From a virus (taxonomy: Duplodnaviria > Caudoviricetes), in the IMG/VR virus record IMGVR_UViG_3300032331_000486, positions 1,022 to 65,021 of that record: a stretch of 64,000 nt of DNA; one strand, given 5' to 3'. A model generated the notes under the pieces. The model saw only the letters and a program-made list of their open reading frames with translations. It did not search any database and was not told the origin of the DNA. The position numbers were made by a program, and so were the translations under genes. Numbering within the stretch: the first letter of the stretch is position 1; every line of letters begins with the position of its first letter. Positions 1 to 64,000 of this stretch are shown here, in pieces.

Positions 1-744
1 GAACCAAGCGTTTGTATCGGTCAAGAAGTGGTTTACAGCGTATCCATCAGGGATAGAACCGTTGTTCTTCAATGCGTTGATATCGTTATCGGTAGTACCG
101 ACGCGCAACTCAGTCTCTAAGAGGCGAGTAGCAACGAACATCAATGATGGAGGAACGATCAGCTTCTTAGGCTTTGCTGCGATCAACAGTCCACGCTCAT
201 CAGTCCACAAGGAGATCTGGATAACGGCGGCTTCCAAAGAAGTCTCGTTCAAATCAGCTGCGGTAGATGGGATGTTGCTGTTAACGCCACCAGTGATCAA
301 GGGATGTGAAGCGCTGAACAAAACTACGCCGTCACCACCGGTATAACCAGCGGTAAAGCCATTGTTCAAGACTGCAGCAGCCTTAACTTGCTTGGTGTAA
401 GCCATAGCACGGGCCAATGCCTTGGTGTAGCGAGCAGACAAGCTGTCGTACAAGTTGTCTTCGATGGCCTCTTCGGTCAGCGAGAAACCCAAAGCGATGG
501 TTTCGTGGTTGTAACGAGCTGTCCATGCTTCTTGAGCATTGTCATAAGCGATGGCAGAGCCTTCGTTCTTGACAGGAGCTGCTGAGAAACCAGACAGTTT
601 TGTTTCTTCTTCAAAGCTACGCTCAGATGTCTCTGTGTCGTAGATCTCTTTGTGCTCTTCGCCGTATTTGGCGTACTCAAGGCCGAACAATGCATTTAGT
701 CCGGGGAGCAACTCTTTAAGTAGTTGTGCGCGTGAAATTGCCAT
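1..744 (-). CDS. Major capsid protein (N-terminal part, runs off the left edge)
   Basis: Manual translation from ATG at 744: MAISRAQLLKELLPGLNALFGLEYAKYGEEHKEIYDTETSERSFEEETKLSGFSAAPVKNEG..., open to position 1, RBS GGAG upstream. Typical major head protein of this phage group, downstream of portal and scaffold. Confidence 0.88.
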   Translation of the reverse strand, partial: MAISRAQLLKELLPGLNALFGLEYAKYGEEHKEIYDTETSERSFEEETKLSGFSAAPVKNEGSAIAYDNAQEAWTARYNHETIALGFSLTEEAIEDNLYDSLSARYTKALARAMAYTKQVKAAAVLNNGFTAGYTGGDGVVLFSASHPLITGGVNSNIPSTAADLNETSLEAAVIQISLWTDERGLLIAAKPKKLIVPPSLMFVATRLLETELRVGTTDNDINALKNNGSIPDGYAVNHFLTDTNAWF

Positions 745-757
745 GATTAATTACTCC

Positions 758-1372
758 TTAAATACCGGTAGTACTGTTGTACTGTGCGGTGTTAAATTTA
801 ACAAGGAACTCGTAATAAGTCGTGGCAGTTGCGTTGGCAGGGCCAGTCGCAGTATCTGGAACAACATCAACTACGCGAACAGGCAACGTATTAGTAGTGT
901 TGGCGGAAGAACCGTCAATACCATAGTACGAGTCACCAGTAGTAGTAGAGCCCACGTTGAGAACCAAAGCCACGTTAGAACCAACAATCGCACGGCTATA
1001 AGCTGTGGGAGTAGTTCCGGCGGCAACAGTAGCAACAACCTTGAATATGGCGCTTGGATCATCCACAACATAGCCGAAAGCCAATGCTGTAGAAGTTGAG
1101 GTAGCAGCTGGGTAATACTGACCCTGAACTGGTTGACCAGAAGAGTTTGTATAAGCACAACCAACCAACACACCAACGACGTTTCCTGAGCTAGTAACAG
1201 TAGAAGCTACTAAGTAGCCGTTTGTGTCAACTTGAACAGTATCGCCGTTGAGGATTGCGGTAGCGTAAGCAGCCGCGATGGGGATTTGACGGATCGCTCC
1301 GGCGTATGGAAGACCATCTAATCGATTTAGAGGTTTGAAGCCATACGTCTTGTTGACGGTGGGATAAGCCAT
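758..1372 (-). CDS. Putative capsid decoration/cement protein
   Basis: 204 aa, Thr/Ala/Gly-rich and beta-rich, immediately upstream of the capsid gene. Confidence 0.6.
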   Translation of the reverse strand: MAYPTVNKTYGFKPLNRLDGLPYAGAIRQIPIAAAYATAILNGDTVQVDTNGYLVASTVTSSGNVVGVLVGCAYTNSSGQPVQGQYYPAATSTSTALAFGYVVDDPSAIFKVVATVAAGTTPTAYSRAIVGSNVALVLNVGSTTTGDSYYGIDGSSANTTNTLPVRVVDVVPDTATGPANATATTYYEFLVKFNTAQYNSTTGI

Positions 1373-1391
1373 TTAAGACTCCTATAAAAAG

Positions 1392-1841
1392 TTAAGCACC
1401 TTTGCCAAAGCTTGTCGAGGACTTGTTCTCTCTAAAGAGAGGCATTCTCGGGTCACTTTGACGCATTAAGCTATTGTCAACAGCTTCGGCTTGAGCGTTG
1501 GCTTGTTTGGCGTAATGTGCATTACGCTGTTCTACCAGCTCTTCCGGAGTCTTGCAGAGCAATAACCCGCCAATTTCGATGTTGTCTTTGAATCGACTAG
1601 TCGGATCGGCTAGCAGTCTGAACTTCGGTTGTTCCTCTAGTGCTACTGGCTCCCAGTGCTCTCTCAGTTTTGCTGAAAGGTTGCGGGGGTCGGCTGCACC
1701 TAAGTTTGAAACACGAATCCAACGGTACCGGTACCCGGGTTCTTTGTCTGGTTCTGGAAGAAGTTCAGCTGGCATCCACTGCTTAGGACGCTCCTCTATT
1801 ACACGTTCTTCAAGTTCCCGAGGTTTTCTGTTTTCAGCCAT
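1392..1841 (-). CDS. Conserved head-region hypothetical protein
   Basis: 149 aa (YRYRWIR...GGLLLCK) between scaffold and capsid genes, abutting its neighbour. Confidence 0.65.
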   Translation of the reverse strand: MAENRKPRELEERVIEERPKQWMPAELLPEPDKEPGYRYRWIRVSNLGAADPRNLSAKLREHWEPVALEEQPKFRLLADPTSRFKDNIEIGGLLLCKTPEELVEQRNAHYAKQANAQAEAVDNSLMRQSDPRMPLFRENKSSTSFGKGA

Positions 1842-2756
1842 TTAGGCCTCCAATTTAAGCATCTCCCTAGCATATTGCTCAGGAGTTAGGTTTAGTTTTT
1901 TAGCGATGTTGAGTTGACTTGTGTTCAACCTGACACGCTTTGAGGATGTGCTGCGGTTGGCTGGAGCCACTACCGAGCTTGGTTTTGTGCCGCGACTTTC
2001 GCCGGGTTTGTTGTTCTCAAATTGCTCTGGGAACCGGTGACGCATCGTTTCATCAATACGTCTGTAATACTCTTGTGAAGAAAGGACTACTCCTTCTTCT
2101 TTTAGTTGTTCGTGCATGGCCAAGGCCATACCTGTCATCAACTTGTCGGCTCCAAACCAAGTATTCTGTTTCTGCCAAGCTACTGCTGAGTTATCAACAG
2201 GCACTCGCTCTGGTTGCCTTGTGGGCGTTTGTACCTCAAACTCTTCGGTTTGTAAAGGCGCTGGTCGGTAATTCTTAACTTTGTCGCGTTTTATAGACGC
2301 TTCGGTTAATTTTTCCTGAGCTTCCATTACCTTTTCGGTGTCCCCAGAGTCATAAGCCTCTCGGTAAGCCCGCTTGGCTGCCTCAAGTTCCAAGTCAACT
2401 GCGCGCTGGATAGACGATAAGACGTTCTTTTCGCTGTCATTTAGCGTGGATTTAAGGCGTTTGTTCTCTTCAATTACCCTTTTAGCCAGCTCAACAGCCT
2501 CATCTTGCTCGCGTCTAGCTGCGTCTTTTTCCCGACGCTCGTCATGCGCCAGCTTTTTCATCTGGATAAGCTTCTTCTTGACCTTGGTCGAGTAGTCTTC
2601 TAGCTCATCGTTGTAGAGTTCTTCTCTAACTTCCTCTGGGAGCGGGTCTTTATTCCGGTCTTCAGTAGGGGTGTCGTCTTCGAATTCGAGTTCTATCTCG
2701 TCATCTACTTTGTCTTTGTCTTCTTTTTCATCGGGGAATTTGTATTCATCTAGCAT
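1842..2756 (-). CDS. Putative capsid scaffolding protein
   Basis: 304 aa, acidic N-terminus, long coiled coil, C-terminal IAKKLNLTPEQYA; lies between portal and capsid. Confidence 0.65.
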   Translation of the reverse strand: MLDEYKFPDEKEDKDKVDDEIELEFEDDTPTEDRNKDPLPEEVREELYNDELEDYSTKVKKKLIQMKKLAHDERREKDAARREQDEAVELAKRVIEENKRLKSTLNDSEKNVLSSIQRAVDLELEAAKRAYREAYDSGDTEKVMEAQEKLTEASIKRDKVKNYRPAPLQTEEFEVQTPTRQPERVPVDNSAVAWQKQNTWFGADKLMTGMALAMHEQLKEEGVVLSSQEYYRRIDETMRHRFPEQFENNKPGESRGTKPSSVVAPANRSTSSKRVRLNTSQLNIAKKLNLTPEQYAREMLKLEA

Positions 2757-2765
2757 TTCTGCTCC

Positions 2766-3179
2766 TTATTTGCGCCGAATTCCGCGTGGATCATCAACGG
2801 TACCTTCAACCGAATCATCATTGATCATTCGGAATTCTTTACCATGGATAACCAATCGGGTTCCAGCATTGGGTCTAATCAAAACAAAGTCACCAACTTG
2901 GCAATAAGGGCCGGTCGGGAAGCGACTTGGGTCCTTGTAGCAGTCTGGCCCCATAGCAACCACGAATAACACGGTTGTCAGGGTTTCTTCAATCATGATA
3001 GTTTCGTCAGCTTTGATGATTCCGCTGTCAAACTCTTTGTCCTGCTCAGGGATGGCGCACAGAATGCGGTATCCAGAGGGGGTAGGGAGTTGTTTGGCTT
3101 TCTCGTCTGCTGTCTTGTGCAATAGTCCTGTTAGGTCAATTGCTTTCAGTAAATCTACTGATTCACTCGTCATCGTCAT
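2766..3179 (-). CDS. groES: GroES-like co-chaperonin
   Basis: PSGYRIL...SGII...VVAMGPDCY...VGDFVL...GKEFRMINDDSVEG match the Cpn10 pattern. Confidence 0.8.
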   Translation of the reverse strand: MTMTSESVDLLKAIDLTGLLHKTADEKAKQLPTPSGYRILCAIPEQDKEFDSGIIKADETIMIEETLTTVLFVVAMGPDCYKDPSRFPTGPYCQVGDFVLIRPNAGTRLVIHGKEFRMINDDSVEGTVDDPRGIRRK

Positions 3180-3363
3180 CTTGTTTTAGTCTTTCGTGTA
3201 GGTCTTGGATGAAGGAACGCGCGGTGAGAAGACCTTTAATCTCTCCGCACATCTTTTTGTACTCCGAAAAGTCGTTGGCATTTCCATCTGCCATGGCTTC
3301 TTGAAGTTGCAAAATCTTGTCATTAACCTTGCCGGTCAAGTGTTCTAGGTACTTGTCAATCAT
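3163..3363 (-). CDS. Small conserved hypothetical protein
   Basis: 66 aa (YKKMCGEIKGL), overlaps both neighbours. Confidence 0.7.
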   Translation of the reverse strand: MIDKYLEHLTGKVNDKILQLQEAMADGNANDFSEYKKMCGEIKGLLTARSFIQDLHERLKQDDDDE

Positions 3364-5819
3364 TGATTAACCTTTCGTTGCGCCTCTCTTTGCACAGCCA
3401 ACTGGGCATTTGTCTTGGCAGCATCTACACCGAGGCGTAGGCGTTCCAGACCAGCGGCTTGGCTCTGAGAGCTGCCATGCTTTTGGGTATCGGCTTGGAT
3501 ACGCAAGAGATCGACTTCTTTCTGATTCGCAATACGAGTGGACTCGTTGGCGATTTGGGCTTGCTTGGCTTGAGCTTCGGCCATGACCTTTTGCTCTTTG
3601 ATGCCAACGTCTTTTTCTTTGATGGCCAATTCCTTTTGTTGCATCTGAACAAGTGGATCTTGTGCCAACTGCTGGTTCTTCTGTTGTGCTGCCTCGGCTT
3701 TGTTTTCGTCGAGTAGCTGTTTGCTGGCCTGAGCGATAAGCTTGGACAGCTCGTTTTCCACTTCGGCGGGGAGATGTTTTCCGGGTTCTGGGAGGGTGAC
3801 CCCCATCTGCTTTTCGATCTCGTTGCGGTAGTGGAAACCCAAATGCTCGGCAATATGGGCTTGTAATGACGCCATGATTTGGTTGGCCTGTGGGTTTTGA
3901 CCAATCGTTTGCATGATGTTGGGATCCTGCAAGAACGCTTGATGTACGGCGATGTGCGCGTCTTGATCCTGAGTGATAAACGCCTTCATAGGTTTACCCT
4001 TGAGTGCGTTCATGTTCTCTGAGACTGGATCAATTGGGCGCTCGTCATCCTCTAGGGGGACTAGCTTCTGTGCGTTCTTAATACCCAGCACATCCAACAT
4101 CTGGCGATGCAGCTGGGGGAGGTCATAGATCTGTGGAGCTTGTTGCGCCAGCTGGATCACCGCTTGATACTGAACGATCTTCTGCGCCATGGTTGCGGCG
4201 TTTGGATCGCTCACTGGGATGACGTCAACTAGATCGTAATCAGATTGTTTAGCAGTCTTCTTGCCTTCGACTGGCTCATAAGAGTAATCAGGCGGTGTAT
4301 AGTCGCGGATGATGTCTCTTAATAGACCCAGCTCTTGTTTAAAGGAGTAGTGAATGCGCGCTTGTACGGCAGTCATCACTTTTAAAGAGCGCTCTAAGAT
4401 TGCAAGGGTTGTTCCAACTGGGGAGTTGGCAGACATATCGGCAACTTGAATGTCAGCGGCCGAGGCAAAGCGTCTTCCTTCTTCTACAATCTTGTCGAGT
4501 AGCGTAGCAAGAACTTGGCTTGGCTCTTTGTAAGGCAAAGCCATGATGTTGTCTTTAATAGCTCCGCTTGGAACGTCAACATCCCTCCACTCGCCCGGCC
4601 CAATAGGAGTGTCATCTCCCTTAGTGCGTAGGCCACGGGTTTTGAAGCCGCCGGGTAGGTTGGATAAAGTTCCAGCATCGACTAACTGTCTCAGAATGGA
4701 TGTTCCTGACTTGGCAAACGCTCCAACTAAGTGGATTAAGCCAAAACAGTAGAAACCAAAGCCCGGAACGTAGCCGTAGTGGACGTAATGCTGGCGCTTT
4801 TGGTGTTTTTTGTCCTCTGGACGCCAGTTTCTGCGGATAGCCAGACATTTTTGGCTTCCCTTTTCCACTGTAACAATATACGGCAGTGCAATCCCAGTAG
4901 GATTACCGTCTTCGTCCTTGTGCTCAAACCCTTCGAGGTCTAAGTTCACATTCATCTCGAGAATTTTGTATCTGTCGTCTGAAGTGGCCTTAAATCCCAT
5001 CTTCTCGGCGATCTTTTTTTCTACTTCATCAAGCATATTCTCTGGTTCGCCCAGATCAATGTCCAAATAGAAGCCGTCTACCTGTAGTTTTCGTAGATCG
5101 TTTTCTGTTTTACGCATAACGTGGGTTACGCGCTCAGAAGTTTCGATATCAGAAGCCCCATAAGGGACGACTATGTCTTCTGCCGGCACAAAAATAGACG
5201 TCTGACGGTCTTTTGTGGGGTCAAAGTAGACTTTCTTGAACGCATTTCCTGACAAGCCCAAGCCCCACAGCATTCTTTCATGCTCAGGACGGAACTCTGT
5301 CATGCGATCTGTGAGCTCATAGTTCATATCGTCTTGAACTCGAGTCGCAGCGTCTTTTTTTTCCTGAGTTTCTTTGCCAACAATCTGAGTTTTTACAGGC
5401 CCAGCGGCTGGGAAAGTGCTCATCATGATCTCGGCTTGGAACTTAACCAGAGCTTCGGAGAGTAGGGGGTGATAAACACCACAAGCGCCAATCCATGGAT
5501 CAGCTCTTTCCTCTATCTTCATGCCCAAAAGCTCTAGACCATCGACGTAGGTCTGCATCCAGTCTTTTCTGGAGGAGACGTCGTCTTCAAAATCGGAGAT
5601 TAAGTCTTGGACAATGTTGGCAACAACATCATCGGGAAGAGTCTCGGCAAGGTTTTCGTCAAAGTCCTCTATCTCGTCGCCTCCTCCTAGAGTAATCTCC
5701 ATATCACCTAATGTGATACTGAGTTCTTCGGGGTCAACAACTTCAATCTCAATATCAGGCTCGCCTGTATCTAGAGATTCCAAACCTTCCGGCGCTTCGT
5801 ATAGACTTTTTTCAATCAT
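3360..5819 (-). CDS. Portal protein
   Basis: 819 aa directly downstream of TerL; HPLLSEALVKFQA, GNAFKKVYFD, FYCFGLIH; Gln-rich C-terminal coiled coil as in P22-like portals. Confidence 0.85.
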   Translation of the reverse strand: MIEKSLYEAPEGLESLDTGEPDIEIEVVDPEELSITLGDMEITLGGGDEIEDFDENLAETLPDDVVANIVQDLISDFEDDVSSRKDWMQTYVDGLELLGMKIEERADPWIGACGVYHPLLSEALVKFQAEIMMSTFPAAGPVKTQIVGKETQEKKDAATRVQDDMNYELTDRMTEFRPEHERMLWGLGLSGNAFKKVYFDPTKDRQTSIFVPAEDIVVPYGASDIETSERVTHVMRKTENDLRKLQVDGFYLDIDLGEPENMLDEVEKKIAEKMGFKATSDDRYKILEMNVNLDLEGFEHKDEDGNPTGIALPYIVTVEKGSQKCLAIRRNWRPEDKKHQKRQHYVHYGYVPGFGFYCFGLIHLVGAFAKSGTSILRQLVDAGTLSNLPGGFKTRGLRTKGDDTPIGPGEWRDVDVPSGAIKDNIMALPYKEPSQVLATLLDKIVEEGRRFASAADIQVADMSANSPVGTTLAILERSLKVMTAVQARIHYSFKQELGLLRDIIRDYTPPDYSYEPVEGKKTAKQSDYDLVDVIPVSDPNAATMAQKIVQYQAVIQLAQQAPQIYDLPQLHRQMLDVLGIKNAQKLVPLEDDERPIDPVSENMNALKGKPMKAFITQDQDAHIAVHQAFLQDPNIMQTIGQNPQANQIMASLQAHIAEHLGFHYRNEIEKQMGVTLPEPGKHLPAEVENELSKLIAQASKQLLDENKAEAAQQKNQQLAQDPLVQMQQKELAIKEKDVGIKEQKVMAEAQAKQAQIANESTRIANQKEVDLLRIQADTQKHGSSQSQAAGLERLRLGVDAAKTNAQLAVQREAQRKVNQ

Positions 5820-5827
5820 GATCGTCC

Positions 5828-7336
5828 TTAGTAATATGCCATCTTGCGCCTGAATCTTAGAGGCTCATCTTCCTCGTCACTATTCAAACGTAAAAAACCA
5901 CCCTTCCTGAATCTGATAAGAGCTTGGGTAGTAGAGTCAACTAAGTCGTCGTGGTCTGAATTTGGAAATGCTGCCATCTCTTCTATCAGCTCATCAGCCC
6001 ATCTTGTAGACGGAGCCCACACTTTACCGCTCGCAAATAAGTCAGATACAGAATTGATCCTCACCATCTTATCATTCCCTCTGCTAGGAGTAAATTCAGA
6101 TACTGGGATCCCCATCGCTCTCAACTCAAAAATAAGAGGCGCGCCAGAAGCTTTGGCTTCCACGATAAAGGCGTCTGGTTCCCACTCCTTATAGTGGTTA
6201 AACGCTTTCTCCTTTAGCTCAGGAAACTCCATCCTCTTCTTGAACGCATCCAACAGGATCACGTTAGGGTCATTGGGGTTTTCGTTTTTGTAGAACACCC
6301 CCCAAGTCGTACAGGCTGAGTAGTCGCTTCTCTCGGATTTGGTAAACGCTGTGTCCCAGCTCTGGATGATGAACTCACATACGGGAGGTCGGTCTGGCTC
6401 CCATATCTTCCACCACTCTCGTTTAACAATCGCGCCCTCTTCTGATGTTGGGCTTTGTTGGTACTGGGCGTTCCACTTTCCCGCAGGGAGTTCTGACTGT
6501 AGAGCCAACAACTCTTCAAGTGACCAGAACTCTGGCCATAGAGGATTTCCGCTCGGAAGAATGGCGGGGAAGTCTATGACCTCCCAGTCGTCGTTTCCGT
6601 CTTTATCGACAGAAGATTGGATGATGCGGCCGGTCAGGTCTTTCTTTGACCAGCGCGTCATAACTACGACGATGGATCCACCCGGCTGGAGACGCTGCCT
6701 TGGCCCAGACGTATACCACTCATAGACCTTATCGAAAATCTCTGGACTTGTAGCTGCTAGCGCGGCTTCTTGTTCTGAGTGCGGGTCATCAATAATGAGG
6801 AGATCCGCTCCTTTACCAGTAACGGTACCCCCAACACCAATAGCAAAATACTCGCCACCAGCATTAGTAGCCCATCGGCCAGCAGCCTTACTATCAGACC
6901 TAAGATTGACGTTTGGAAAGATTTTTGCATATTGTTCCGAATCCACTAAGTTCCTGACCTTACGCCCAAAACCCACTGCAAGTTCCGCTGTATTAGAAGT
7001 CTGGATGATCTTTTTACCGGGGTACTTCCCCAAGAACCACGCGGGCAAAAGGAAAGACGCAAACTCTGACTTCGTATGCCGAGGAGGCATATTAATGATC
7101 AGGCGCTTTATTTTTCCTTCTGCGATCTCTTGGAACTTTTTTGCCATGACCTTGTGGTGGCGTCCGTCAATGAACCCCGGCCACATCTCTTTGACAAACT
7201 TATTGAAGTCAACCTGAGCTTTCTCCCTCTTCAGAGATGCCTCGTATTCCGCCAAAGACTCAAAGAAAGCCTCTTGCTCATTGATTGGAAGCTTAGAGAT
7301 CTTCTCTGTGATCGCGTCAATATTCATTTGCCGCAC
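5828..7336 (-). CDS. terL: Terminase large subunit
   Basis: Walker A-like NMPPRHTKSE, Walker B LLIIDDP, VMTRW, nuclease motifs SWDTA and HDDLVDS. Confidence 0.95.
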   Translation of the reverse strand: MRQMNIDAITEKISKLPINEQEAFFESLAEYEASLKREKAQVDFNKFVKEMWPGFIDGRHHKVMAKKFQEIAEGKIKRLIINMPPRHTKSEFASFLLPAWFLGKYPGKKIIQTSNTAELAVGFGRKVRNLVDSEQYAKIFPNVNLRSDSKAAGRWATNAGGEYFAIGVGGTVTGKGADLLIIDDPHSEQEAALAATSPEIFDKVYEWYTSGPRQRLQPGGSIVVVMTRWSKKDLTGRIIQSSVDKDGNDDWEVIDFPAILPSGNPLWPEFWSLEELLALQSELPAGKWNAQYQQSPTSEEGAIVKREWWKIWEPDRPPVCEFIIQSWDTAFTKSERSDYSACTTWGVFYKNENPNDPNVILLDAFKKRMEFPELKEKAFNHYKEWEPDAFIVEAKASGAPLIFELRAMGIPVSEFTPSRGNDKMVRINSVSDLFASGKVWAPSTRWADELIEEMAAFPNSDHDDLVDSTTQALIRFRKGGFLRLNSDEEDEPLRFRRKMAYY

Positions 7337-7587
7337 GGCCCGAGAGCTTCTAAGTATTCTTCGTCTGTGGGCATGACAACTACTTTGCTCTGAGTCTCAA
7401 TCCAAACATGCGCTCCACAGGACAGTGGTTTATCGGGAGAGTAGACAATTTTGCTAGGGCCTAAGACGCTCACCTCATGGGCGTATCTGTTGTCCTTGTA
7501 AGTCTTTACAGTCAGGACTGGCTCATTCGCCCCACTCTTTCTGTTGGACTTTATAACGTGCTGGTTCACATGGATGATTGTCTTCAT
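7324..7587 (-). CDS. Hypothetical phage protein
   Basis: 87 aa (IHVNQHVIK...PLSCGAHVWIET), coupled to neighbours. Confidence 0.7.
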   Translation of the reverse strand: MKTIIHVNQHVIKSNRKSGANEPVLTVKTYKDNRYAHEVSVLGPSKIVYSPDKPLSCGAHVWIETQSKVVVMPTDEEYLEALGPCGK

Positions 7588-7817
7588 GAAAGACTTCTGA
7601 ACTTTACATAGCTAGGACGAATAGACCGCGCGCTCTTAGCTAGTCTCTTACACGCACCCATCTCTACTAGCTTCTTCATAGTCCTGTGGACATTACCCCT
7701 ACCTTTATCCCCCGTCATAAACATAACGTCATCCACAGTCGGGCCGTAACCAAACTTTTTCCACCATTCGTCTATAACTAAATATATAGTTCTCTGTTTC
7801 TCAGTCATATCATTCAC
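7584..7817 (-). CDS. LexA-type winged-HTH DNA-binding protein (no peptidase domain)
   Basis: MTEKQRTIY...FGYGPTVDDV...VHRTMKKLVEMG...ARSIR resembles the LexA N-terminal domain. Confidence 0.75.
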   Translation of the reverse strand: MNDMTEKQRTIYLVIDEWWKKFGYGPTVDDVMFMTGDKGRGNVHRTMKKLVEMGACKRLAKSARSIRPSYVKFRSLS

Positions 7818-7818
7818 T

Positions 7819-7848
7819 TGTAATACTTTTAGGGTGGAACAAGTTCCA
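7819..7848. repeat. 30-bp inverted repeat, copy 1 (contains TGGAACAAGTTCCA)
   Basis: Reverse complement matches 9253-9282 at 28/30 positions. Confidence 0.85.
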
Positions 7849-7850
7849 AT

Positions 7851-8150
7851 CTAATGTTTCCAAAAAATCACGGGCGTTCTCTCACCCATATAAGCACCTT
7901 CGATATTGAACTCAATGTACTCAATAGCCTCAAACTGCTCCATACCGTCGCGCTCCATAAGGATGTCAACTATCTCATCGCCGCTATAGACAAGCACATC
8001 TACTCGAGTGTTATCTCTCCATATACAGGCAGTACCAATAGCAGCTTCATCAAAGCCATCTATCTTCAGTAGATCGGAATCCAACTCATCAAAATCAATC
8101 ATGTGTTTCTCCAAAAATATACCCCCCACCCCTTTTGTATTAGAAAACAT
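7851..8150 (-). CDS. Hypothetical phage protein (acidic; start may be the internal ATG near 8102)
   Basis: LKIDGFDEAAIG...EAIEYIEFNIEGAYMGERTP is a common phage small-protein pattern. Confidence 0.7.
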   Translation of the reverse strand: MFSNTKGVGGIFLEKHMIDFDELDSDLLKIDGFDEAAIGTACIWRDNTRVDVLVYSGDEIVDILMERDGMEQFEAIEYIEFNIEGAYMGERTPVIFWKH

Positions 8151-8158
8151 AAGGGGGC

Positions 8159-8932
8159 CTAATCCATATCCTCGAACTTCTCTGTAGTCTGGCCAATTTC
8201 AGAGGCATCCACCCGGAAGCTTTTTTCTGAAAATTTTTGTACTTTTGAAATTTCTTGTGATCGAATGTCTGAAACAGTATGTGAACCAGACACCCACGCG
8301 GGCGCGTCGATTTGGGGCTCCGCCCCCTCGGTGGGGGCGCTGGGATCCGCAATCGTAGAGGCTGGGGCTGGCGCAAGTTCCGCTAGCAATGATTGCGCGC
8401 TGTCGTCTTCTACTAGCTTAGAGTCCACATCGATAGCTGTGCCTAGCGTTGCGAGTAGGCGCGCTCTGATATCTGTGCTCCGATTGATTGTCGTGATCTC
8501 TTTGCGTTCCACGAATGCTCCGACCTCGTACAGTTGGCCTAACAGGCGTAAGCACTGGACACGCGCGCTCGGTGGGAAGTCATCGTCCAAGCTATGTTGC
8601 ACCAGCTGTTGGACAAGCAATGCCTTCAATTGAGTAGGAGTTCTATGTTTCTCTGCCTCTATTGCCAGCTTATACGCCTCGACTTCCGTTTGGATTCGGG
8701 TATCACGGCTCAGGCGACAAGCATTATCCCCTTGAGTCTTGACACTTCCCTTAGTGTTATAGCTCTCTCTGTAGCTTTGTGCCTTAGTCTTACCTAGTGC
8801 GAGATTGCGGGCGAATTCCCTTTGCTTACTGGTTAAGTTGGCTTTCTTATTGGCTCCGCTACTTAGCAAGCTCTCTATCGGGATCTGTTCTAACCCTTCT
8901 TTAATCTGCGCGCGCGTTAGTTTCTGTGGCAT
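8159..8932 (-). CDS. Terminase small subunit-like protein
   Basis: LTSKQREFARNLALGKTKAQSYRESY HTH pattern, upstream of terL; start placed at MPQKLT (8932). Confidence 0.65.
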   Translation of the reverse strand: MPQKLTRAQIKEGLEQIPIESLLSSGANKKANLTSKQREFARNLALGKTKAQSYRESYNTKGSVKTQGDNACRLSRDTRIQTEVEAYKLAIEAEKHRTPTQLKALLVQQLVQHSLDDDFPPSARVQCLRLLGQLYEVGAFVERKEITTINRSTDIRARLLATLGTAIDVDSKLVEDDSAQSLLAELAPAPASTIADPSAPTEGAEPQIDAPAWVSGSHTVSDIRSQEISKVQKFSEKSFRVDASEIGQTTEKFEDMD

Positions 8933-9055
8933 TGTGTTTCCATAGGTATATCTGAGGAATAACCCCAAGCATAACCAAACCCGCGCTCTAATGCAAAGCA
9001 CCCTTACATTTACCAGCTGTGCCAGTCTATGTATCTGTAACTACTGGACACACTC

Positions 9056-9223
9056 ATGATCTACCTAATCTTCACCCTTGGCTTTGTATCCTTCGCGCTC
9101 TGTGCTCTCGGAGCTGTACTCTCTAGTGACCACGACCGACGCCAAGCTGAGATCCGCGCGCGCGCTCAAGCTGAGTTGGATGCACTCACACACGACAGGG
9201 ATAAGCTCGCTAGCACTCTGTAA
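9056..9223 (+). CDS. Small membrane protein (55 aa, not in ORF track)
   Basis: MIYLIFTLGFVSFALCALGAVLSSDHDRRQAEIRARAQAELDALTHDRDKLASTL: TM helix plus short coiled coil. Confidence 0.5.
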   Translation: MIYLIFTLGFVSFALCALGAVLSSDHDRRQAEIRARAQAELDALTHDRDKLASTL

Positions 9224-9252
9224 ACCCAAGCATTACAAAAAGCGCTGCAAAC

Positions 9253-9282
9253 TGGAACAAGTTCCACCCTAAAAGTATTACA
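9253..9282. repeat. 30-bp inverted repeat, copy 2
   Basis: TGGAACAAGTTCCACCCTAAAAGTATTACA; partner at 7819-7848. Confidence 0.85.
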
Positions 9283-9307
9283 GGGTAAGTCCCTATAAAA
9301 ATAATGC

Positions 9308-9337
9308 TTGACAAACCATGTCAACGCCATACATGAT
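9308..9337 (+). promoter_or_regulatory. Putative sigma70 early promoter with overlapping palindrome
   Basis: TTGACA (9308-9313), 18 bp, CATGAT; TTGACA-N5-TGTCAA palindrome at 9308-9324; RBS AAGGAG precedes ATG 9389. Confidence 0.55.
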
Positions 9338-9388
9338 AGAGGCGTTAGTCATGTGTTGTGCCTAACAAACCTACCATAAAGGAGTCAG

Positions 9389-10373
9389 ATGTATACCGCT
9401 CAGTCCAATAGAAATGGCAATGTCATTGTCTGTAAAGATGAGACGCCACGCCAGTCTTACGAGATCATTCACACAGGCACCTATCAGGAATGCCTAGAGA
9501 TCAAAGTCCGCTACATGGCTCACATTGAGTCCGCCAAGGCCTTGATTTCAATGCACTTTGGGAGTTACAACAATGTCTGAGACACGCAAGCTCACATTCC
9601 ACGCTGATCCTTCACATGGCTGGCTAGAAGTCCCCGCGACTGATATCCACGCCTTGCACATCATCCCTAGCCATTATTCACATATGCATGGCGATAAAGT
9701 TTACCTCGAAGAAGACTGCGACGCTACCGCCTACCTCGAGCGCGCTAAAGACGCTGGCTGGGTGATCAACATCACTGAGAAATATACCGACCGCGATTCA
9801 GTGATCCGCACATATGACCGCATCACAACCGAGATGTTTTGGGTACTCAACTGGAACACACACGCGCTGGAGGCATCGAATGAAAGCTCTATCTGATCGC
9901 TACATGGTTGTCACTAAATCGATAACCCTTCACCTGACACCAAGTGCATGGCACTTGTACACGAATATGAAGTTCGTCGAGCTGGTGGCTGACTACCTAA
10001 ACAAGCACATCGCTGACGCCTTCAACCAGTGCGACACAATCGAAGAGGCACTCACACAGGCGGAACTAGTTCTCGAGAATGTCTCCGACTTTGGGGCATT
10101 CGACACCGAACCACGCGAAGTTCTGCATTTATTGGCCAGCAAATTCTATGGGGACAAATCATGATCATCACAGGCAAGCAGAATATTGAGCTGTTCAGAC
10201 TCATGACATTGCGCCAAGGGTTAAAGCTCGAGATGAGCGGGCTCAAAGTCTCTCGGGGCGTATCAATACTCAAGATATTGAAAAAGATGGGATACACAGG
10301 CACACGCCAACAAGTGCTCGCCCAGCTGGACGAGATCCACGCGCAAATCCACAGGACAACTGACGAGGCTTGA
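9389..10373 (+). CDS. Four small early hypothetical genes (9389-9580, 9573-9896, 9880-10164, 10161-10373)
   Basis: Consecutive overlapping plus-strand ORFs with RBSs; the second has a DPSHGWLEV motif common in phage and plasmid early proteins. Confidence 0.65.
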
Positions 10374-10405
10374 TTAGCCGAAACTGTCGCGAGACAGTCT
10401 TGTTC
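10354..10405 (+). ncRNA. Type I hammerhead ribozyme
   Basis: Stem I GGACAA/TTGTTC, core CTGACGA, stem II GGCT-TGATT-AGCC, GAAA, stem III CTGTC-GCGA-GACAG, GUC triplet at 10397-10399. Confidence 0.88.
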
Positions 10406-10424
10406 AACAACTGGAGTATTTGAA

Positions 10425-10992
10425 ATGGAATTAAAAATAGTTAGAGGCCTGATACAGGCAATGACATGGATGCTGGTGGGCATGGTGGTGATGGCACGAA
10501 TCTACTGCAACGACCTAGCAATACCCGCGAGCAGTCCCCTCTATATTGGCTGGGACACTGTAGCAATCACAGCTGGCGCGCTGGTGATGTTCCAAGTTTT
10601 GTTGTGGCTTGATCCTTCATTTCAGGAGCAGTCATGATTTACACCGAGCACGACTACTTCAAAGCTGGCTACAAATATGAGCGCGGTCACTCGACTATCG
10701 CGTTCACCATTCGATCCATGCTGGATAAAGAAAAACCGCACGACCGCACAGAGGCACGACGCCTCATCACAGCTGGACGCGCAGAAGCCCTCCTTACACT
10801 CAAATTTAAGAAAGTAGCTTAACCATGCCAACCAAACAAGAAATCCACGAATTTTTACTCGAGCTCCGCGACTCAGGAGAAATCAATATGTTCGGGGCTG
10901 GTTCATACCTCCAAGAGGAATTTGGTATGACACGCTACCAAGCAAAGGACGCGCTACTGGAATGGATGCAATCATTCAGGACGCCAGCCTAA
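10425..10992 (+). CDS. Three small early genes: 10425-10637 (2 TM helices), 10634-10822, 10825-10992 (LRDSGEINMFGA motif)
   Basis: ORF track plus manual translation of 10825-10992 (MPTKQEIHEFLLELRDSGEINMFGAGSYLQEEFG...). Confidence 0.6.
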
Positions 10993-11636
10993 TGCGAGTA
11001 ATCTCGATCAAGACCGCTCAGGCGGTCTGTGGCACCCTCACTCAAACGAGCAAGATGCCATGCAAGTCTTACAGCCTTCCGACCGAGGCCTGTAAGACTG
11101 GCTACAAAATGGCTCAACAAGCTGGCTCAGTGTGCGCCAGCTGTTACGCTGACAAAGGCCTGTACGCGCTTTACGCTAACCGCGTGAAACCCGCCCAGTT
11201 CGCTCGGCTCGACTCTCTCAGCAATCCGCTATGGGTTGAGGCAATCGTTAGCCTGATCGGCTCCGACAAGTTCTTTCGGTGGCATGACGCTGGTGATTTG
11301 GCTGGCCTTTGGCACTTGGAGAAGATCGCTCGCGTTGCCCAGCTGACGCCTAAGACCAAGCACTGGCTACCGACGCGCGAGTACGCTGTAGTTAAAAGCT
11401 ACATCGCGAAGCACGGCTCATTGCCTAAAAACCTGATGGTTCGGCTTTCGGCTATGTTCCCCGACAAAGTGGCACTTGTTCCAGCATCGCTCAAGGGCAT
11501 CAAAAATGTGACTGTCTCGAATGTCCATACTGATAAACCCTTGGGCAAAGAATGCATGGCACCAGCTCAAGGCGGTGAATGCCGAGACTGTCGCGCTTGC
11601 TGGAGCTCGGCTGTCGTCTCTTACAAACTTCACTAG
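10992..11636 (+). CDS. GP88-like Cys-rich protein (possible Fe-S/radical-SAM-related fold)
   Basis: SKMPCKSYSLP..AC...VCASCYA, FRWHDAGD, HWLPTRE, NLMVRLS, C-terminal CxxCxxCW; TAATG coupling at 10990-10994. Confidence 0.7.
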   Translation: MRVISIKTAQAVCGTLTQTSKMPCKSYSLPTEACKTGYKMAQQAGSVCASCYADKGLYALYANRVKPAQFARLDSLSNPLWVEAIVSLIGSDKFFRWHDAGDLAGLWHLEKIARVAQLTPKTKHWLPTREYAVVKSYIAKHGSLPKNLMVRLSAMFPDKVALVPASLKGIKNVTVSNVHTDKPLGKECMAPAQGGECRDCRACWSSAVVSYKLH

Positions 11637-11644
11637 GAAACAGA

Positions 11645-12791
11645 ATGAGTATTTACGCACCTGAACCCAAAAATTACATGGTGGTTTATTGGATAAAAGA
11701 CTGGGGATATCTCCGCAGTGTGGTCAATGCCAAGGACGGCTACGAGGCCTCAACAAAAGTGCTCAAGGGAATCCACGCAAAGTATCCCGACGCTGATGTA
11801 TTCATAACCGAAGTAAAACAAACCAGTCAAAAGGAGACGCCATGAAAAAATACATTGTTATCTGTGGCAATTTGCTCGAGGGGTTTAAATTCCACGGCAC
11901 TTTTGACACAAACGAGGAGGCCTGTGAATGGGGTGAAAAGAACTTCATTTACTCAGGTTTTTTTACAGCTGAAATCAATCAACCAATTGGAGATTAAACA
12001 TGAGATGCGATCACACAAAAGAAGAGAGCTGGTGGGAAAACGACGGACGAGGCATACCGCTAGCGCGCGTTTGCTTTAAGTGCAAAGACAAAGTGCTGTC
12101 CACATACGATCCAAGATTTTTAAGCTATTACACCCAAGCAGACACAGACGAGCGAATCGAGGAGGAGGAATGATGGGAACACTTTTTATACACACCGCAG
12201 AGAGCGCGAAACAAGTCCTAAAAGACTATCGTGATGAAAATATGCACGACACCCTATCGGATGCACTTGACAGCATGGAGGAGTGTTATGACGATTTGGA
12301 CAATGAAGAGCGTAGCGCACTTAATAAGATTCTGAAAAACCCCGCGCTATTGGACTGGGCGCGCAACACAAAGCCACTAGAAATAGAGGATTGGTGCGTT
12401 GTCGTGACATGGTCAGACGGCACAAAGGAATCTAAGACCGATGTTGATTTACCCAAGGGAACAATTGCTTCTTGGGAAATGGAAAGGAATGAATAGCATG
12501 ACACAACTATATGGAGGCTGGTCAAACCACGCCACGCAACACATTTTCTTTAAGCTTTTTGATGGATTTGATCCCTACGACCATTTCCCCGACGATCAGG
12601 CCAATATGCGTGATTGGCTATGGGAAGAGCTAAGAATGTACGCTGAAATTCAAGTGCGTGAATCTACCAAATTCACGAAGAACTTAGCCAATGACCTCGC
12701 GTTGCTGTTTCTCTTGGATGTCAACTGGACAGAGATTGCCAGCCACTTGTACGAAACTTATTCTTTGCAAGAAGATGGGGGCGTTAAGTGA
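11645..12791 (+). CDS. Small early hypothetical genes (11645-11845, 11842-11997, 12000-12173, 12170-12496, 12489-12791)
   Basis: Overlapping start/stop codons with GGAG-type RBSs; some are below the ORF-track cutoff and were translated by hand. Confidence 0.55.
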
Positions 12792-13198
12792 GAAAGCTTT
12801 TTCTAATTGCCTGTTCCGAGTCTAAGTTGAGCTATCCCGCGCGCGCTGTGGATCTGTATCAAGGCCAAGCTTTCAAGCTCGCGGTTAAATCCGCGTTCCG
12901 AGCTGATGCCGACATACTGATTCTCTCTGCCCAGCATGGGGTAGTTCAACCTGACCAAATGCTTGAACCCTACGATTGCTCCCTTTTGCGTCGCTCGACC
13001 AGCTGGCGCGCAGAGTGGGCAAAGACTACAGCCAAACAGCTCTCGAAGTACAAAGACCGCCCGACCACGATTCTTGCGGGCAAATTTTATGCATCGGCTG
13101 CGACTGGTTTTACAAACAAGAGCACACCGCTAGCTGGCTTGGGCATAGGCCAACAGCTTTCGGTGCTATCCAAAATGTCGAAAGGTACCAATGAATAA
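12788..13198 (+). CDS. DUF6884-like protein
   Basis: LIACSESK...AVDLYQGQAF...ILSAQHGVV..D..LEPYD...ILAGKFY...PLAGLGIGQQ pattern. Confidence 0.7.
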   Translation: MRKLFLIACSESKLSYPARAVDLYQGQAFKLAVKSAFRADADILILSAQHGVVQPDQMLEPYDCSLLRRSTSWRAEWAKTTAKQLSKYKDRPTTILAGKFYASAATGFTNKSTPLAGLGIGQQLSVLSKMSKGTNE

Positions 13199-15062
13199 AT
13201 ACAAAATCACGGCCTCCAGCTTGAGTTACTACACGCTCGAGGTTGAGGCTGAATCTGAAGATGAGGCCTTTGCTCTAGGCAAAGAAGCTGATGGCGGTAG
13301 CTTTAAGCCCGATGGTTTAGGCGACTGGGTGATCACTAATGTGGAGCAAACAGCATGATTAGCAACCTAGAAAAAAAACCATACACAGAAGTAATAGCCA
13401 TGTTGGAGCGTCTAGCTAAAGAACATGACCTATTGCTGAGTAGTAATTTAATTGACTTTGCAGATGATTTGTGGGCAATTGCAACGGAAGGAGACAAAAA
13501 GCATGATTGATATTGAAAAAATGACACACGACGAATGGATTGCCCACAGGCGAGCCAAAGTGGATGCGCTTTATGCGTCAGGCAAAAGTCTAGTGCCTGA
13601 TCCTGATTGCAGTTTTTGTGACGCGCATAACGACTATGTGTGTTTTTATTGTGAACTAAATCAAACAGGGGAATGATATGAAATTCACAGTAACAGAGCG
13701 GTACACAAAATCTTACGAGATCGAGGCTGATTCTTTTGAAGATGCAAGAGAAAAAGCAATCGAAGGCGATTTTGAGGGCGAATTTAGATATGAGGAATTG
13801 GCATTCATAACCTCACAAGACGGCAAAAACATTCAATTTTATTCTTGAAAGGAAACAGCATGAAATATTACATTGGTGAGATACATGAGCGTAATGGCGA
13901 TATGGAGTACGACACAAAGTATTTGTTTGCCACTGCGAGTGATCCCAGTGAGCACACCAAAAGGGTGGCTATGAAGTGGCGTGGTGGTGATGAGAGTGAT
14001 TGGGACGAAGACCAAGAGGGTTATTGGTCTGACTGCTCCTTGATATTTAACTCAGGTAGCACAGAAATACCTAAAGAAGATTTTGATGTGTTAAGCAAGT
14101 ATTTATCAGTTCTTTAAGGAGACGCAATGAAAACCATCATTACCATGAGAGCTGACCTAGCCGAAGATGGGCTAGCCGTGCCAGCATCCGCTACTTTTAG
14201 CAATTACGACAGCTTGGACGATCCTGTATTTTTCATCACCGCAGAAGAGCTGGAAGGCGCAACCTATGGCGACGATCCAGCCGAGCCCGACGACCACGCC
14301 TTTTGCTATGTCGAGCTAAAAGATGGGCGCTCGCTGTACTTTATGAGTGTTGATTTGGATTTTGAATACGAAAAGGAGAAAGTATGAAGCTATCAGTAGA
14401 GATGCTCGACAACGATGTCAACAGCGCGATTATCAATATCGGCAAAAACAACGGCTACATCGAGGCGTACATAGATAACAAAGACTTAGTCTTGAATATC
14501 TATGACAAAGAGGGCGAGATTATCTATGGGCGGTTTGTAACGCTGGTAGACCTCAAGGGCAAAGGCTGGACGGCACCAAAATTTGAGTCAGGCGAAGAAG
14601 ATGGTGAGCTCATTGCCCCCTCTATGTTCAACGCAGATGGAGGCAAAAAATAATGAACGAATACATTGTCTATTGGAGGCGCGAAGTGATGTATCGCACT
14701 AAAGTAATCGCAGAAACTGAAGATGAGGCACTCGCTCGCGTTAACAATGGCTTCTCTACCGACTCGCAATATGACGAAGACATTGACGAATATGGCGACA
14801 TGGAAATTGACAATGTTGATTTGATTGAAAAAAATGTGGAGGATCCAGAATGAATCAAGAAGAACGCGAAGCATTTTTGGATGCTTACGAAAACAATGTA
14901 GGGCATTTGCCAAGAAACCTTGTCGAAGACTTTGTTACACGCTACGAGGCGGGCGAAGACATAGACTACAGTAGCGAACACACAGCCACCATGGACGCGC
15001 TGGGTGTGTGGCACGAAGGAGTCAAGTACGCAATCAAGAAGTACGCAATCAAAGCAATCTAG
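13191..15062 (+). CDS. Cluster of about nine small acidic early genes (13191-13358, 13355-13510, 13503-13676, 13678-13848, 13860-14117, 14127-14387, 14384-14653, 14653-14853, 14850-15062)
   Basis: Tightly coupled short ORFs; three carry a related (V/I)xA(E/D)(S/T)x(D/E)(E/D)A motif. Confidence 0.6.
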
Positions 15063-15850
15063 AGAAACTCACGCAGAGACTCGGCAACCTCCACAGTTCC
15101 GAGTCTCTGTTCTGTATCGTTGAAATCCTCACCAGCCTCGCCTAGCCAATAGGTCGAGGCTATTTTTTTGGCACTTCTTACGCCCGTCTCGTCGTTATCC
15201 GCGATAACCAGCGGATTTACCAAGCTCGAGGCTATATCTACCATGTTGTTTGCCGAGAAACACACATGGATTCGAGCTGGAGCGCGCAAATGTTTCATTG
15301 CACGACGCACTGACATCCCTGTCGCCAGCCCCTCGCACACGATATCGCGCCCTTCTTTCCCAATCAGGAGGCTAGCTCCCTTGGTTATCTGTCCTGTCAG
15401 GAATCTCTTAACACCATCTGGGGCTATTAATTGGCAACCTACTAGCAAAGAGCCAACGCGCATCGGCACTACGAGTAACTCTTTCCACACCGATAAGTTC
15501 ATATCGAAGCCCTTCCGAACCATGTAGGGGTGGCGAGACTGGGTGGTTTGGCTGATGATGTAGGCTGCTTTTCGCTTGGCTTTCTCCTGTCGCTCGAGGC
15601 GTTCCTTCTGCAACTGCTGGCGCATGGTTACAGCATGAGGGTCGTAAACATAGTTTGATGTGGACTTGTAGATTTGGTGCTTATCGTGGACTGCAAAGTT
15701 AATCACCGCCCCGCCATGCCCATCGAAGATGTACGCGCCATTCTTCTTTTGCGGGTGGTCTACTGTGCCAACCCTGATCCATTTGTTTAGCTCGAGGCCA
15801 TTTATCAGTAGGCCATGCTCAATTGCGAAGCTCTCAAAGCTCATCTTCAT
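15059..15850 (-). CDS. TOPRIM-domain primase-like protein
   Basis: HPYMVRKG, LVVPM, VCEGLATG, VIADND, EDFND. Confidence 0.85.
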   Translation of the reverse strand: MKMSFESFAIEHGLLINGLELNKWIRVGTVDHPQKKNGAYIFDGHGGAVINFAVHDKHQIYKSTSNYVYDPHAVTMRQQLQKERLERQEKAKRKAAYIISQTTQSRHPYMVRKGFDMNLSVWKELLVVPMRVGSLLVGCQLIAPDGVKRFLTGQITKGASLLIGKEGRDIVCEGLATGMSVRRAMKHLRAPARIHVCFSANNMVDIASSLVNPLVIADNDETGVRSAKKIASTYWLGEAGEDFNDTEQRLGTVEVAESLREFL

Positions 15851-16027
15851 GCTCCAATCTCGCTACTTCCTGTGCAAACTGTTTCAAAGCTATCAAATCA
15901 CCCTCCAGTACATGCTCATCGAAGACAAACTTCTTCAGTCTCACATCGAAGACCATCTTTGTAAGCACCAAGATGCCACAGTCGTAGGCTAAATCTGCCA
16001 GTTCTCTGTTACTCATCTCGGTGGCTT

Positions 16028-17503
16028 TCATACACGCGCCTTTGCTTTTGACCACGCTATATTCCTTGATTTAATGAAGTTGGCGGTGGTAACTGAGGTG
16101 GGACGGGTGGTCTTTTGTAAGCCATTAGGCCAGTAGCCGTACTTCTCTTTGTACTTGAATGCAGCCCATCCATCTTTGTAGTCTCTAGACTTTGCGTAGT
16201 ACAGGAGCTCAGAGTAGAAGTTCTGATTCTCAGCAAGAGCCTGTCTACTGGTCATGCCCAGCTCATGGAGCTCACCAGCTACAGCAATCACTTGCTTGAG
16301 GCGTTTTTCATGCCCACAGAAACCGCAGACATTGCTAAACCAAACCCACAGGGAGCTACAAGCTGGACACTTGGCCGAGGCTTTCTCCTTCTCGGTCAGC
16401 TCCTTCTTGGTCTTCTCCACGCTGTCGTCAAGATCAGTCACGCCTTCACTAAACAGCTTGTCCCAATCGTTGCGAAACCTCAGATAGTTGCCTGAATGGT
16501 CTAGCCAGACGCCAAACTTCTTGCCTTCAAACGGGCGCATGATACGTCCCATCTGTTGGACATGAGAACTAAAGGACTTAGAAAATGGTCTAGCAGAGAC
16601 TCCAATCAGCACATCAGGGACGTCAAAACCTCTAGTTAGTATGTCCGTGGCTATCAGACCATGAATATCGGAATCAGGCTTGCTGAACTCCTCGATAGCG
16701 TCGGCTTTGAACTCGTCGTCCTCTTTATACGAGATAGCTACGAAGTTGAAACCCTGTTCTTTGAATTGACGCTCGAGGTCACGACCATGATCCACACCAG
16801 CACAAAACACCACAGTCTTTTTCGGGCCACCAAAAAGTTGGTTTGTGTTTTTGATCCACTCGCTGACGATATCACCCGTGATTTGCATACCACGCTTGGT
16901 TACCTCTTCTTCTTTCCACTCGCCAAATGCGTTCTTGTCGGCACCCGTCATGTCAATCTCTTTGGCGATAAAGATCTTGAGCGGTGTCAGCCAGCCACTA
17001 TCAATCAGGTCGCCCGTGGACTTGGCTCCAACCACATTTGAGTAAGTGTTACCCAAGCCCTTGGTGAACGGCGTGGCAGTTAAACCGATTACCTTGAGGC
17101 TAGGATTGTTCTTGACATAGTCAATCACGCTTTTGCGCTGGACATGGCACTCATCAATGATCATGAGGTCGATGTCAGGAAAGGTATCGCGCTTCTCCAA
17201 GGTCTGGGCAGAGCAGATTTGGATGCGTTCCATCGGGCGGTAGCGCCAGTGGTCTGATTGCATGACGCCATGGTTGATTCCATAGCGCGCCAGTCGGGTG
17301 CTGGTTTGGTTCACCAGCACGATGCGGTCTAGCACCATGGCTGTCTTCTTGTACTTGGCTGACAGCTCTTTCATGATAGCCATGGCCACCTCGGTCTTGC
17401 CAAATCCTGTAGGCGCGTACAGGAGCTGGCATCTATGTCCGTCGGCAAATCCCTCGTCTATCTTCTGCACCACATCTGTTTGGTGAGGTCTGAGTTCTAA
17501 CAT
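16028..17503 (-). CDS. Superfamily 2 helicase with C-terminal Zn finger
   Basis: APTGFGKT, IIDECH, GLTATP, RGFDVPD, QQMGRIMR, CPAC/CGFCG. Confidence 0.92.
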   Translation of the reverse strand: MLELRPHQTDVVQKIDEGFADGHRCQLLYAPTGFGKTEVAMAIMKELSAKYKKTAMVLDRIVLVNQTSTRLARYGINHGVMQSDHWRYRPMERIQICSAQTLEKRDTFPDIDLMIIDECHVQRKSVIDYVKNNPSLKVIGLTATPFTKGLGNTYSNVVGAKSTGDLIDSGWLTPLKIFIAKEIDMTGADKNAFGEWKEEEVTKRGMQITGDIVSEWIKNTNQLFGGPKKTVVFCAGVDHGRDLERQFKEQGFNFVAISYKEDDEFKADAIEEFSKPDSDIHGLIATDILTRGFDVPDVLIGVSARPFSKSFSSHVQQMGRIMRPFEGKKFGVWLDHSGNYLRFRNDWDKLFSEGVTDLDDSVEKTKKELTEKEKASAKCPACSSLWVWFSNVCGFCGHEKRLKQVIAVAGELHELGMTSRQALAENQNFYSELLYYAKSRDYKDGWAAFKYKEKYGYWPNGLQKTTRPTSVTTANFIKSRNIAWSKAKARV

Positions 17504-17506
17504 CGA

Positions 17507-18328
17507 TTAAGCCTTTTCTGCCTTCTCTGCACGGCGTTTCCAATATGTAACTTGTTTCAGGAGGTCAGCATTCTTTTGCTGGTAGTCGTTCCTCGATGCG
17601 GTAACCGAGCGCAACTGTGCCTCGAGGTTTGAGACTTCTTTACGCAAAGAGCCAAGCGTTGATTCAATCTCTGCCTTGGCCTCTTGGGTAGCTGGAAGCT
17701 GTTTGATCGCCAGCTGGTCTTTGAGCTTAGTGTTCTCTTGCGCCAGCTCTTGATGCTCTGCAGCCATTTCTTTCAGCATATCTTCATTGTGGTCATATGC
17801 TTGAGGCTTTGCTGGCGGAGCTGGTGGAGCTGGAGGAGGCTTAGGAGTCTGGGGCTTACCGCCTTTAGGTGGCTTGGGTGGCTTGGGAGCTTTCTGTAAA
17901 TCAAACTCCTTGCGAAGGCGACCGATGGTCATGTGACTCACATTACAAATCTTGGCTATCTTCCTGTCGTCCATCTCGCATATCTCAGGATCAGTCAAGG
18001 CCGTGATGACTGTATCGCGCTTCTCTTCATTAGTACGAGGCATACCATGGGTGGCATTCGCACCAAGTGAGAAGATGAAAGCGGCGCGTTTTGTGCCATT
18101 TATTTGTTCGCACTCGATCTCTTTGAAGCCAGCCGCCTTGTGTGCGTGATAGCGGTGGAATCCGTCGGCTAGCCAGTAGTGCTTGCCGTCAAAGAAAACA
18201 GTAACAGGAGGCATTTTTACGCCGTCTAACAGAACTTCCGTGTAGTTCCTTACCGCCTCTTCACTAATGCTCTTGCGGGGCTGGGTACCGCCATCCAACC
18301 TGATCTTGCTCAGTTCCAGTTTGATCAT
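17507..18328 (-). CDS. ParB/Srx-like N-terminal domain protein with HTH and coiled coil
   Basis: PPVTVF...LADGFHRYHA; HTH DRKIAKICNVSHMTIGRLR; Pro-rich linker; C-terminal coiled coil. Confidence 0.8.
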   Translation of the reverse strand: MIKLELSKIRLDGGTQPRKSISEEAVRNYTEVLLDGVKMPPVTVFFDGKHYWLADGFHRYHAHKAAGFKEIECEQINGTKRAAFIFSLGANATHGMPRTNEEKRDTVITALTDPEICEMDDRKIAKICNVSHMTIGRLRKEFDLQKAPKPPKPPKGGKPQTPKPPPAPPAPPAKPQAYDHNEDMLKEMAAEHQELAQENTKLKDQLAIKQLPATQEAKAEIESTLGSLRKEVSNLEAQLRSVTASRNDYQQKNADLLKQVTYWKRRAEKAEKA

Positions 18329-20422
18329 TTTCTTTCCTTTAACTTGTTATAAAAGTCTCTTGCCTTGATCCATTTCTGAATCACTTCTGCGCGCTGTGGT
18401 CGGCTCTTTTTGTGCTGTTCCCATGATAGAAATGCGTTAGGAGCTGCATCCCAAGCTGCTTGCCACTTAGCCTCATGAATTCGCAGATTCGCTACTGAGG
18501 CCATGTAGGCGTTGTAGGCTTCATCGATTGCCTGTTTCTTTGTTCTCAATCTTGTCCTCCGCTTTAATGATTGGTGATTGTTTTATTGCTTCGTACTTTG
18601 CTTCTTCAAAGCCTATCTCGTAGCCATGCACGGCCAAAGTAATAGCATTTTGATCAATGCCTGTTATTCGCAAGAGAGATATCCAGTCTTCTTTTTTCAT
18701 TAGTCTTTACTCAACATAAATATCGCTACAGCGACGATTACTACAACGACACCCCCTAAGCACATCAGCATTACTGCCCATGCAATTGTTTCAAGCATCA
18801 TGTTCTCCTAAAGCTTCAAGTCTTTCGTCAATGCGACGCATACGCTGGCGGTTGTACTCGACCACGCTGGTGGCATACTCAAGGGCTTTCTCTGCGTCCA
18901 TCTTGGACAAGTAAGCCTCACGCTTTTCCTTGTTTAAGATCTCTTGCAAGGTTCTCGGTCGCAACATATCTTTGATGAAAGCAATAATCATTTCTCGTTT
19001 AGTCATGCGTTCTTCTCCTTGAGTTTGGCTTCTATGGCATTTGCAAAGTCAACCCAAAACGAATCTATTCTTGAGGTTGCGTTATGCAGTCTTTGGTAAA
19101 CAAAACTTTGCTCATCCCTTGTCAGCCCCACCCAAGGCTTTACATAGGCTTGAATATCGTCGTCATCTTCAATCATGCTTGTCCCCTTGCTCTGATTGCA
19201 TCGCCGTATGTACCACCACCTTCTTTCAGTATGTGGTCTACAAACTTTGCACACGCCTCACGCTCGGCTTCTATCGCTGGCTTAAGCATATCTATCGCTG
19301 TCTCATGCAACTTTTGTTGTATCTCTAACATCTCTGTCAACTTGACGATCAATTTGTCTTGTGGTGGTTCAAAATAAAACCTAACATGATGACCTTCTTT
19401 GTGCGGGTCATTTACTTCAACAAAGTGTTCTGTCCACCTAGCGTCTGTGTATAAAAAGTCAGTCATGTGTTCTTCTCCAACTTAGCCAGTCGGTCACCCA
19501 ACTCGCGTATACATACCCTAGCGATTGCTAGTTCTTCCATCAGCCTACGCACATGGTCTTGATGCGATGCAATCATTCGGTTGTTTGCTGGCACTTCATA
19601 CACGGCGGGTCGGCTTATCTTTTCCTCCCGCGTAGTCTTACGCATAGCCCTGATGTACTCTTGCTTTATGCGAGACTCCATCTCTATGCGGTTGAACTCT
19701 TCGTCTTCTGCTGTCATTCTTGCTCCTTCACAAACATAAGTAATGTGTTGCAGTCCCTAATGATTTCTGTTGCCAATAGCTTGGCATCATTGTGTATACG
19801 CCGATCTTCCTTTACGTTACGGCATCCTTCAATCATCTTTTCCATTGTTTGCTGGACAAGAATCCGTGTGTGATACAGCATTTCTTTGTCTGCTGTCATG
19901 CCTCCCTCACTCTCATCATTGAGTCTGCATATTGATAAGCAACAGTAGCTGCATCATCAATCTCAAACGACTCCGCGTCGTTCATCTCTTTTATAGCCGC
20001 CGGCAAAGCCTGTGCTGCGAAGTAGTCACGCAATGACATACCCGCTTGGATGATCATTCCTGTCTTGTCTTTTGCTACAAATGGAAATGCTGAATTCATG
20101 GTTCGTCCCTTTCAAGTACTTGTTTATGGCCGCATGTGTCGCAGAACCAATAGCTCCAATGCGGTTGTGTTGCTAACTCTCCGTTGCAGACGGGACAAGT
20201 AGGATACTCATCGTCGTCCAGCTCGTTATCAGAATATACCATATGCACCTCATGTAAATGTTGTAAGTCATCTGTGATATCACCAAGTCTGAAACTCCTT
20301 ACCCGTTGACCCTCCCTCCCCAAGGAGGCGGGCCAAGGCTCTTTATCAGCGAGCATTGCCGAGTTTTTAAGTCGACTATCGGACTGCCAATCCGCCTCCC
20401 TTGCATTTTTGGATGCATCCAT
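18325..20422 (-). CDS. Cluster of small hypothetical genes (18325-18549, 18791-19006, 19003-19176, 19173-19466, 19463-19717, 19714-19899, 19896-20099, 20096-20422 and shorter ones)
   Basis: Coupled minus-strand ORFs; common phage motifs WVGLT, EREACA, GMSLRDYFAA and a CxxC zinc ribbon. Confidence 0.6.
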
Positions 20423-20574
20423 GGGGTATGTGTAACAAGTTACATCGCTGTTTATTCTTTTCGATTTCTCTACTCAGAGGCGCGGGTCACGCCGAGGTTC
20501 CGTGTTCTCTTCCGCGCAGCCCATACAGGCTCTTACTAACGTGCGGAGTACGGTTGGCGTAGAAAGTACAGACG

Positions 20575-20702
20575 AAAAAAAGCCGTTTACAACTGCAATT
20601 CCGGTAGCAACCTTAGCAAATATCCCTCCGACCGAGGTTATTTGGTAAGGCGGAATCGCATGTGTAAACGGCCTTCATCTCCTGTCGCTTGCTACGGCAA
20701 CG
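20575..20702 (-). ncRNA. Structured leader RNA / terminator with potential loop-bulge pseudoknot
   Basis: Nested inverted repeats 20582-20672 followed by a U7 tract on the minus strand; 5' hairpin loop is complementary to the 7-nt bulge. Confidence 0.65.
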
Positions 20703-20708
20703 GATCGG

Positions 20709-20736
20709 ATTATACATAAATATTTGAAGTTGGCAA
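20709..20736 (-). promoter_or_regulatory. Putative sigma70 promoter for the replication operon
   Basis: Minus strand TTGCCA-16 bp-TATAAT just upstream of the structured leader. Confidence 0.6.
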
Positions 20737-20920
20737 TGCGCTCACATAAAGCAGTGTTGTTCAACTTTTGTATTTGCACAACAAAAAGATACGGCGCTAA
20801 CCCGTATTACGCATTACCAACAAGGCTGGAGATTGCAAGGCTGGGCGACAAGAGCCAGCATTAAGACGCTCAATCTCCATGCGTGTTGATATGTATAGAA
20901 AACTCAAAAAACTATACATG

Positions 20921-20948
20921 AAAAAAGTGGGGATCCGTAGACCCCCAC
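20921..20948 (-). terminator. Putative intrinsic terminator
   Basis: GTGGGG/CCCCAC stem followed by U6 on the minus strand, downstream of the nuclease genes. Confidence 0.5.
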
Positions 20949-21001
20949 AAGCCATTAAAGGAAAGCATGAAACCGGCAACTGCGATCACCGGAAATTTAT
21001 T

Positions 21002-21436
21002 CTACCCTGTAATTTTTTTAAATTTATCTACATTTAACATGACACAAGGCTCTATGTCTTGCCAGTCATTCCTGTCTGTTCTCCCGCGTACAGATACGCT
21101 ATCGGGGGAAAACTTTGTCTCTTTCATTTGATACAGCCCCTCGGGCGCCTTCACAATCAAAATAAAAGGGATCAGGCTGGCCTCACAAAGTTGTTTGGCT
21201 GCAGCCCATTTGCCGACGCTCATCATGTAGCCGCCCATACTGCCAATACGCTCCATTGAGTATTTTCTGATTTTGAGCTCTGCATATGCTAAAGCCACAT
21301 CATTTCTGGAAATTACAAAATCTAGGTGGTATCTGATAGGAAGCTTTACAAACTTGCAGTTCCACTTATCTTCTAGCATTTTGGCAACATCTGCCTCTCC
21401 ATTTAGATCGGCGCTTGTTTCGTAGAGTGGCCTCAA
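21002..21436 (-). CDS. Putative PD-(D/E)XK nuclease
   Basis: YHLDFVI...AYAELKIR motif. Confidence 0.6.
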   Translation of the reverse strand: MRPLYETSADLNGEADVAKMLEDKWNCKFVKLPIRYHLDFVISRNDVALAYAELKIRKYSMERIGSMGGYMMSVGKWAAAKQLCEASLIPFILIVKAPEGLYQMKETKFSPDSVSVRGRTDRNDWQDIEPCVMLNVDKFKKITG

Positions 21437-21909
21437 GGTTTGTCTCCTTCTACCCCGTAATAAGCGATCAGAGCTGCATCAGCAAATGCCTGACCAGCGC
21501 CCTTTTTGTCTAACTCCCTCCAGTCAGGCCACATCTGTATAGCCCGCGATCTGGCTGCATCTTTGTCTGTACCGATAAGCCCAGCGCGCTTCTTCCATGC
21601 TTGAGGTGGAACAAGTTCCACTGGCATCTTGAACGCCCCCAATATGCCGGCGATTACTCCACAGGAATGCCCAAAACTAAACATCGATGAAACCCCTTGC
21701 CCCGGCATTGCCCCTACTTGTTCTACATAGACCTGTACAGGGACATAACTGGCTGAGTAAGGCCTGAGCATAGCCGCCAACGCGCTTGCGTTCACTCTGG
21801 AACTCTTACCAATCTTCATGATGGGCATACGAAATGCGTCCGATGGTTGGCCGTTGTAGAGCACCACGATAGCCCCTGAAACGCCGGGGTCGATACCTAT
21901 TTTTCGCAT
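21433..21909 (-). CDS. RuvC-like Holliday junction resolvase
   Basis: IGIDPGVSGA, VYVEQV, SMFSFG, VPPQAWK, ADAALIA; start MRKIGID at 21909. Confidence 0.85.
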   Translation of the reverse strand: MRKIGIDPGVSGAIVVLYNGQPSDAFRMPIMKIGKSSRVNASALAAMLRPYSASYVPVQVYVEQVGAMPGQGVSSMFSFGHSCGVIAGILGAFKMPVELVPPQAWKKRAGLIGTDKDAARSRAIQMWPDWRELDKKGAGQAFADAALIAYYGVEGDKP

Positions 21910-21935
21910 ACTTTTCCTTGGTAAATAAAAAAAAC

Positions 21936-21965
21936 TTGCAAGACATGAAAGAACATGGGTACAAT
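21936..21965 (+). promoter_or_regulatory. Putative promoter for the recombination operon
   Basis: TTGCAA-18 bp-TACAAT in the divergent gap; RBS AAGGAG before GTG 21997. Confidence 0.45.
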
Positions 21966-21996
21966 GTGTTGCCATTCTACATTAAAGGAGCAAATC

Positions 21997-22881
21997 GTGA
22001 TCATCACGAACAAGTTCAACCTACCGCAGACCTTTGTGAACATCATGAAGCGTCCTACCTACTCTAAGGGCAGAGCACACCTCTCAGCCACAGAGATCAT
22101 CAACAGCCCGCGTATTGTGCTCTTGCGTAAGAAGCATGAGGACAAGATCGAGAGCGACGTAACAGAGATGGTTTGGTCTATCTTTGGCACAGCGATCCAC
22201 GGCGTCCTCGAGCACGGCAAGGACGAGAACCACCTAGTCGAAGAGCGTATCAGCACAACGCTCGACGGCTGGAATATCTCGGGCGCGATTGACTTACAGA
22301 TCGTCAACGAAGACGGCTCTATCACCATCAATGACTACAAGACATGCGCCGCTTGGTCAGTTATGAATGAGAAGATTGACTGGGAGTACCAGCTCAACAT
22401 CTACGCATGGCTGGTTGAGAAGGTGAAACAAGTTCCAGTGACCAAGCTGGAGATCGTGGCCGTAATACGCGATTGGAGCCGTCGTGATGCGGCTACCAAG
22501 CAGAACTACCCAGACGCCCCGATCAAGGTCATACCGATCAATCTGTGGCCATTTGAGCAACGCGAGCAGTTCATCCAAGAAAGGATAACCCTCCACTCAA
22601 ACGCCCTGTTTGAATCGGAGACGGGGGAGGAGCTGCCACCCTGTACACCAGAAGAGATGTGGGAAAAGCAAACCACCTACGCCGTCAAGAAGAAGGGCGG
22701 AGTCAAGGCTAGGAACGTATGCCCCACAGAAGAAGAGGCCAACGCCAAGCTGGCTGAGTACGGCAAAGACTACGAGATAGAAGTGCGCCTTGGCGAGAGA
22801 ACCCGCTGTGCCAACTTTTGTTCAGTCAAAACATTTTGTTCACAGTGGGAGGAATATGTTCTTCAACAACAGCAAGGCTAA
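21997..22881 (+). CDS. PD-(D/E)XK (Cas4/RecB-like) exonuclease
   Basis: GTAIHGVLE, ISGAID, DYKT, QLNIY, C-terminal Cys cluster RCANFCSVKTFC. Confidence 0.85.
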   Translation: MIITNKFNLPQTFVNIMKRPTYSKGRAHLSATEIINSPRIVLLRKKHEDKIESDVTEMVWSIFGTAIHGVLEHGKDENHLVEERISTTLDGWNISGAIDLQIVNEDGSITINDYKTCAAWSVMNEKIDWEYQLNIYAWLVEKVKQVPVTKLEIVAVIRDWSRRDAATKQNYPDAPIKVIPINLWPFEQREQFIQERITLHSNALFESETGEELPPCTPEEMWEKQTTYAVKKKGGVKARNVCPTEEEANAKLAEYGKDYEIEVRLGERTRCANFCSVKTFCSQWEEYVLQQQQG

Positions 22882-23016
22882 CTGCCAAAAGATATGGAGG
22901 CTCCATGGATGGGTGCCTCCGACAGAGTACAGAACAGACTATCTGTTCTTACACAGGTGGGGTACCAAACTAGATGGCACCCCGAAACGTAAAACTGGCC
23001 CTAAAGGAAAGAGATC

Positions 23017-23316
23017 ATGAACTTTAACCTAACCATACAGTCGGAAGACTTACCCTTCATCATCGAGGCAATCAAGCTACGCACCATGTCTTTGATTAGC
23101 AACTTGGAAATGCAAGTTCGCGATATCAAACAAGCGCGTCAAGCTATTGAAAAAGCTCAGGCAACCCCGACAGAGGTTGTAAAAGAAGCTATCAAGGAAA
23201 AAGTTATTCCGGAATTCACTCCGGTTAGAAAAGCCCCATTTGGCTACAAGAAAGACGGCACACCTAGAAAGCGCGCTGGACGCCCGCCAAACAACATGTT
23301 TAACTTACCCTTCTGA
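23017..23316 (+). CDS. Hypothetical protein with basic KKDGTPRKRAGRP tail
   Basis: 99-aa ORF with an AT-hook-like GRP. Confidence 0.6.
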   Translation: MNFNLTIQSEDLPFIIEAIKLRTMSLISNLEMQVRDIKQARQAIEKAQATPTEVVKEAIKEKVIPEFTPVRKAPFGYKKDGTPRKRAGRPPNNMFNLPF

Positions 23317-23523
23317 TGGAAGTTAGACAGATGCGACCAGACTACACCATGAAGTTTACTAACCCAGAGGGACAGATCATTGGGACATTGGACTTCAATG
23401 GCTGGGTCATGACGTTTGATGGCGCTGCAGAAGAGAGCGCTATCAATTTCTTCCACCTAGTCTCGCAGATGTTCTCGAAGCGTCTGGACGAGGAATATCA
23501 ACGCGGTCTAACAGAAAGAAAAC

Positions 23524-24204
23524 ATGACAGTATTTAGAAAACTCCAAGCCGTGAGACATGAGCTGGTCAACTCGGGAATCAAGAAGACTGGCCACAACGC
23601 ATTTGGCGGTTGGAACTATTACGAGCTGGGCGACTTCATCCCTACAGCCCACAAGCTGTTCGATGCAGTAGGCCTGTGCGGTGTTGTTCGGTTTAGCGAT
23701 ATCGCAAGCCTGACAATCTACGATACAGATGACGGCTCATCCGTTGTCTTTACAAGCCCCATCGTCTATGCAGAAGCGGCAAAAGGCCAGCCCATCCAGC
23801 TCCTCGGTAGCACACACACCTACATTCGGAGGTACCTCTGGTTGCTGGCGCTCGAGCTCGTCGAAGCCGATTCAGTGGACGCTGAGAAGCAAGTAGAGAA
23901 AAAGGAAACGATCAAGATCGATCCACCTAAGCCAAAGCAAAAGCCTTTGCCTATCCCACCACCATTCAAGAACGACATGGTTCAGTGGGAGATCAAAGTA
24001 ACTGAAAGCACCGAAGCCAACTGGGGCGACATCGTTATGGATGCAGCCAAGGTTTGCTTGGAGCTAACCAAATCGGCTGAAGATGTGCAGAACATTTTCA
24101 AGACGAACCGAACTCTCTTTGACAAACTCAAAGTTGAGCACCCCGAGCAGTACGACGAATTGCTCGACCTGTTTAAAAAAGAAAAACTGTCCTTTAAGGA
24201 GTAA
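23524..24204 (+). CDS. ERF-family single-strand annealing protein
   Basis: KKTGHNAF..WNYYEL.D, QLLGSTHTYIRRYL. Confidence 0.85.
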   Translation: MTVFRKLQAVRHELVNSGIKKTGHNAFGGWNYYELGDFIPTAHKLFDAVGLCGVVRFSDIASLTIYDTDDGSSVVFTSPIVYAEAAKGQPIQLLGSTHTYIRRYLWLLALELVEADSVDAEKQVEKKETIKIDPPKPKQKPLPIPPPFKNDMVQWEIKVTESTEANWGDIVMDAAKVCLELTKSAEDVQNIFKTNRTLFDKLKVEHPEQYDELLDLFKKEKLSFKE

Positions 24205-24207
24205 ACC

Positions 24208-24468
24208 ATGGACTATCCAAATCGCGGCACCTTGTGGATGAACAAGTACAAGAAGAAAGATATTCAGCCTGACATGACGGGCGATATCAAGATCGAGCTT
24301 GAGCTGATGAAGCAACTCATAGCTAGCGCTGAGTCTGATCACGTTGTCATTAAGCTTGATGCTTGGGTCAGCCGTGACAAAGACGGCAACCGCAAGGTTG
24401 GCTTGAAGATCAACACCTACAAGAAAGAAGAAGGATCAACTGCAGGAAAGGATCCTTGGGATGACTGA
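24208..24468 (+). CDS. Putative SSB-like small protein
   Basis: GTLWMN...PDMTGDI...AW...; acidic DPWDD tail; follows ERF. Confidence 0.55.
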   Translation: MDYPNRGTLWMNKYKKKDIQPDMTGDIKIELELMKQLIASAESDHVVIKLDAWVSRDKDGNRKVGLKINTYKKEEGSTAGKDPWDD

Positions 24469-24886
24469 TAACACCATTCAGTTTGAAGGTGTCAAGATGG
24501 GTTTGAAACAATCCAAGGACGGCTATGTGCTGACCTTGGCTGTTCACCCAGATGAGCTACCAGACGCGATGATGCGAGACTTTGTTGGCTCGCGTTACGT
24601 TGTCGTGATGGTTCGTCTGGGTGACGATGAGCAACCCATGACCCGAGAGAACGAGTTCCCCGGAGATCACGCCGTTAAGATGGCCGGTATCCTTTGCCGA
24701 GATCCTGAGTTCTGGGACTGGCTACACGCCAAGGAGTGGCTCATGGAGAAGAACGAGAAGGCTTGTTCTGAGTGGATTTACTCCTACATTGGTATTGAGT
24801 CCCGCAAGGAGCTCAAGACCAATCAAGAGGCGCGCGAGTTATTTAACAGACTAAAAGCCAGTTTCGAGGCTTGGAGAAACCAATGA
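24461..24886 (+). CDS. Hypothetical phage protein
   Basis: 141 aa, AGILCRDPEFW...GIESRKEL. Confidence 0.65.
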   Translation: MTDNTIQFEGVKMGLKQSKDGYVLTLAVHPDELPDAMMRDFVGSRYVVVMVRLGDDEQPMTRENEFPGDHAVKMAGILCRDPEFWDWLHAKEWLMEKNEKACSEWIYSYIGIESRKELKTNQEARELFNRLKASFEAWRNQ

Positions 24887-25347
24887 AAAACCTAGTACCC
24901 TATAGCGTGTACTTGCCAGTTGAGTACTACGACAAAATTAAAGAGCTGGCTAAAGAACGAAAGGCTTCTAGCACTGTTAGAGACGCCATTTGTATGATCT
25001 TGGACGGCGATGACAAATTCCAAGCTGGCTATAACAAAGCCATCAAGGACGCCATAAAAGAGATTGACGCCATTAAGGAGATCGAGCATATTGCCATACG
25101 CGGGAAGTACTTAAACGACCTGTTGGCAACTCAGCTCAAACAATTGGGGGCATAGATGCCAGACCACGACCAAAACCTACGGGATTTGGCCGCCATGTTC
25201 GCCATGGTTGGCCTTATTCAAAAGAACTCAGATCCTTTTGAGGTTACGAAAGATGCTTTTATTTACGCCGATCACTACATGGACGCACGAAAACAAGATG
25301 AGGAGGGAATCGTTGCCATCCCAAAACGAAGAAAAGCCGACGTTTAG
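24883..25347 (+). CDS. Two small genes (24883-25155, possible ribbon-helix-helix protein; 25156-25347)
   Basis: YSVYLPVEYYDKIKELA pattern; coupled ORFs. Confidence 0.55.
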
Positions 25348-25472
25348 GGTGTATGGAAAAAGGTTCTGCGCCACCTGCGGGTACTCCAAGAACTTGGATA
25401 CTGGCAGGGTCGTAGATTACAGAACAGACCGATGGGTTTGTTTCCCATGTTTAGAGAATCCACCACCCAAAG

Positions 25473-25760
25473 ATGTATCGGAACAAGAAACTGACTGACG
25501 CTGCCCGCTTGCTACCTTGCCAACACTGTGGAACAAGTGACGGCACTGTAGTAGCGGCGCACTCCAACCAGCTGCGCGACGGCAAAGGACGAGGGCTCAA
25601 GGCTCACGACTACCGAATCGCATCTTTATGCTACAAGTGCCACGCTGATCTAGACCAAGGCGCTAGACTGAATAAAGTCCAGAGAGTTGAAATGTGGGAA
25701 GACGCCCATCGCAAAACGATAGGCCTCTTCTTTGAGATGGGGATTATTGGGCCGCTTTAA
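25473..25760 (+). CDS. DUF1364/YbcO-like Zn-binding HNH-like protein
   Basis: PCQHCG, VVAAHSN, GRGLKAHD, LCYKCH. Confidence 0.75.
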   Translation: MYRNKKLTDAARLLPCQHCGTSDGTVVAAHSNQLRDGKGRGLKAHDYRIASLCYKCHADLDQGARLNKVQRVEMWEDAHRKTIGLFFEMGIIGPL

Positions 25761-28700
25761 CTTGCTCGTTGAATTTCTTCATCATTGCAACCTTACGATC
25801 CTTCATCTTCTGTATTGTTTCATCAGGCCGATCTCTCTCTTGAGCAACCTTTATTTGCTTGTTTATTTGAGAGATCTGGTTCTCTAAGTAGTTAGCCCTG
25901 TTGTAGTATCTCCACTCTGGATGCTCAGACTTGTAGTCAGCAGTAGGCTCCTTGTTCTTGATCAGGCTTTTGATCTCATTCTCATGCTTTGCCAAACGGG
26001 TTACGTTGTCATAGAAGTTAGCTGAGATTGCAGCAGGAGAACCAGTCTCTCCCAAGAACTTACCGACGATTGGCACTCTGTACGTTGGCACCTCCTCTGT
26101 AGTACCTTCAGCAATTGCGCCAATATACTGAGCCCCTTTCATGATTTCACGACCAACACCGCCCGTTGCTTGTCCAATCAGATAATCAATCTCATCAGCG
26201 GTATAGTCTATAGATCCCTTGGTGTATTTAGTTCCAGCTGGAGACGATACATAGTTTAAGAACTCAGATATGAACTGACTTATTGCGCTTGCACTTTCGC
26301 GTGAACGCATGTAGCCCGGAGTTGGATTGGTAGCGCGATCCTCTTTGTAGATCGGACGTCCAAACGCATCCTTGTTTGCAGCAATTGCGGCAAAAGGATC
26401 TGCAACAGTAGGCATAGCCATCTGCCACAAGCTTCCAGAACCAAACGGGTTGAACGCTTCTACAGTCATCGACATGATATCGACCACTACGTCAGAAGCA
26501 CCCTTCTTACTGCTGATGACGCCGTTTTGAGCCAGTATGTACTCAGTGATCAGGCGGCCAAGTCCGGGGAATATGCTGTAGCCCAAAGGCATTGGGAACA
26601 CTTTGTATGTGCCGTCGCCAGTTAAGCTAGGAAAGATGAAGTTCTTTGCTTTGATGAACTCAGGAGGATCATCGTCATCAAACCCAGCCATGGCCATAGC
26701 CAACGCTTGAGCAATACCGACCACTACACCACCGACCATGATCTTGCGACCAGCTGGGCCAGCGAGAGTGCGGCCAACTTTCAATCCACCCTGTACAGAA
26801 GCATTAAAAAATGCATACAGAACTTGAATCCACTTGCTGGCTGCACCCTTGCGGTTAAAGTTAACAGTCAGGTCTTTGGCAATAGCCGCGCCTTCTTGCT
26901 CACTTAAACCTAAACCACCATCTGCAACAGACTTAGTTGCAATATCAAAAGCAGCCAGACGGACGGCGTTTTCCATGGTGTCGTTGTAGTCTGACAACCA
27001 ACCAAATATGCTATCAGCAATCTGTCTGGCGTTACCACGATCAAGCTTGGCAAGCTCTCTCTCAACAATGGTTAACTTGTTTTGGCCTTTACTGAACTGT
27101 TCTTTAAAGCCAGTCTTACCACCAGCTAGTCTGTATCTGTTGTAGGCATCAACCCAGTATGAGCTGACAGCCTTGCCCTTACGGGTAGCGCGCAACTCCC
27201 TGTATATGGCGGCCATGGCAGGCATAGTGTTTAAAAGCACCTGCGCTTGTTTTCCAGCAAGGGGCGTGTTTGTCAGGTTAATCGTGGCAGAACCAACGTC
27301 GCGTAAGAAGTTCCACGCGCCGAACACTGGGTTGTACTGAGTGTTAACCGCCGCCATCCAACGAGTTGCGCTGCCAACTATTCCCAGAACCATGGCAAGC
27401 TTTTCAGATTCTAAGTTCTTCAATGTCTCAGCCATACGCAAAGCGCGTGGATCATTACCATTAAAGAAGACATACCAATCTTTTCCGTTGACGCGAACAG
27501 CCACTACATTTTTACTGTCGCGCAGTGTTGGGTTGACCTTGTATCGGACTAACCCAGTTTTAGGATCAATGCTCGGACTCTTAGGCTCTTGGAATAAGTT
27601 CTGTGCATCCGTGGGGTTTAGACCAAGCCTGATCAGCTCATCTTCAAGCTTCTTCTTGTTCTTGATAGCGTCAGGGTTGACGGCCATCCAAAATCCGGGG
27701 TTTGGATTTTTAATAACCAGACCAATTAAAGCTTTACCAACCCGCGCAGCTTCTGAATTAATAATGGCTTTCTCGCGTTGGACGGCAATGTTGGAAACAA
27801 TATCAACAACATCTTTCAACGAGCCCATGGCTCTTTTACTAAACGGGCCTTTGGTCTGAATGCCTTTGGCTACTCCGCTACCAGTGTTGACATAGTCCAA
27901 GTCTGCGCGCTTTAAAGGAACATAGTTGGGGTATGTTTGATTCCAAATGTCAATAGTTTCTTGAGTCTCTAGACCGCCCTCTACTGCAACTTCCTGAGTC
28001 CTTCTTACGATAGCGTCAACTTCTTTAGCCAGTGCCTCGAACTTATCCTTCTGGTCTTGGGTTAAGTTGTTCAGGTATGCGTTTGCATCATCGGTAAAAA
28101 TGCCAGATCCAGCATCCGGCATGGTTAGATTGATTTTGGCAATCTGAATGTTGTACTCTTCAGCGTGGCGGTTATGGAGGTACTCCTCCAGCTCGGCCAG
28201 CGTGACTTTCTTCTCGCGCATATCTTTCAAGATAGGCAGAAGTTCTTTGTTCAGGAAATCCTGTATGGCCTCTGACGCCCTACCATGCATCAACGTCTCT
28301 TTTGTATAGGCGTCGAAGTTCTCCTGAATTGTTCCAGCGCCTTTCTCAATCTCACGAATAACGTGCTTGAGGTCAACAAACTTGTCAGCCAACTGATACT
28401 CAATGTTTGTCATGGTTGTTGAGTCTGGCGATGACCACTGAGCTACTGGAGCTGGGCCGCCTTGGTAGTTCCTAGAGAAGAATGGCTCTGGAGTTCCAAA
28501 CAACTTAGGTGCAGAGTCTGCTGCAGCTGCAAACTTCTCTGCGTTCTTGAGCAAAGCCAAGATGTCGCTGTCAGAGAACTTGATTGTGAAGCCAGCATCT
28601 CTGAGCCATCTACGCACAGCTTGGATCACACGTTGTACCAAACCACCATAGAGCCCGCGCTCTGCCATGATGGCCACGATTTCTTTAGCACGACGCTCGT

Positions 28701-31700
28701 CAGACAGGCCGGGTTGTGTGCGGTCTACTTGAGCTGCAATGTCTTTAACAAGCTTAGAAGTCTCTTCTAGCGTCAAGACGTTTTTAACCAAAGCGCCCAT
28801 CAACTGCTTGCCAAGCATTGCTTCCAACGCGGCGTGACCGATAGCCTCATGCGCCAACACTTCCTGAACACGCTGGGCGTTAGGTAGGTTGTCAGCTACG
28901 AGGTAGACAGTATTGCCTGAGTACCACACACCCTCAACATCAGAAGGCGCGCACTGGTCTGGCAGATCATCAGAAGATTGAACGACGTTAACCCTGATAC
29001 CTTTGATCGGTACGATTTGAGACTGAACATCTTTAACGCTCTGGCCGCCCTCGGCAACCTTACGAGAGAACATGCCCTTCTTAGATTCGCTGTCGTCAAA
29101 CTCAACTTTCATCACCTCGCGGGCAAGTTGACCGGCGTCAGCTTCCACAGTCGCTGGGTAACTCTTATGCAACTGCTTGATGAGTGAAATGATTTTTTCA
29201 AAGTTTGCTATATACGATCCGCGAGACATCTCATAGCGCCCACCCTGCTTAGCCATGGAAATGTCTTTGATAGACGTAACAAACTTCTTAGGCGCGTCAC
29301 CAGATATAGATAACCTAAAGCCAAGAGGCCTGTAGCTATCCAGACTCAACGTCCACAGGTTTTGTGTGCCACGAATAATGACGTTGGTGTAAGTACTCTT
29401 TTGAAGATCGGTAAACGTCTGGAAGTCAGGCAGGTTTGGCAACAAAAGTGGTTGCAGCATATCTGCCAAGTTTTTGTACTCTTCAACTTGAGTACCTTCG
29501 TACTTGTTTTGCAAAATCTTTTGCCAAGCAGCCAATGTATATTGCACGGCAGCATTAGGATTACGCAGGCGTACAGGCTGTGCGCTGATAGCCACAGGCT
29601 CATACTTGGCAGGCATGATCACACCAGAGACTGGCTCTGTCTGATTCATGATGGTGAACTTAGCAATCTCACCGCCGTCTTTGTCAAACAGCTGCGCCGC
29701 TCTTAGGATATTTCCAAGAGCAACATAACGTGTAGTACGTCCACCAGTTACTGACTTCAAAGCAAACCACTGATCCAATGGAGGATTGCGCCATGAGGAG
29801 CTCTGGTCAATGCTTGGGCCTTCCAAGGTAGCCAAGGTAGGAGCAACCCTTCCCTCTGGAATGTTGCGCTTAAAGATGACTTGGAAGTTAGATGGTGAGT
29901 ATGGGTTACCAGTCTTGGACTTTCCAATCCTAGCTTTGTCAACTTTGATACCAATTACAACCGCGCTTGCTGGAACATTATTTAGCATGAAAGACTCAAA
30001 GCCAGTGCCAATTGCGTACTGATTTCTCAAGGCGTTTAGAGTTTTTTCTCTGCGATTACCAAGAGTAGCAAAATCCGCATCCAATGCTTCTTTTCGCTTG
30101 GTTGCTACTTGAATATCTTTTTCGGTAGCGTTAGGTGCAGCAATTTCTGCGGCCAAAGCTTGCTGTTTTAAGATAATTTGGTTTCTTGCTTCAACAAAGA
30201 TTGTATTGAGATCGGTGTCAATCTCTTCTACAACCTGCTGGGCAGTACGGCCGTTCAAGGCTTGGGCAATGTCGTCCAGAATGTTTTGCTGGGTGGGTAT
30301 TGAGCCAATAACGTCCACATTAAACTGAGCCATTACCACATCAGTCAGGAATGGGTTGTTGCTGTCCAAGCCTTCCTCGATAAGGTTTTCTTTAATCATC
30401 TCGGCATTGAGCGGGAGAACGCGGCGCTCTAGGGCATTGGTGCCTGTAGAGTTACGCAGCTCAATATTGGCCAAGTAACTAGCCTCGATAGAGTCAAAGA
30501 ACTCCTGTTGATCTGCGGAAGATAAAAGTCCAGCTGTTCCAGATGCTTTGTGTGCCAAGTCTGTGCCGGCAGCCTCTTCAGGATCATTAAATGATTGCTG
30601 TCCTAAGAACGCACGAATATCAGCGTGTTCGTTCAGGTACTCAGCAGTAGCGACGTCACCATATCTATTGATAAAGTCAACGCCACCAACTTGAGTACTA
30701 TTAGATCCACCAGATGTGTTGGACTTCAAACTAGCCAGCTTCTTTTTAAGCATGGCTGAAATGCGTCTTTCAGCTGGGATGCTAGTAGCCAGCATGGTGA
30801 ACGATGGCCACTCGACCTGACCAGTGCGGTGGATACGACCCAGCAGCTGGATGAAGACGCTGATGTCTCCATGAGGCTGAAGCACAATCATATGGCGTGG
30901 GCGCTGATCAAAAGCCTCAGTAGATGCATGTAACGAGATACCAGTTGCACCAGCAGAGTTAATGATCAATACATCGATTGGCCCGTTTTCAGATTCTTCC
31001 CCGTTTTGGAATGAAGAAATCATTTCAGTACGCTCTGGATTGTTTAGAGACATGTACTTTGGTTTATCACCGTTGTAATTTACAGCCGTGCTACGACCAG
31101 TAATTTCTCTCACTACCAAGCGTCTTGCTTTAACTCCGGGTGGAGGCTCGTTGCCAACATGTGTTTTTTCGCCAATTGTCCAAACGTACTTGTTCTCAAG
31201 CTCGGTACGCATGTAGTCAATTGGAGCTACAGGCAGATCAGATTGGAAGTCTTTGATCATGTCTGCCAAGTTGTCGTAGCCAGCCCTGATTGATGGAGGC
31301 ATCATGGAGTATGGAATCTCAACTTTGATGTTGTCCTTTTCATTTCCAGTGGCGGACTTCAGTGTGATTTTTCTAGTCGAGTCAATGGCGCGCTGCAAAA
31401 GAGTCTGCCAACCAAAGTTAGGAATCTCATCGCCAATCTTGATGCCGTTCTTTTCAACAAAGTCATCTAACGCACTGCCGTTTGTGTTTTGCAAGCCAAC
31501 AACAACCTTTTCGCCGTTGTTCATCTTGTCCACGACCATGTCTACGGCAGTTTGAGTTTTGGTAGAAAGCAGCAAAGTTCCAATGTAGTTGTGGACTACA
31601 GAAGTAAATGGATTGCCTTTGGCTTCATTGAAGGCAGTTGGGCCTTCTTTACCAAACATAGAGCCGGGAGGGCCAAGTGTGTTAATAATTTCAACTTGAG

Positions 31701-34700
31701 TTCCGGGATCTTTTGTCCACTCTTTAAGAGCGCGATCAGCATTTACCAACGCTCTGAGAATGACTGTAACTTTATCCACTTCCCTGATGTCACGCGGTGC
31801 ATTTGGATCACCCGTAGCTTCATCAGGATAGAAATACATCTTCACGCCTTCATACGATCTTTCGCGGCGCAACATGGAGCCAGACTCCACCAGCATCTCA
31901 GATGAAACTTGTTGCAGTACGTCCGTCTTCACACCCTTACCAAATAAGGCCGTCAACTCTTCAGGAGTGTTAGCCGCATAACGTAAGTTAGTGTGGATGT
32001 ACAAAGGCATGTTGTCTGGGCGCTTTGCAAACGTCGCAGACAAGTACACAGCAGGAGGTGGCTGCCAATCTTCAGGAGCATCCTTGTCTTTGCCCAACAA
32101 GTTAAGTCCTGTGAGCAAGGACATGAAGAATGCGTTTTGACCCCTAGAGTTTGGATTAATTGCCACGCCAGCTGCGTTATGGGCTTCGTCCATAACCAAT
32201 ACGGCTTTACCAGCGGCTACTAAAGAAGCTATGGCATTCTGTCTTGCTGGGGATCCAACACCACCGTTAAGCTGAGAGTAAGACGTAAACAGTACATCCA
32301 TACCTTTTGGCAGCTCACCGTTTTTGGTGATGTACGACATTAAATTAGGACCAGCTTTATCCGCGTTTTCAAATACAGTTTTGATCCTGCCATTACCCAT
32401 GTTTCTTTGGATGATGGCTTTGTTGTTGGTCATTCCAATTTTGATATCTTCATGGCCAATGTTGATCAAGTCTTCGTACATCGCTGTGTACATTGATTTG
32501 CTAACGGTTACAAAGATTGGGATCTTCCCGTTTTTCTTAGCCCAGACAATCATGGCAGCTGCAGCACGGCCTTTACCCACGCCGGTGTCGTCACCGATGA
32601 TGAAACCCTTACCAAGCTTGTTAGCCTGAATAGCCAGAGCCAATCCGTCTATCTGGTAACCAGCTAGTCCTTTAGCCATCTTCTCAACCGATGGATATCC
32701 AAGTTCGTTAGCTACAAACTCATCTATGTTTCCAACTTGAGCTTCAAGATTTTCTAATGCTGTGTAAGCGTGTTGAGACTGAGCGCGTGGTAGGTAGATG
32801 CCATCGCTAGAGAAGCGTGACTTGCCAAGGTAAACAACGCGGGATTCAGTATCAATAGGTTCGGCTTGGACAGGAGTCTGGTTCTTGGGGCGGCGTTGTA
32901 CCACTGTGCGTAAGCTGTCCACAAACGTGCGTAGATGCGCCTTGATGGATTCACCAAATCTTTTTACCAGCAACTCATAAACTTGATTGATACGTTGGGC
33001 TAAGTCACTAACTCTTTCTCCAACGGCATTCCATACCTTCTGAATAATTGGTTGGACGTTAGCGTATTCTTGATCGCCTTTTCTAGAGTACAGCCCGCTG
33101 TTGGGATCATCACTAGTGTTCTTAGTGTTCTGGGCAATACGACCCATAGCCTCGTTGGCTTGCTTATCTAAACGAGCTTCGCTATTTTCTTCTGTAACTT
33201 CTTTCGCCACCTCGGGAGCTTTGCCGTTCAAGGCAACATCTAGCTCATCGAGTAAAGCCTCAAGACCTAAGCCTTCCAACTCTTTTGGAATGACTGTCGG
33301 GCCTTTGGCTGTCGGTGTTCTTGGCGCTTTTGGAGCGCCGGGTTCTTTAGGAGCTCCGCGAGGTGCGCGTGGGCCACCTTTTGGTTTTTCTGGTTTACCT
33401 AGCTTATCAAAGATGGCGTCTAGGTCTAAGTCAGAAAGTCCTCCCAGTTCAGCTCCTGATCCTCTACCGCTGTCAAGGCCTCCTTCTGGCTTGCCGGTTT
33501 CGCCACCGCCGGATCCCCTGCGTTTACCATTTCCATAATCCGGCTGTTGTTCTCCAGTACCAGCTGCACCAGTTGTTCCTCGTCCTCCACCGGCGGTAGT
33601 TCCAGCGCCCCGTCCTGTTTCAGGTAGCTGTTCGCCGACTCCACTGCCTCCTTGAGTCCCCACTCCCGCACCAGTTTCTCCATTTTCCAGCGTACCGCCT
33701 GCTGGTACTCCCCCGGCAGGTCGATTTGCACCGCCAGTAACTGGCTTTCGTTTTCCGGTACCCACCACGACTTGTTGGCTACGATCACTGGTTTGAACAT
33801 ATCTACTCCAAAGTTCATCAAATGTAGTTATCCGATTGACATTAAAGTCATTTGGATAAAAGTTTTCCGTTTGGTTTCTGCCGGCAATAACTAAGACGCG
33901 CAACGGCCAAGACGCACCTTGTTTACGATATAAGTTGCCAGCGATTTCATAGTGGTCTACTACGTTGTAGTTGGCATATAACCAGTTTAAGAATGCCCGA
34001 TCAGGCGTGGTTATTGTTCCAGCTTTAAGGTGTGCTCCAAGTATCAATACAGCACGGCCGTTGTTAGCCATGGCGCGTAAAGATTTGGCCGCAATCAATT
34101 GCTCTAATTTACTAATCTTGTAGTTTTGACCATCCCAAGATGGAACAAGTTCCGGAGTTGGCAAGTTGTCAAACGGAGGATTAGCCAAGACTACGTCAAC
34201 TTCTTGATCTCTCAAGTCATCAATCTTCTCAAGAGCATCACCTTGAATAACTTTGCCGATCTGCATCAGCTCCATGTTCTTAGCGCGGTGTGGGTCTAAC
34301 TCTATCGTTGTGACGTTTTGTGGGTTGGCAGCTACCACCAGCATTCCGTTACCGCCCGTGGGGTCTAGGACTGTAGTGGTGGACTTAACTTGTGCCAGCA
34401 TACCGGCTAGAAAGCCGATAGGCAGAGGTGTGGAATAAGCGTTGTTTGTCTTGCTCAGGACAGACTGAACGTCCAATGTAGGCTGGGTTTGATACAGGCC
34501 AACGATGTGATCGTAAATAGCCTTTGTATCTGAGCCTGCTGCTCTCATATCGGTAATGACTTGGCTAACAAAGCGTACAGCTGCAGCTTCAAAGTCTTCT
34601 TGAGTCTGCTTGAGCTTGACGCGGTCACCCTCAAAGTCGGAAATCTTGTAATTTTCTATTTCGCGTTGATCTTTGGCTGGGTTAAAGCCAAGCAAATCTG

Positions 34701-37700
34701 GCTTTTGTAAGTACGCTTTGATACCGTACTCTGCCAACTCACGGTTGTTCTTTGGCCACCAGCCTTGGCGCATGTGATAGAACATGGACTCAGCCATTGA
34801 GCCGTTTTTAATCTCAGGCCACTTGAATAGACCCATTTCTTCCATGATGGAGTCAACGCGCTTTGCCATGTCAATGATGCGCTGGTTGACTTTGCTTATT
34901 TGCATGGCTTCAGGAGTCAAGACTCTTTCTTGACCATTGCGAAGTTCTTTGGTTTCTTCAGCTTCTTTTTGGTCTTTAAACCACTGCAAGCCACCATAAG
35001 TGCCTGAATCTAAGTTGTACTGATCCAAGACGGCGTAACCCAAGTCTTCAATAAAGACGATCTTGGTTTCCATCTTGTAGGTCTTGACCGCCAGAGTCTC
35101 TGGATCAATCTGTTCAAGCATCTGCTTGTAGACTTCATTGAGTGTGGGTCGCTCTTTGCCTGCTGGATAAGATGTTCCACCGTAACCATTCTTCTTTGAT
35201 ATATATCCATCAGCAACCGTTGGGCCTACGAGGTATGGCGATCCACCTTTAGATTCATCAAACAACATAGACTCAAAGGCGCGAGACAATAGTTCTTCGT
35301 TGGAACTCCAATAGGCAGGACTTCTGTTTTCTGCTTCATCTAAAGCGCGGGCATCTCTAAAGAACTGAGTTTGTTTGTATGAATTCCTAAAGATTGGCGC
35401 TTGCTCATAATACGAGCGGTTTGTAATCGCAGCAAAAAACGCTTTCTTAGGAGGTAAATTACGGTTGTCTGTGCTGTTAGATGTATCCCGCAGAATGGCT
35501 TTTAGATTGTTTTCTACTGTCTCAGGGTCTATGGTGTTTCTAAGAACACTGACTGTGCCTTCCATCAGCTTTTTGCCGTTGGCTCCTTGCTTAAGGTTCC
35601 AATCTAAGCCATGTTGCCACTCATGACCAAGCGATCCATCGCCTTTGGTTTTGGTGAGGTTTATTTCATTAAGATTTGGATAGTAATGAGCTGCAGTTCT
35701 ACCGCCTCTTCCTTGCGCTCCAATAGCCATCTTGAGCTTTTGACCCAAGCCAAGCATCTTTGGAGAAATACCAGAGACATCCGCCAAGTCATACATGGCG
35801 TCATAGATGGCATTCAAATGAGCCGCGCGCTCGCTCTGGTTAACCCAGTTACCAAAGTCAATACCGCCCGGGAACATGCCAAACGTATCTACAAAGTCTT
35901 TTGTATCAACGTCACGACCTTGGCGGTGATCACGCATACCACGGCGGATGATGTTGCCTAGCTCTGGTGGTACTTCAGTTTCTTTTTTGACGATGCGGTT
36001 AGTTTGATCGGTTGAGTCTTCATTAGCTCCAAACAACTGGAACATCTTGTCAAAGATTCCAGTTAAGTTATTAACTTTTAATTTGGTACGAAGAGCAAGA
36101 CCATCTGGCGTGTACTTTAATGTTGACGAATTTGCATTTTCGTCTTGAACGTATTTTTCCTTTAATGCAAGATCCAAATCGCCTGCACGGGCGTGAGAAT
36201 CAAAGACTGCTTGAAGTTTTTGAAGCGCATCAACATAACCTTGCACAAGCATTTGAACTTCATCTTGCTTACCCGCTTCCAAAGCCATTTTGATAGCTTG
36301 TCGGCTACCCGTTCTTTCAGATATACGAACAGTTCTGGCATTTTTAAGAGCTGCAAGAATATAGTCAGATGCAGGCAATACATAGCTTACAACGCCCTCT
36401 TTGTACATCATCGTGCCAAACGAATTGTCTGGGTTTGAATTGATATCGAGAAGAGTATCTTTAGCCAAGCCTGCCAACATCTTGGTGATCTGGCTGTCTG
36501 TAGCATCTTTAGGTATTGGAGGAGCAGTAATTAAACTTTTTCGGTTTTTAACAAACTCAGCGCCACCACCTTGGATGCTTACCTTTTCAGGTTTGTACAG
36601 AGCGGAAATAGTTACACGCTCAGGGCCTTTGTAATCAGGGTTGTCCGTGGTCGCTGGGACTGAGCGATCTGTAATACGAAATCCAAACTTAGACAGAGCA
36701 GTCTCAATAGTTGAAACATTGGGGATATCCACAGGGATGCGTAGCAACATTTCGTCAGGAAAGATCGCGGGCATCAGGTCTTCAGCTACGGCATTTCCGT
36801 ACAAGAGAGACGCAACAGAATCTGCATTGCCAGACTCCATGGCAACCTTCATAGGATTCTTATTGAATTCCTCTGCTTTTTTCTTTTGCTCTTCAGCCTT
36901 AGCTTTTTCCTCTGCGGCTTTAGCTTTTTCTTCTTCAGAGACTTCTACCTTTGGAGGCTTGGGCGCTTTAGGTGGAGCAGCGGGGCCGCCTGTAGGTTTC
37001 TCTGGTTCTTTTACAGGTGCGGCTGGGCCAGCTACAGGAGCGGGTTCTGCAGGCTTTTCTTCTGCTGGCTTCTCTGTAACCTCTGCTGGTTTTTCAACAA
37101 CTTCTGCAGGTTTTTCTTCTTTTGTAACTTCTTGTGGTGGAAGCTCAAGCGCCTGAATGTCATCAAGAGATAGGCCATACTTTTCTTGGCCTTCTTTAAT
37201 GGAGTCTAGATAAGTTTCAAACTCAGCAATCTCGTCTTCTGTATAGCCTCTTAATCTAGAGAACTGTTTCCAGTCACCGCTGTCGTAGGCGGCTCTTTCC
37301 TCTGGCGTCCAATCTTCTGGATTGCTTTCCTTTTCTTTGGCAGCCACGCTGTTTGAAAGCTCTATGTGTTTGTTTTCCCACTCTTCAAGGGATTGAGTAG
37401 GAACTTCTTCAACTTTAGCGGGCTCAGTTGGTCCAGCTGTAACTTCTGCCGGAGCTTCTGGTGCGGCAGGCTCTTCTACTTTGACGGGCGCAGCTGGCCC
37501 AGCAGTTGGAGCCGCTGGCTTGATGTTGAATAGCTCTGGATATTTTTGAGCGTACTTCCTAGCTTCTTGTTGGCTTATTGCAGATGGCAGGCCTTCCATT
37601 ACTGAAACGGCTTCATTGATGCCCATGCCGCCTCTCAGGATTACAGTCTCAAGACTCTGCCCACGAAATACTGGGATTGGCGCTTTAGGATCAAGTCCTT

Positions 37701-39462
37701 TGAAGTAACTCATAGGAACAGCAAACCCGCCATAACCAAACTCACCATGAATTGGGACTAGTCCATTTTTTGGATCCTTAGCCTTTTCATGCAACGCTTG
37801 ATCGGCTTTGACTTCTTCTGGTGTTCTTGCTGGCGCTACAGGAGCGGCAGGTTGAGCCACCTTAACAGGCGCAGATGGGCCGCCTGTAGGAGTGATCGGA
37901 GCGGCTGGCGCTTCTGGCTGGGTAACCTGAACGGGTGCAGCAGGGCCTGCAGTTGGAACTTGTTCCACTTGAGAAGGTTGTTCTTGTACAGCTTCTGCGG
38001 GTTTACCCTCAATCTGCTGTTCAAGTTCAGCCAGCATGGCCTCGTAGTCTTGGCTTCCTTCTGCTTCTGGAATGGTCTGTTGGACTAAGTCTGTGCTTGG
38101 AGCCTGAGTCTTTGCCTCAATCTCTGCGGCAGCCGCAACTTCTTCTTGAGTCGCAGCTGAACCTTTTGCCTTGACAACATCGACGTAGTTAGGATCGGTT
38201 GGGAGAACAGTTTCACCATTGAATGGATTGATAACTGCTGGGCCTGCAGGTGGAACGGCAGGTGAAACGGCAGGTGAAACGGCAGGTGAAACGGCAGGTG
38301 GAGCGCCTGCCGGAGGAGTACCTGCCGGAGGAACACCAAGTATTTGTTGATTCTGTTGAACCAGTTGCTGAATGCCTTGTGGCTGTTGGCCAGTCGCGCC
38401 AGCACCGCCACCCAACGCACCCATTGCAAAACCAGTTACAAGCCCCATTCCTGCGGCTTCTGGAACGCCTTCAAATATAGGTCTATTTGTGGCGTAGTTC
38501 ATCCACATCTTTTCTTGGGCTGACTGAGGCATCTCTTGGAGTGCGCCTTCAGATAGTCCGGAACCAACAACACGCTTGGTAAAGTCAACAACTGACTTGG
38601 CTGGGCCTAATGAAGAACCGGCTGCAAGCATGGTTTGTACGTCATCAAACCCCATTCTGTTGGCCAGACGACCGCCAGCAACGCCAAACAACGCAGTGCC
38701 AGCACCACTTCCTAATGCGGCTAACGATTGTTCTGTTGTGAGTAACTTGTTTGCGTTTTGAGCGCGTATGTCTTCGGCTGCAGAGCCTGCGCCCAAAATG
38801 CCTTCGCCCAGACCACCAGCAACTACGGCTCCAACTTTAGGAGCGGCTTTTAATATACCCCTAGCTATGCCCGCACCACCAATCATTTGAGGCAGCGACT
38901 CGCCAATAGAAGTAGCAATCGTGCTTGGGTTTTGTAAAGCAGCTTGAATTTTTCCACCAAAGCCTTCAGCTTCGTTTACTTTGCGATTGGCCGCTTGCTG
39001 GGCTTCTGAATAGTAGGTGTCTAGGATTGCATTAGCTTCTTTTGGCTTGTAACCATTTTGCTCAAGGAACTTACCTAGCGCGCCTCGGGCTGGGATATCA
39101 GCCAAGCCAACAAATGATTCAGGCAGGCCAATAGCCCCTTTGAGGAAAATAATGCCAGCGTCTACCAGAGTACCTGAGACTGTACGATCTGGAGACTCTT
39201 GGTTGCGCTTCTCTAATGCAGCCTTGTACGCTTGGGCATCCATCACATTAGGAGCCATTGGAACGGCTGGTTCAGCTGGCGCGGCCTGAGTTACTGGTGC
39301 AGCTGCTGGAACTATAGATGGAAGGCCGGCCTCTGGAGCGCTTGGTTGAGCTTGCGTAGGAGCGCCAGCTGTATATTTGCCATAACGCGCCAGTAATTCT
39401 GTTTGCGTAATATTGTCAGGAACGCCTGTTACCGTTCTGCCATCTGGCATTAAGACATCCAT
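25744..39462 (-). CDS. Giant DarB-like polyvalent virion protein (LPD1-like, N6-adenine MTase, Strawberry-notch SF2 helicase, zincin-like domain, LPD38-like C-terminus)
   Basis: 4572 aa; GHEWQHGLD...ELLSRAFE; VLDPTGGNG and ANPPF; GDDTGVGKGR, MDEAHN, LSATF, GISLHA, QLLGRIHRTGQ; LAHEAIGH; LTVNFNRKG..LYAFFNASVQG. Confidence 0.88.
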   Translation of the reverse strand: MDVLMPDGRTVTGVPDNITQTELLARYGKYTAGAPTQAQPSAPEAGLPSIVPAAAPVTQAAPAEPAVPMAPNVMDAQAYKAALEKRNQESPDRTVSGTLVDAGIIFLKGAIGLPESFVGLADIPARGALGKFLEQNGYKPKEANAILDTYYSEAQQAANRKVNEAEGFGGKIQAALQNPSTIATSIGESLPQMIGGAGIARGILKAAPKVGAVVAGGLGEGILGAGSAAEDIRAQNANKLLTTEQSLAALGSGAGTALFGVAGGRLANRMGFDDVQTMLAAGSSLGPAKSVVDFTKRVVGSGLSEGALQEMPQSAQEKMWMNYATNRPIFEGVPEAAGMGLVTGFAMGALGGGAGATGQQPQGIQQLVQQNQQILGVPPAGTPPAGAPPAVSPAVSPAVSPAVPPAGPAVINPFNGETVLPTDPNYVDVVKAKGSAATQEEVAAAAEIEAKTQAPSTDLVQQTIPEAEGSQDYEAMLAELEQQIEGKPAEAVQEQPSQVEQVPTAGPAAPVQVTQPEAPAAPITPTGGPSAPVKVAQPAAPVAPARTPEEVKADQALHEKAKDPKNGLVPIHGEFGYGGFAVPMSYFKGLDPKAPIPVFRGQSLETVILRGGMGINEAVSVMEGLPSAISQQEARKYAQKYPELFNIKPAAPTAGPAAPVKVEEPAAPEAPAEVTAGPTEPAKVEEVPTQSLEEWENKHIELSNSVAAKEKESNPEDWTPEERAAYDSGDWKQFSRLRGYTEDEIAEFETYLDSIKEGQEKYGLSLDDIQALELPPQEVTKEEKPAEVVEKPAEVTEKPAEEKPAEPAPVAGPAAPVKEPEKPTGGPAAPPKAPKPPKVEVSEEEKAKAAEEKAKAEEQKKKAEEFNKNPMKVAMESGNADSVASLLYGNAVAEDLMPAIFPDEMLLRIPVDIPNVSTIETALSKFGFRITDRSVPATTDNPDYKGPERVTISALYKPEKVSIQGGGAEFVKNRKSLITAPPIPKDATDSQITKMLAGLAKDTLLDINSNPDNSFGTMMYKEGVVSYVLPASDYILAALKNARTVRISERTGSRQAIKMALEAGKQDEVQMLVQGYVDALQKLQAVFDSHARAGDLDLALKEKYVQDENANSSTLKYTPDGLALRTKLKVNNLTGIFDKMFQLFGANEDSTDQTNRIVKKETEVPPELGNIIRRGMRDHRQGRDVDTKDFVDTFGMFPGGIDFGNWVNQSERAAHLNAIYDAMYDLADVSGISPKMLGLGQKLKMAIGAQGRGGRTAAHYYPNLNEINLTKTKGDGSLGHEWQHGLDWNLKQGANGKKLMEGTVSVLRNTIDPETVENNLKAILRDTSNSTDNRNLPPKKAFFAAITNRSYYEQAPIFRNSYKQTQFFRDARALDEAENRSPAYWSSNEELLSRAFESMLFDESKGGSPYLVGPTVADGYISKKNGYGGTSYPAGKERPTLNEVYKQMLEQIDPETLAVKTYKMETKIVFIEDLGYAVLDQYNLDSGTYGGLQWFKDQKEAEETKELRNGQERVLTPEAMQISKVNQRIIDMAKRVDSIMEEMGLFKWPEIKNGSMAESMFYHMRQGWWPKNNRELAEYGIKAYLQKPDLLGFNPAKDQREIENYKISDFEGDRVKLKQTQEDFEAAAVRFVSQVITDMRAAGSDTKAIYDHIVGLYQTQPTLDVQSVLSKTNNAYSTPLPIGFLAGMLAQVKSTTTVLDPTGGNGMLVVAANPQNVTTIELDPHRAKNMELMQIGKVIQGDALEKIDDLRDQEVDVVLANPPFDNLPTPELVPSWDGQNYKISKLEQLIAAKSLRAMANNGRAVLILGAHLKAGTITTPDRAFLNWLYANYNVVDHYEIAGNLYRKQGASWPLRVLVIAGRNQTENFYPNDFNVNRITTFDELWSRYVQTSDRSQQVVVGTGKRKPVTGGANRPAGGVPAGGTLENGETGAGVGTQGGSGVGEQLPETGRGAGTTAGGGRGTTGAAGTGEQQPDYGNGKRRGSGGGETGKPEGGLDSGRGSGAELGGLSDLDLDAIFDKLGKPEKPKGGPRAPRGAPKEPGAPKAPRTPTAKGPTVIPKELEGLGLEALLDELDVALNGKAPEVAKEVTEENSEARLDKQANEAMGRIAQNTKNTSDDPNSGLYSRKGDQEYANVQPIIQKVWNAVGERVSDLAQRINQVYELLVKRFGESIKAHLRTFVDSLRTVVQRRPKNQTPVQAEPIDTESRVVYLGKSRFSSDGIYLPRAQSQHAYTALENLEAQVGNIDEFVANELGYPSVEKMAKGLAGYQIDGLALAIQANKLGKGFIIGDDTGVGKGRAAAAMIVWAKKNGKIPIFVTVSKSMYTAMYEDLINIGHEDIKIGMTNNKAIIQRNMGNGRIKTVFENADKAGPNLMSYITKNGELPKGMDVLFTSYSQLNGGVGSPARQNAIASLVAAGKAVLVMDEAHNAAGVAINPNSRGQNAFFMSLLTGLNLLGKDKDAPEDWQPPPAVYLSATFAKRPDNMPLYIHTNLRYAANTPEELTALFGKGVKTDVLQQVSSEMLVESGSMLRRERSYEGVKMYFYPDEATGDPNAPRDIREVDKVTVILRALVNADRALKEWTKDPGTQVEIINTLGPPGSMFGKEGPTAFNEAKGNPFTSVVHNYIGTLLLSTKTQTAVDMVVDKMNNGEKVVVGLQNTNGSALDDFVEKNGIKIGDEIPNFGWQTLLQRAIDSTRKITLKSATGNEKDNIKVEIPYSMMPPSIRAGYDNLADMIKDFQSDLPVAPIDYMRTELENKYVWTIGEKTHVGNEPPPGVKARRLVVREITGRSTAVNYNGDKPKYMSLNNPERTEMISSFQNGEESENGPIDVLIINSAGATGISLHASTEAFDQRPRHMIVLQPHGDISVFIQLLGRIHRTGQVEWPSFTMLATSIPAERRISAMLKKKLASLKSNTSGGSNSTQVGGVDFINRYGDVATAEYLNEHADIRAFLGQQSFNDPEEAAGTDLAHKASGTAGLLSSADQQEFFDSIEASYLANIELRNSTGTNALERRVLPLNAEMIKENLIEEGLDSNNPFLTDVVMAQFNVDVIGSIPTQQNILDDIAQALNGRTAQQVVEEIDTDLNTIFVEARNQIILKQQALAAEIAAPNATEKDIQVATKRKEALDADFATLGNRREKTLNALRNQYAIGTGFESFMLNNVPASAVVIGIKVDKARIGKSKTGNPYSPSNFQVIFKRNIPEGRVAPTLATLEGPSIDQSSSWRNPPLDQWFALKSVTGGRTTRYVALGNILRAAQLFDKDGGEIAKFTIMNQTEPVSGVIMPAKYEPVAISAQPVRLRNPNAAVQYTLAAWQKILQNKYEGTQVEEYKNLADMLQPLLLPNLPDFQTFTDLQKSTYTNVIIRGTQNLWTLSLDSYRPLGFRLSISGDAPKKFVTSIKDISMAKQGGRYEMSRGSYIANFEKIISLIKQLHKSYPATVEADAGQLAREVMKVEFDDSESKKGMFSRKVAEGGQSVKDVQSQIVPIKGIRVNVVQSSDDLPDQCAPSDVEGVWYSGNTVYLVADNLPNAQRVQEVLAHEAIGHAALEAMLGKQLMGALVKNVLTLEETSKLVKDIAAQVDRTQPGLSDERRAKEIVAIMAERGLYGGLVQRVIQAVRRWLRDAGFTIKFSDSDILALLKNAEKFAAAADSAPKLFGTPEPFFSRNYQGGPAPVAQWSSPDSTTMTNIEYQLADKFVDLKHVIREIEKGAGTIQENFDAYTKETLMHGRASEAIQDFLNKELLPILKDMREKKVTLAELEEYLHNRHAEEYNIQIAKINLTMPDAGSGIFTDDANAYLNNLTQDQKDKFEALAKEVDAIVRRTQEVAVEGGLETQETIDIWNQTYPNYVPLKRADLDYVNTGSGVAKGIQTKGPFSKRAMGSLKDVVDIVSNIAVQREKAIINSEAARVGKALIGLVIKNPNPGFWMAVNPDAIKNKKKLEDELIRLGLNPTDAQNLFQEPKSPSIDPKTGLVRYKVNPTLRDSKNVVAVRVNGKDWYVFFNGNDPRALRMAETLKNLESEKLAMVLGIVGSATRWMAAVNTQYNPVFGAWNFLRDVGSATINLTNTPLAGKQAQVLLNTMPAMAAIYRELRATRKGKAVSSYWVDAYNRYRLAGGKTGFKEQFSKGQNKLTIVERELAKLDRGNARQIADSIFGWLSDYNDTMENAVRLAAFDIATKSVADGGLGLSEQEGAAIAKDLTVNFNRKGAASKWIQVLYAFFNASVQGGLKVGRTLAGPAGRKIMVGGVVVGIAQALAMAMAGFDDDDPPEFIKAKNFIFPSLTGDGTYKVFPMPLGYSIFPGLGRLITEYILAQNGVISSKKGASDVVVDIMSMTVEAFNPFGSGSLWQMAMPTVADPFAAIAANKDAFGRPIYKEDRATNPTPGYMRSRESASAISQFISEFLNYVSSPAGTKYTKGSIDYTADEIDYLIGQATGGVGREIMKGAQYIGAIAEGTTEEVPTYRVPIVGKFLGETGSPAAISANFYDNVTRLAKHENEIKSLIKNKEPTADYKSEHPEWRYYNRANYLENQISQINKQIKVAQERDRPDETIQKMKDRKVAMMKKFNEQVKAAQ
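38246..38302. repeat. 12-bp coding tandem repeat (GCAGGTGAAACG, about 4.7 copies) encoding PAVS
   Basis: Seen directly in the sequence. Confidence 0.85.
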
Positions 39463-39471
39463 GCCCGCCCC

Positions 39472-41199
39472 TTATTTTGGTAGATCTTCAAATTTTACAG
39501 GTTTAGGGCCAGAAGGTGCGCCACCTAAAATTTCAGGGGCATTCCTTGCCCACCATCCGGGTTTCTTTGACATTTCAACAACTTGAGGTAAAGGCATCAT
39601 TGGTGGTAATTCTGCGCCAATTGCGTTAAAGTGAAATTTTCTAATTTCATACATGCGTTGTAATGCTGCATTAAATTCAGGAGAGCCGGGTTCTAAACCG
39701 CCATTAGGGCCAATACGTTCAGCCTCTCGTTTGTACTGAGCGTCATTGTTTGTAGCAGCTTCTGCTTTAGCAATATTTTTATCCGCTTTAGTGGGCTTAG
39801 TTTCTTCGGCGGCTTTATCAAGATTTTCGTAATGCTTCCCAAGAATGCCGTAATACATTTTAGTATTTGCATTGGATTCTGCGGCATTTTTAGAAGTTTC
39901 TCCAGTACTGTATATATGAGAAGCCAAAGTTCCAAGGTCAGTTTTAACCTTAAAGGCATCAACAGTAAGTTTGTCAAACTCTCTTTTAGCTTTTTCTCTT
40001 TCGGCAACAGCGGCCTCAATGCCAGCTGCATCACCACGGCGCTTGGCGTCTTCTTCTTTGGCTAGGCTTCTATGAAACTCAATAGCCGCAGTTTCTTGTT
40101 TGTCGCGGATAGTGTCTTGTTCTTTTTGCAACACTTGTGATGCTTCGGCAGCAACCGCGCCTTGGTAACCAATACCACGGGATGGATCGGCTTTAGCAAA
40201 TGCGCTAGCCTGAGCAATTAGGCGGTCAATACCACCGCGCTCATACACTTCTTGCTCGCGCTTTTCTTTTGCAGCTTGGCGTTTTGTTGCCTCCGCATAA
40301 GGATCTTCTTTTACACCAGCTAACTTTTGGCTTTCTTTGATGCCTTCAAAAGCTTGGGCTCGGCTAAGAGTCTGTGGTGCAGTAGAAGTTATCTCTGGCG
40401 CTTTAGGAAGACTTGCAAGGATTGCTTCGTAAGAACCGGGTTTAGGAGGAGCTACTGGAGCTGCTCTTGGAACTGGTGTTTCATCGGTTGGTAAATTAAC
40501 CAAAGTAGTGCCAGCACTTTCTAATTTAGGGTTGCCAGCCATAACTCGAGCAATTTGTTCTTTTGACATTAGGCGTTGACGTTCTGCATCGGATTGGTCA
40601 TTAGCCGCTGCAATAAGACCGTAATCGGCGGCTTCTTTTTGAGACAGCCTTCCATTTAAATGAGTGTATTGATCCTCATCTGGATTTCCACGAATAACAT
40701 CACCACGAGCAAACGCAACAATGCCACCGCCCGCGTAACTACTCTCATTGAAGTGATTGACGGGCAAAGACATTAGCCCGCCACCAGCAGCCATGACTGG
40801 TTGTCTTGCAGGAGAAGGTTGCTGTACAGGGGGAGCCTGAGTTGGGTTAACGCCTTGGGGTAGCTGGGTAATGCCTTGGTCAGGCTGGGCGGCCGCAGGG
40901 TTAACCATGTTTGGTGCAGCAGCTGGGTTAACCGTATATGGATTAGCCGTTGGGTTAATACCCGTAGGAGGCGCAGTTAAAGATCCAGCGACTTGGTCTT
41001 TAATAGTGCCTTTGGTTGTATCAAGCGCCGTGCTACCTTCTTCGATTTGCTTGCGACGATTCATCTCAATCAAAGCGAGGAATGCTGGCACTTCTGGGTT
41101 TGAGCCATTGGCGTACTTGATCAGGTCTTCGTTCTTAACCGTGAATGGGTCTTGAAGACTGCTTTGAACTTGAATTAAGTTTGCTGGTTCGATTGCCAT
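39472..41199 (-). CDS. Putative internal virion/ejection protein
   Basis: 575 aa, helical and Pro/Ala-rich, in the ejection-gene position upstream of the giant protein. Confidence 0.6.
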   Translation of the reverse strand: MAIEPANLIQVQSSLQDPFTVKNEDLIKYANGSNPEVPAFLALIEMNRRKQIEEGSTALDTTKGTIKDQVAGSLTAPPTGINPTANPYTVNPAAAPNMVNPAAAQPDQGITQLPQGVNPTQAPPVQQPSPARQPVMAAGGGLMSLPVNHFNESSYAGGGIVAFARGDVIRGNPDEDQYTHLNGRLSQKEAADYGLIAAANDQSDAERQRLMSKEQIARVMAGNPKLESAGTTLVNLPTDETPVPRAAPVAPPKPGSYEAILASLPKAPEITSTAPQTLSRAQAFEGIKESQKLAGVKEDPYAEATKRQAAKEKREQEVYERGGIDRLIAQASAFAKADPSRGIGYQGAVAAEASQVLQKEQDTIRDKQETAAIEFHRSLAKEEDAKRRGDAAGIEAAVAEREKAKREFDKLTVDAFKVKTDLGTLASHIYSTGETSKNAAESNANTKMYYGILGKHYENLDKAAEETKPTKADKNIAKAEAATNNDAQYKREAERIGPNGGLEPGSPEFNAALQRMYEIRKFHFNAIGAELPPMMPLPQVVEMSKKPGWWARNAPEILGGAPSGPKPVKFEDLPK

Positions 41200-41211
41200 G
41201 TTATTTCCTTA

Positions 41212-42462
41212 TTAAGGCTCATTGGGGTCAAAGTTGACATCAGGCACCGTTTGATTTGGGTTGTAACCGGGATATGGATTTTCTGGGACGGTCATAGCGT
41301 TTGGATCATAGATAGGCGACTCGGTTGAACCTGTTGGAATGAGCTCCCCATTAGCTCCCGGTGTGTATCTTCCGCCTTGTGAATCACTTATATAAGTTCC
41401 ATCTGGGGATAGCGTGTATCCAAATGGAACTTGATCTGGGCTAATTGAATTTCTATTTAGCAAAGTGCTTGGATTAATACCGGCAGCTTTTAGTACGTTA
41501 GTAATGGTGTCACCAGTCATACCGGAAGCTTTAAGGTTTTTAATAAGCTCTGCAGTACTAGCCGCAGTACCAACAGCACTTTGTAAGAAGCTTGGCTTGG
41601 CGTTGAACGTACTTGCAGTAGATCCGCCAATACCTTTGATGAGGTTGGCTTGATTGGCAAGTAAGGTGCCGGGGTAGTTTCTTTGCTCAAGGTACTGGTT
41701 GTACAGAGCATTGAGGCCGGCTTGGTTTTGAGCTTGCTGAGTATTTCCAGCAGCACCCAAGGCTGTAAGATTTTGCAATCCATACTGAGCTTGTTGGGTT
41801 CCTACGTTTCCTGCGGCTTGATTTGCCGTTGCGGCTTGAGATAGACCTTTGAGGCCTACGTCTGTACCGTACTGAGCTTCTTGAATCCTGCGAGCTTGGT
41901 CAGCATTAAATTGAGTTGCCGCCTTATCGTAAGCGGTGTTGTATCCCTGACCAGTAATAGTGGCTAAGTTAGTTCCTAGATTACGTTGAGTCTCAGTATC
42001 CATCAAAGCTTGACGGGATCCGCCGTATGCTCCTGCTTGGGTGGACTTAGCCGCATTACCTAACTGAGTAATTTGAGCTTGGCGACGAGCCTCCTCCAAT
42101 TGTGGATTAAGCGCGTTCTGCAGATATGGGTTCATGTACTGCTGGGCGGCATTTGCATCAAATGCACTACCAACAGGGTTGTAACTTGTTCCAGCTGATT
42201 TATTGCCAATATCTAAAAGATTGGTACCGGCCGTAGTCATGGTAGACGGCAAGGTTAAGTTTGATAATCCTTGAAATGCTTTATTTTGAAGCTCAGAAGT
42301 ACCAGCGGTTAACTGACCCGTGTACTGAGGAGCAGGATTATTAAGAAGCGCCTGACCCTTACCCAGTACGTCTTGAACGTAAGGTTGCGTAAAGGTGCTT
42401 GGTCCCGTTACCGTTGCCGAGCTGGGCGTATCGGTAAGTCCTGAAGATGATAGTAGTGCCAT
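41212..42462 (-). CDS. Putative DNA ejection/pilot protein
   Basis: 416 aa, Gln/Ala/Gly-rich; YMNPYLQN, AGAYGGSRQAL. Confidence 0.65.
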   Translation of the reverse strand: MALLSSSGLTDTPSSATVTGPSTFTQPYVQDVLGKGQALLNNPAPQYTGQLTAGTSELQNKAFQGLSNLTLPSTMTTAGTNLLDIGNKSAGTSYNPVGSAFDANAAQQYMNPYLQNALNPQLEEARRQAQITQLGNAAKSTQAGAYGGSRQALMDTETQRNLGTNLATITGQGYNTAYDKAATQFNADQARRIQEAQYGTDVGLKGLSQAATANQAAGNVGTQQAQYGLQNLTALGAAGNTQQAQNQAGLNALYNQYLEQRNYPGTLLANQANLIKGIGGSTASTFNAKPSFLQSAVGTAASTAELIKNLKASGMTGDTITNVLKAAGINPSTLLNRNSISPDQVPFGYTLSPDGTYISDSQGGRYTPGANGELIPTGSTESPIYDPNAMTVPENPYPGYNPNQTVPDVNFDPNEP

Positions 42463-42471
42463 GGTATTTCC

Positions 42472-44493
42472 TTACTTAGGAATGAATTTTTGGGGTTTAA
42501 TTTGTTTGCCCTGCTTGGGGTTTCCCGTGCGGGCTCTGCGAACTTGATCCATCATCTTGTATAAAACCTTAGCTCCAGCATCTGTTGAGCCGTTTCCAAG
42601 ATGAGATACCACATCAGCAGGGATTACAAACTCACCATCAGCCAATCTAGCTGGTTGCTTGTTGCTGATTGAAGCTGGTATATGGTCTGACATTCCATCT
42701 CCGGGGCCTTTGAGTAAGCGGCCTCCATCAGAGTAACCGCCAAGAGCTCCACCCCCAGCCAAAGACATTAGACCGCCTTGTGCTGCAAACCGTGGATCAA
42801 GCATTGCTTGCCCTTGAGCCGCCCCATCGATAGGAGCCTCCCATGGGCGTGGATTCCAATTAAGAAGTTGTTGTTTGTAAGCGGCCGTTTGTGCAGCTGG
42901 GCTTGAGCTGTCACTAGCCAATGCACCTAAACCTAAAGCCGCTCCGCCAATCAAAGCCGCATTTCCAAAGTTAAATCCACTGCCTGTAGAACCCGTAGAA
43001 ACTTGTTTTACAGGAGTTGAAGTTGGTGTGCTTGTCAATGATTTTGAAAGCTCTGACAACGTGGGTTGTTGGGTTACAGGAATGATGTCAGCTAATGGAT
43101 CTGTTTCCATGGCGGGCATATTTGATACAGAGTTTGGATCAATACCAATTGCATCCCAATAAGCTTGATCGCTTGCTGTTGTTTGAACAGGCGGAGCAGG
43201 AGGTGTTACCTCTGCTAGCGGATCAGTCTGTTGAGCTGGCATTCCAGATACAGAGCTTGGACTAATACCGATAGACGCTAAGAAGTCTTCTTGGCTTGTC
43301 TTGAGATCAGGCGTAAATTCTGTATCAACTACAGGAACTTCATTTGGTTTAACTGGAATTGCAGCTTCGGGCGTAATTTCTGGTTTAGTATCTGGCTCAT
43401 TCATTAACGATTTTTGAAGTCCTGCTACAGACTCCATATCAGGCGCTAACCATGCATTGGTTGTTGGATCGTAGAAAGAACCAGCTGGTTTGTTGTCTGC
43501 CTCAGCTGAAGACAATAAACGATAGCCAAACGGAGGTTTATATTCTTTAGCAGCAGGACTTTCGGCATAGATTGGTTTGCCAGATACATCCACTTTGTTA
43601 AAAGAGGCGGAATCTAATGGGCCTGCAACTTGTACGCCTTTGGGTAAAACTTGATCCGCAAGATCAGCCGTAGTTGTAGGCGCTGTAGTTGGCATAGTCC
43701 CAGCAAAAGTAGGATCAAACACACTTTCTGCTTTACCTGTATCGCCAGCCTTTAAGCCAGAAGCATTAGCTTGTTGGTATTGACTCTTGGCCTCGGATAT
43801 GCCTGAATTGATTGCGGCGTTTACTAAAGCTTGAGAAGGATCGCCGCCCATCAAAGTAGACGCAACAACCGAATTAACTGCCGCTTTTTGACCGGGCGAC
43901 AAGTTCTCAAAGCCGGGAATCTGATCCGTAACAGCAGCTGTTCCAGCGGATATACCGGAGTTAGTCAGGGCAACCAAAGGATCTTGGCCACGAACAATGC
44001 CTGCAGCTGTGCCACCAGCAATCTTGCCCGCGATGTTTCCAGCTACATCTCCAGCCGTACCCATACCAGCTTCTTGTGCGGCCAGCATACTACTCTGTTG
44101 AGAACCTATATCTGTGCCATAAGTATTTGCAGCACCTACGCTGTCTACGCCCGTATTAACGTAATTGCTAACGCCTTGGGCAACGCCTTGGGCTACATAA
44201 GTAGTGGCCGCAGACTTCAAGCCATCTTCTAGACTTCCGCCGTGGGCTATTGTGTCTGCCGCAGAAACAAGAGGGAGAAACTCAGGGGCAACAATTGCAA
44301 CGGTTATTTTTGCAAGAGCGCCAACTGGGTCGGCTTCAACTGCTTTGATAGTGTTATCAACAGCTTTTACAACAGGTTCAACAACTTGCGTAACAACAGC
44401 ATTGCCAACGTCGGAAACAGCATCTCCCACAGAGGAGACTACGTCACCTACTGCGTCACCTACATCCGATACTGCATCTGCTACTGCACCCAT
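42472..44493 (-). CDS. Putative ejection protein with Met-Gly amphipathic N-terminus
   Basis: 673 aa; starts MGAVADAVSDVGDAVGDVVSSVGDAVSDVG; C-terminal GPGDGMSDHIPA...RLADGEFVIPADVVS. Confidence 0.6.
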   Translation of the reverse strand: MGAVADAVSDVGDAVGDVVSSVGDAVSDVGNAVVTQVVEPVVKAVDNTIKAVEADPVGALAKITVAIVAPEFLPLVSAADTIAHGGSLEDGLKSAATTYVAQGVAQGVSNYVNTGVDSVGAANTYGTDIGSQQSSMLAAQEAGMGTAGDVAGNIAGKIAGGTAAGIVRGQDPLVALTNSGISAGTAAVTDQIPGFENLSPGQKAAVNSVVASTLMGGDPSQALVNAAINSGISEAKSQYQQANASGLKAGDTGKAESVFDPTFAGTMPTTAPTTTADLADQVLPKGVQVAGPLDSASFNKVDVSGKPIYAESPAAKEYKPPFGYRLLSSAEADNKPAGSFYDPTTNAWLAPDMESVAGLQKSLMNEPDTKPEITPEAAIPVKPNEVPVVDTEFTPDLKTSQEDFLASIGISPSSVSGMPAQQTDPLAEVTPPAPPVQTTASDQAYWDAIGIDPNSVSNMPAMETDPLADIIPVTQQPTLSELSKSLTSTPTSTPVKQVSTGSTGSGFNFGNAALIGGAALGLGALASDSSSPAAQTAAYKQQLLNWNPRPWEAPIDGAAQGQAMLDPRFAAQGGLMSLAGGGALGGYSDGGRLLKGPGDGMSDHIPASISNKQPARLADGEFVIPADVVSHLGNGSTDAGAKVLYKMMDQVRRARTGNPKQGKQIKPQKFIPK

Positions 44494-44494
44494 A

Positions 44495-44926
44495 TCATTG
44501 TCCTAAGTTCAAAACAATCCGCCTGCCGCCGGACTTGAGCTTGTACTCTTTGAACCCCATGCCGGGCATCGGGGGCTTCTTAGAGATGGCGTGGAATAAA
44601 GTACTTATTGCCGGATCCTCAAACTCTGTGACCAGCATGTTCATACCCATTTTCTTGGCATAGACCACATACTGTTTACTGTTTTCTACAAAGTTACGGG
44701 CTTTGTCGGCGTTCAAAGCTTTAAAGAATCCTTGGCCTTTATCCCCTTTATGAAGGATAAAGATCGTATTACCAATTTGTTTTACATCTGTATTGGGCTG
44801 GGTCATCTCGGTCAGCATGGCTGGGAATGCCACTTTAGGCGAATGTTGGGAGCGAGTGTTCTCCAACGCGATATGAGCTATCTCAGCGTTGTTGAGCTTT
44901 TTCTCCTTGCTGTCCACCATTGCCAT
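44495..44926 (-). CDS. Hypothetical protein, possible divergent GNAT-like acyltransferase
   Basis: 143-aa alpha/beta ORF, 1 nt from both neighbours; function inferred from size and position only. Confidence 0.45.
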   Translation of the reverse strand: MAMVDSKEKKLNNAEIAHIALENTRSQHSPKVAFPAMLTEMTQPNTDVKQIGNTIFILHKGDKGQGFFKALNADKARNFVENSKQYVVYAKKMGMNMLVTEFEDPAISTLFHAISKKPPMPGMGFKEYKLKSGGRRIVLNLGQ

Positions 44927-44927
44927 A

Positions 44928-46016
44928 CTAGATCTCCAGAATTGCTGCAGAATACACGTTACCCATGCCAGCGGCCAAGCTGAGAATCAACCCACCGGGG
45001 TTAGACTCATCATAGGAAAGAAATTGGTTGTCATGTGTTGTGCGGTTTTCTATCTTTGGCACAACGCCACGTTTTAAATCATCAATTAGCAAACATGTCT
45101 CGAGCAAGCCACTGGCGCCCATAGTGTGGCCGATTTTAGCCTTGTATGACGTTGCAATGTAACCCCCTAAACAGTAATTTAAAGCGGCTTTTTCAGCTAC
45201 GTTATTGGAACTTGTTCCAGTGCCATGGGTTTTGACCACTTTAATCTGTTCGGCGGTAGCGCCAGAAACATGCAAAGCACCCTCAATAGAACGCACAAAC
45301 CCCTGCCCGTCCTCTCGCTGGCCGATAGCATTTGAATGATCCTCGCTAGCCGTATACGCCCCTTTGAGGGTGGCCAACGGGTTGTCTGAGTCAGCCTCAA
45401 ACACCGCCAGTACAGCGCCTTGGCCAACTCTGAAGCCATAGTTAGTGTCATCAAACGCTGATGGTAATACGCCACGCTCCTCTTCTTTTTGAGACAAGGA
45501 CGCTCTAGCCTCACCAAAGAACTCCAGCACCGCGTTTGATACGGCATCCTCAACCGACAGAACTACTACTCTTTTAAACCCGTAGTGGTTGATGAGGGTT
45601 TGGACGTCCATGAGGGCTTTGAGGCTTGACGCACAGGCCGTGGCATCGGTAACAACATGATCCGTAGCACCCAGAGCTTGGGCCGTTCTTCCAGCGTAGA
45701 CCTGAGTAAGGGAAAAGGGGAGGAACTTGTATTCATAGGACAACCTTGTAGGCTTCTTAGAGCGTGGGTTAATTCCGGCAAAGTGGGCGTTACCCGAAGC
45801 AAGAATAAATGCAGTCTTGCCAACGCGGTTCTCTCGTAGGTATTTGACCAGCTCAGGATCTAAGACTTTCTCGGCCAAGCGGTGAGGAGCGTAAAACATC
45901 CCAGTACTCACGCGGGCGTATGTTTCTGGAAACCAGTGAACTCTCTGAGGAAACGGTCCCTCCATGAGTTCAACCGTAGTTGAGTAAGCCGTCCGGTAGT
46001 GGGTTAGGTGGATCAT
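44928..46016 (-). CDS. Beta-ketoacyl-ACP synthase (FabB/FabF-like)
   Basis: Catalytic motifs DATACASSL (Cys), KTHGTGT (His), KAKIGHTMGASG (His); SAFD...GFRVGQGA; ATG 46016 overlaps the ACP stop. Confidence 0.92.
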   Translation of the reverse strand: MIHLTHYRTAYSTTVELMEGPFPQRVHWFPETYARVSTGMFYAPHRLAEKVLDPELVKYLRENRVGKTAFILASGNAHFAGINPRSKKPTRLSYEYKFLPFSLTQVYAGRTAQALGATDHVVTDATACASSLKALMDVQTLINHYGFKRVVVLSVEDAVSNAVLEFFGEARASLSQKEEERGVLPSAFDDTNYGFRVGQGAVLAVFEADSDNPLATLKGAYTASEDHSNAIGQREDGQGFVRSIEGALHVSGATAEQIKVVKTHGTGTSSNNVAEKAALNYCLGGYIATSYKAKIGHTMGASGLLETCLLIDDLKRGVVPKIENRTTHDNQFLSYDESNPGGLILSLAAGMGNVYSAAILEI

Positions 46017-46294
46017 TTGATCTGCTCCAAAGCCCATTCCATAGACTCAGGATCGCGCGTCTTGTGCAGCTGGATAAAGTCATACAGCTCATCTACAGTC
46101 TCAGGCTGGAACTCTTTGGATATCTCGTCTGGGATGTCATAGATCATGCCCATAAACATACCGATCATCAGCATGTCTAGGGAGTCAAAGCAAGTCTCCT
46201 CGAACCTCTCATCCATCCGCTCAATAGGGACGAACTCATGGTGAGCCGGGCGGGCGACTCTGGCTACTTTGTTAAGCAGTTCTATAAAGTTCAT
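46013..46294 (-). CDS. Acyl carrier protein
   Basis: 93 aa, acidic; FDSLD phosphopantetheine site (Ser38); YDIPDE...ETVDELYDFI helix III/IV pattern; adjacent to the ketosynthase. Confidence 0.85.
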   Translation of the reverse strand: MNFIELLNKVARVARPAHHEFVPIERMDERFEETCFDSLDMLMIGMFMGMIYDIPDEISKEFQPETVDELYDFIQLHKTRDPESMEWALEQIK

Positions 46295-46641
46295 CCGACC
46301 TTCCAGTTTGTTCCATCTGAATATACAGGCGTTTTGACCGCCCCGCCTGTGGCTACGGTTGAACCAAATACCGGAGCTAAAGCATCAGACACAAACGCCC
46401 TAGCCCCAATTCCAGATGTAGCGGCGCTTGGAAGGGTTGTCACCGTATAAACGGTAAGGGCGGGGATTATCCCGCTGTCCGTACTTAGTTGATCCAATAT
46501 GCCTTGTATTCGGTTGAAGTACAGGCGCAAGACATTATTAAACTGATTTTGGTATAGAGGGGAATACTCCTCCCCACCAAGAGGCAATGCTGGTGCCGCA
46601 ATTTTATTTATTTCAGATTCAGAGGTAACGATGTATGTCAT
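46291..46641 (-). CDS. Small virion/tail-associated protein
   Basis: 116 aa, APALP...NVLRLYFN, PVYSDGTNW; coupled to the nozzle gene. Confidence 0.65.
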   Translation of the reverse strand: MTYIVTSESEINKIAAPALPLGGEEYSPLYQNQFNNVLRLYFNRIQGILDQLSTDSGIIPALTVYTVTTLPSAATSGIGARAFVSDALAPVFGSTVATGGAVKTPVYSDGTNWKVG

Positions 46642-48773
46642 CGTCTGCCGTCCTGTCTAATGTCTAGACGGGGCGATCCTAGTTGCCAAGTTACTCCTGC
46701 GGCAGTAGACCTGACTTCCATAGCCATTTGACGGCCTCTAACCCTTGTATAGATCTGCCCCGTGAATTCTTCAATTGGAAGAATTGCCGTGCGGGTAATA
46801 GTGGCCGAGGCATCGCCACCTACAGACGCTGGGCTGTTATACCCAGAGCCTGAGTTCTGCATGGGCTTTAAGTACATAGTGACTTGCGGGCTAGTTGCCG
46901 TAGATCCTCTAAAGGTAATGTCTGGTACTACACGCCATATAAACCCAAACCTATCGCCGTCATCAATATCAAACTCAGCAGATGTGATGTAAGCCTCAAT
47001 AGGTAGAGTCGTACCCGTAGTCTTATCGTCAACACCAATTTCATGGTTGACTAAGTTGTAGTCATAAGTGGCTCCAATTGGGTAATCGCTTAGACCAGAA
47101 TCCAGCCATGCTGTTCTGCCCATAGAGCCGTAATACCAAACGCCAGTACCGCCTTTGCCGTCTGGTTCAAGGTAGTTATAGACAACATAAGAGTCAACCA
47201 CGGTAGAGTCTAAAGAACAGTAGAACCACCAGATTTCATTAAAGCCCTCGTTAGTTCCAGACACAACTTGGTCAAACTGGTCTTTGTTTATGTTTTCAAA
47301 AACGTGCTGGCGCAGATCACAAGACAAGGTTTGAGTGCGTCCATCGTATTTATAGAACTTATCTACGCCCATCCAGTACGCCACGCCACCAGCGTAGCCC
47401 ACGGCATTTTCTCCAGCGATAGATACGTTATCACCAACCAGTTGAGAACCCCACACCACGGGAGCGCCTACATACTGGAGAGAATAAAGGGATGAATCAG
47501 TCCATACCAATATCTCTTGTCGGGCTTGCATGGCCGTAACAATCTCAGAACCGTGAGACAGACGAAGATCACCAGCTGTATTAGTGGCGGCGGGAGTCCA
47601 TTCCACTACGGATTCTTGGTTAGACCAACGGATCTGCATGGGGTCTTGAGTAGTCGATCCAAGTGCGTTACATCCAAAAGCAAACACATATCTGCTTGTA
47701 TCAGAGACAAGAATAAAGTTTTGCACCGTAGGACAGGCGGATGCGCTGGCTAGGCTGGCAATGTTTATACCTCTTGAAGATACAGAATGAGTGCCAGATT
47801 GAACGCCTGTTGTGATTATGTTTGCTCCACCAAAAGTAGCTGTCAGGTTGCAAGTAGCCCCAGAAGAGTTAGCAACATAATAAACAGTACCTACAGACAA
47901 TCCTGTGGGTAAAGCGCCTGTAGTGGTTAGCTGGATAACCGTGCCATTGGGAATAGCAGTCAAACTTCCAAACGTAACCACAGCCGGACTAGCAATCGTT
48001 ACTGTAAATGTAGATCCTGTTACGCCTAGATTGGCGTTCCATAAATAAATAGCACCACCCCTTGGGCCAAAGATTAGGTCTTGGCCAAAGTTACTTTGAC
48101 TCCACAAGCGCATAGCGTCCGTAGATGCGGCACCAAAGCCCCATGTTCCATATCCCCATAGGCCAGTTCCCCAGCCGCTCAAAGGGACTGCATAGGCTGG
48201 GCCGGTGTTAATTTGATATTGAGCAATCACAGTTCCGCCGCCGGGTGATCCTGATGCGTCTGTGGCATTAGCCGTGGCTGAGACAGTAATGGTGTATGTG
48301 TTTACTGTAATGACAGTAACTTTGAACTCGCCGGTCAGCACAGCGGCAGTAATGTTTCCACCCAAACTAGTAATGCCTGCACCACTGAAAGTTACATAGT
48401 CGTTGGTTATGCATCCGTGCGCTGTGGCTGCAACGCTGATTACGCTAGAACTAGCCGTAGCCGTGAAAGGATTGGTTAAGGTGGCTGTAGCCCTGATCGG
48501 GGTTACATCGTTATAAACACCCCCACGCTCGATGTAGAACTTGAGGTTAGTGCCTACGCCAATCAGATTAAGAGCAGAAAGGGTTACCCAGTTCCACAGG
48601 GATCGACAAATCCCTAGAAACGTGTCAGTGGAGATGCGTTGCCAGCCGCCTATTTTCTCAGGTGTGCCTTGGCGGAAACGGATTTTGTCGCAGTCGTACC
48701 AGCCGTTCTCATTGGTATAGCGAGTGTTCTCCTTATTGACCCCCGGCCTTAGAGCTAGTTTTTTTAGTGGCAT
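46638..48773 (-). CDS. Putative tail nozzle/stabilisation protein (P22 gp10-like)
   Basis: 711 aa, beta-rich; IRWSNQE, FNEIWWFY, RTAWLD, RVRGRQ, RLDIRQDGRR. Confidence 0.7.
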   Translation of the reverse strand: MPLKKLALRPGVNKENTRYTNENGWYDCDKIRFRQGTPEKIGGWQRISTDTFLGICRSLWNWVTLSALNLIGVGTNLKFYIERGGVYNDVTPIRATATLTNPFTATASSSVISVAATAHGCITNDYVTFSGAGITSLGGNITAAVLTGEFKVTVITVNTYTITVSATANATDASGSPGGGTVIAQYQINTGPAYAVPLSGWGTGLWGYGTWGFGAASTDAMRLWSQSNFGQDLIFGPRGGAIYLWNANLGVTGSTFTVTIASPAVVTFGSLTAIPNGTVIQLTTTGALPTGLSVGTVYYVANSSGATCNLTATFGGANIITTGVQSGTHSVSSRGINIASLASASACPTVQNFILVSDTSRYVFAFGCNALGSTTQDPMQIRWSNQESVVEWTPAATNTAGDLRLSHGSEIVTAMQARQEILVWTDSSLYSLQYVGAPVVWGSQLVGDNVSIAGENAVGYAGGVAYWMGVDKFYKYDGRTQTLSCDLRQHVFENINKDQFDQVVSGTNEGFNEIWWFYCSLDSTVVDSYVVYNYLEPDGKGGTGVWYYGSMGRTAWLDSGLSDYPIGATYDYNLVNHEIGVDDKTTGTTLPIEAYITSAEFDIDDGDRFGFIWRVVPDITFRGSTATSPQVTMYLKPMQNSGSGYNSPASVGGDASATITRTAILPIEEFTGQIYTRVRGRQMAMEVRSTAAGVTWQLGSPRLDIRQDGRR

Positions 48774-48774
48774 A

Positions 48775-49227
48775 TTACTTTGTATGGTATTCGGCTTCTG
48801 TCCAAATGCCGGGTTTGTACTTGCCTTCTGGTTTGAAGATAGTCAGCGCTTGCTGACGCATCTCAGGCGCAAAACTGATGTGCATCCAACGTCCGTACTC
48901 ATGGATCATCTGGTCAAACTTAATTCCAGCCTTCAAAACAATCTGACATAGTTCGTGAGGAGTATGAGCAGAAGAAGAGCAATCAATAGCCCACCCGTCC
49001 ATGTGACTGGATACTTTAGAGCCACCAACAGCCACATTAACATCGGGCAAGCGTAGCCAAGAATTAACACGAAGAGCGCCTGTGACATTGCGAACCTCCT
49101 CCATCTTTTGAGCAGCCGTCGTCATGTTCGCCAGTTGGCGCTCATCTGGCTGATTATTGATGTTTAAACGTATAGCAGTCTCGCTATAGGTTGCTTCATC
49201 AAGGGTAAAGTGTTCGGAGAGGTTCAT
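48775..49227 (-). CDS. Endolysin, peptidase M15 family
   Basis: LSEHFTLDE, VNSWLR, SSHMDGWAID, WMHIS. Confidence 0.85.
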   Translation of the reverse strand: MNLSEHFTLDEATYSETAIRLNINNQPDERQLANMTTAAQKMEEVRNVTGALRVNSWLRLPDVNVAVGGSKVSSHMDGWAIDCSSSAHTPHELCQIVLKAGIKFDQMIHEYGRWMHISFAPEMRQQALTIFKPEGKYKPGIWTEAEYHTK

Positions 49228-49697
49228 TTCTTTTTCATCTCGGCAAGTTTCTCAACTGTTCGTCCACCAAAATATGCCCCCATTATCAGCATTCCCCACT
49301 GTCCTAGCAAGGTGACATACGCCTCATTAGCGTTTAAACCAAAGGCTGACATCATGGCAAACAGAAAGTAACCTATAAAGATGGCTACAAGGCTCATGGG
49401 ACGAATATTTTTGGACAGCCAAGAGTCGCTAGTCATGTCCACATCCCAGCGCTTGGAGATGTTGTTGTCTTCGTTCTTCATGGCATCTGCCGCCACTTTA
49501 GCCATCTCTAACTCTAACTCTGCGATTTTCTGAGCAGCAGCAGGGTCACCAGCAATAGCCTTGGCTACCGCTTCAACAGAATCACCAACGCCCAGCCGAG
49601 AAGCAATAGCACTAACAGCGGCACCACCCAGAGGGCCAGCAACGGCAGTAGCAAGAGTAGGCGCAATATTTTTAAGAAGACCGAGTAGTTCATTCAT
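49224..49697 (-). CDS. Holin (3TM gene-transfer-release type)
   Basis: DSWLSKNIRP, TM helices, AYFGGRTVEK; next to the endolysin. Confidence 0.75.
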   Translation of the reverse strand: MNELLGLLKNIAPTLATAVAGPLGGAAVSAIASRLGVGDSVEAVAKAIAGDPAAAQKIAELELEMAKVAADAMKNEDNNISKRWDVDMTSDSWLSKNIRPMSLVAIFIGYFLFAMMSAFGLNANEAYVTLLGQWGMLIMGAYFGGRTVEKLAEMKKK

Positions 49698-49861
49698 TTT
49701 GATTCTTTCAGTTCCCGTTTAAGTTTGCGTAACTCTTTCATCTCTTGCCGGAGCTGGGCTTTCATATACAAGGTTTCCACATACGCCATCGAAGTAACTC
49801 CAACAATGATGCATATGGCTACTCCTATCAATATCCAGTAGACCAGCTTCGTAGTTGCCAC
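49694..49861 (-). CDS. Small membrane protein in the lysis cassette (55 aa)
   Basis: Manual translation (GTG)ATTKLVYWILIGVAICIIVGVTSMAYVETLYMKAQLRQEMKELRKLKRELKESK; stop overlaps holin ATG. Confidence 0.55.
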   Translation of the reverse strand: MATTKLVYWILIGVAICIIVGVTSMAYVETLYMKAQLRQEMKELRKLKRELKESK

Positions 49862-50535
49862 ATGAACCACCCAAAAAACATAGATATAAACACAACTGCG
49901 ACCCCACTACTTACCAGCCCAATCAACTCAATCTCCTCTTGCTCTTGTTTCCACCTTGCCAGCCTAGTCCTGCGTATTGTTTCTGCTCTAGCCCATTCCT
50001 GTTCCCGCTCAATCTTTTGGTGCATTTTGAGGAATCTACTGTACAAGTCCTTCAACTCAGGCGGGGCGTAGACCATTGCCTCTCTAGTCTGCTCCATCAA
50101 CTTCTCCAGTTGCAACTCAATCAATGCCCGCTCTATGGCTTTTTGACTGGTGTTTTGCGCTGGGTCATAGTTGGTTTTGCTTGTCTCCTCTAGTTCAAGG
50201 TAATGGTTGTTAATCTGTTGTTGCGTGTCAAAGAGGACTCCGAGGTTTGCACCAATCTCGCTGATGAGTTTGAGTTCGAGGTCTTCGTAAGACTGTTTGG
50301 CTTTGGCTGTTTTCTTTTGCGCCACAGGCTTGGACGGGGTGTCTGGCTCTGCTCGTTTAAACAGACCAATGAACCAGTCAAAGATACCTTTGATTGCCTT
50401 GACATCGCCAATGACTCCCTCAACGGTTTTCTTTGCGCCCTCAAGTTCCATACGCCCCTCATGGAGCATAGAACATCCCTGCTTAATAAAGCCAACAGCG
50501 GCTTGAGCCGCCATAAGTAGGGAGAATGGGTCAAT
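49828..50535 (-). CDS. Coiled-coil protein with C-terminal TM helix (start ATG 50514 or ATT 50535)
   Basis: 228-aa ORF, extendable by IDPFSLL to an ATT 6 nt after GGAG. Confidence 0.65.
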   Translation of the reverse strand: MDPFSLLMAAQAAVGFIKQGCSMLHEGRMELEGAKKTVEGVIGDVKAIKGIFDWFIGLFKRAEPDTPSKPVAQKKTAKAKQSYEDLELKLISEIGANLGVLFDTQQQINNHYLELEETSKTNYDPAQNTSQKAIERALIELQLEKLMEQTREAMVYAPPELKDLYSRFLKMHQKIEREQEWARAETIRRTRLARWKQEQEEIELIGLVSSGVAVVFISMFFGWFMWQLRSWSTGY

Positions 50536-50538
50536 GGC

Positions 50539-51078
50539 TTACTCCGCTGGCTCAGGCTTGGGCAACTGAGGTTCTACCTGACTACGCAACTTTGTGTACA
50601 ACGGATGAGCGTTGGACTGGGTTGGTAATTGACCGATGATGTTGATAACGTCAACGGCTTCTTGTGCGGTCAGGGTGATTGCAATGTCGCTCATGCTGAT
50701 GCATCCTCTAGCGGTGTCATGTTCTCGGTTGTCCAAAAATCTTTGGCAAGCATAATCTTTAGATGCTCTTTGTTACGAGCCAAGCAGTCTGCCCAATCTT
50801 CTGCTGTCATGCCTTCGGGCTTTCCAGCGTTGATAAGATTTACTGAGTCCATTGCGGCAGAGTAATGCTGTGCAATTTGTTCTGCGGTGATAGTAATTTC
50901 TGACATGGTTTATTCCTTATGCAAGTTGTTCGTCTGTAGGTCTAGCCAATGTTGGATGTTCCCACTTGGCTATGTAATCGCCTTTGCCGTCAGAATCATT
51001 CTGAAGAGTGATGGTCGTCGAAAAGTCACGGTCTGTGACTTCGGGGTAGATTGCTCTAATTTTTGAAGCAAGAGACAT
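50539..51078 (-). CDS. Three small tail-associated genes (50539-50694, 50691-50906, 50917-51078 XkdW/YorD-like)
   Basis: Last one translated by hand: MSLASKIRAIYPE...LQNDSDGKGDYIAKWEHPTLARPTDEQLA; AGGAA RBSs. Confidence 0.6.
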
Positions 51079-51088
51079 TTTTTATTCC

Positions 51089-51769
51089 TTATGACAATTG
51101 TTGAATGTTGAGTGTGCAACTTTGCCCAACAAAATAACATTGGTTGCTTCCATTACCCCCAGAGTGATACCCATAAACAGATATAACATCATTTACAGCA
51201 AGCGTTCCACTCCAAGATGATGTTAATGTGTTTGAATAAGCATATGAGCCAGTAAAATCATTTTCTGCCCCGTTACTAAAAGAAGAGCCGTTTTTATAAA
51301 TCCTAACAATCCACTGATTAGGTTGACCACCACTTGATTGCCTTTGATAAATGGTAGTTGTAATTGTGTACTGACCAGCAACTTGAATGGTGTACTGATT
51401 GCTTGCAAAACCAGACTTGTTGTCAAAAGTTGCGGAATTGAAAGGCACTTTTTGGTAAGTGCTATCACCAAAAGTTGAAGAGTCTGATGTAAGAATAATA
51501 GAGGCTTGAGCCAATGTTGTTGTTCTACCTGTACCGCCATTTGCAACAGGCAAAGTTCCTGTTACGCCAGTTGTAAGTGGTAACCCAGTAGCATTAGTCA
51601 ACACCAAAGCAGATGGCGTACCTAATGCTGGAGTTGTTAGTGTTGGACTAGTCAGAGTCTTATTAGTAAGCGTCTGAGTATCAGTTGTACCCACCACTGC
51701 ACCAGCAGGATTACCTACTCCACCCGCAGGGAAGGTTACGCCATTTGTTCCGTCAATAATTGCTGTCAT
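51089..51769 (-). CDS. Tail fibre-like protein with C1q/TNF-like C-terminal head
   Basis: [29 protein letters not shown]...[10 protein letters not shown]...L.VND.I. Confidence 0.65.
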
Positions 51770-53154
51770 TTAGCCTCCAAAGCCACGATTCGGGCGGTTA
51801 GTGCGTTGATTGTTTCGGCTTGTGTGTCGTTTATTGCTTTTAGTTCTTGTATAGCCGCTGTTAGTGTTGCTACTAGGAATGATGTATCAACGCCTTGGTA
51901 TTTAGGATTTCCATCATCATCTAATCCGTCTTTATCTCCTGTTACGCAATCAGGTACAACCGCTTGCAATTCGTGCGCTATAAAACCTTGTCCATCAGTA
52001 CCATCAGTTTTCCATTTGTATGTAACTGGTTTAAGTTGAGAAATTGTTGCCAGTGCATTTTGCATCGGCTGGATATTTTCTTTTAAGCGATAGTCGGATG
52101 ATGTGTTGTATGCAATATTAGTTGTGCCGTTTTGAGTAATAGAACCAATAGCAGAGCCGTTATAACTAAACGCTTGATAATAATTACCGCTAGGAGTTCC
52201 ACTAGCATGACCAATGTAAACACCTGCTGACGAACTACCTGAAATGCCTACACCTTGAGCGGGAGTTGCTGTTGCAGATGTAAACCCCACCAGCAAGTTA
52301 CCGCTTGAGTCAAAACGACCACGCTCTGCGGATGTTGCGCTTGAAGTCGTATTAAATTTTAAATAACCTGCCTGTGAACCACCGCCCACATTCTCAATAA
52401 CAAATTCAATACCGCAGTAGTTGCTAAAACTACCAGCAGTTGCGTAAATATTACCAGCAGTCCCCGTGCTTCCATTTCTTATAAATTGCAACTGTTTAGA
52501 TGTTGCGGTACTACTTGACCCAATGTCAACACCAGTAGTGGTAGTAAAGTTTGATGCAGTACCAGAATACGGTGTTGTAGCCCCCACCAGTAAGTTACCG
52601 CTAGTGTCAATAGTGGCTTGACGATTATTTCCATTTGTAGCAAAAACCAATGCGCCTTGGCTACGCATAACAAAATCAGAAGATGATGCACCGCTCAAAA
52701 TAGATGAGCCATTACCCAAATAACCATAAACAGTTGAAGTGTTGTATTTCAGCGTAAGACCAACAGAAGCGGTTGAATCGTTAGATGCAATTTGTGCTGG
52801 CGCATTACCGCCAAGTACATCTAATTTGTAACTAGGCGTAACACCAATCCCCACATTCTGTGAAGAATCTATATAAACAGCATTAGTGCCATTAGTAGAC
52901 AGGCCCAAAGAGTTAGCCGCTGGTAGATACATTCCATTACCAGTAACAGATGAGCCAGTAGGGTTAAACCTTGTGGCAGTTGCTACACCTGAGTTGGTAA
53001 TGCCTGTCGTTGTTAGCGTTCCTGCTAATGTGGTGTTTTGTGAAGCGTCTATCGTGACTGCCGCTGTAGATGCAGTTTGTAGTTGCAAAATTCCCGAAGT
53101 ATCGGCAGTTTGAACCAGCCCTGCGCTGGTGCTGGCATTTATGGTAGTCGTCAT
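51766..53154 (-). CDS. Tail fibre with intramolecular chaperone (peptidase S74) domain
   Basis: GNLLVG repeats; [10 protein letters not shown]...GFIAHELQ; C-terminal coiled coil. Confidence 0.85.
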
Positions 53155-53157
53155 GTC

Positions 53158-54483
53158 TTATCCTTTCAGAGCCGCAAGTTCGGCTTTTACTGTATCTAGT
53201 TCGGCTTTAAGTTCTTGGATTGCTTTAATGCAAAGAGAAACCATATTGCCGTAAGCCAAAGCATCAGGTGAGCCATCATCTGCGTACTGTACAAACTCTG
53301 TTAAACCTGCATCATGCACTTCTTCTGCAATTAAGCCACCAAAGGTTTTACCAGCATCGGCTTCTGCTTTTCCTTGGTATGTAACAGAACGAAGTTTTAG
53401 TAAGTCTGTAAGACCATGCGTAGTATCTACAACATTCTTTTTGTATTTTAATGATGAAGTTGACCTTTTAAAATAACCATCTGAACCAACAAAAACATTT
53501 GCGGCACTTCCTGTCGTTTCTGTATATACACCTATACTTACTAAACCACTTGCGGCAGTTCTTGTAATAATAAAAGTGCCACTACTGTCAAAATAACCCC
53601 TTGGATTCCCATCCCCATCAGACAGCACAACTATGTTTGATAATGTGCGAATGTCTAGGCTATTTTGGTTGCCGTTGTAGTTACCGATAATTGTGTTTTT
53701 AGACCCAGTTGTCATGGCTGATGCACAACCATTTGATACACCAATAACAGGGCCACCAATAAATGTGTTCTGCGAGCCTGTGCTTAATGAACCCGCCAAA
53801 GCACCAACAATCGTATTTCCAGCGCCTGATGTTATAGCCTCGCCAGTACGCCATCCAACAATAGTGTTGTAGTTTCCCGTACTTGCAAGTGCCGCACCTT
53901 TGCCTATTGCCGTTAAGCCTGTGCCTGTCACATTGTTATAAAGAGCCTGATAACCTACGGCTGTGTTGTCAGATGCTCCGTTTTGAGTATTTAAGGCGTT
54001 AAATCCAATAGCAGTATTGTTACTTCCAGTAGTCTCAGTCTGTAAAGCAAATGAACCTAATACAGTATTTTTACCGCCTGATGTAACTGCTACACCAGCG
54101 CTATCTCCAACGGCAGTATTGTTATTTCCGCCAGCATTTGCATACAGGGCTTGATAACCAAAAGCGGTATTATGAGGAGATGTAGTATTTGTATAAAGTG
54201 CTTGATAACCTACAGCAGTACCAGAATATCCTGTCGTATTTGCCTGTAAAGCACTAGCACCCACAGCCGTGTTAGTAGATATAGCACCACCGCCTTTACC
54301 TACTGTTAGACCTGAGATAGATGCGTCAGATGTTGTGGTAATCGTAGTAAACGATGGAGAACCACCACTCACTGCCATAGTTCCTGATGCGGAAGGTAGT
54401 GTGACTGTGACTGTTCCCGCTACCGCAGGTGCAGATAGGGTTACTGAACCGCTGGTATCGCCATTGACAATAAGACTCGCCAT
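53158..54483 (-). CDS. Tail fibre/adhesin with NTAVGYQAL repeats and S74-like chaperone
   Basis: YadA-head-like repeats; SSLKYKKNV...GLIAEEV. Confidence 0.82.
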   Translation of the reverse strand: MASLIVNGDTSGSVTLSAPAVAGTVTVTLPSASGTMAVSGGSPSFTTITTTSDASISGLTVGKGGGAISTNTAVGASALQANTTGYSGTAVGYQALYTNTTSPHNTAFGYQALYANAGGNNNTAVGDSAGVAVTSGGKNTVLGSFALQTETTGSNNTAIGFNALNTQNGASDNTAVGYQALYNNVTGTGLTAIGKGAALASTGNYNTIVGWRTGEAITSGAGNTIVGALAGSLSTGSQNTFIGGPVIGVSNGCASAMTTGSKNTIIGNYNGNQNSLDIRTLSNIVVLSDGDGNPRGYFDSSGTFIITRTAASGLVSIGVYTETTGSAANVFVGSDGYFKRSTSSLKYKKNVVDTTHGLTDLLKLRSVTYQGKAEADAGKTFGGLIAEEVHDAGLTEFVQYADDGSPDALAYGNMVSLCIKAIQELKAELDTVKAELAALKG

Positions 54484-54485
54484 AT

Positions 54486-55217
54486 TTATTCCTTAAATTT
54501 ACAGTTGTCCATATGCCATCTTGGCATAGCAGTTAATCCACCCACTTTTTTGCAGTGCGGACATTCAATCTTTGGAAAGTGTTTTCCTGTCATGGCATTT
54601 GGTCTACCAATGTTTGCCAATTTTAATTGGGATTTTGTATGCTCGGTCATTTTTCTTCCAAGCGATGCGCGGCCAATCTTTGCCTTGTGTTCATCAGTAA
54701 ATTTTCTACCAGTATTGGCTTTAATAATTGCTTCCAAAACATGGGAAGGAATTTTCTCGCCTTTGTTGTGAGGAATAAAACCTTTTTTAAATCTAGTGTT
54801 AGCACCGTGAATAATCAAATTTTGCATAACAAGGGCTTCTACTTCTGGCGTATGTCTATGCCCTTTTTTTGATGCGCTTACTTTTGCTTTTGTCTCTTCT
54901 GACATTGGGCCAAAAACTTTACCTAAAGCGCTTGGCGGCATACCACCACCAACAGCAACATTCCAACCAATTTGGTCAGTCGCTCTTAGTTTTGCTTCAA
55001 TCATCAAGCAATATGCTTCATCCGCAATAAGCAACACTTTTTTAACCAGCGTGTCCCAGCCATACTTTTTTATGGCTCTTTTTAAATGCTCATTTGACGG
55101 GCTATTTTTATGGCTAGAAAAACGAGTCTTGACATTTTTAGACACACCTATGTATCCCTGAGTCAGCATATCGCTGTGGTCAGGGTGGTGTACCCAATAA
55201 ACGCTACAGGCCGTCAT
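54486..55217 (-). mobile_element. Free-standing GIY-YIG homing endonuclease with NUMOD3 repeats
   Basis: VYW...GYIGVSKNVKTRFSSH, GWN; repeats MSEETKAKVS, FTDEHKAKIG, MTEHTKSQL; CPHC tail. Confidence 0.8.
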
Positions 55218-56116
55218 ACCACCACCCACCTACTTCCTGAGCTTACAGTTACAGACTGGCCACTTGCAATTGAAATTGGGCCTGATGACATACCAGAAGT
55301 GCCAGCCGCAATCGTATAGCTTACGCTGACTGTTTGGTTATTGATTACGATGCCGTTACCAGCATTTAGCACAGATGCTTGAAACTCTCCCGTGCTTGGC
55401 TTATACAAGAGCTTGGCATTACTTGTGTAAATGTTTAATGCTGTGCCGCTTGTAGCCGCCGCAAAGAGAGGATATACGTTAGTAGCCGTTGAGGTGTCGT
55501 TGCTAATCGCCGATCCGCCCACTGACTTCCATGCCGGAGATGCGCCGCTATAGCCTTCAAACTCATTTGTCGTGCTGTTGTAACGCAACATACCCGTAGT
55601 GGGTGAGCCGGGTTGTTGGGCTGTCGTTCCCTTGCTGATTGTCAAAGCACCAGTAGACGAAAAAATGGAATCTGCCGAAGCGTTGAGGGCTGTGACGTTA
55701 GAGATGCCGTATTGATTGGCAACCTTTACAAAGTCAACCCCGTTCCAAGCGCATATTGCCAACTCATTGGCTAAGATAGTTACGCCAGTTGTCGGGCCTA
55801 CTCCTACCAACTTGATCGACTGGGTGCTTCCGGTCTTGTTAATGACAACATAGACTTTAGACTGGGCTGGCGCTGTAATAGTCCTAGTGACTGTTCCGCT
55901 TGCCGTCCATAACAGAATGGCTTCTCTCGATGTATTAGCCGCACCAGTTGTGGTGGATAAAGTTACATCTGCATCGGAAGTGATGGTGGTAGTCCCAGCG
56001 ATTGCTGAGTCTAGGAGGTTCGTAATGGAGTTATTGACAACATCGCCCCATGTACCCGACAGTTCACCAGTGACGGGTAGTGCAAGTCCTAGCAGTGAGG
56101 TATATGCTGTGGTCAC
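55214..56116 (-). CDS. Tail/virion structural protein
   Basis: 300 aa, GELSGTWG, GMLRYNSTTNEFEGY, C-terminal GSRWVVV. Confidence 0.7.
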   Translation of the reverse strand: MTTAYTSLLGLALPVTGELSGTWGDVVNNSITNLLDSAIAGTTTITSDADVTLSTTTGAANTSREAILLWTASGTVTRTITAPAQSKVYVVINKTGSTQSIKLVGVGPTTGVTILANELAICAWNGVDFVKVANQYGISNVTALNASADSIFSSTGALTISKGTTAQQPGSPTTGMLRYNSTTNEFEGYSGASPAWKSVGGSAISNDTSTATNVYPLFAAATSGTALNIYTSNAKLLYKPSTGEFQASVLNAGNGIVINNQTVSVSYTIAAGTSGMSSGPISIASGQSVTVSSGSRWVVV

Positions 56117-56155
56117 GTTCTGCTCCTATATTCTTTCATTTTATAGCCCTTTTAG

Positions 56156-56671
56156 TTAAACCACAACCCAACGAGCGCCAGAACCTAAAGTAACTGACTG
56201 CCCGCTTGCCACAGTGATTGGCCCCGCTGATACGGCTGAGTATCCTGCGGCTATGGTGTAACTTGCACTTACTGTTTGGCTGTTTACATGAAGGCCATTA
56301 CTAGCGATCATGTTGGTGCCTGTGATACTTCCTGCGTTGGTAACATTACCACTAGCATCTTGATTTACAGACTTACCAGATGGATAGGTGACAAATACGT
56401 CTTTTGTTCCTGCCGAAAAGTTAACCAGTGAGCCTGAGTTGCTGGACGATAGGACGGTCGTGCGGGCTAGGGTTGTGCCTGATGAGGTGTAAGTTCCTAT
56501 TCCTACTTCCCATTCAGAGCCTGTTTGCCCCGCTATGGTGTAGTAGGTGGTGTTTGTATTACCTATTACGGCAAAAGATTGAAATCCAGTAGAGGCACCA
56601 AGCAGAGTCACCGTTCCCGTGCCAGTCGTTGTGGTGGTTTCCTTTACTCTGTCTGCTAGTACAAGCGCCAT
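56156..56671 (-). CDS. Tail/virion structural protein
   Basis: MALVLADRVKETTTTTGTG, WEVGIGT; shares its C-terminal module with 55214-56116. Confidence 0.7.
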   Translation of the reverse strand: MALVLADRVKETTTTTGTGTVTLLGASTGFQSFAVIGNTNTTYYTIAGQTGSEWEVGIGTYTSSGTTLARTTVLSSSNSGSLVNFSAGTKDVFVTYPSGKSVNQDASGNVTNAGSITGTNMIASNGLHVNSQTVSASYTIAAGYSAVSAGPITVASGQSVTLGSGARWVVV

Positions 56672-56680
56672 TTTTATTCC

Positions 56681-57706
56681 TTAATTCACGGTATCAATGA
56701 CTTGCCAGTCGGCATTTTCAACGTTGTTTATGTCCGTCCAGCCTGCCGATTGTGAATCATTTATATTTTGCCAGTTTGCTGTTTGACTGTCATCTATTAA
56801 TGACCAGTAGAAAGCCGCAAGAGTTCCAACATATCCTTGTGCAGACTTGCCAGTCAATGCCTGTGAAATACTAAACCCAACGGTTCCAACATCACCATTT
56901 GCGTTTAAACCTGTTAGTGCCGCCGCCTTGCCGGGCAACACAGTCCCAACAAAACCAGAAGCGGTATTTCCACTAAGCGCAACAGAAACACTCTGTCCTA
57001 CAGTTCCTACGCTACCGCTGGCCGTCACTCCAGACAACTGAATGTCCATCGATGGAGTTACATCACCAACAAATCCGGACGCACTATCACCAGTTTCATC
57101 TGGGGCAAACTCTGGTGTTACCGTTCCTACAGAACCAGAGGCACTATTTCCAACTAAAGCCACGGACATCGTAGCCGTAGCAGTCCCAACGAATCCAGAG
57201 GCTGAATCGCCTGTCTGCGCTGGGGATATGCTTGGAGTTACCGTACCTACGGCACCCGACGCAGTTATCCCAGTTAGAGCAAGAGACTGCGTTGGTGTCA
57301 ACGTGCCTACTGATCCAGAAGCCAGATTGCCCGTTAAAGCAATAGACATGCTGGCTGTCGGTGTTCCTACCAAGCCAGATGCGTTTAAACCCGTAAGGGC
57401 TACAGACTGCGTTCCAGTAACAGATCCAACCGCTCCAGATGCCGTTATGCCTGTCAACGCTACAGAGAAAGATGGGGTAACAGTGCCAACAAACCCTGAT
57501 GCCGAATCCCCAGTCTCTCCTTGTGAGCTACTAGGGGTTACTGTGCCTACGGCACCAGACGCATTTAAGCCCGTCAGGGCTACAGAACTGCTTACGCCTA
57601 CTGTACCTACTGCTCCTGATGCTGCATTGCCCGTTAAGGCGACAGCAACCGTTACCCCAGAAAGCGAGGCAAACGGCGTTTCAGCAAAAGCGGAGATACC
57701 AAACAT
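56681..57706 (-). CDS. Repetitive virion fibre protein (about 20-aa ALTGxxASGxVGTV repeats)
   Basis: About 14 imperfect repeats visible in the translation. Confidence 0.7.
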   Translation of the reverse strand: MFGISAFAETPFASLSGVTVAVALTGNAASGAVGTVGVSSSVALTGLNASGAVGTVTPSSSQGETGDSASGFVGTVTPSFSVALTGITASGAVGSVTGTQSVALTGLNASGLVGTPTASMSIALTGNLASGSVGTLTPTQSLALTGITASGAVGTVTPSISPAQTGDSASGFVGTATATMSVALVGNSASGSVGTVTPEFAPDETGDSASGFVGDVTPSMDIQLSGVTASGSVGTVGQSVSVALSGNTASGFVGTVLPGKAAALTGLNANGDVGTVGFSISQALTGKSAQGYVGTLAAFYWSLIDDSQTANWQNINDSQSAGWTDINNVENADWQVIDTVN

Positions 57707-57734
57707 GGTCTAAACGGCTTTAAGCCGCCTCCGC

Positions 57735-58825
57735 TTATGTTGTAGAGATACGCAGTAAAGCGGTAGTCGTTGTGTTGGAAGGCATCGTCAACGCAAAAGT
57801 ACCAGCGGTAATCGTTTGATTACCAAAGGTGTATACGCCAACAGCCTTGTTTGACTGGGTTGAGTTATACATAAGCATCGCATTGAAAGAAGTACTCAAT
57901 GTGACGTTTGTGTAGCTGATACTCGCTGAAGGTGTCCAGTAAGCTACGCCAGCTGTTGCGGAGCTGTTAGTCGAAGCAGGGGCAGTAGCGTTTGTGATTG
58001 TCACACCACCAGCCGTGTAGTTAGTTCCAGTCACTTCACCTGTAGATGAATAGACTGTAGTGGAGGCATCAATCGTGGCGCTAGTTAAATACAAAGCGGC
58101 CTTAAAGGTGTCTGCTGTAGTTGCTGCACGGATAGGTGCAACACCAAAGTTGTGAGTTGCGGTCAGCGCTTCGGCTAAAAACGAAGTGCAGAGTGATGCT
58201 GAATTTGCCATGATGTTTCCTTGTTAGAAAGTGCCTACTTCGCCACCGATGGGTAACGAGCGTTTCAGTGTTACATGGGCAGAGCGATGAACCATTTCAC
58301 CTTCCAACCAGTATTCAACCCAAGTGGTTAATTCGTTATCGTCTTCAAATGTTCCCTCTCGCTTTTCCAGCAAAGAGTCATCCATCTCGCCTTTGGTAGT
58401 TGTGACTATCAATTTGAACTCCTAATAAGTGCAGATGTTGATGTATTGGCCGGCAAAGTGATGAGAAACGTAGTTGTACATGTCTTATCTGAGCCAAAAT
58501 CTAAGATGCAAATAGACTTGTTTCCCTTGGTCGCATTGTAGATTAACGCGCATCTTGTTGTGAATGCAGCTGGGCTCCACAATGGATTATTAAAGCTCAC
58601 ATAAGCCGTGTAATCACTACTCTGAACAGTAACGCCTGTAATTAACTTGCCACCAGCTGTGTAACCAGTTCCAGTTATCTCATTTGTAGAGCTGTAAACC
58701 GTGGTAGCTTCATTAAGATTGGCATTTCCGGTGTACAGGGCAATGTACAAACTATCAGACAACAAGTTGTGAACGCCGCTGTACAGCTGCTCTTTGAAGC
58801 TGGTTGTCTGGGTTTGAACGATCAT
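57735..58825 (-). CDS. Two paralogous virion proteins (57735-58211, 58409-58825) flanking a 62-aa ORF (58224-58412)
   Basis: Both share TSF..E...HN...ALY...TTVYSST.E.TGT.YTAGG...YN.T..NK....FG. Confidence 0.7.
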
Positions 58826-59475
58826 ACGACGGGGTTCCTGACTTGGCCATCCCTGTAAGCATCCATACGCTGCTTGCCATCGCCCAAGTTCTTGAGTAAG
58901 AACATTGCCGACTCATAACGCTCTTTATACAGGGTAACAAGATCAGGCTCACCCTTCATGTAGGTTATTGCTTCCAACATTGTTCCGTTAAGGAGGGCGG
59001 AATCAAAGTTATCTCCCAGCCAAGTCTGTCCAGCAGTTACGATTGACTCAGGGTAATAGTAATAGTGCAACTCGGCTTTATAGGCCGCGTCTGGTGTTGG
59101 GCCAAGAATAAACGTCAATTCTTTTACATCAGCAGACTGTGGGCCAAAGATAGCGTAGTGCTTAGGCTTTCCTGTATCCGTTGGATTGGGATACGCATCT
59201 CTGATAAAGTTAACGTCTTTGTTTAACAAATACAGATAATCGCCGCCAGCAGCTGGGTATACAGCCAAAGAGTATGTAGACAAAAAATCATCAGGCGCAG
59301 ACAAGTACTTGTTACCAGAAGTTAAAGTTCCAGTAACGTTCTTTCTCAGGTTAGAAACTTGCACCGAGTTATAGATGCGTTGCTCCGCCTGCTTAATCAT
59401 AATGTTCATATCTACCGTGGGAAACGTGTTCTCACAGTAGTCTGAAACAGCAATGACTAATTCGTTGTACGTCAT
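58822..59475 (-). CDS. Putative head-tail adaptor protein
   Basis: MTYNEL...IKQAEQRIY, GKPKHYA, LGPTPD, TWLGDN. Confidence 0.65.
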   Translation of the reverse strand: MTYNELVIAVSDYCENTFPTVDMNIMIKQAEQRIYNSVQVSNLRKNVTGTLTSGNKYLSAPDDFLSTYSLAVYPAAGGDYLYLLNKDVNFIRDAYPNPTDTGKPKHYAIFGPQSADVKELTFILGPTPDAAYKAELHYYYYPESIVTAGQTWLGDNFDSALLNGTMLEAITYMKGEPDLVTLYKERYESAMFLLKNLGDGKQRMDAYRDGQVRNPVV

Positions 59476-60322
59476 GCCATTGGGCCTCTGGCCATCACGC
59501 CTTTAGTAGCAGCACCAGTTCCGCGAATCTTGATACCAGATGTTTTAGTCTGTTCGTCACCAGCAGATTTACTAATGTTGGCAACGGTTAGATCGTACTG
59601 ATCAAGCTTGCTGCGGTTTGGCTCTTTGCCGGGATTGTTGGAAATCTTCATAGATTTACCAGTCATTGTGTGTGGCTTGGCATAAGTGCTGGCAGAGCCA
59701 ACCTCTTTACCCATAACCTTTTTGCTAAATGTAGCCATTATTTGCTCCCAGATTTTTGGTTCATAGCGCGAGCCATGTTGCGTCCAACTTTCTTCATTGA
59801 TAAAGAAGTTACGCCACCTTTTCTAAGTTTAGTCATTGGCTTACCGGGATGCATCTTTTTTTCATGCTTATGCACTGCACCAGCAATCATTTTCTTATCC
59901 TGTTTTAAATCTGATTTATCCATCTTTCTCTCCTAAGTTACGCTTACCGTTACTGTACCAACACTTGTTGTTGCCACCAAGTTATTTGGCGTTAATCCAT
60001 CATCAAACAATCTAGAGCCACCCACTGGATACCAGCCCCACTGAATGTCCCTTGAGCCGCCTGTTGGGAAGCCGTCAGGGCCAATGCCAGCAGAAACATA
60101 TGTTGTGTCTGGTCTAGGTTGATATACAGCCTGTGGATCGTAGACTGGATACATGCCCAGCTGCAACTGCGGCTGATCAGGATCCCAACATGACTCGCAA
60201 ACTTTTAGCTGATACAACTTGGTTTTGATTATCTCAACCTTTAGCTGTTTAAGCTTGTACCGCTGCCCGCAACGGTCACACTCGGCAATCGAGTATTTAC
60301 CTGATGCATATGGGCTGGCCAT
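59472..60322 (-). CDS. Three small late genes (59472-59738 and 59738-59923 basic; 59933-60322 with CDRCG/CESC)
   Basis: Coupled ORFs in the late operon. Confidence 0.65.
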
Positions 60323-61254
60323 TAGATAGCGCCTCCTCCAATAAAGGCCTGACGAGGCACAAGCCTCATTGTTGCCTTCTCATGGTCTTCACCAGCTGCT
60401 AAGTTAAATTGTTCGTCGTAGACCGACTTGAGCATCTGCAAGCGGTTTACAAGTTCAGGTTGTTTCATGGCAATGTAGTAAGCCAAGCCGGCCGCCACAC
60501 ATGGCAAGAAACGGAAGTTCATGTCTTGAGTCTGCACACCAGCGCCAGCGTCTTGGATACGGCGCATACGGTAGTAAACAAACTGATAGGTCTGGCTAGA
60601 GTCTGGTGTTGGCCAAACAGTAAATGCTGGCAGCTGGGGGACGTAGACTGCCGCTCCAATCGTGTGTGCTGCAGCTGTAGTGCTGTTCTGACCTCTGAAT
60701 ACTCCGCCTAATGAGTTTCCATCGATATAAGCGTAGTAGATGTCTTCTGTATCAAGGCGGATGTATCCCGCGCCCGCGAGGCCAACAACTGAGCTCAACG
60801 TGATTGTTGTACTAGAAGAAGTAATGGTTGCGGATAAAGTTAAGCTTGTAGGGCTTGTTTCACCAGACATACGTTGAATCCACACTTGGATTGGGCGGCC
60901 TTGAGCTAGCTTATTGGGGATGGTGGCGTAGGTTGAAACGCTAATACGGGTAATACTCAAATCAGCCTGAGTGTTTACAGCGTTGGCACCAGTACGGATT
61001 ACATGATCTAGCAGATCAATGGTGTCTGTAGGCAAGGCATAAGTACTTAATCCGGGCGTCAGGGTTAAGGTTCCCTGCTCAATCGTCCACATGTTTAAAC
61101 CACGGTTAGACCATTCAATAGTCATCAGGTTCATAGAACGACGAGCTGTACGCAAGTCGTATCCAGTACGCATTTCACGGCCCGCGCGCTCCCACGCCTC
61201 CTCGGCAAGCTCCGTGAAGTCCATGTTAAATACGGAAGAACCTGTGGTACTCAT
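60322..61254 (-). CDS. Putative head-tail connector protein
   Basis: EEAWERAG...ARRSMNL...WSNRGLNMWT, VWPTPD, FLPCVAAGLAYY. Confidence 0.65.
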   Translation of the reverse strand: MSTTGSSVFNMDFTELAEEAWERAGREMRTGYDLRTARRSMNLMTIEWSNRGLNMWTIEQGTLTLTPGLSTYALPTDTIDLLDHVIRTGANAVNTQADLSITRISVSTYATIPNKLAQGRPIQVWIQRMSGETSPTSLTLSATITSSSTTITLSSVVGLAGAGYIRLDTEDIYYAYIDGNSLGGVFRGQNSTTAAAHTIGAAVYVPQLPAFTVWPTPDSSQTYQFVYYRMRRIQDAGAGVQTQDMNFRFLPCVAAGLAYYIAMKQPELVNRLQMLKSVYDEQFNLAAGEDHEKATMRLVPRQAFIGGGAI

Positions 61255-61257
61255 CTT

Positions 61258-62248
61258 TTATTTCTTCGCGGTTTTAGCAGAGTTAATGAATGCTTGCGCT
61301 GTAGGAGCACCCTTGCTGCCAACTTTACGCATCTTTTCACCAGAACCTTTTGCGATACGTTTTTTCTTGGCGTTGATGTTGGCATACAAACCAACCGGCC
61401 CGCCTTCAGCGTATTGCGTGAAGTCAGTGTTATCCCTACGGGCTTTTTTAACTCCCGTAGGCATCTTGCTGGCGTTAATAGCGCCCATGCCACGGCTAGG
61501 TCGCATTTAGCACATCTTTCCACGGGTTTTGCCCCGTTGAGCAATACCATCGGCGCGTTTAGATGCAGAACCAACTTTGCCGCCTTTGCTAAATGTAGAC
61601 ATTCCCTCTAAGTCAGTATTCTCTAGACTGTTTAATCGGCCCGAGCGATCCATTGACTTAGCAGACTCTTCTTTAGTCATGGGTTGACCAGCAATTTCTG
61701 GATCAACGGAAGACATTGGAGAAGATTTGGGCATGGCTTTTGTTTCATTTGCCATGCGAGTATTGTATTTTTTACCATTAAAAGTAAATTCTTTATCGCC
61801 AGACTCGCGAGCTGCACGAAATGCTTTGCCAAAATTACTTATTGCCATGATGGGCTCCTTAACAATATCCGCCAGATTTCATTTTGACTTGTTTAGCTTT
61901 AGTCTTGCCTTTTTTAGCAATACCGTCAGCTGAACGAACAAAGCCACCGCCAGCCATTTTTTTGACTTTCCCGCCTTTGTTCATCATGCCCATGCCGCCA
62001 CCCATAGATGTATCAGCCATAGGAGTAGGCCTTTTCATGCCATCCTTAGCAGTACTCATGCCGGGTTTCATAACGGGTTTACCCATCTTAGTTGTAGCCA
62101 TCTCACCACCTCTTTTAAAAGTTTTGCCTTTATCGGCCTTACTGAACTCTTTCCCCACGGATTGGGGAACCCCTGCTTTCTTGGCAAACTCTGGATTGTG
62201 TGCCACAGCTTCCATGAAATTATGTTGCTTCTTGCTCTTACTTGGCAT
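61258..62248 (-). CDS. Three small Lys/Gly/Met-rich basic proteins (61258-61506, 61507-61848, 61859-62248)
   Basis: Abutting ORFs with xxGG motifs and ADGIA.(R/K)GKT tails. Confidence 0.7.
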
Positions 62249-62520
62249 TATCTTCCCGCTTGAATAAGCTGGTCAATCTTTGCTTCAAGGCGATTGAAGC
62301 GCTGGTCAATATGGTCAGTAATGCGCTGAATTTCTGTTTGAGTAACGTAATCACGGGCTACCTCCTCACGGGTTATGTTTAAAAGGCGCTCGACACGTTT
62401 AATGTCTTCGCCCATGTCTCTAATTTGGCCAAGTTTTTCCCGCATGAGGAAGCCAAATACTCCCATCACAATGGACAAAACTGCTGACCAAATAAGGTGT
62501 GCATCCATTAGCATTTCCAA
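62248..62520 (-). CDS. Small membrane protein with coiled coil
   Basis: N-terminal TM helix then TREEVARDYVT...RLEAKID. Confidence 0.7.
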   Translation of the reverse strand: MEMLMDAHLIWSAVLSIVMGVFGFLMREKLGQIRDMGEDIKRVERLLNITREEVARDYVTQTEIQRITDHIDQRFNRLEAKIDQLIQAGR

Positions 62521-62753
62521 GCCCGCAGGCTTTTGTTAATCCTAGAGTTCGGGTCTTTCGCTGTTTTTGCGGATGTCAACTTCTTTTTCATTCCTTCCAT
62601 TCTGGCGCAGAAAGAGTCTTTCCTTGAGCCGCCTTCTGGTTGCGGCGGTTTCAAGTTCATCCCTTGCTTTTTCGCGGAGGCTCGGCCCTTGGCATTCAAG
62701 CCACCGTTGGGGTTCTTGCCTTCTTTGCGTTGCCATGCTGGTGATTTAGCCAT
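62508..62753 (-). CDS. Basic phage protein (DUF6321-like)
   Basis: GGLNAKGRAS...RKDSFCARM...SLRAWKC. Confidence 0.65.
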   Translation of the reverse strand: MAKSPAWQRKEGKNPNGGLNAKGRASAKKQGMNLKPPQPEGGSRKDSFCARMEGMKKKLTSAKTAKDPNSRINKSLRAWKC

Positions 62754-63489
62754 TTACGACTTTCAAGCGTAAATCTCGAATGTTTCCAAGCAACGGGATA
62801 ACAACATTCTCACGGAAGTTGTTAGTGAACATTTCGCTACCGATATGAGGTAGGCTGATATCTACATCAATATGGACTGTGAAACCCATGTCTGTCGCTC
62901 TATCGCAGAACAAGTAGTCTTCGCCAACATACTGGTCATCCCTGATGTCAAAGTCAAACAACGAATACATTCTTTCGTCTGTAGCCTTGTTTTTATATGA
63001 CCACTCAGGATGCGCCTTGCCCATTTCCTCGATGACATGGCGCTGAATAAGCATGAACCCTGTACCAATACGTTTGACGCGCATCATTGAGCCATCAAAC
63101 TCTAAATCACCATTTTCATCAAAGTACAGGTCTGTAAAAAACCTTTTATCAGTAGCCCTGCGCGGGTATGTGCCAGCAGTGATATCTTTGCCGCTGCTTT
63201 GAGCCATCAAGCGCAGAATATCCCCCGGGGTCACCACAACGTCAGAGTCAATAAAAAGCAATTCTGTGCAATCTGTTTTTAAAAACTCTGCTACTAGCGA
63301 GTTGCGCGCCATTGTAATGATGGAGCAGTTTGATATATCCGATAGAGTTACAGAAATACCAAGACGCATAGCTTCCGGCATTAACTGCGCGATAGCATAT
63401 GCCGTCTTGACGTTCAAACGTCCGTCATGACAAGGGATGCCGATAAACAGCTTACGTCCTGTCAAAACTGCTTGTTTAGACTCAGCCAT
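62746..63489 (-). CDS. GT-A fold glycosyltransferase-like protein
   Basis: LFIGIP, ARN.LV..FL, LLFIDSD (DxD), GTGFMLI, GEDYLFC, HIG. Confidence 0.75.
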   Translation of the reverse strand: MAESKQAVLTGRKLFIGIPCHDGRLNVKTAYAIAQLMPEAMRLGISVTLSDISNCSIITMARNSLVAEFLKTDCTELLFIDSDVVVTPGDILRLMAQSSGKDITAGTYPRRATDKRFFTDLYFDENGDLEFDGSMMRVKRIGTGFMLIQRHVIEEMGKAHPEWSYKNKATDERMYSLFDFDIRDDQYVGEDYLFCDRATDMGFTVHIDVDISLPHIGSEMFTNNFRENVVIPLLGNIRDLRLKVVNG

Positions 63490-63988
63490 AGTAAATATTG
63501 CAAGCTACTACGTTAGACATATACGCATAGATTCCGTTTACAGCTAGTACGCCGTCTTCTGGAATAAACGGAGCATTGTTAAAACTATCACTAGCCGCCA
63601 CATCATAAGTCATCAACCAACGGCTTGAATACACCATTGTTGGGGAAGCAGTAATAGTTCCAGAGTTAATGTCTGTAACTGTAAACGTGCTTGAGTTAGT
63701 GACTGTTACTACGTAATTTCCGTTAGTGGCTGTACCACCCGTTCCTGCGGCAAAGTCAATACCAATAACATCGCCAGTTGCAAGTCCATGCGCCGATTGA
63801 GTAACTGTTACGGTTGCTCCAGAACGACCATAGGTGGCGGTAGTTACGGGTGCTGTAGTAGTATCAAATAACGCAACAAACCCAGCAGTAGCCGAACCAG
63901 TAAAAGAAATACCTCTTACACGATTACGCCCAAGAACCATAAAACCACTACCATTTAGGTGTGCTTGTTTTACATTAGTCTGATTCAT
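63482..63988 (-). CDS. Virion-associated beta-rich protein
   Basis: 168 aa with an AHGLATGD...NGNYVVT...TFTV beta module; RBS AGGAG at the window end. Confidence 0.65.
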   Translation of the reverse strand: MNQTNVKQAHLNGSGFMVLGRNRVRGISFTGSATAGFVALFDTTTAPVTTATYGRSGATVTVTQSAHGLATGDVIGIDFAAGTGGTATNGNYVVTVTNSSTFTVTDINSGTITASPTMVYSSRWLMTYDVAASDSFNNAPFIPEDGVLAVNGIYAYMSNVVACNIYYG

Positions 63989-64000
63989 AATTAATCTCCT

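What the first reader, a model, noticed from the sequence alone, without database searches (positions are those of the whole stretch)
42472..46294. Phage ACP + ketosynthase + candidate acyltransferase cassette in the virion operon: possible fatty acylation of an ejection protein
Seen: four minus-strand genes in series. ACP (46013-46294, DSL Ser38) overlaps the tail gene stop (ATGA) and the ketosynthase start (ATGA). The FabB/F-like ketosynthase (44928-46016) keeps Cys (45633-35), His (45225-27) and His (45126-28). A 143-aa ORF follows after 1 nt, then after 1 nt a 673-aa internal-virion-type protein starting Met-Gly. Known: ketosynthases act on ACP-bound acyl chains; acyl-ACP is the donor for protein acyltransferases such as HlyC-type enzymes and the GNATs of lipidated RiPPs; many podoviruses carry an acyltransferase-like gene between nozzle and ejection genes. 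Inference: this is not a generic metabolic auxiliary gene. It looks like a dedicated late pathway that builds a specific acyl chain on a private ACP and transfers it to a virion protein, perhaps for membrane anchoring during DNA ejection. No PPTase, FabD, FabG or FabZ was seen, so host enzymes would be needed.
Basis: partly seen in the sequence, partly recalled or inferred. Interest (0 to 1): 0.92.

Follow-up and report, generated by a model that had tools for sequence, protein, structure and literature searches.

The report
Phage ACP-ketosynthase-GNAT cassette before ejection genes
An uncultured 65-kb phage carries its own acyl carrier protein, a fatty-acid-type condensing enzyme and a small acyltransferase-fold protein just ahead of its DNA-ejection genes, and this may be a private kit for putting an acyl group on the first ejection protein, though that is not shown.

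Summary
Four minus-strand genes are chained by two ATGA overlaps and two 1-nt gaps.

- **ACP:** a divergent acyl carrier protein. A family profile hits only ACPs in the PDB (best E 1.9e-4).
- **Ketosynthase:** keeps Cys128, His264, His297 and Lys292 in 80 of 80 family members.
- **143-aa ORF:** a confident GNAT fold (pLDDT 93; Z 12.1 to RimI), but it lacks the CoA P-loop.

**New here**
- The GNAT is predicted to bind the conserved N-terminal domain of the next protein (score 0.75, best control 0.00).
- That protein starts M-G/S/A/P/C in 124 of 124 distinct relatives.
- ACP-KS is a separate, mobile unit. It sits next to the GNAT in 70 of 77 and 43 of 67 sampled loci.
- Elsewhere ACP-KS lies in the early region. 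The GNAT still precedes the ejection gene about 20 kb away in 3 of 10 such records tested.
- Two contigs have lost ACP-KS but keep the GNAT.

ACP-to-GNAT transfer was not tested.

The scan has noted this cassette before on other DNA (e1-3538005, e1-6202960, e1-3444812, e1-6187558). My paper searches found no description of it.

The parts
46638..48773 (-). 711-aa virion/tail protein, upstream context
   Evidence: PHROG 3287 'virion structural protein' at 5.7e-56. Its orthologue in MW202545.1 is annotated 'phage stabilization protein'.
46291..46641 (-). 116-aa ORF of unknown function; its stop overlaps the ACP start (ATGA)
   Evidence: ORF, junction. No Pfam, PHROG or NCBIfam match. Found only in the lineages that share this tail protein.
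46013..46294 (-). Divergent acyl carrier protein, 93 aa
   Evidence: A family profile hits only ACPs among the 60 PDB sequences listed, best E 1.9e-4, with DSLD aligned. AF2 model has pLDDT 91.4 and helix II starts at Ser38. All 50 Foldseek rows are carrier proteins, but E is 0.18-1.2. No Pfam PF00550 hit.
46181..46183 (-). Ser38 codon, the presumed phosphopantetheine site
   Evidence: D37 and S38 are invariant in 31 of 31 aligned ACPs. Sequence read.
44928..46016 (-). Short (362-aa) Cys-His-His ketosynthase
   Evidence: PF02801 at 2.4e-17 and PF00109 at 3.2e-10. Best PDB match is FabF 4ddo at 1.7e-18. Below every NCBIfam cut-off.
45633..45635 (-). Active-site Cys128 codon
   Evidence: Invariant in 80 of 80.
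45225..45227 (-). His264 codon (HGTGT motif)
   Evidence: Invariant in 80 of 80.
45126..45128 (-). His297 codon (K292-x-x-I-G-H motif)
   Evidence: His297 and Lys292 are invariant in 80 of 80.
44495..44926 (-). 143-aa GNAT-fold protein without the CoA P-loop
   Evidence: AF2 model has pLDDT 93.1 and pTM 0.87. Every Foldseek PDB row shown is GNAT-family. VIA Z is 12.2 to HP0935 and 12.1 to RimI, and all 50 rows are GNATs. The P-loop is absent in 30 of 31 members. No Pfam or PHROG GNAT or IVP-A family is matched by any of 31 members.
42472..44493 (-). 673-aa protein starting Met-Gly; presumed first ejection protein (by position only)
   Evidence: ORF. No family match. A gene with a homologous N-terminal domain follows the GNAT directly in 183 loci.
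44134..44493 (-). Conserved N-terminal domain (120 aa) of the 673-aa protein; predicted GNAT-binding region
   Evidence: In alignment A4, M1 and P56 are invariant and V4 is at least 90% conserved. Complex model: score 0.75 against a best control of 0.00, with interface residues 13-99.
41212..42462 (-). 416-aa ejection protein, downstream context
   Evidence: PHROG 4287 'DNA ejection protein' at 1.1e-8.

Best explanation
The locus is two coupled units.

**Unit 1, the core.** The 143-aa GNAT-fold protein docks on the conserved N-terminal domain of the next protein. That protein is the presumed first ejection protein. The arrangement resembles the small gene that heads the ejection operon in other podoviruses.

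**Unit 2, accessory and mobile.** This is a phage-private ACP and a Cys-His-His ketosynthase.
- The host PPTase makes holo-ACP and host FabD loads malonate. Both steps are inferred.
- The KS then forms an acyl or beta-ketoacyl thioester on the phage ACP. This is inferred from the intact active site.

**Proposed link (inferred, not shown).** The GNAT has replaced the CoA P-loop with an invariant N-A-D-T/K-A loop. It takes the acyl group from the phage ACP and puts it on the amino terminus of the ejection protein. That terminus is exposed after removal of Met1, because position 2 is always G, S, A, P or C. The modification would be made before the protein is packed into the head.

The chain length and the purpose are unknown. 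The purpose could be membrane anchoring at ejection, or protection of the N-terminus.
For: **Parts**
- ACP: the family profile finds only ACPs in the PDB, best E 1.9e-4, and Ser38 sits at the start of helix II.
- KS: Cys128, His264, His297 and Lys292 are invariant in 80 of 80.
- The 143-aa protein is a GNAT fold: pLDDT 93.1, Z 12.1 to RimI (rmsd 2.5, 121 aligned), Z 11.1 to Ard1, and all 50 rows are GNATs.

**Donor site**
- The canonical Q/R-x-x-G-x-G/A loop is missing from the beta4-alpha3 region in 30 of 31 members.
- PMC11685415 (passages read) reports P-loop substitution as characteristic of carrier-protein-dependent GNATs (SbzI, FeeM), and also names GdvG and the CurA/GphF decarboxylases as carrier-protein-dependent.
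- The invariant or near-invariant residues F68, A70, N72, A73, D74 and N78 lie in beta4, the beta4-alpha3 loop and the start of alpha3. They fall outside the predicted interface with the ejection protein. Something other than that contact therefore keeps them conserved.
- The ACPs are acidic (pI 4.05-4.75). The GNATs are mostly basic (median pI 9.07).

**Target**
- Complex model of the GNAT with the first 120 residues of the 673-aa protein: score 0.75, best of 3 controls 0.00.
- That mark was reached by 58 of 80 solved complexes and 2 of 110 mismatched pairs. These counts hold only roughly, because my own alignments were used.
- The runs agree in at least 74% of contacts, and the partner's pLDDT is at least 69.
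- In 124 distinct N-termini from 183 loci, position 2 is G 58, S 57, A 6, P 2, C 1, and position 4 is V in 109.

**Linkage**
- ACP lies directly upstream of KS in 80 of 80 loci and in 67 of 67.
- Full ACP+KS lies directly upstream of the GNAT in 65 of 68 GNAT-anchored loci with room.
- Where ACP-KS is elsewhere, the same GNAT family is present about 20 kb away in 3 of 10 records, estimated 47-62% complete. In the two inspected it sits in front of an M-G protein.

**Host dependence**
- The complete 65,021-bp record has no PF01648, PF00698 or PF00501 match.
Against: - No test of ACP-GNAT contact or of acyl transfer was possible.
- Two contigs from different metagenomes have lost ACP and all but 96 nt of KS. 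They keep an intact GNAT and ejection gene, so the GNAT can persist without ACP-KS.
- ACP-KS is not next to the GNAT in 7 of 77 loci and in 24 of 67. There it follows an SNF2 helicase among early-type genes.
- In 7 of 10 such records no GNAT was found. All seven are fragments, 13-47% complete.
- The units are swapped independently. L080 against L028/L036 shows GNAT distance 0.12-0.17 but KS 0.43 and ACP 0.55. L034 against L014 shows the reverse pattern.
- These phages are relatives, so co-occurrence may reflect descent and not function.
- The predicted interface names residues 13-99 of the target, not residues 1-12. It also includes the invariant E40 of the GNAT. A chaperone-like role would explain that part of the conservation.
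- Pfam describes T7 gp13 as a 'probable scaffold protein'.
- The phage has no reductase or enoyl reductase. FabZ is present in only 1 of 228 loci. A long chain would therefore need host enzymes.
- Position 2 is Ser as often as Gly, which is unlike N-myristoylation.
Confidence: 0.4

Rival explanations
1. The GNAT-fold protein is a non-catalytic assembly factor or chaperone for the first ejection protein, filling the slot of T7 gp13 or P22 gp14. ACP-KS is an unrelated auxiliary metabolic pair that acts on host fatty-acid synthesis. It often sits at the tail/ejection boundary only because that boundary tolerates insertions.
For: - The predicted GNAT-target interface is large: 228-235 contacts over residues 13-99, not only the N-terminal tip.
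- The CoA P-loop is lost.
- ACP-KS occurs in a second, early context in 7 of 77 and 24 of 67 loci.
- ACP-KS can be deleted and swaps independently of the GNAT.
- One lineage adds a FabA/FabZ dehydratase after KS: PF07977 at 5.8e-30.
- A preprint predicts that a phage ACP contacts host FabZ (10.64898/2026.03.01.708874, passages read).
- Pfam calls T7 gp13 a probable scaffold protein.
Against: - The most conserved GNAT residues (F68, A70, N72, A73, D74, N78) lie in the acyl-donor region and outside the predicted interface.
- Full ACP+KS lies next to the GNAT in 65 of 68 GNAT-anchored loci.
- The GNAT family is present in all three of the largest records in which ACP-KS is unlinked.
- ACP-KS alone, without reductases, is a poor way to raise fatty-acid flux (inference).
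Confidence: 0.3
2. The GNAT is an N-alpha-acetyltransferase for the ejection protein, like RimI/RimJ or NatA. It uses acetyl-CoA or another host donor, and ACP-KS plays no part.
For: - The best fold matches include N-terminal acetyltransferases: RimI Z 12.1, Ard1 Z 11.1, NatC Z 10.3.
- The position-2 spectrum G/S/A/P/C matches what I recall of substrates left by Met removal. That comparison is recalled, not tested.
- The GNAT persists after loss of ACP-KS.
Against: - The pyrophosphate-binding P-loop of CoA-using GNATs is absent in 30 of 31 members.
- None of 31 members reaches any Pfam acetyltransferase family.
- A dedicated ACP is almost always present.
Confidence: 0.12
3. The trio makes a small molecule. 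Candidates are an N-acyl amino acid (FeeM-like), an acyl-homoserine-lactone-like signal, or a short polyketide primed by a GNAT-type loader (CurA-like).
For: - Carrier-protein-dependent GNATs include N-acyl amino acid synthases and PKS loading decarboxylases (PMC11685415, passages read).
- ACP, KS and GNAT together form a minimal biosynthetic set.
- Some relatives add a cupin, a di-iron protein or FabZ.
Against: - The GNAT is always directly followed by the ejection-protein gene, in 183 loci.
- The GNAT is predicted to bind that protein.
- The GNAT stays with the ejection gene, not with ACP-KS, when the two units separate.
Confidence: 0.08
4. ACP and KS are themselves packed into the head and ejected, and they act on host lipid metabolism at the start of infection.
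For: In this window they lie inside the run of virion and ejection genes, and no promoter-like site separates them.
Against: - In many relatives they are encoded among early genes.
- Nothing seen here suggests a packaging signal.
- No virion proteome is available.
Confidence: 0.05

Closest known systems
Carrier-protein-dependent GNAT acyltransferases: GdvG of goadvionin biosynthesis, FeeM, SbzI
   Same: - A GNAT fold is used with a dedicated carrier protein instead of CoA.
- The P-loop is substituted (PMC11685415, passages read).
- In goadvionins a GNAT-family enzyme transfers the ACP-bound polyketide unit, and the acyl moiety is N-terminal on the ribosomal peptide (PMC8784127, passages read). 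This is the chemistry proposed here.
   Different: - No sequence relationship was found.
- The proposed acceptor is a 300-1250-aa virion protein, not a short peptide or a metabolite.
- The donor pathway is only ACP plus one KS.
- The setting is a phage late operon.
- Activity is untested.
Bacterial KAS II / KAS I (FabF, FabB) with AcpP
   Same: - The thiolase-type KS domains are present, with the Cys-His-His triad and the Lys.
- The best solved relatives are FabF enzymes, from 1.7e-18.
- ACP has DSLD at helix II.
   Different: - The protein is 362 aa, against about 410 for FabF.
- PF00109 matches only profile positions 116-250.
- It scores 101.9 bits against the fabF cut-off of 493.75.
- The C-terminal loop reads A-A-G-M-G-N (G350, M351 and G352 are invariant).
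- ACP fails Pfam PF00550, and its helix II is hydrophobic.
Small gene heading the podovirus ejection operon: T7 gp13 (PF11090), P22 gp14 (PF11039/DUF2824), the cobavirus/SIO1 GNAT
   Same: - Same slot: a protein of about 140-150 aa between the tail genes and the first ejection gene.
- PMC6775973 (passages read) equates a GNAT in that slot with T7 gp13.
- A BFVD 'Internal virion protein A' is a fold match (E 8.9e-5, TMq 0.56).
- The nearest named Atlas clusters are DUF2824 (score 0.92, 144 shared features; a lead only).
   Different: - There is no sequence or profile similarity: hhalign probability 0.1% and 0.07%, and 0 of 31 members hit either Pfam family.
- T7 gp13 has an R-L-S-G-K-A stretch that fits the P-loop pattern. 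This family has none.
- T7 gp14 and P22 gp7 do not start M-G/S.
- T7 and P22 have no ACP-KS.
N-myristoylation of entry proteins of non-enveloped eukaryotic viruses (picornavirus VP4, reovirus mu1) by host NMT
   Same: In concept, a GNAT-fold enzyme would acylate the N-terminus of a protein that is released to breach a membrane. This comparison is recalled, not tested.
   Different: - Position 2 is Gly in only 58 of 124.
- The enzyme and the donor pathway would be virus-encoded.
- The donor would be acyl-ACP, not acyl-CoA.
- Nothing is shown experimentally.

Membership tests
Acyl carrier protein (PP-binding, PF00550) | Conserved Ser in a D-S-L motif at the N-terminus of helix II | tested here: met
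   D37 and S38 are invariant in 31 of 31. Helix 38-51 starts at Ser38 in the model, pLDDT 91.4. DSLD aligns to the ACP motif in PDB hits.
Acyl carrier protein (PP-binding, PF00550) | Sequence membership at Pfam's threshold | tested here: not met
   No Pfam hit at E up to 0.1. PF00550 finds nothing in the genome at E up to 1. A profile of the family does reach ACPs in the PDB at 1.9e-4.
Acyl carrier protein (PP-binding, PF00550) | Helical-bundle carrier fold | tested here: inconclusive
   All 50 Foldseek rows shown are carrier proteins, but E is 0.18-1.2 and TMq is 0.39-0.59. There is an extra C-terminal helix at 85-92.
Acyl carrier protein (PP-binding, PF00550) | Phosphopantetheinylation of the Ser | not testable with these tools
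   The phage has no PPTase. A host enzyme would be needed.
Elongating ketosynthase KAS I/II (FabB/FabF) | Ketoacyl-synthase N- and C-terminal domains | tested here: met
   PF00109 at 3.2e-10 (40.5 bits, cut-off 20.8). PF02801 at 2.4e-17 (63.5 bits, cut-off 20.8).
Elongating ketosynthase KAS I/II (FabB/FabF) | Cys-His-His triad and the Lys before the second His | tested here: met
   C128, H264, H297 and K292 are invariant in 80 of 80.
Elongating ketosynthase KAS I/II (FabB/FabF) | Equivalog-level score and full-length N-terminal half | tested here: not met
   fabF TIGR03150 scores 101.9 bits against a cut-off of 493.75, and all 19 NCBIfam hits are below their cut-offs. PF00109 is matched only over profile positions 116-250 of 252.
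GNAT superfamily | GNAT fold | tested here: met
   Model pLDDT 93.1. Foldseek finds 25 matches at E up to 0.001, and every row shown is GNAT-family. VIA Z is 12.2 and 12.1, and all 50 rows are GNATs spanning residues 5-143.
GNAT superfamily | CoA pyrophosphate loop Q/R-x-x-G-x-G/A between beta4 and alpha3 | tested here: not met
   Absent there in 30 of 31 members. The single match lies upstream of beta4.
GNAT superfamily | Sequence membership in a Pfam acetyltransferase family | tested here: not met
   None of 31 members matches one at E up to 1. The family profile finds no GNAT in the PDB.
Carrier-protein-dependent GNATs (GdvG, FeeM, SbzI, CurA loader) | Substituted P-loop plus a dedicated carrier protein encoded with it | tested here: met
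   P-loop substituted. ACP plus KS directly upstream in 65 of 68 loci. The criterion is taken from PMC11685415 (passages read).
Carrier-protein-dependent GNATs (GdvG, FeeM, SbzI, CurA loader) | Contact with the carrier protein and transfer from its thioester | not tested
Podovirus IVP-A class (T7 gp13 PF11090; P22 gp14 PF11039) | Small gene between the tail genes and the first ejection gene | tested here: met
   Window order. T7 and P22 orders.
Podovirus IVP-A class (T7 gp13 PF11090; P22 gp14 PF11039) | Sequence membership | tested here: not met
   None of 31 members matches. hhalign probabilities are 0.1% and 0.07%.
Podovirus IVP-A class (T7 gp13 PF11090; P22 gp14 PF11039) | Shared fold | tested here: inconclusive
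   One BFVD protein named Internal virion protein A matches at E 8.9e-5, TMq 0.56. The Atlas DUF2824 clusters score 0.92 and 0.90, which are leads only.
HlyC-type toxin-activating acyltransferases | Acyl-ACP-dependent acylation of internal Lys residues | tested here: inconclusive
   No such chain is among the rows shown. No Lys is conserved in the first 120 residues of the target.
N-myristoyltransferase-type N-terminal Gly acylation | Obligatory Gly at position 2 of the substrate | tested here: not met
   Gly in 58 of 124 distinct N-termini, Ser in 57.

The most novel reading that the evidence does not exclude
These phages carry out a virus-encoded, carrier-protein-dependent acylation of the N-terminus of their first ejection protein. 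A private ACP and ketosynthase build the acyl (or beta-ketoacyl) donor. A P-loop-less GNAT, docked on the target's N-terminal domain, transfers the group. This would be the first lipid-type modification known for a tailed-phage ejection protein. It would also be a bacterial-virus counterpart of the myristoylated entry proteins of non-enveloped eukaryotic viruses.
Probability: 0.3. Interest if true: 0.9.

Novelty: new variant of a known kind. Interest (0 to 1): 0.78.

Why it matters
How podovirus ejection proteins leave the head, enter membranes and build a channel is still poorly understood. A 2022 review of these proteins contains none of the words 'acyl', 'acetyltransferase' or 'post-translational' (PMC8954989, term search).

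A phage-encoded acyl-donor pathway tied to the protein that leads the ejection operon would make covalent modification of ejection proteins directly testable with four small genes in E. coli.

It would also add a minimal ACP + KS + GNAT set to the few known carrier-protein-dependent GNAT systems.

The family is large:
- at least 557 viral contigs carry a KS relative;
- 400 carry a GNAT relative;
- there are 1307 GNAT clusters at 90% identity.

It is nearly absent from named genomes. It occurs in 1 of 50,697 GenBank phage records and at 3 loci in two MAGs among 185,579 species genomes.

Tried and rejected
**Family searches that gave nothing**
- Pfam, PHROG and NCBIfam for the ACP gave only PHROG 28189 (unknown function, 8.8e-6).
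- The same libraries gave nothing for the 143-aa, 673-aa, 575-aa and 116-aa proteins.

**GNAT profile against PDB sequences**
- Only Rab-type GTPases appeared, at E 0.16-0.22. I rejected these as chance.

**Profile comparisons (hhalign)**
- GNAT family against T7 gp13 and P22 gp14: no similarity.
- Target N-domain against P22 gp7 and T7 gp14: no similarity.
- GNAT family against the 149-aa ORF after KS in L161: probability 0.8%, rejected.

**Fold matches**
- HlyC-type, LuxI-type and FeeM chains are not among the rows shown. This does not exclude them.

**KS relatives**
- The exhaustive search found 8312 proteins at E up to 0.001 and 60 at E up to 1e-30.
- After a set of 344-389-aa proteins, the list is filled by giant multi-KS proteins of 3,798-7,801 aa.
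- Their scores add up 3-6 stretches, so I do not read them as the closest kin.

**Context of distant KS relatives**
- Single-sequence scans with P0158 and P0167 found no relative.
- A profile scan (A5) then gave the third sample.

**Promoter and terminator scan of 39000-51500**
- 6 promoter-like sites against 14.8 expected, none on the minus strand inside the cassette.
- 16 terminator-like sites against 13.5 expected.
- There is no evidence for a separate transcription unit.

**Accessory genes**
- tblastn with the FabZ of L190 found it in 1 of 228 loci. FabZ is therefore not a regular part of the system.

**Paper searches**
- 99 papers, 20 listed by title and abstract. None concerns a phage ACP-KS cassette.
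- six phrases for phage ACP or phage ketosynthase, 2 papers. One was read in passages, and it only predicts that a phage ACP contacts host FabZ.
- 4 papers.
- 39 papers, 15 listed. None concerns acylation of phage ejection proteins.
- 15 papers.
- On that basis I say I found no description in print. Subscription journals are not covered.
- Supplementary files were not consulted. They might hold gene tables of environmental phages.

**Not done**
- Sequencing-run and read-laying tools were not used.
- ACP-GNAT and ACP-KS complexes were not modelled, because the cap is one job.

Full report
**Setting**

The window is bases 1022-65021 of a 65,021-bp virus record with direct terminal repeats, estimated complete. 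It encodes a large terminase, portal, helicase, tail-spike-like proteins and an endolysin.

On the minus strand the late region reads, in order:
- endolysin (48775-49227)
- a 711-aa virion protein (PHROG 3287)
- a 116-aa ORF
- the four genes of the finding
- a 416-aa protein of PHROG 4287 'DNA ejection protein'
- a 575-aa protein
- a 4572-aa protein

**The observation**

There are two small corrections.
- The gene whose stop overlaps the ACP start is the 116-aa ORF of unknown function, not the tail protein.
- The 673-aa protein is called an ejection protein on position alone. It has no family match.

**What each protein is**

*KS.* It passes both Pfam ketosynthase domains. Its best solved relatives are FabF enzymes, from 1.7e-18.
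- In an alignment of the window protein with 79 relatives, C128, H264, H297 and K292 are invariant.
- It is not a FabF orthologue. All 19 NCBIfam hits are far below their cut-offs (fabF 101.9 against 493.75 bits). It is about 50 residues shorter, and the N-terminal Pfam domain is matched only from profile position 116.
- An exhaustive search shows a distinct set of 344-389-aa relatives down to about 32-35% identity.

*ACP.* It fails Pfam.
- A profile of 31 family members finds 89 PDB sequences at E up to 1. The 60 listed are all acyl carrier proteins, best E 1.9e-4, with DSLD aligned.
- The AF2 model (pLDDT 91.4) starts helix II at Ser38.
- Foldseek lists only carrier proteins but at weak E-values.

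*The 143-aa protein.* It has no sequence family. None of 31 members hits any acetyltransferase or IVP-A model in Pfam or PHROGs.
- It folds with pLDDT 93.1 into beta-alpha-alpha-beta3-alpha-beta-alpha-beta2.
- It matches only GNATs, with Z 12.2 and 12.1 for HP0935 and RimI.

**The donor site**

The CoA pyrophosphate loop is missing between beta4 and alpha3 in 30 of 31 members. It is replaced by F-[KR]-A-[LFI]-N-A-D-[TKIS], in which N72 and D74 are invariant.

PMC11685415 (passages read) reports such substitution in the carrier-protein-dependent GNATs SbzI and FeeM. It shows that grafting a CoA-type loop into SbzI cuts activity to 2-5%.

These most conserved residues lie outside the predicted contact with the next protein. 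The ACPs are acidic (pI 4.05-4.75) and the GNATs mostly basic (median pI 9.07). This fits an ACP-using GNAT but does not show one.

**The target**

The gene after the GNAT varies from 312 to 1255 aa. It keeps a homologous N-terminal domain of about 100 aa, with M1 and P56 invariant and V4 at least 90% conserved.

In 124 distinct N-termini from 183 loci, position 2 is G 58, S 57, A 6, P 2, C 1, and position 4 is V in 109. As far as I recall (not tested here), every one of these residues allows removal of Met1.

The one complex job went to the GNAT with residues 1-120 of the 673-aa protein.
- Score 0.75, best of 3 controls 0.00.
- The mark was reached by 58 of 80 solved complexes and 2 of 110 mismatched pairs. 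These counts hold only roughly, because my own alignments were used.
- The runs agree in at least 74% of contacts, and the partner's pLDDT is at least 69.
- The interface is large. GNAT residues 12-46, 59-67, 97-101, 108-115 and 122-142 meet target residues 13-99.
- The first 12 residues of the target are not named.

The model supports a specific GNAT-target pair. It says nothing about catalysis.

**Distribution**

I took three overlapping samples of IMG/VR. Many loci come from the same contigs, so the samples are not independent.

*Sample 1, KS patterns.* 132 relatives were found and 80 kept.
- ACP lies directly upstream in 79 by tblastn. In the 80th (L072) it is seen by eye as a 93-aa DSLD ORF.
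- The GNAT lies directly downstream in 70 of 77 loci with room.

*Sample 2, GNAT patterns.* 400 relatives were found. I examined 70 new viral loci plus 3 MAG loci.
- Of 68 with at least 1500 nt upstream, 65 have full ACP+KS.
- Two have a 96-nt KS remnant only.
- One short fragment has neither.

*Sample 3, a profile of distant KS relatives.* At least 557 relatives were found and 70 new loci examined.
- ACP is adjacent in 67 of 67.
- The GNAT is adjacent in 43 of 67 and absent from the locus in 24.

**The second context**

In the loci without an adjacent GNAT, ACP-KS follows an SNF2-type helicase. A conserved gene of about 100 aa with no family match comes next, in 29 of 228 loci, among small early-type genes.

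In 3 of 10 such records the same GNAT family lies about 20 kb away. These three are estimated 47, 52 and 62% complete. In the two that I inspected, the GNAT sits after a tail gene and directly before a protein starting MGAV or MGGV. The 7 records without a match are fragments, 13-47% complete.

**Independent movement of the two units**

Pairwise distances in 63 loci show unit swaps.
- L080 is close to L028/L036 in GNAT (0.12-0.17) and target (0.08-0.10), but far in KS (0.43) and ACP (0.55).
- L034 against L014 shows the reverse pattern.

So GNAT plus target is one unit and ACP plus KS is another. The second unit moves, can be exchanged and can be lost.

**Reading**

- Most secure: the GNAT-fold protein works on or with the N-terminal domain of the first ejection protein.
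- Next: ACP-KS makes a thioester-bound acyl or beta-ketoacyl group on a private carrier.
For it stand the adjacency, the P-loop loss, the conserved donor-site residues and the charge complementarity. Against it stand the deletion variant, the second context and the independent swapping.

I put the full acylation model at 0.4. I give a chaperone plus unrelated metabolic pair 0.3, plain N-acetylation 0.12, a small-molecule pathway 0.08 and packaged enzymes 0.05.

**Comparison with the known**

- *In chemistry,* the closest system is the goadvionin GNAT GdvG. In goadvionins a GNAT-family enzyme transfers an ACP-bound polyketide unit, and the acyl moiety sits at the N-terminus of the ribosomal peptide (PMC8784127 and PMC11685415, passages read).
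- *In position,* the closest are T7 gp13 and P22 gp14. PMC6775973 (passages read) equates a GNAT in that slot with gp13. Sequence membership in these families was tested and not met. A fold match and a language-model lead point the same way but are weak.

**Novelty**

My searches found no paper that describes this cassette or any acylation of phage ejection proteins. GenBank holds one related record, in which only the KS is named.

Earlier notes of this scan describe the same cassette on other genomes and suggested the IVP-A comparison. I tested that lead here.

Noticed in passing
L088:1691-1786 and L089:3895-3990 (IMG/VR loci): Two contigs from different metagenomes are close relatives of the window phage (GNAT 85% identical). 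They have lost the ACP and all of the KS except 96 nt (residues 283-314). The 116-aa ORF, the GNAT and the 673-aa gene are intact. Their 673-aa protein starts MSAV instead of MGAV.
   Followed up: yes
L190:5818-6249: One early-context locus carries a FabA/FabZ-type dehydratase directly after KS (PF07977 at 5.8e-30). A near-identical neighbour locus (L184) lacks it. It occurs in 1 of 228 loci.
   Followed up: partly
L078:9100-9756 (same gene in L182:5818-6471): A 218-aa gene is inserted between KS and the GNAT. It has no Pfam or PHROG match. By eye it has an H-x-D and a later His, like a cupin or 2-oxoglutarate oxygenase. Earlier scan notes describe hydroxylase-GNAT pairs at this position in other phages.
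   Followed up: partly
L161:3847-6848 (same in L162): This is a third context. Near tail-fibre and lysis genes lie a ferritin-like di-iron protein, a distant ACP, a KS, a 149-aa ORF and a Cupin_2 protein. The di-iron protein has weak AurF, rubrerythrin and acyl-ACP-desaturase hits (E 5e-5 to 1e-4). The Cupin_2 hit is 4.2e-7. The 149-aa ORF is not detectably a GNAT (hhalign probability 0.8%).
   Followed up: partly
L152:4434 onward: The one GNAT locus with neither ACP nor KS upstream is a 5.6-kb fragment. The gene after its GNAT starts Met-Cys, the only Cys at position 2 among 124 N-termini.
   Followed up: no
window 54486-55229 (-): A homing-endonuclease-like gene (PHROG 314, 6.7e-24) sits among the tail-fibre genes.
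   Followed up: no
window 25744-39462 (-): A single 4572-aa ORF ends the ejection-gene run. I did not analyse it.
   Followed up: no
L061, L068-L072, L079 and 22 further loci, directly after KS: A conserved gene of about 100 aa with no Pfam or PHROG match always follows KS in the early-context arrangement (29 of 228 loci). Its role, and whether it relates to ACP-KS, is unknown.
   Followed up: partly
L083:1370-2059 (P22 gene 7): The GenBank record of P22 notes that the N-terminal 20 residues of the first injection protein, gp7, are removed by the host OpdA protease. N-terminal processing of the first ejection protein therefore has a precedent.
   Followed up: no
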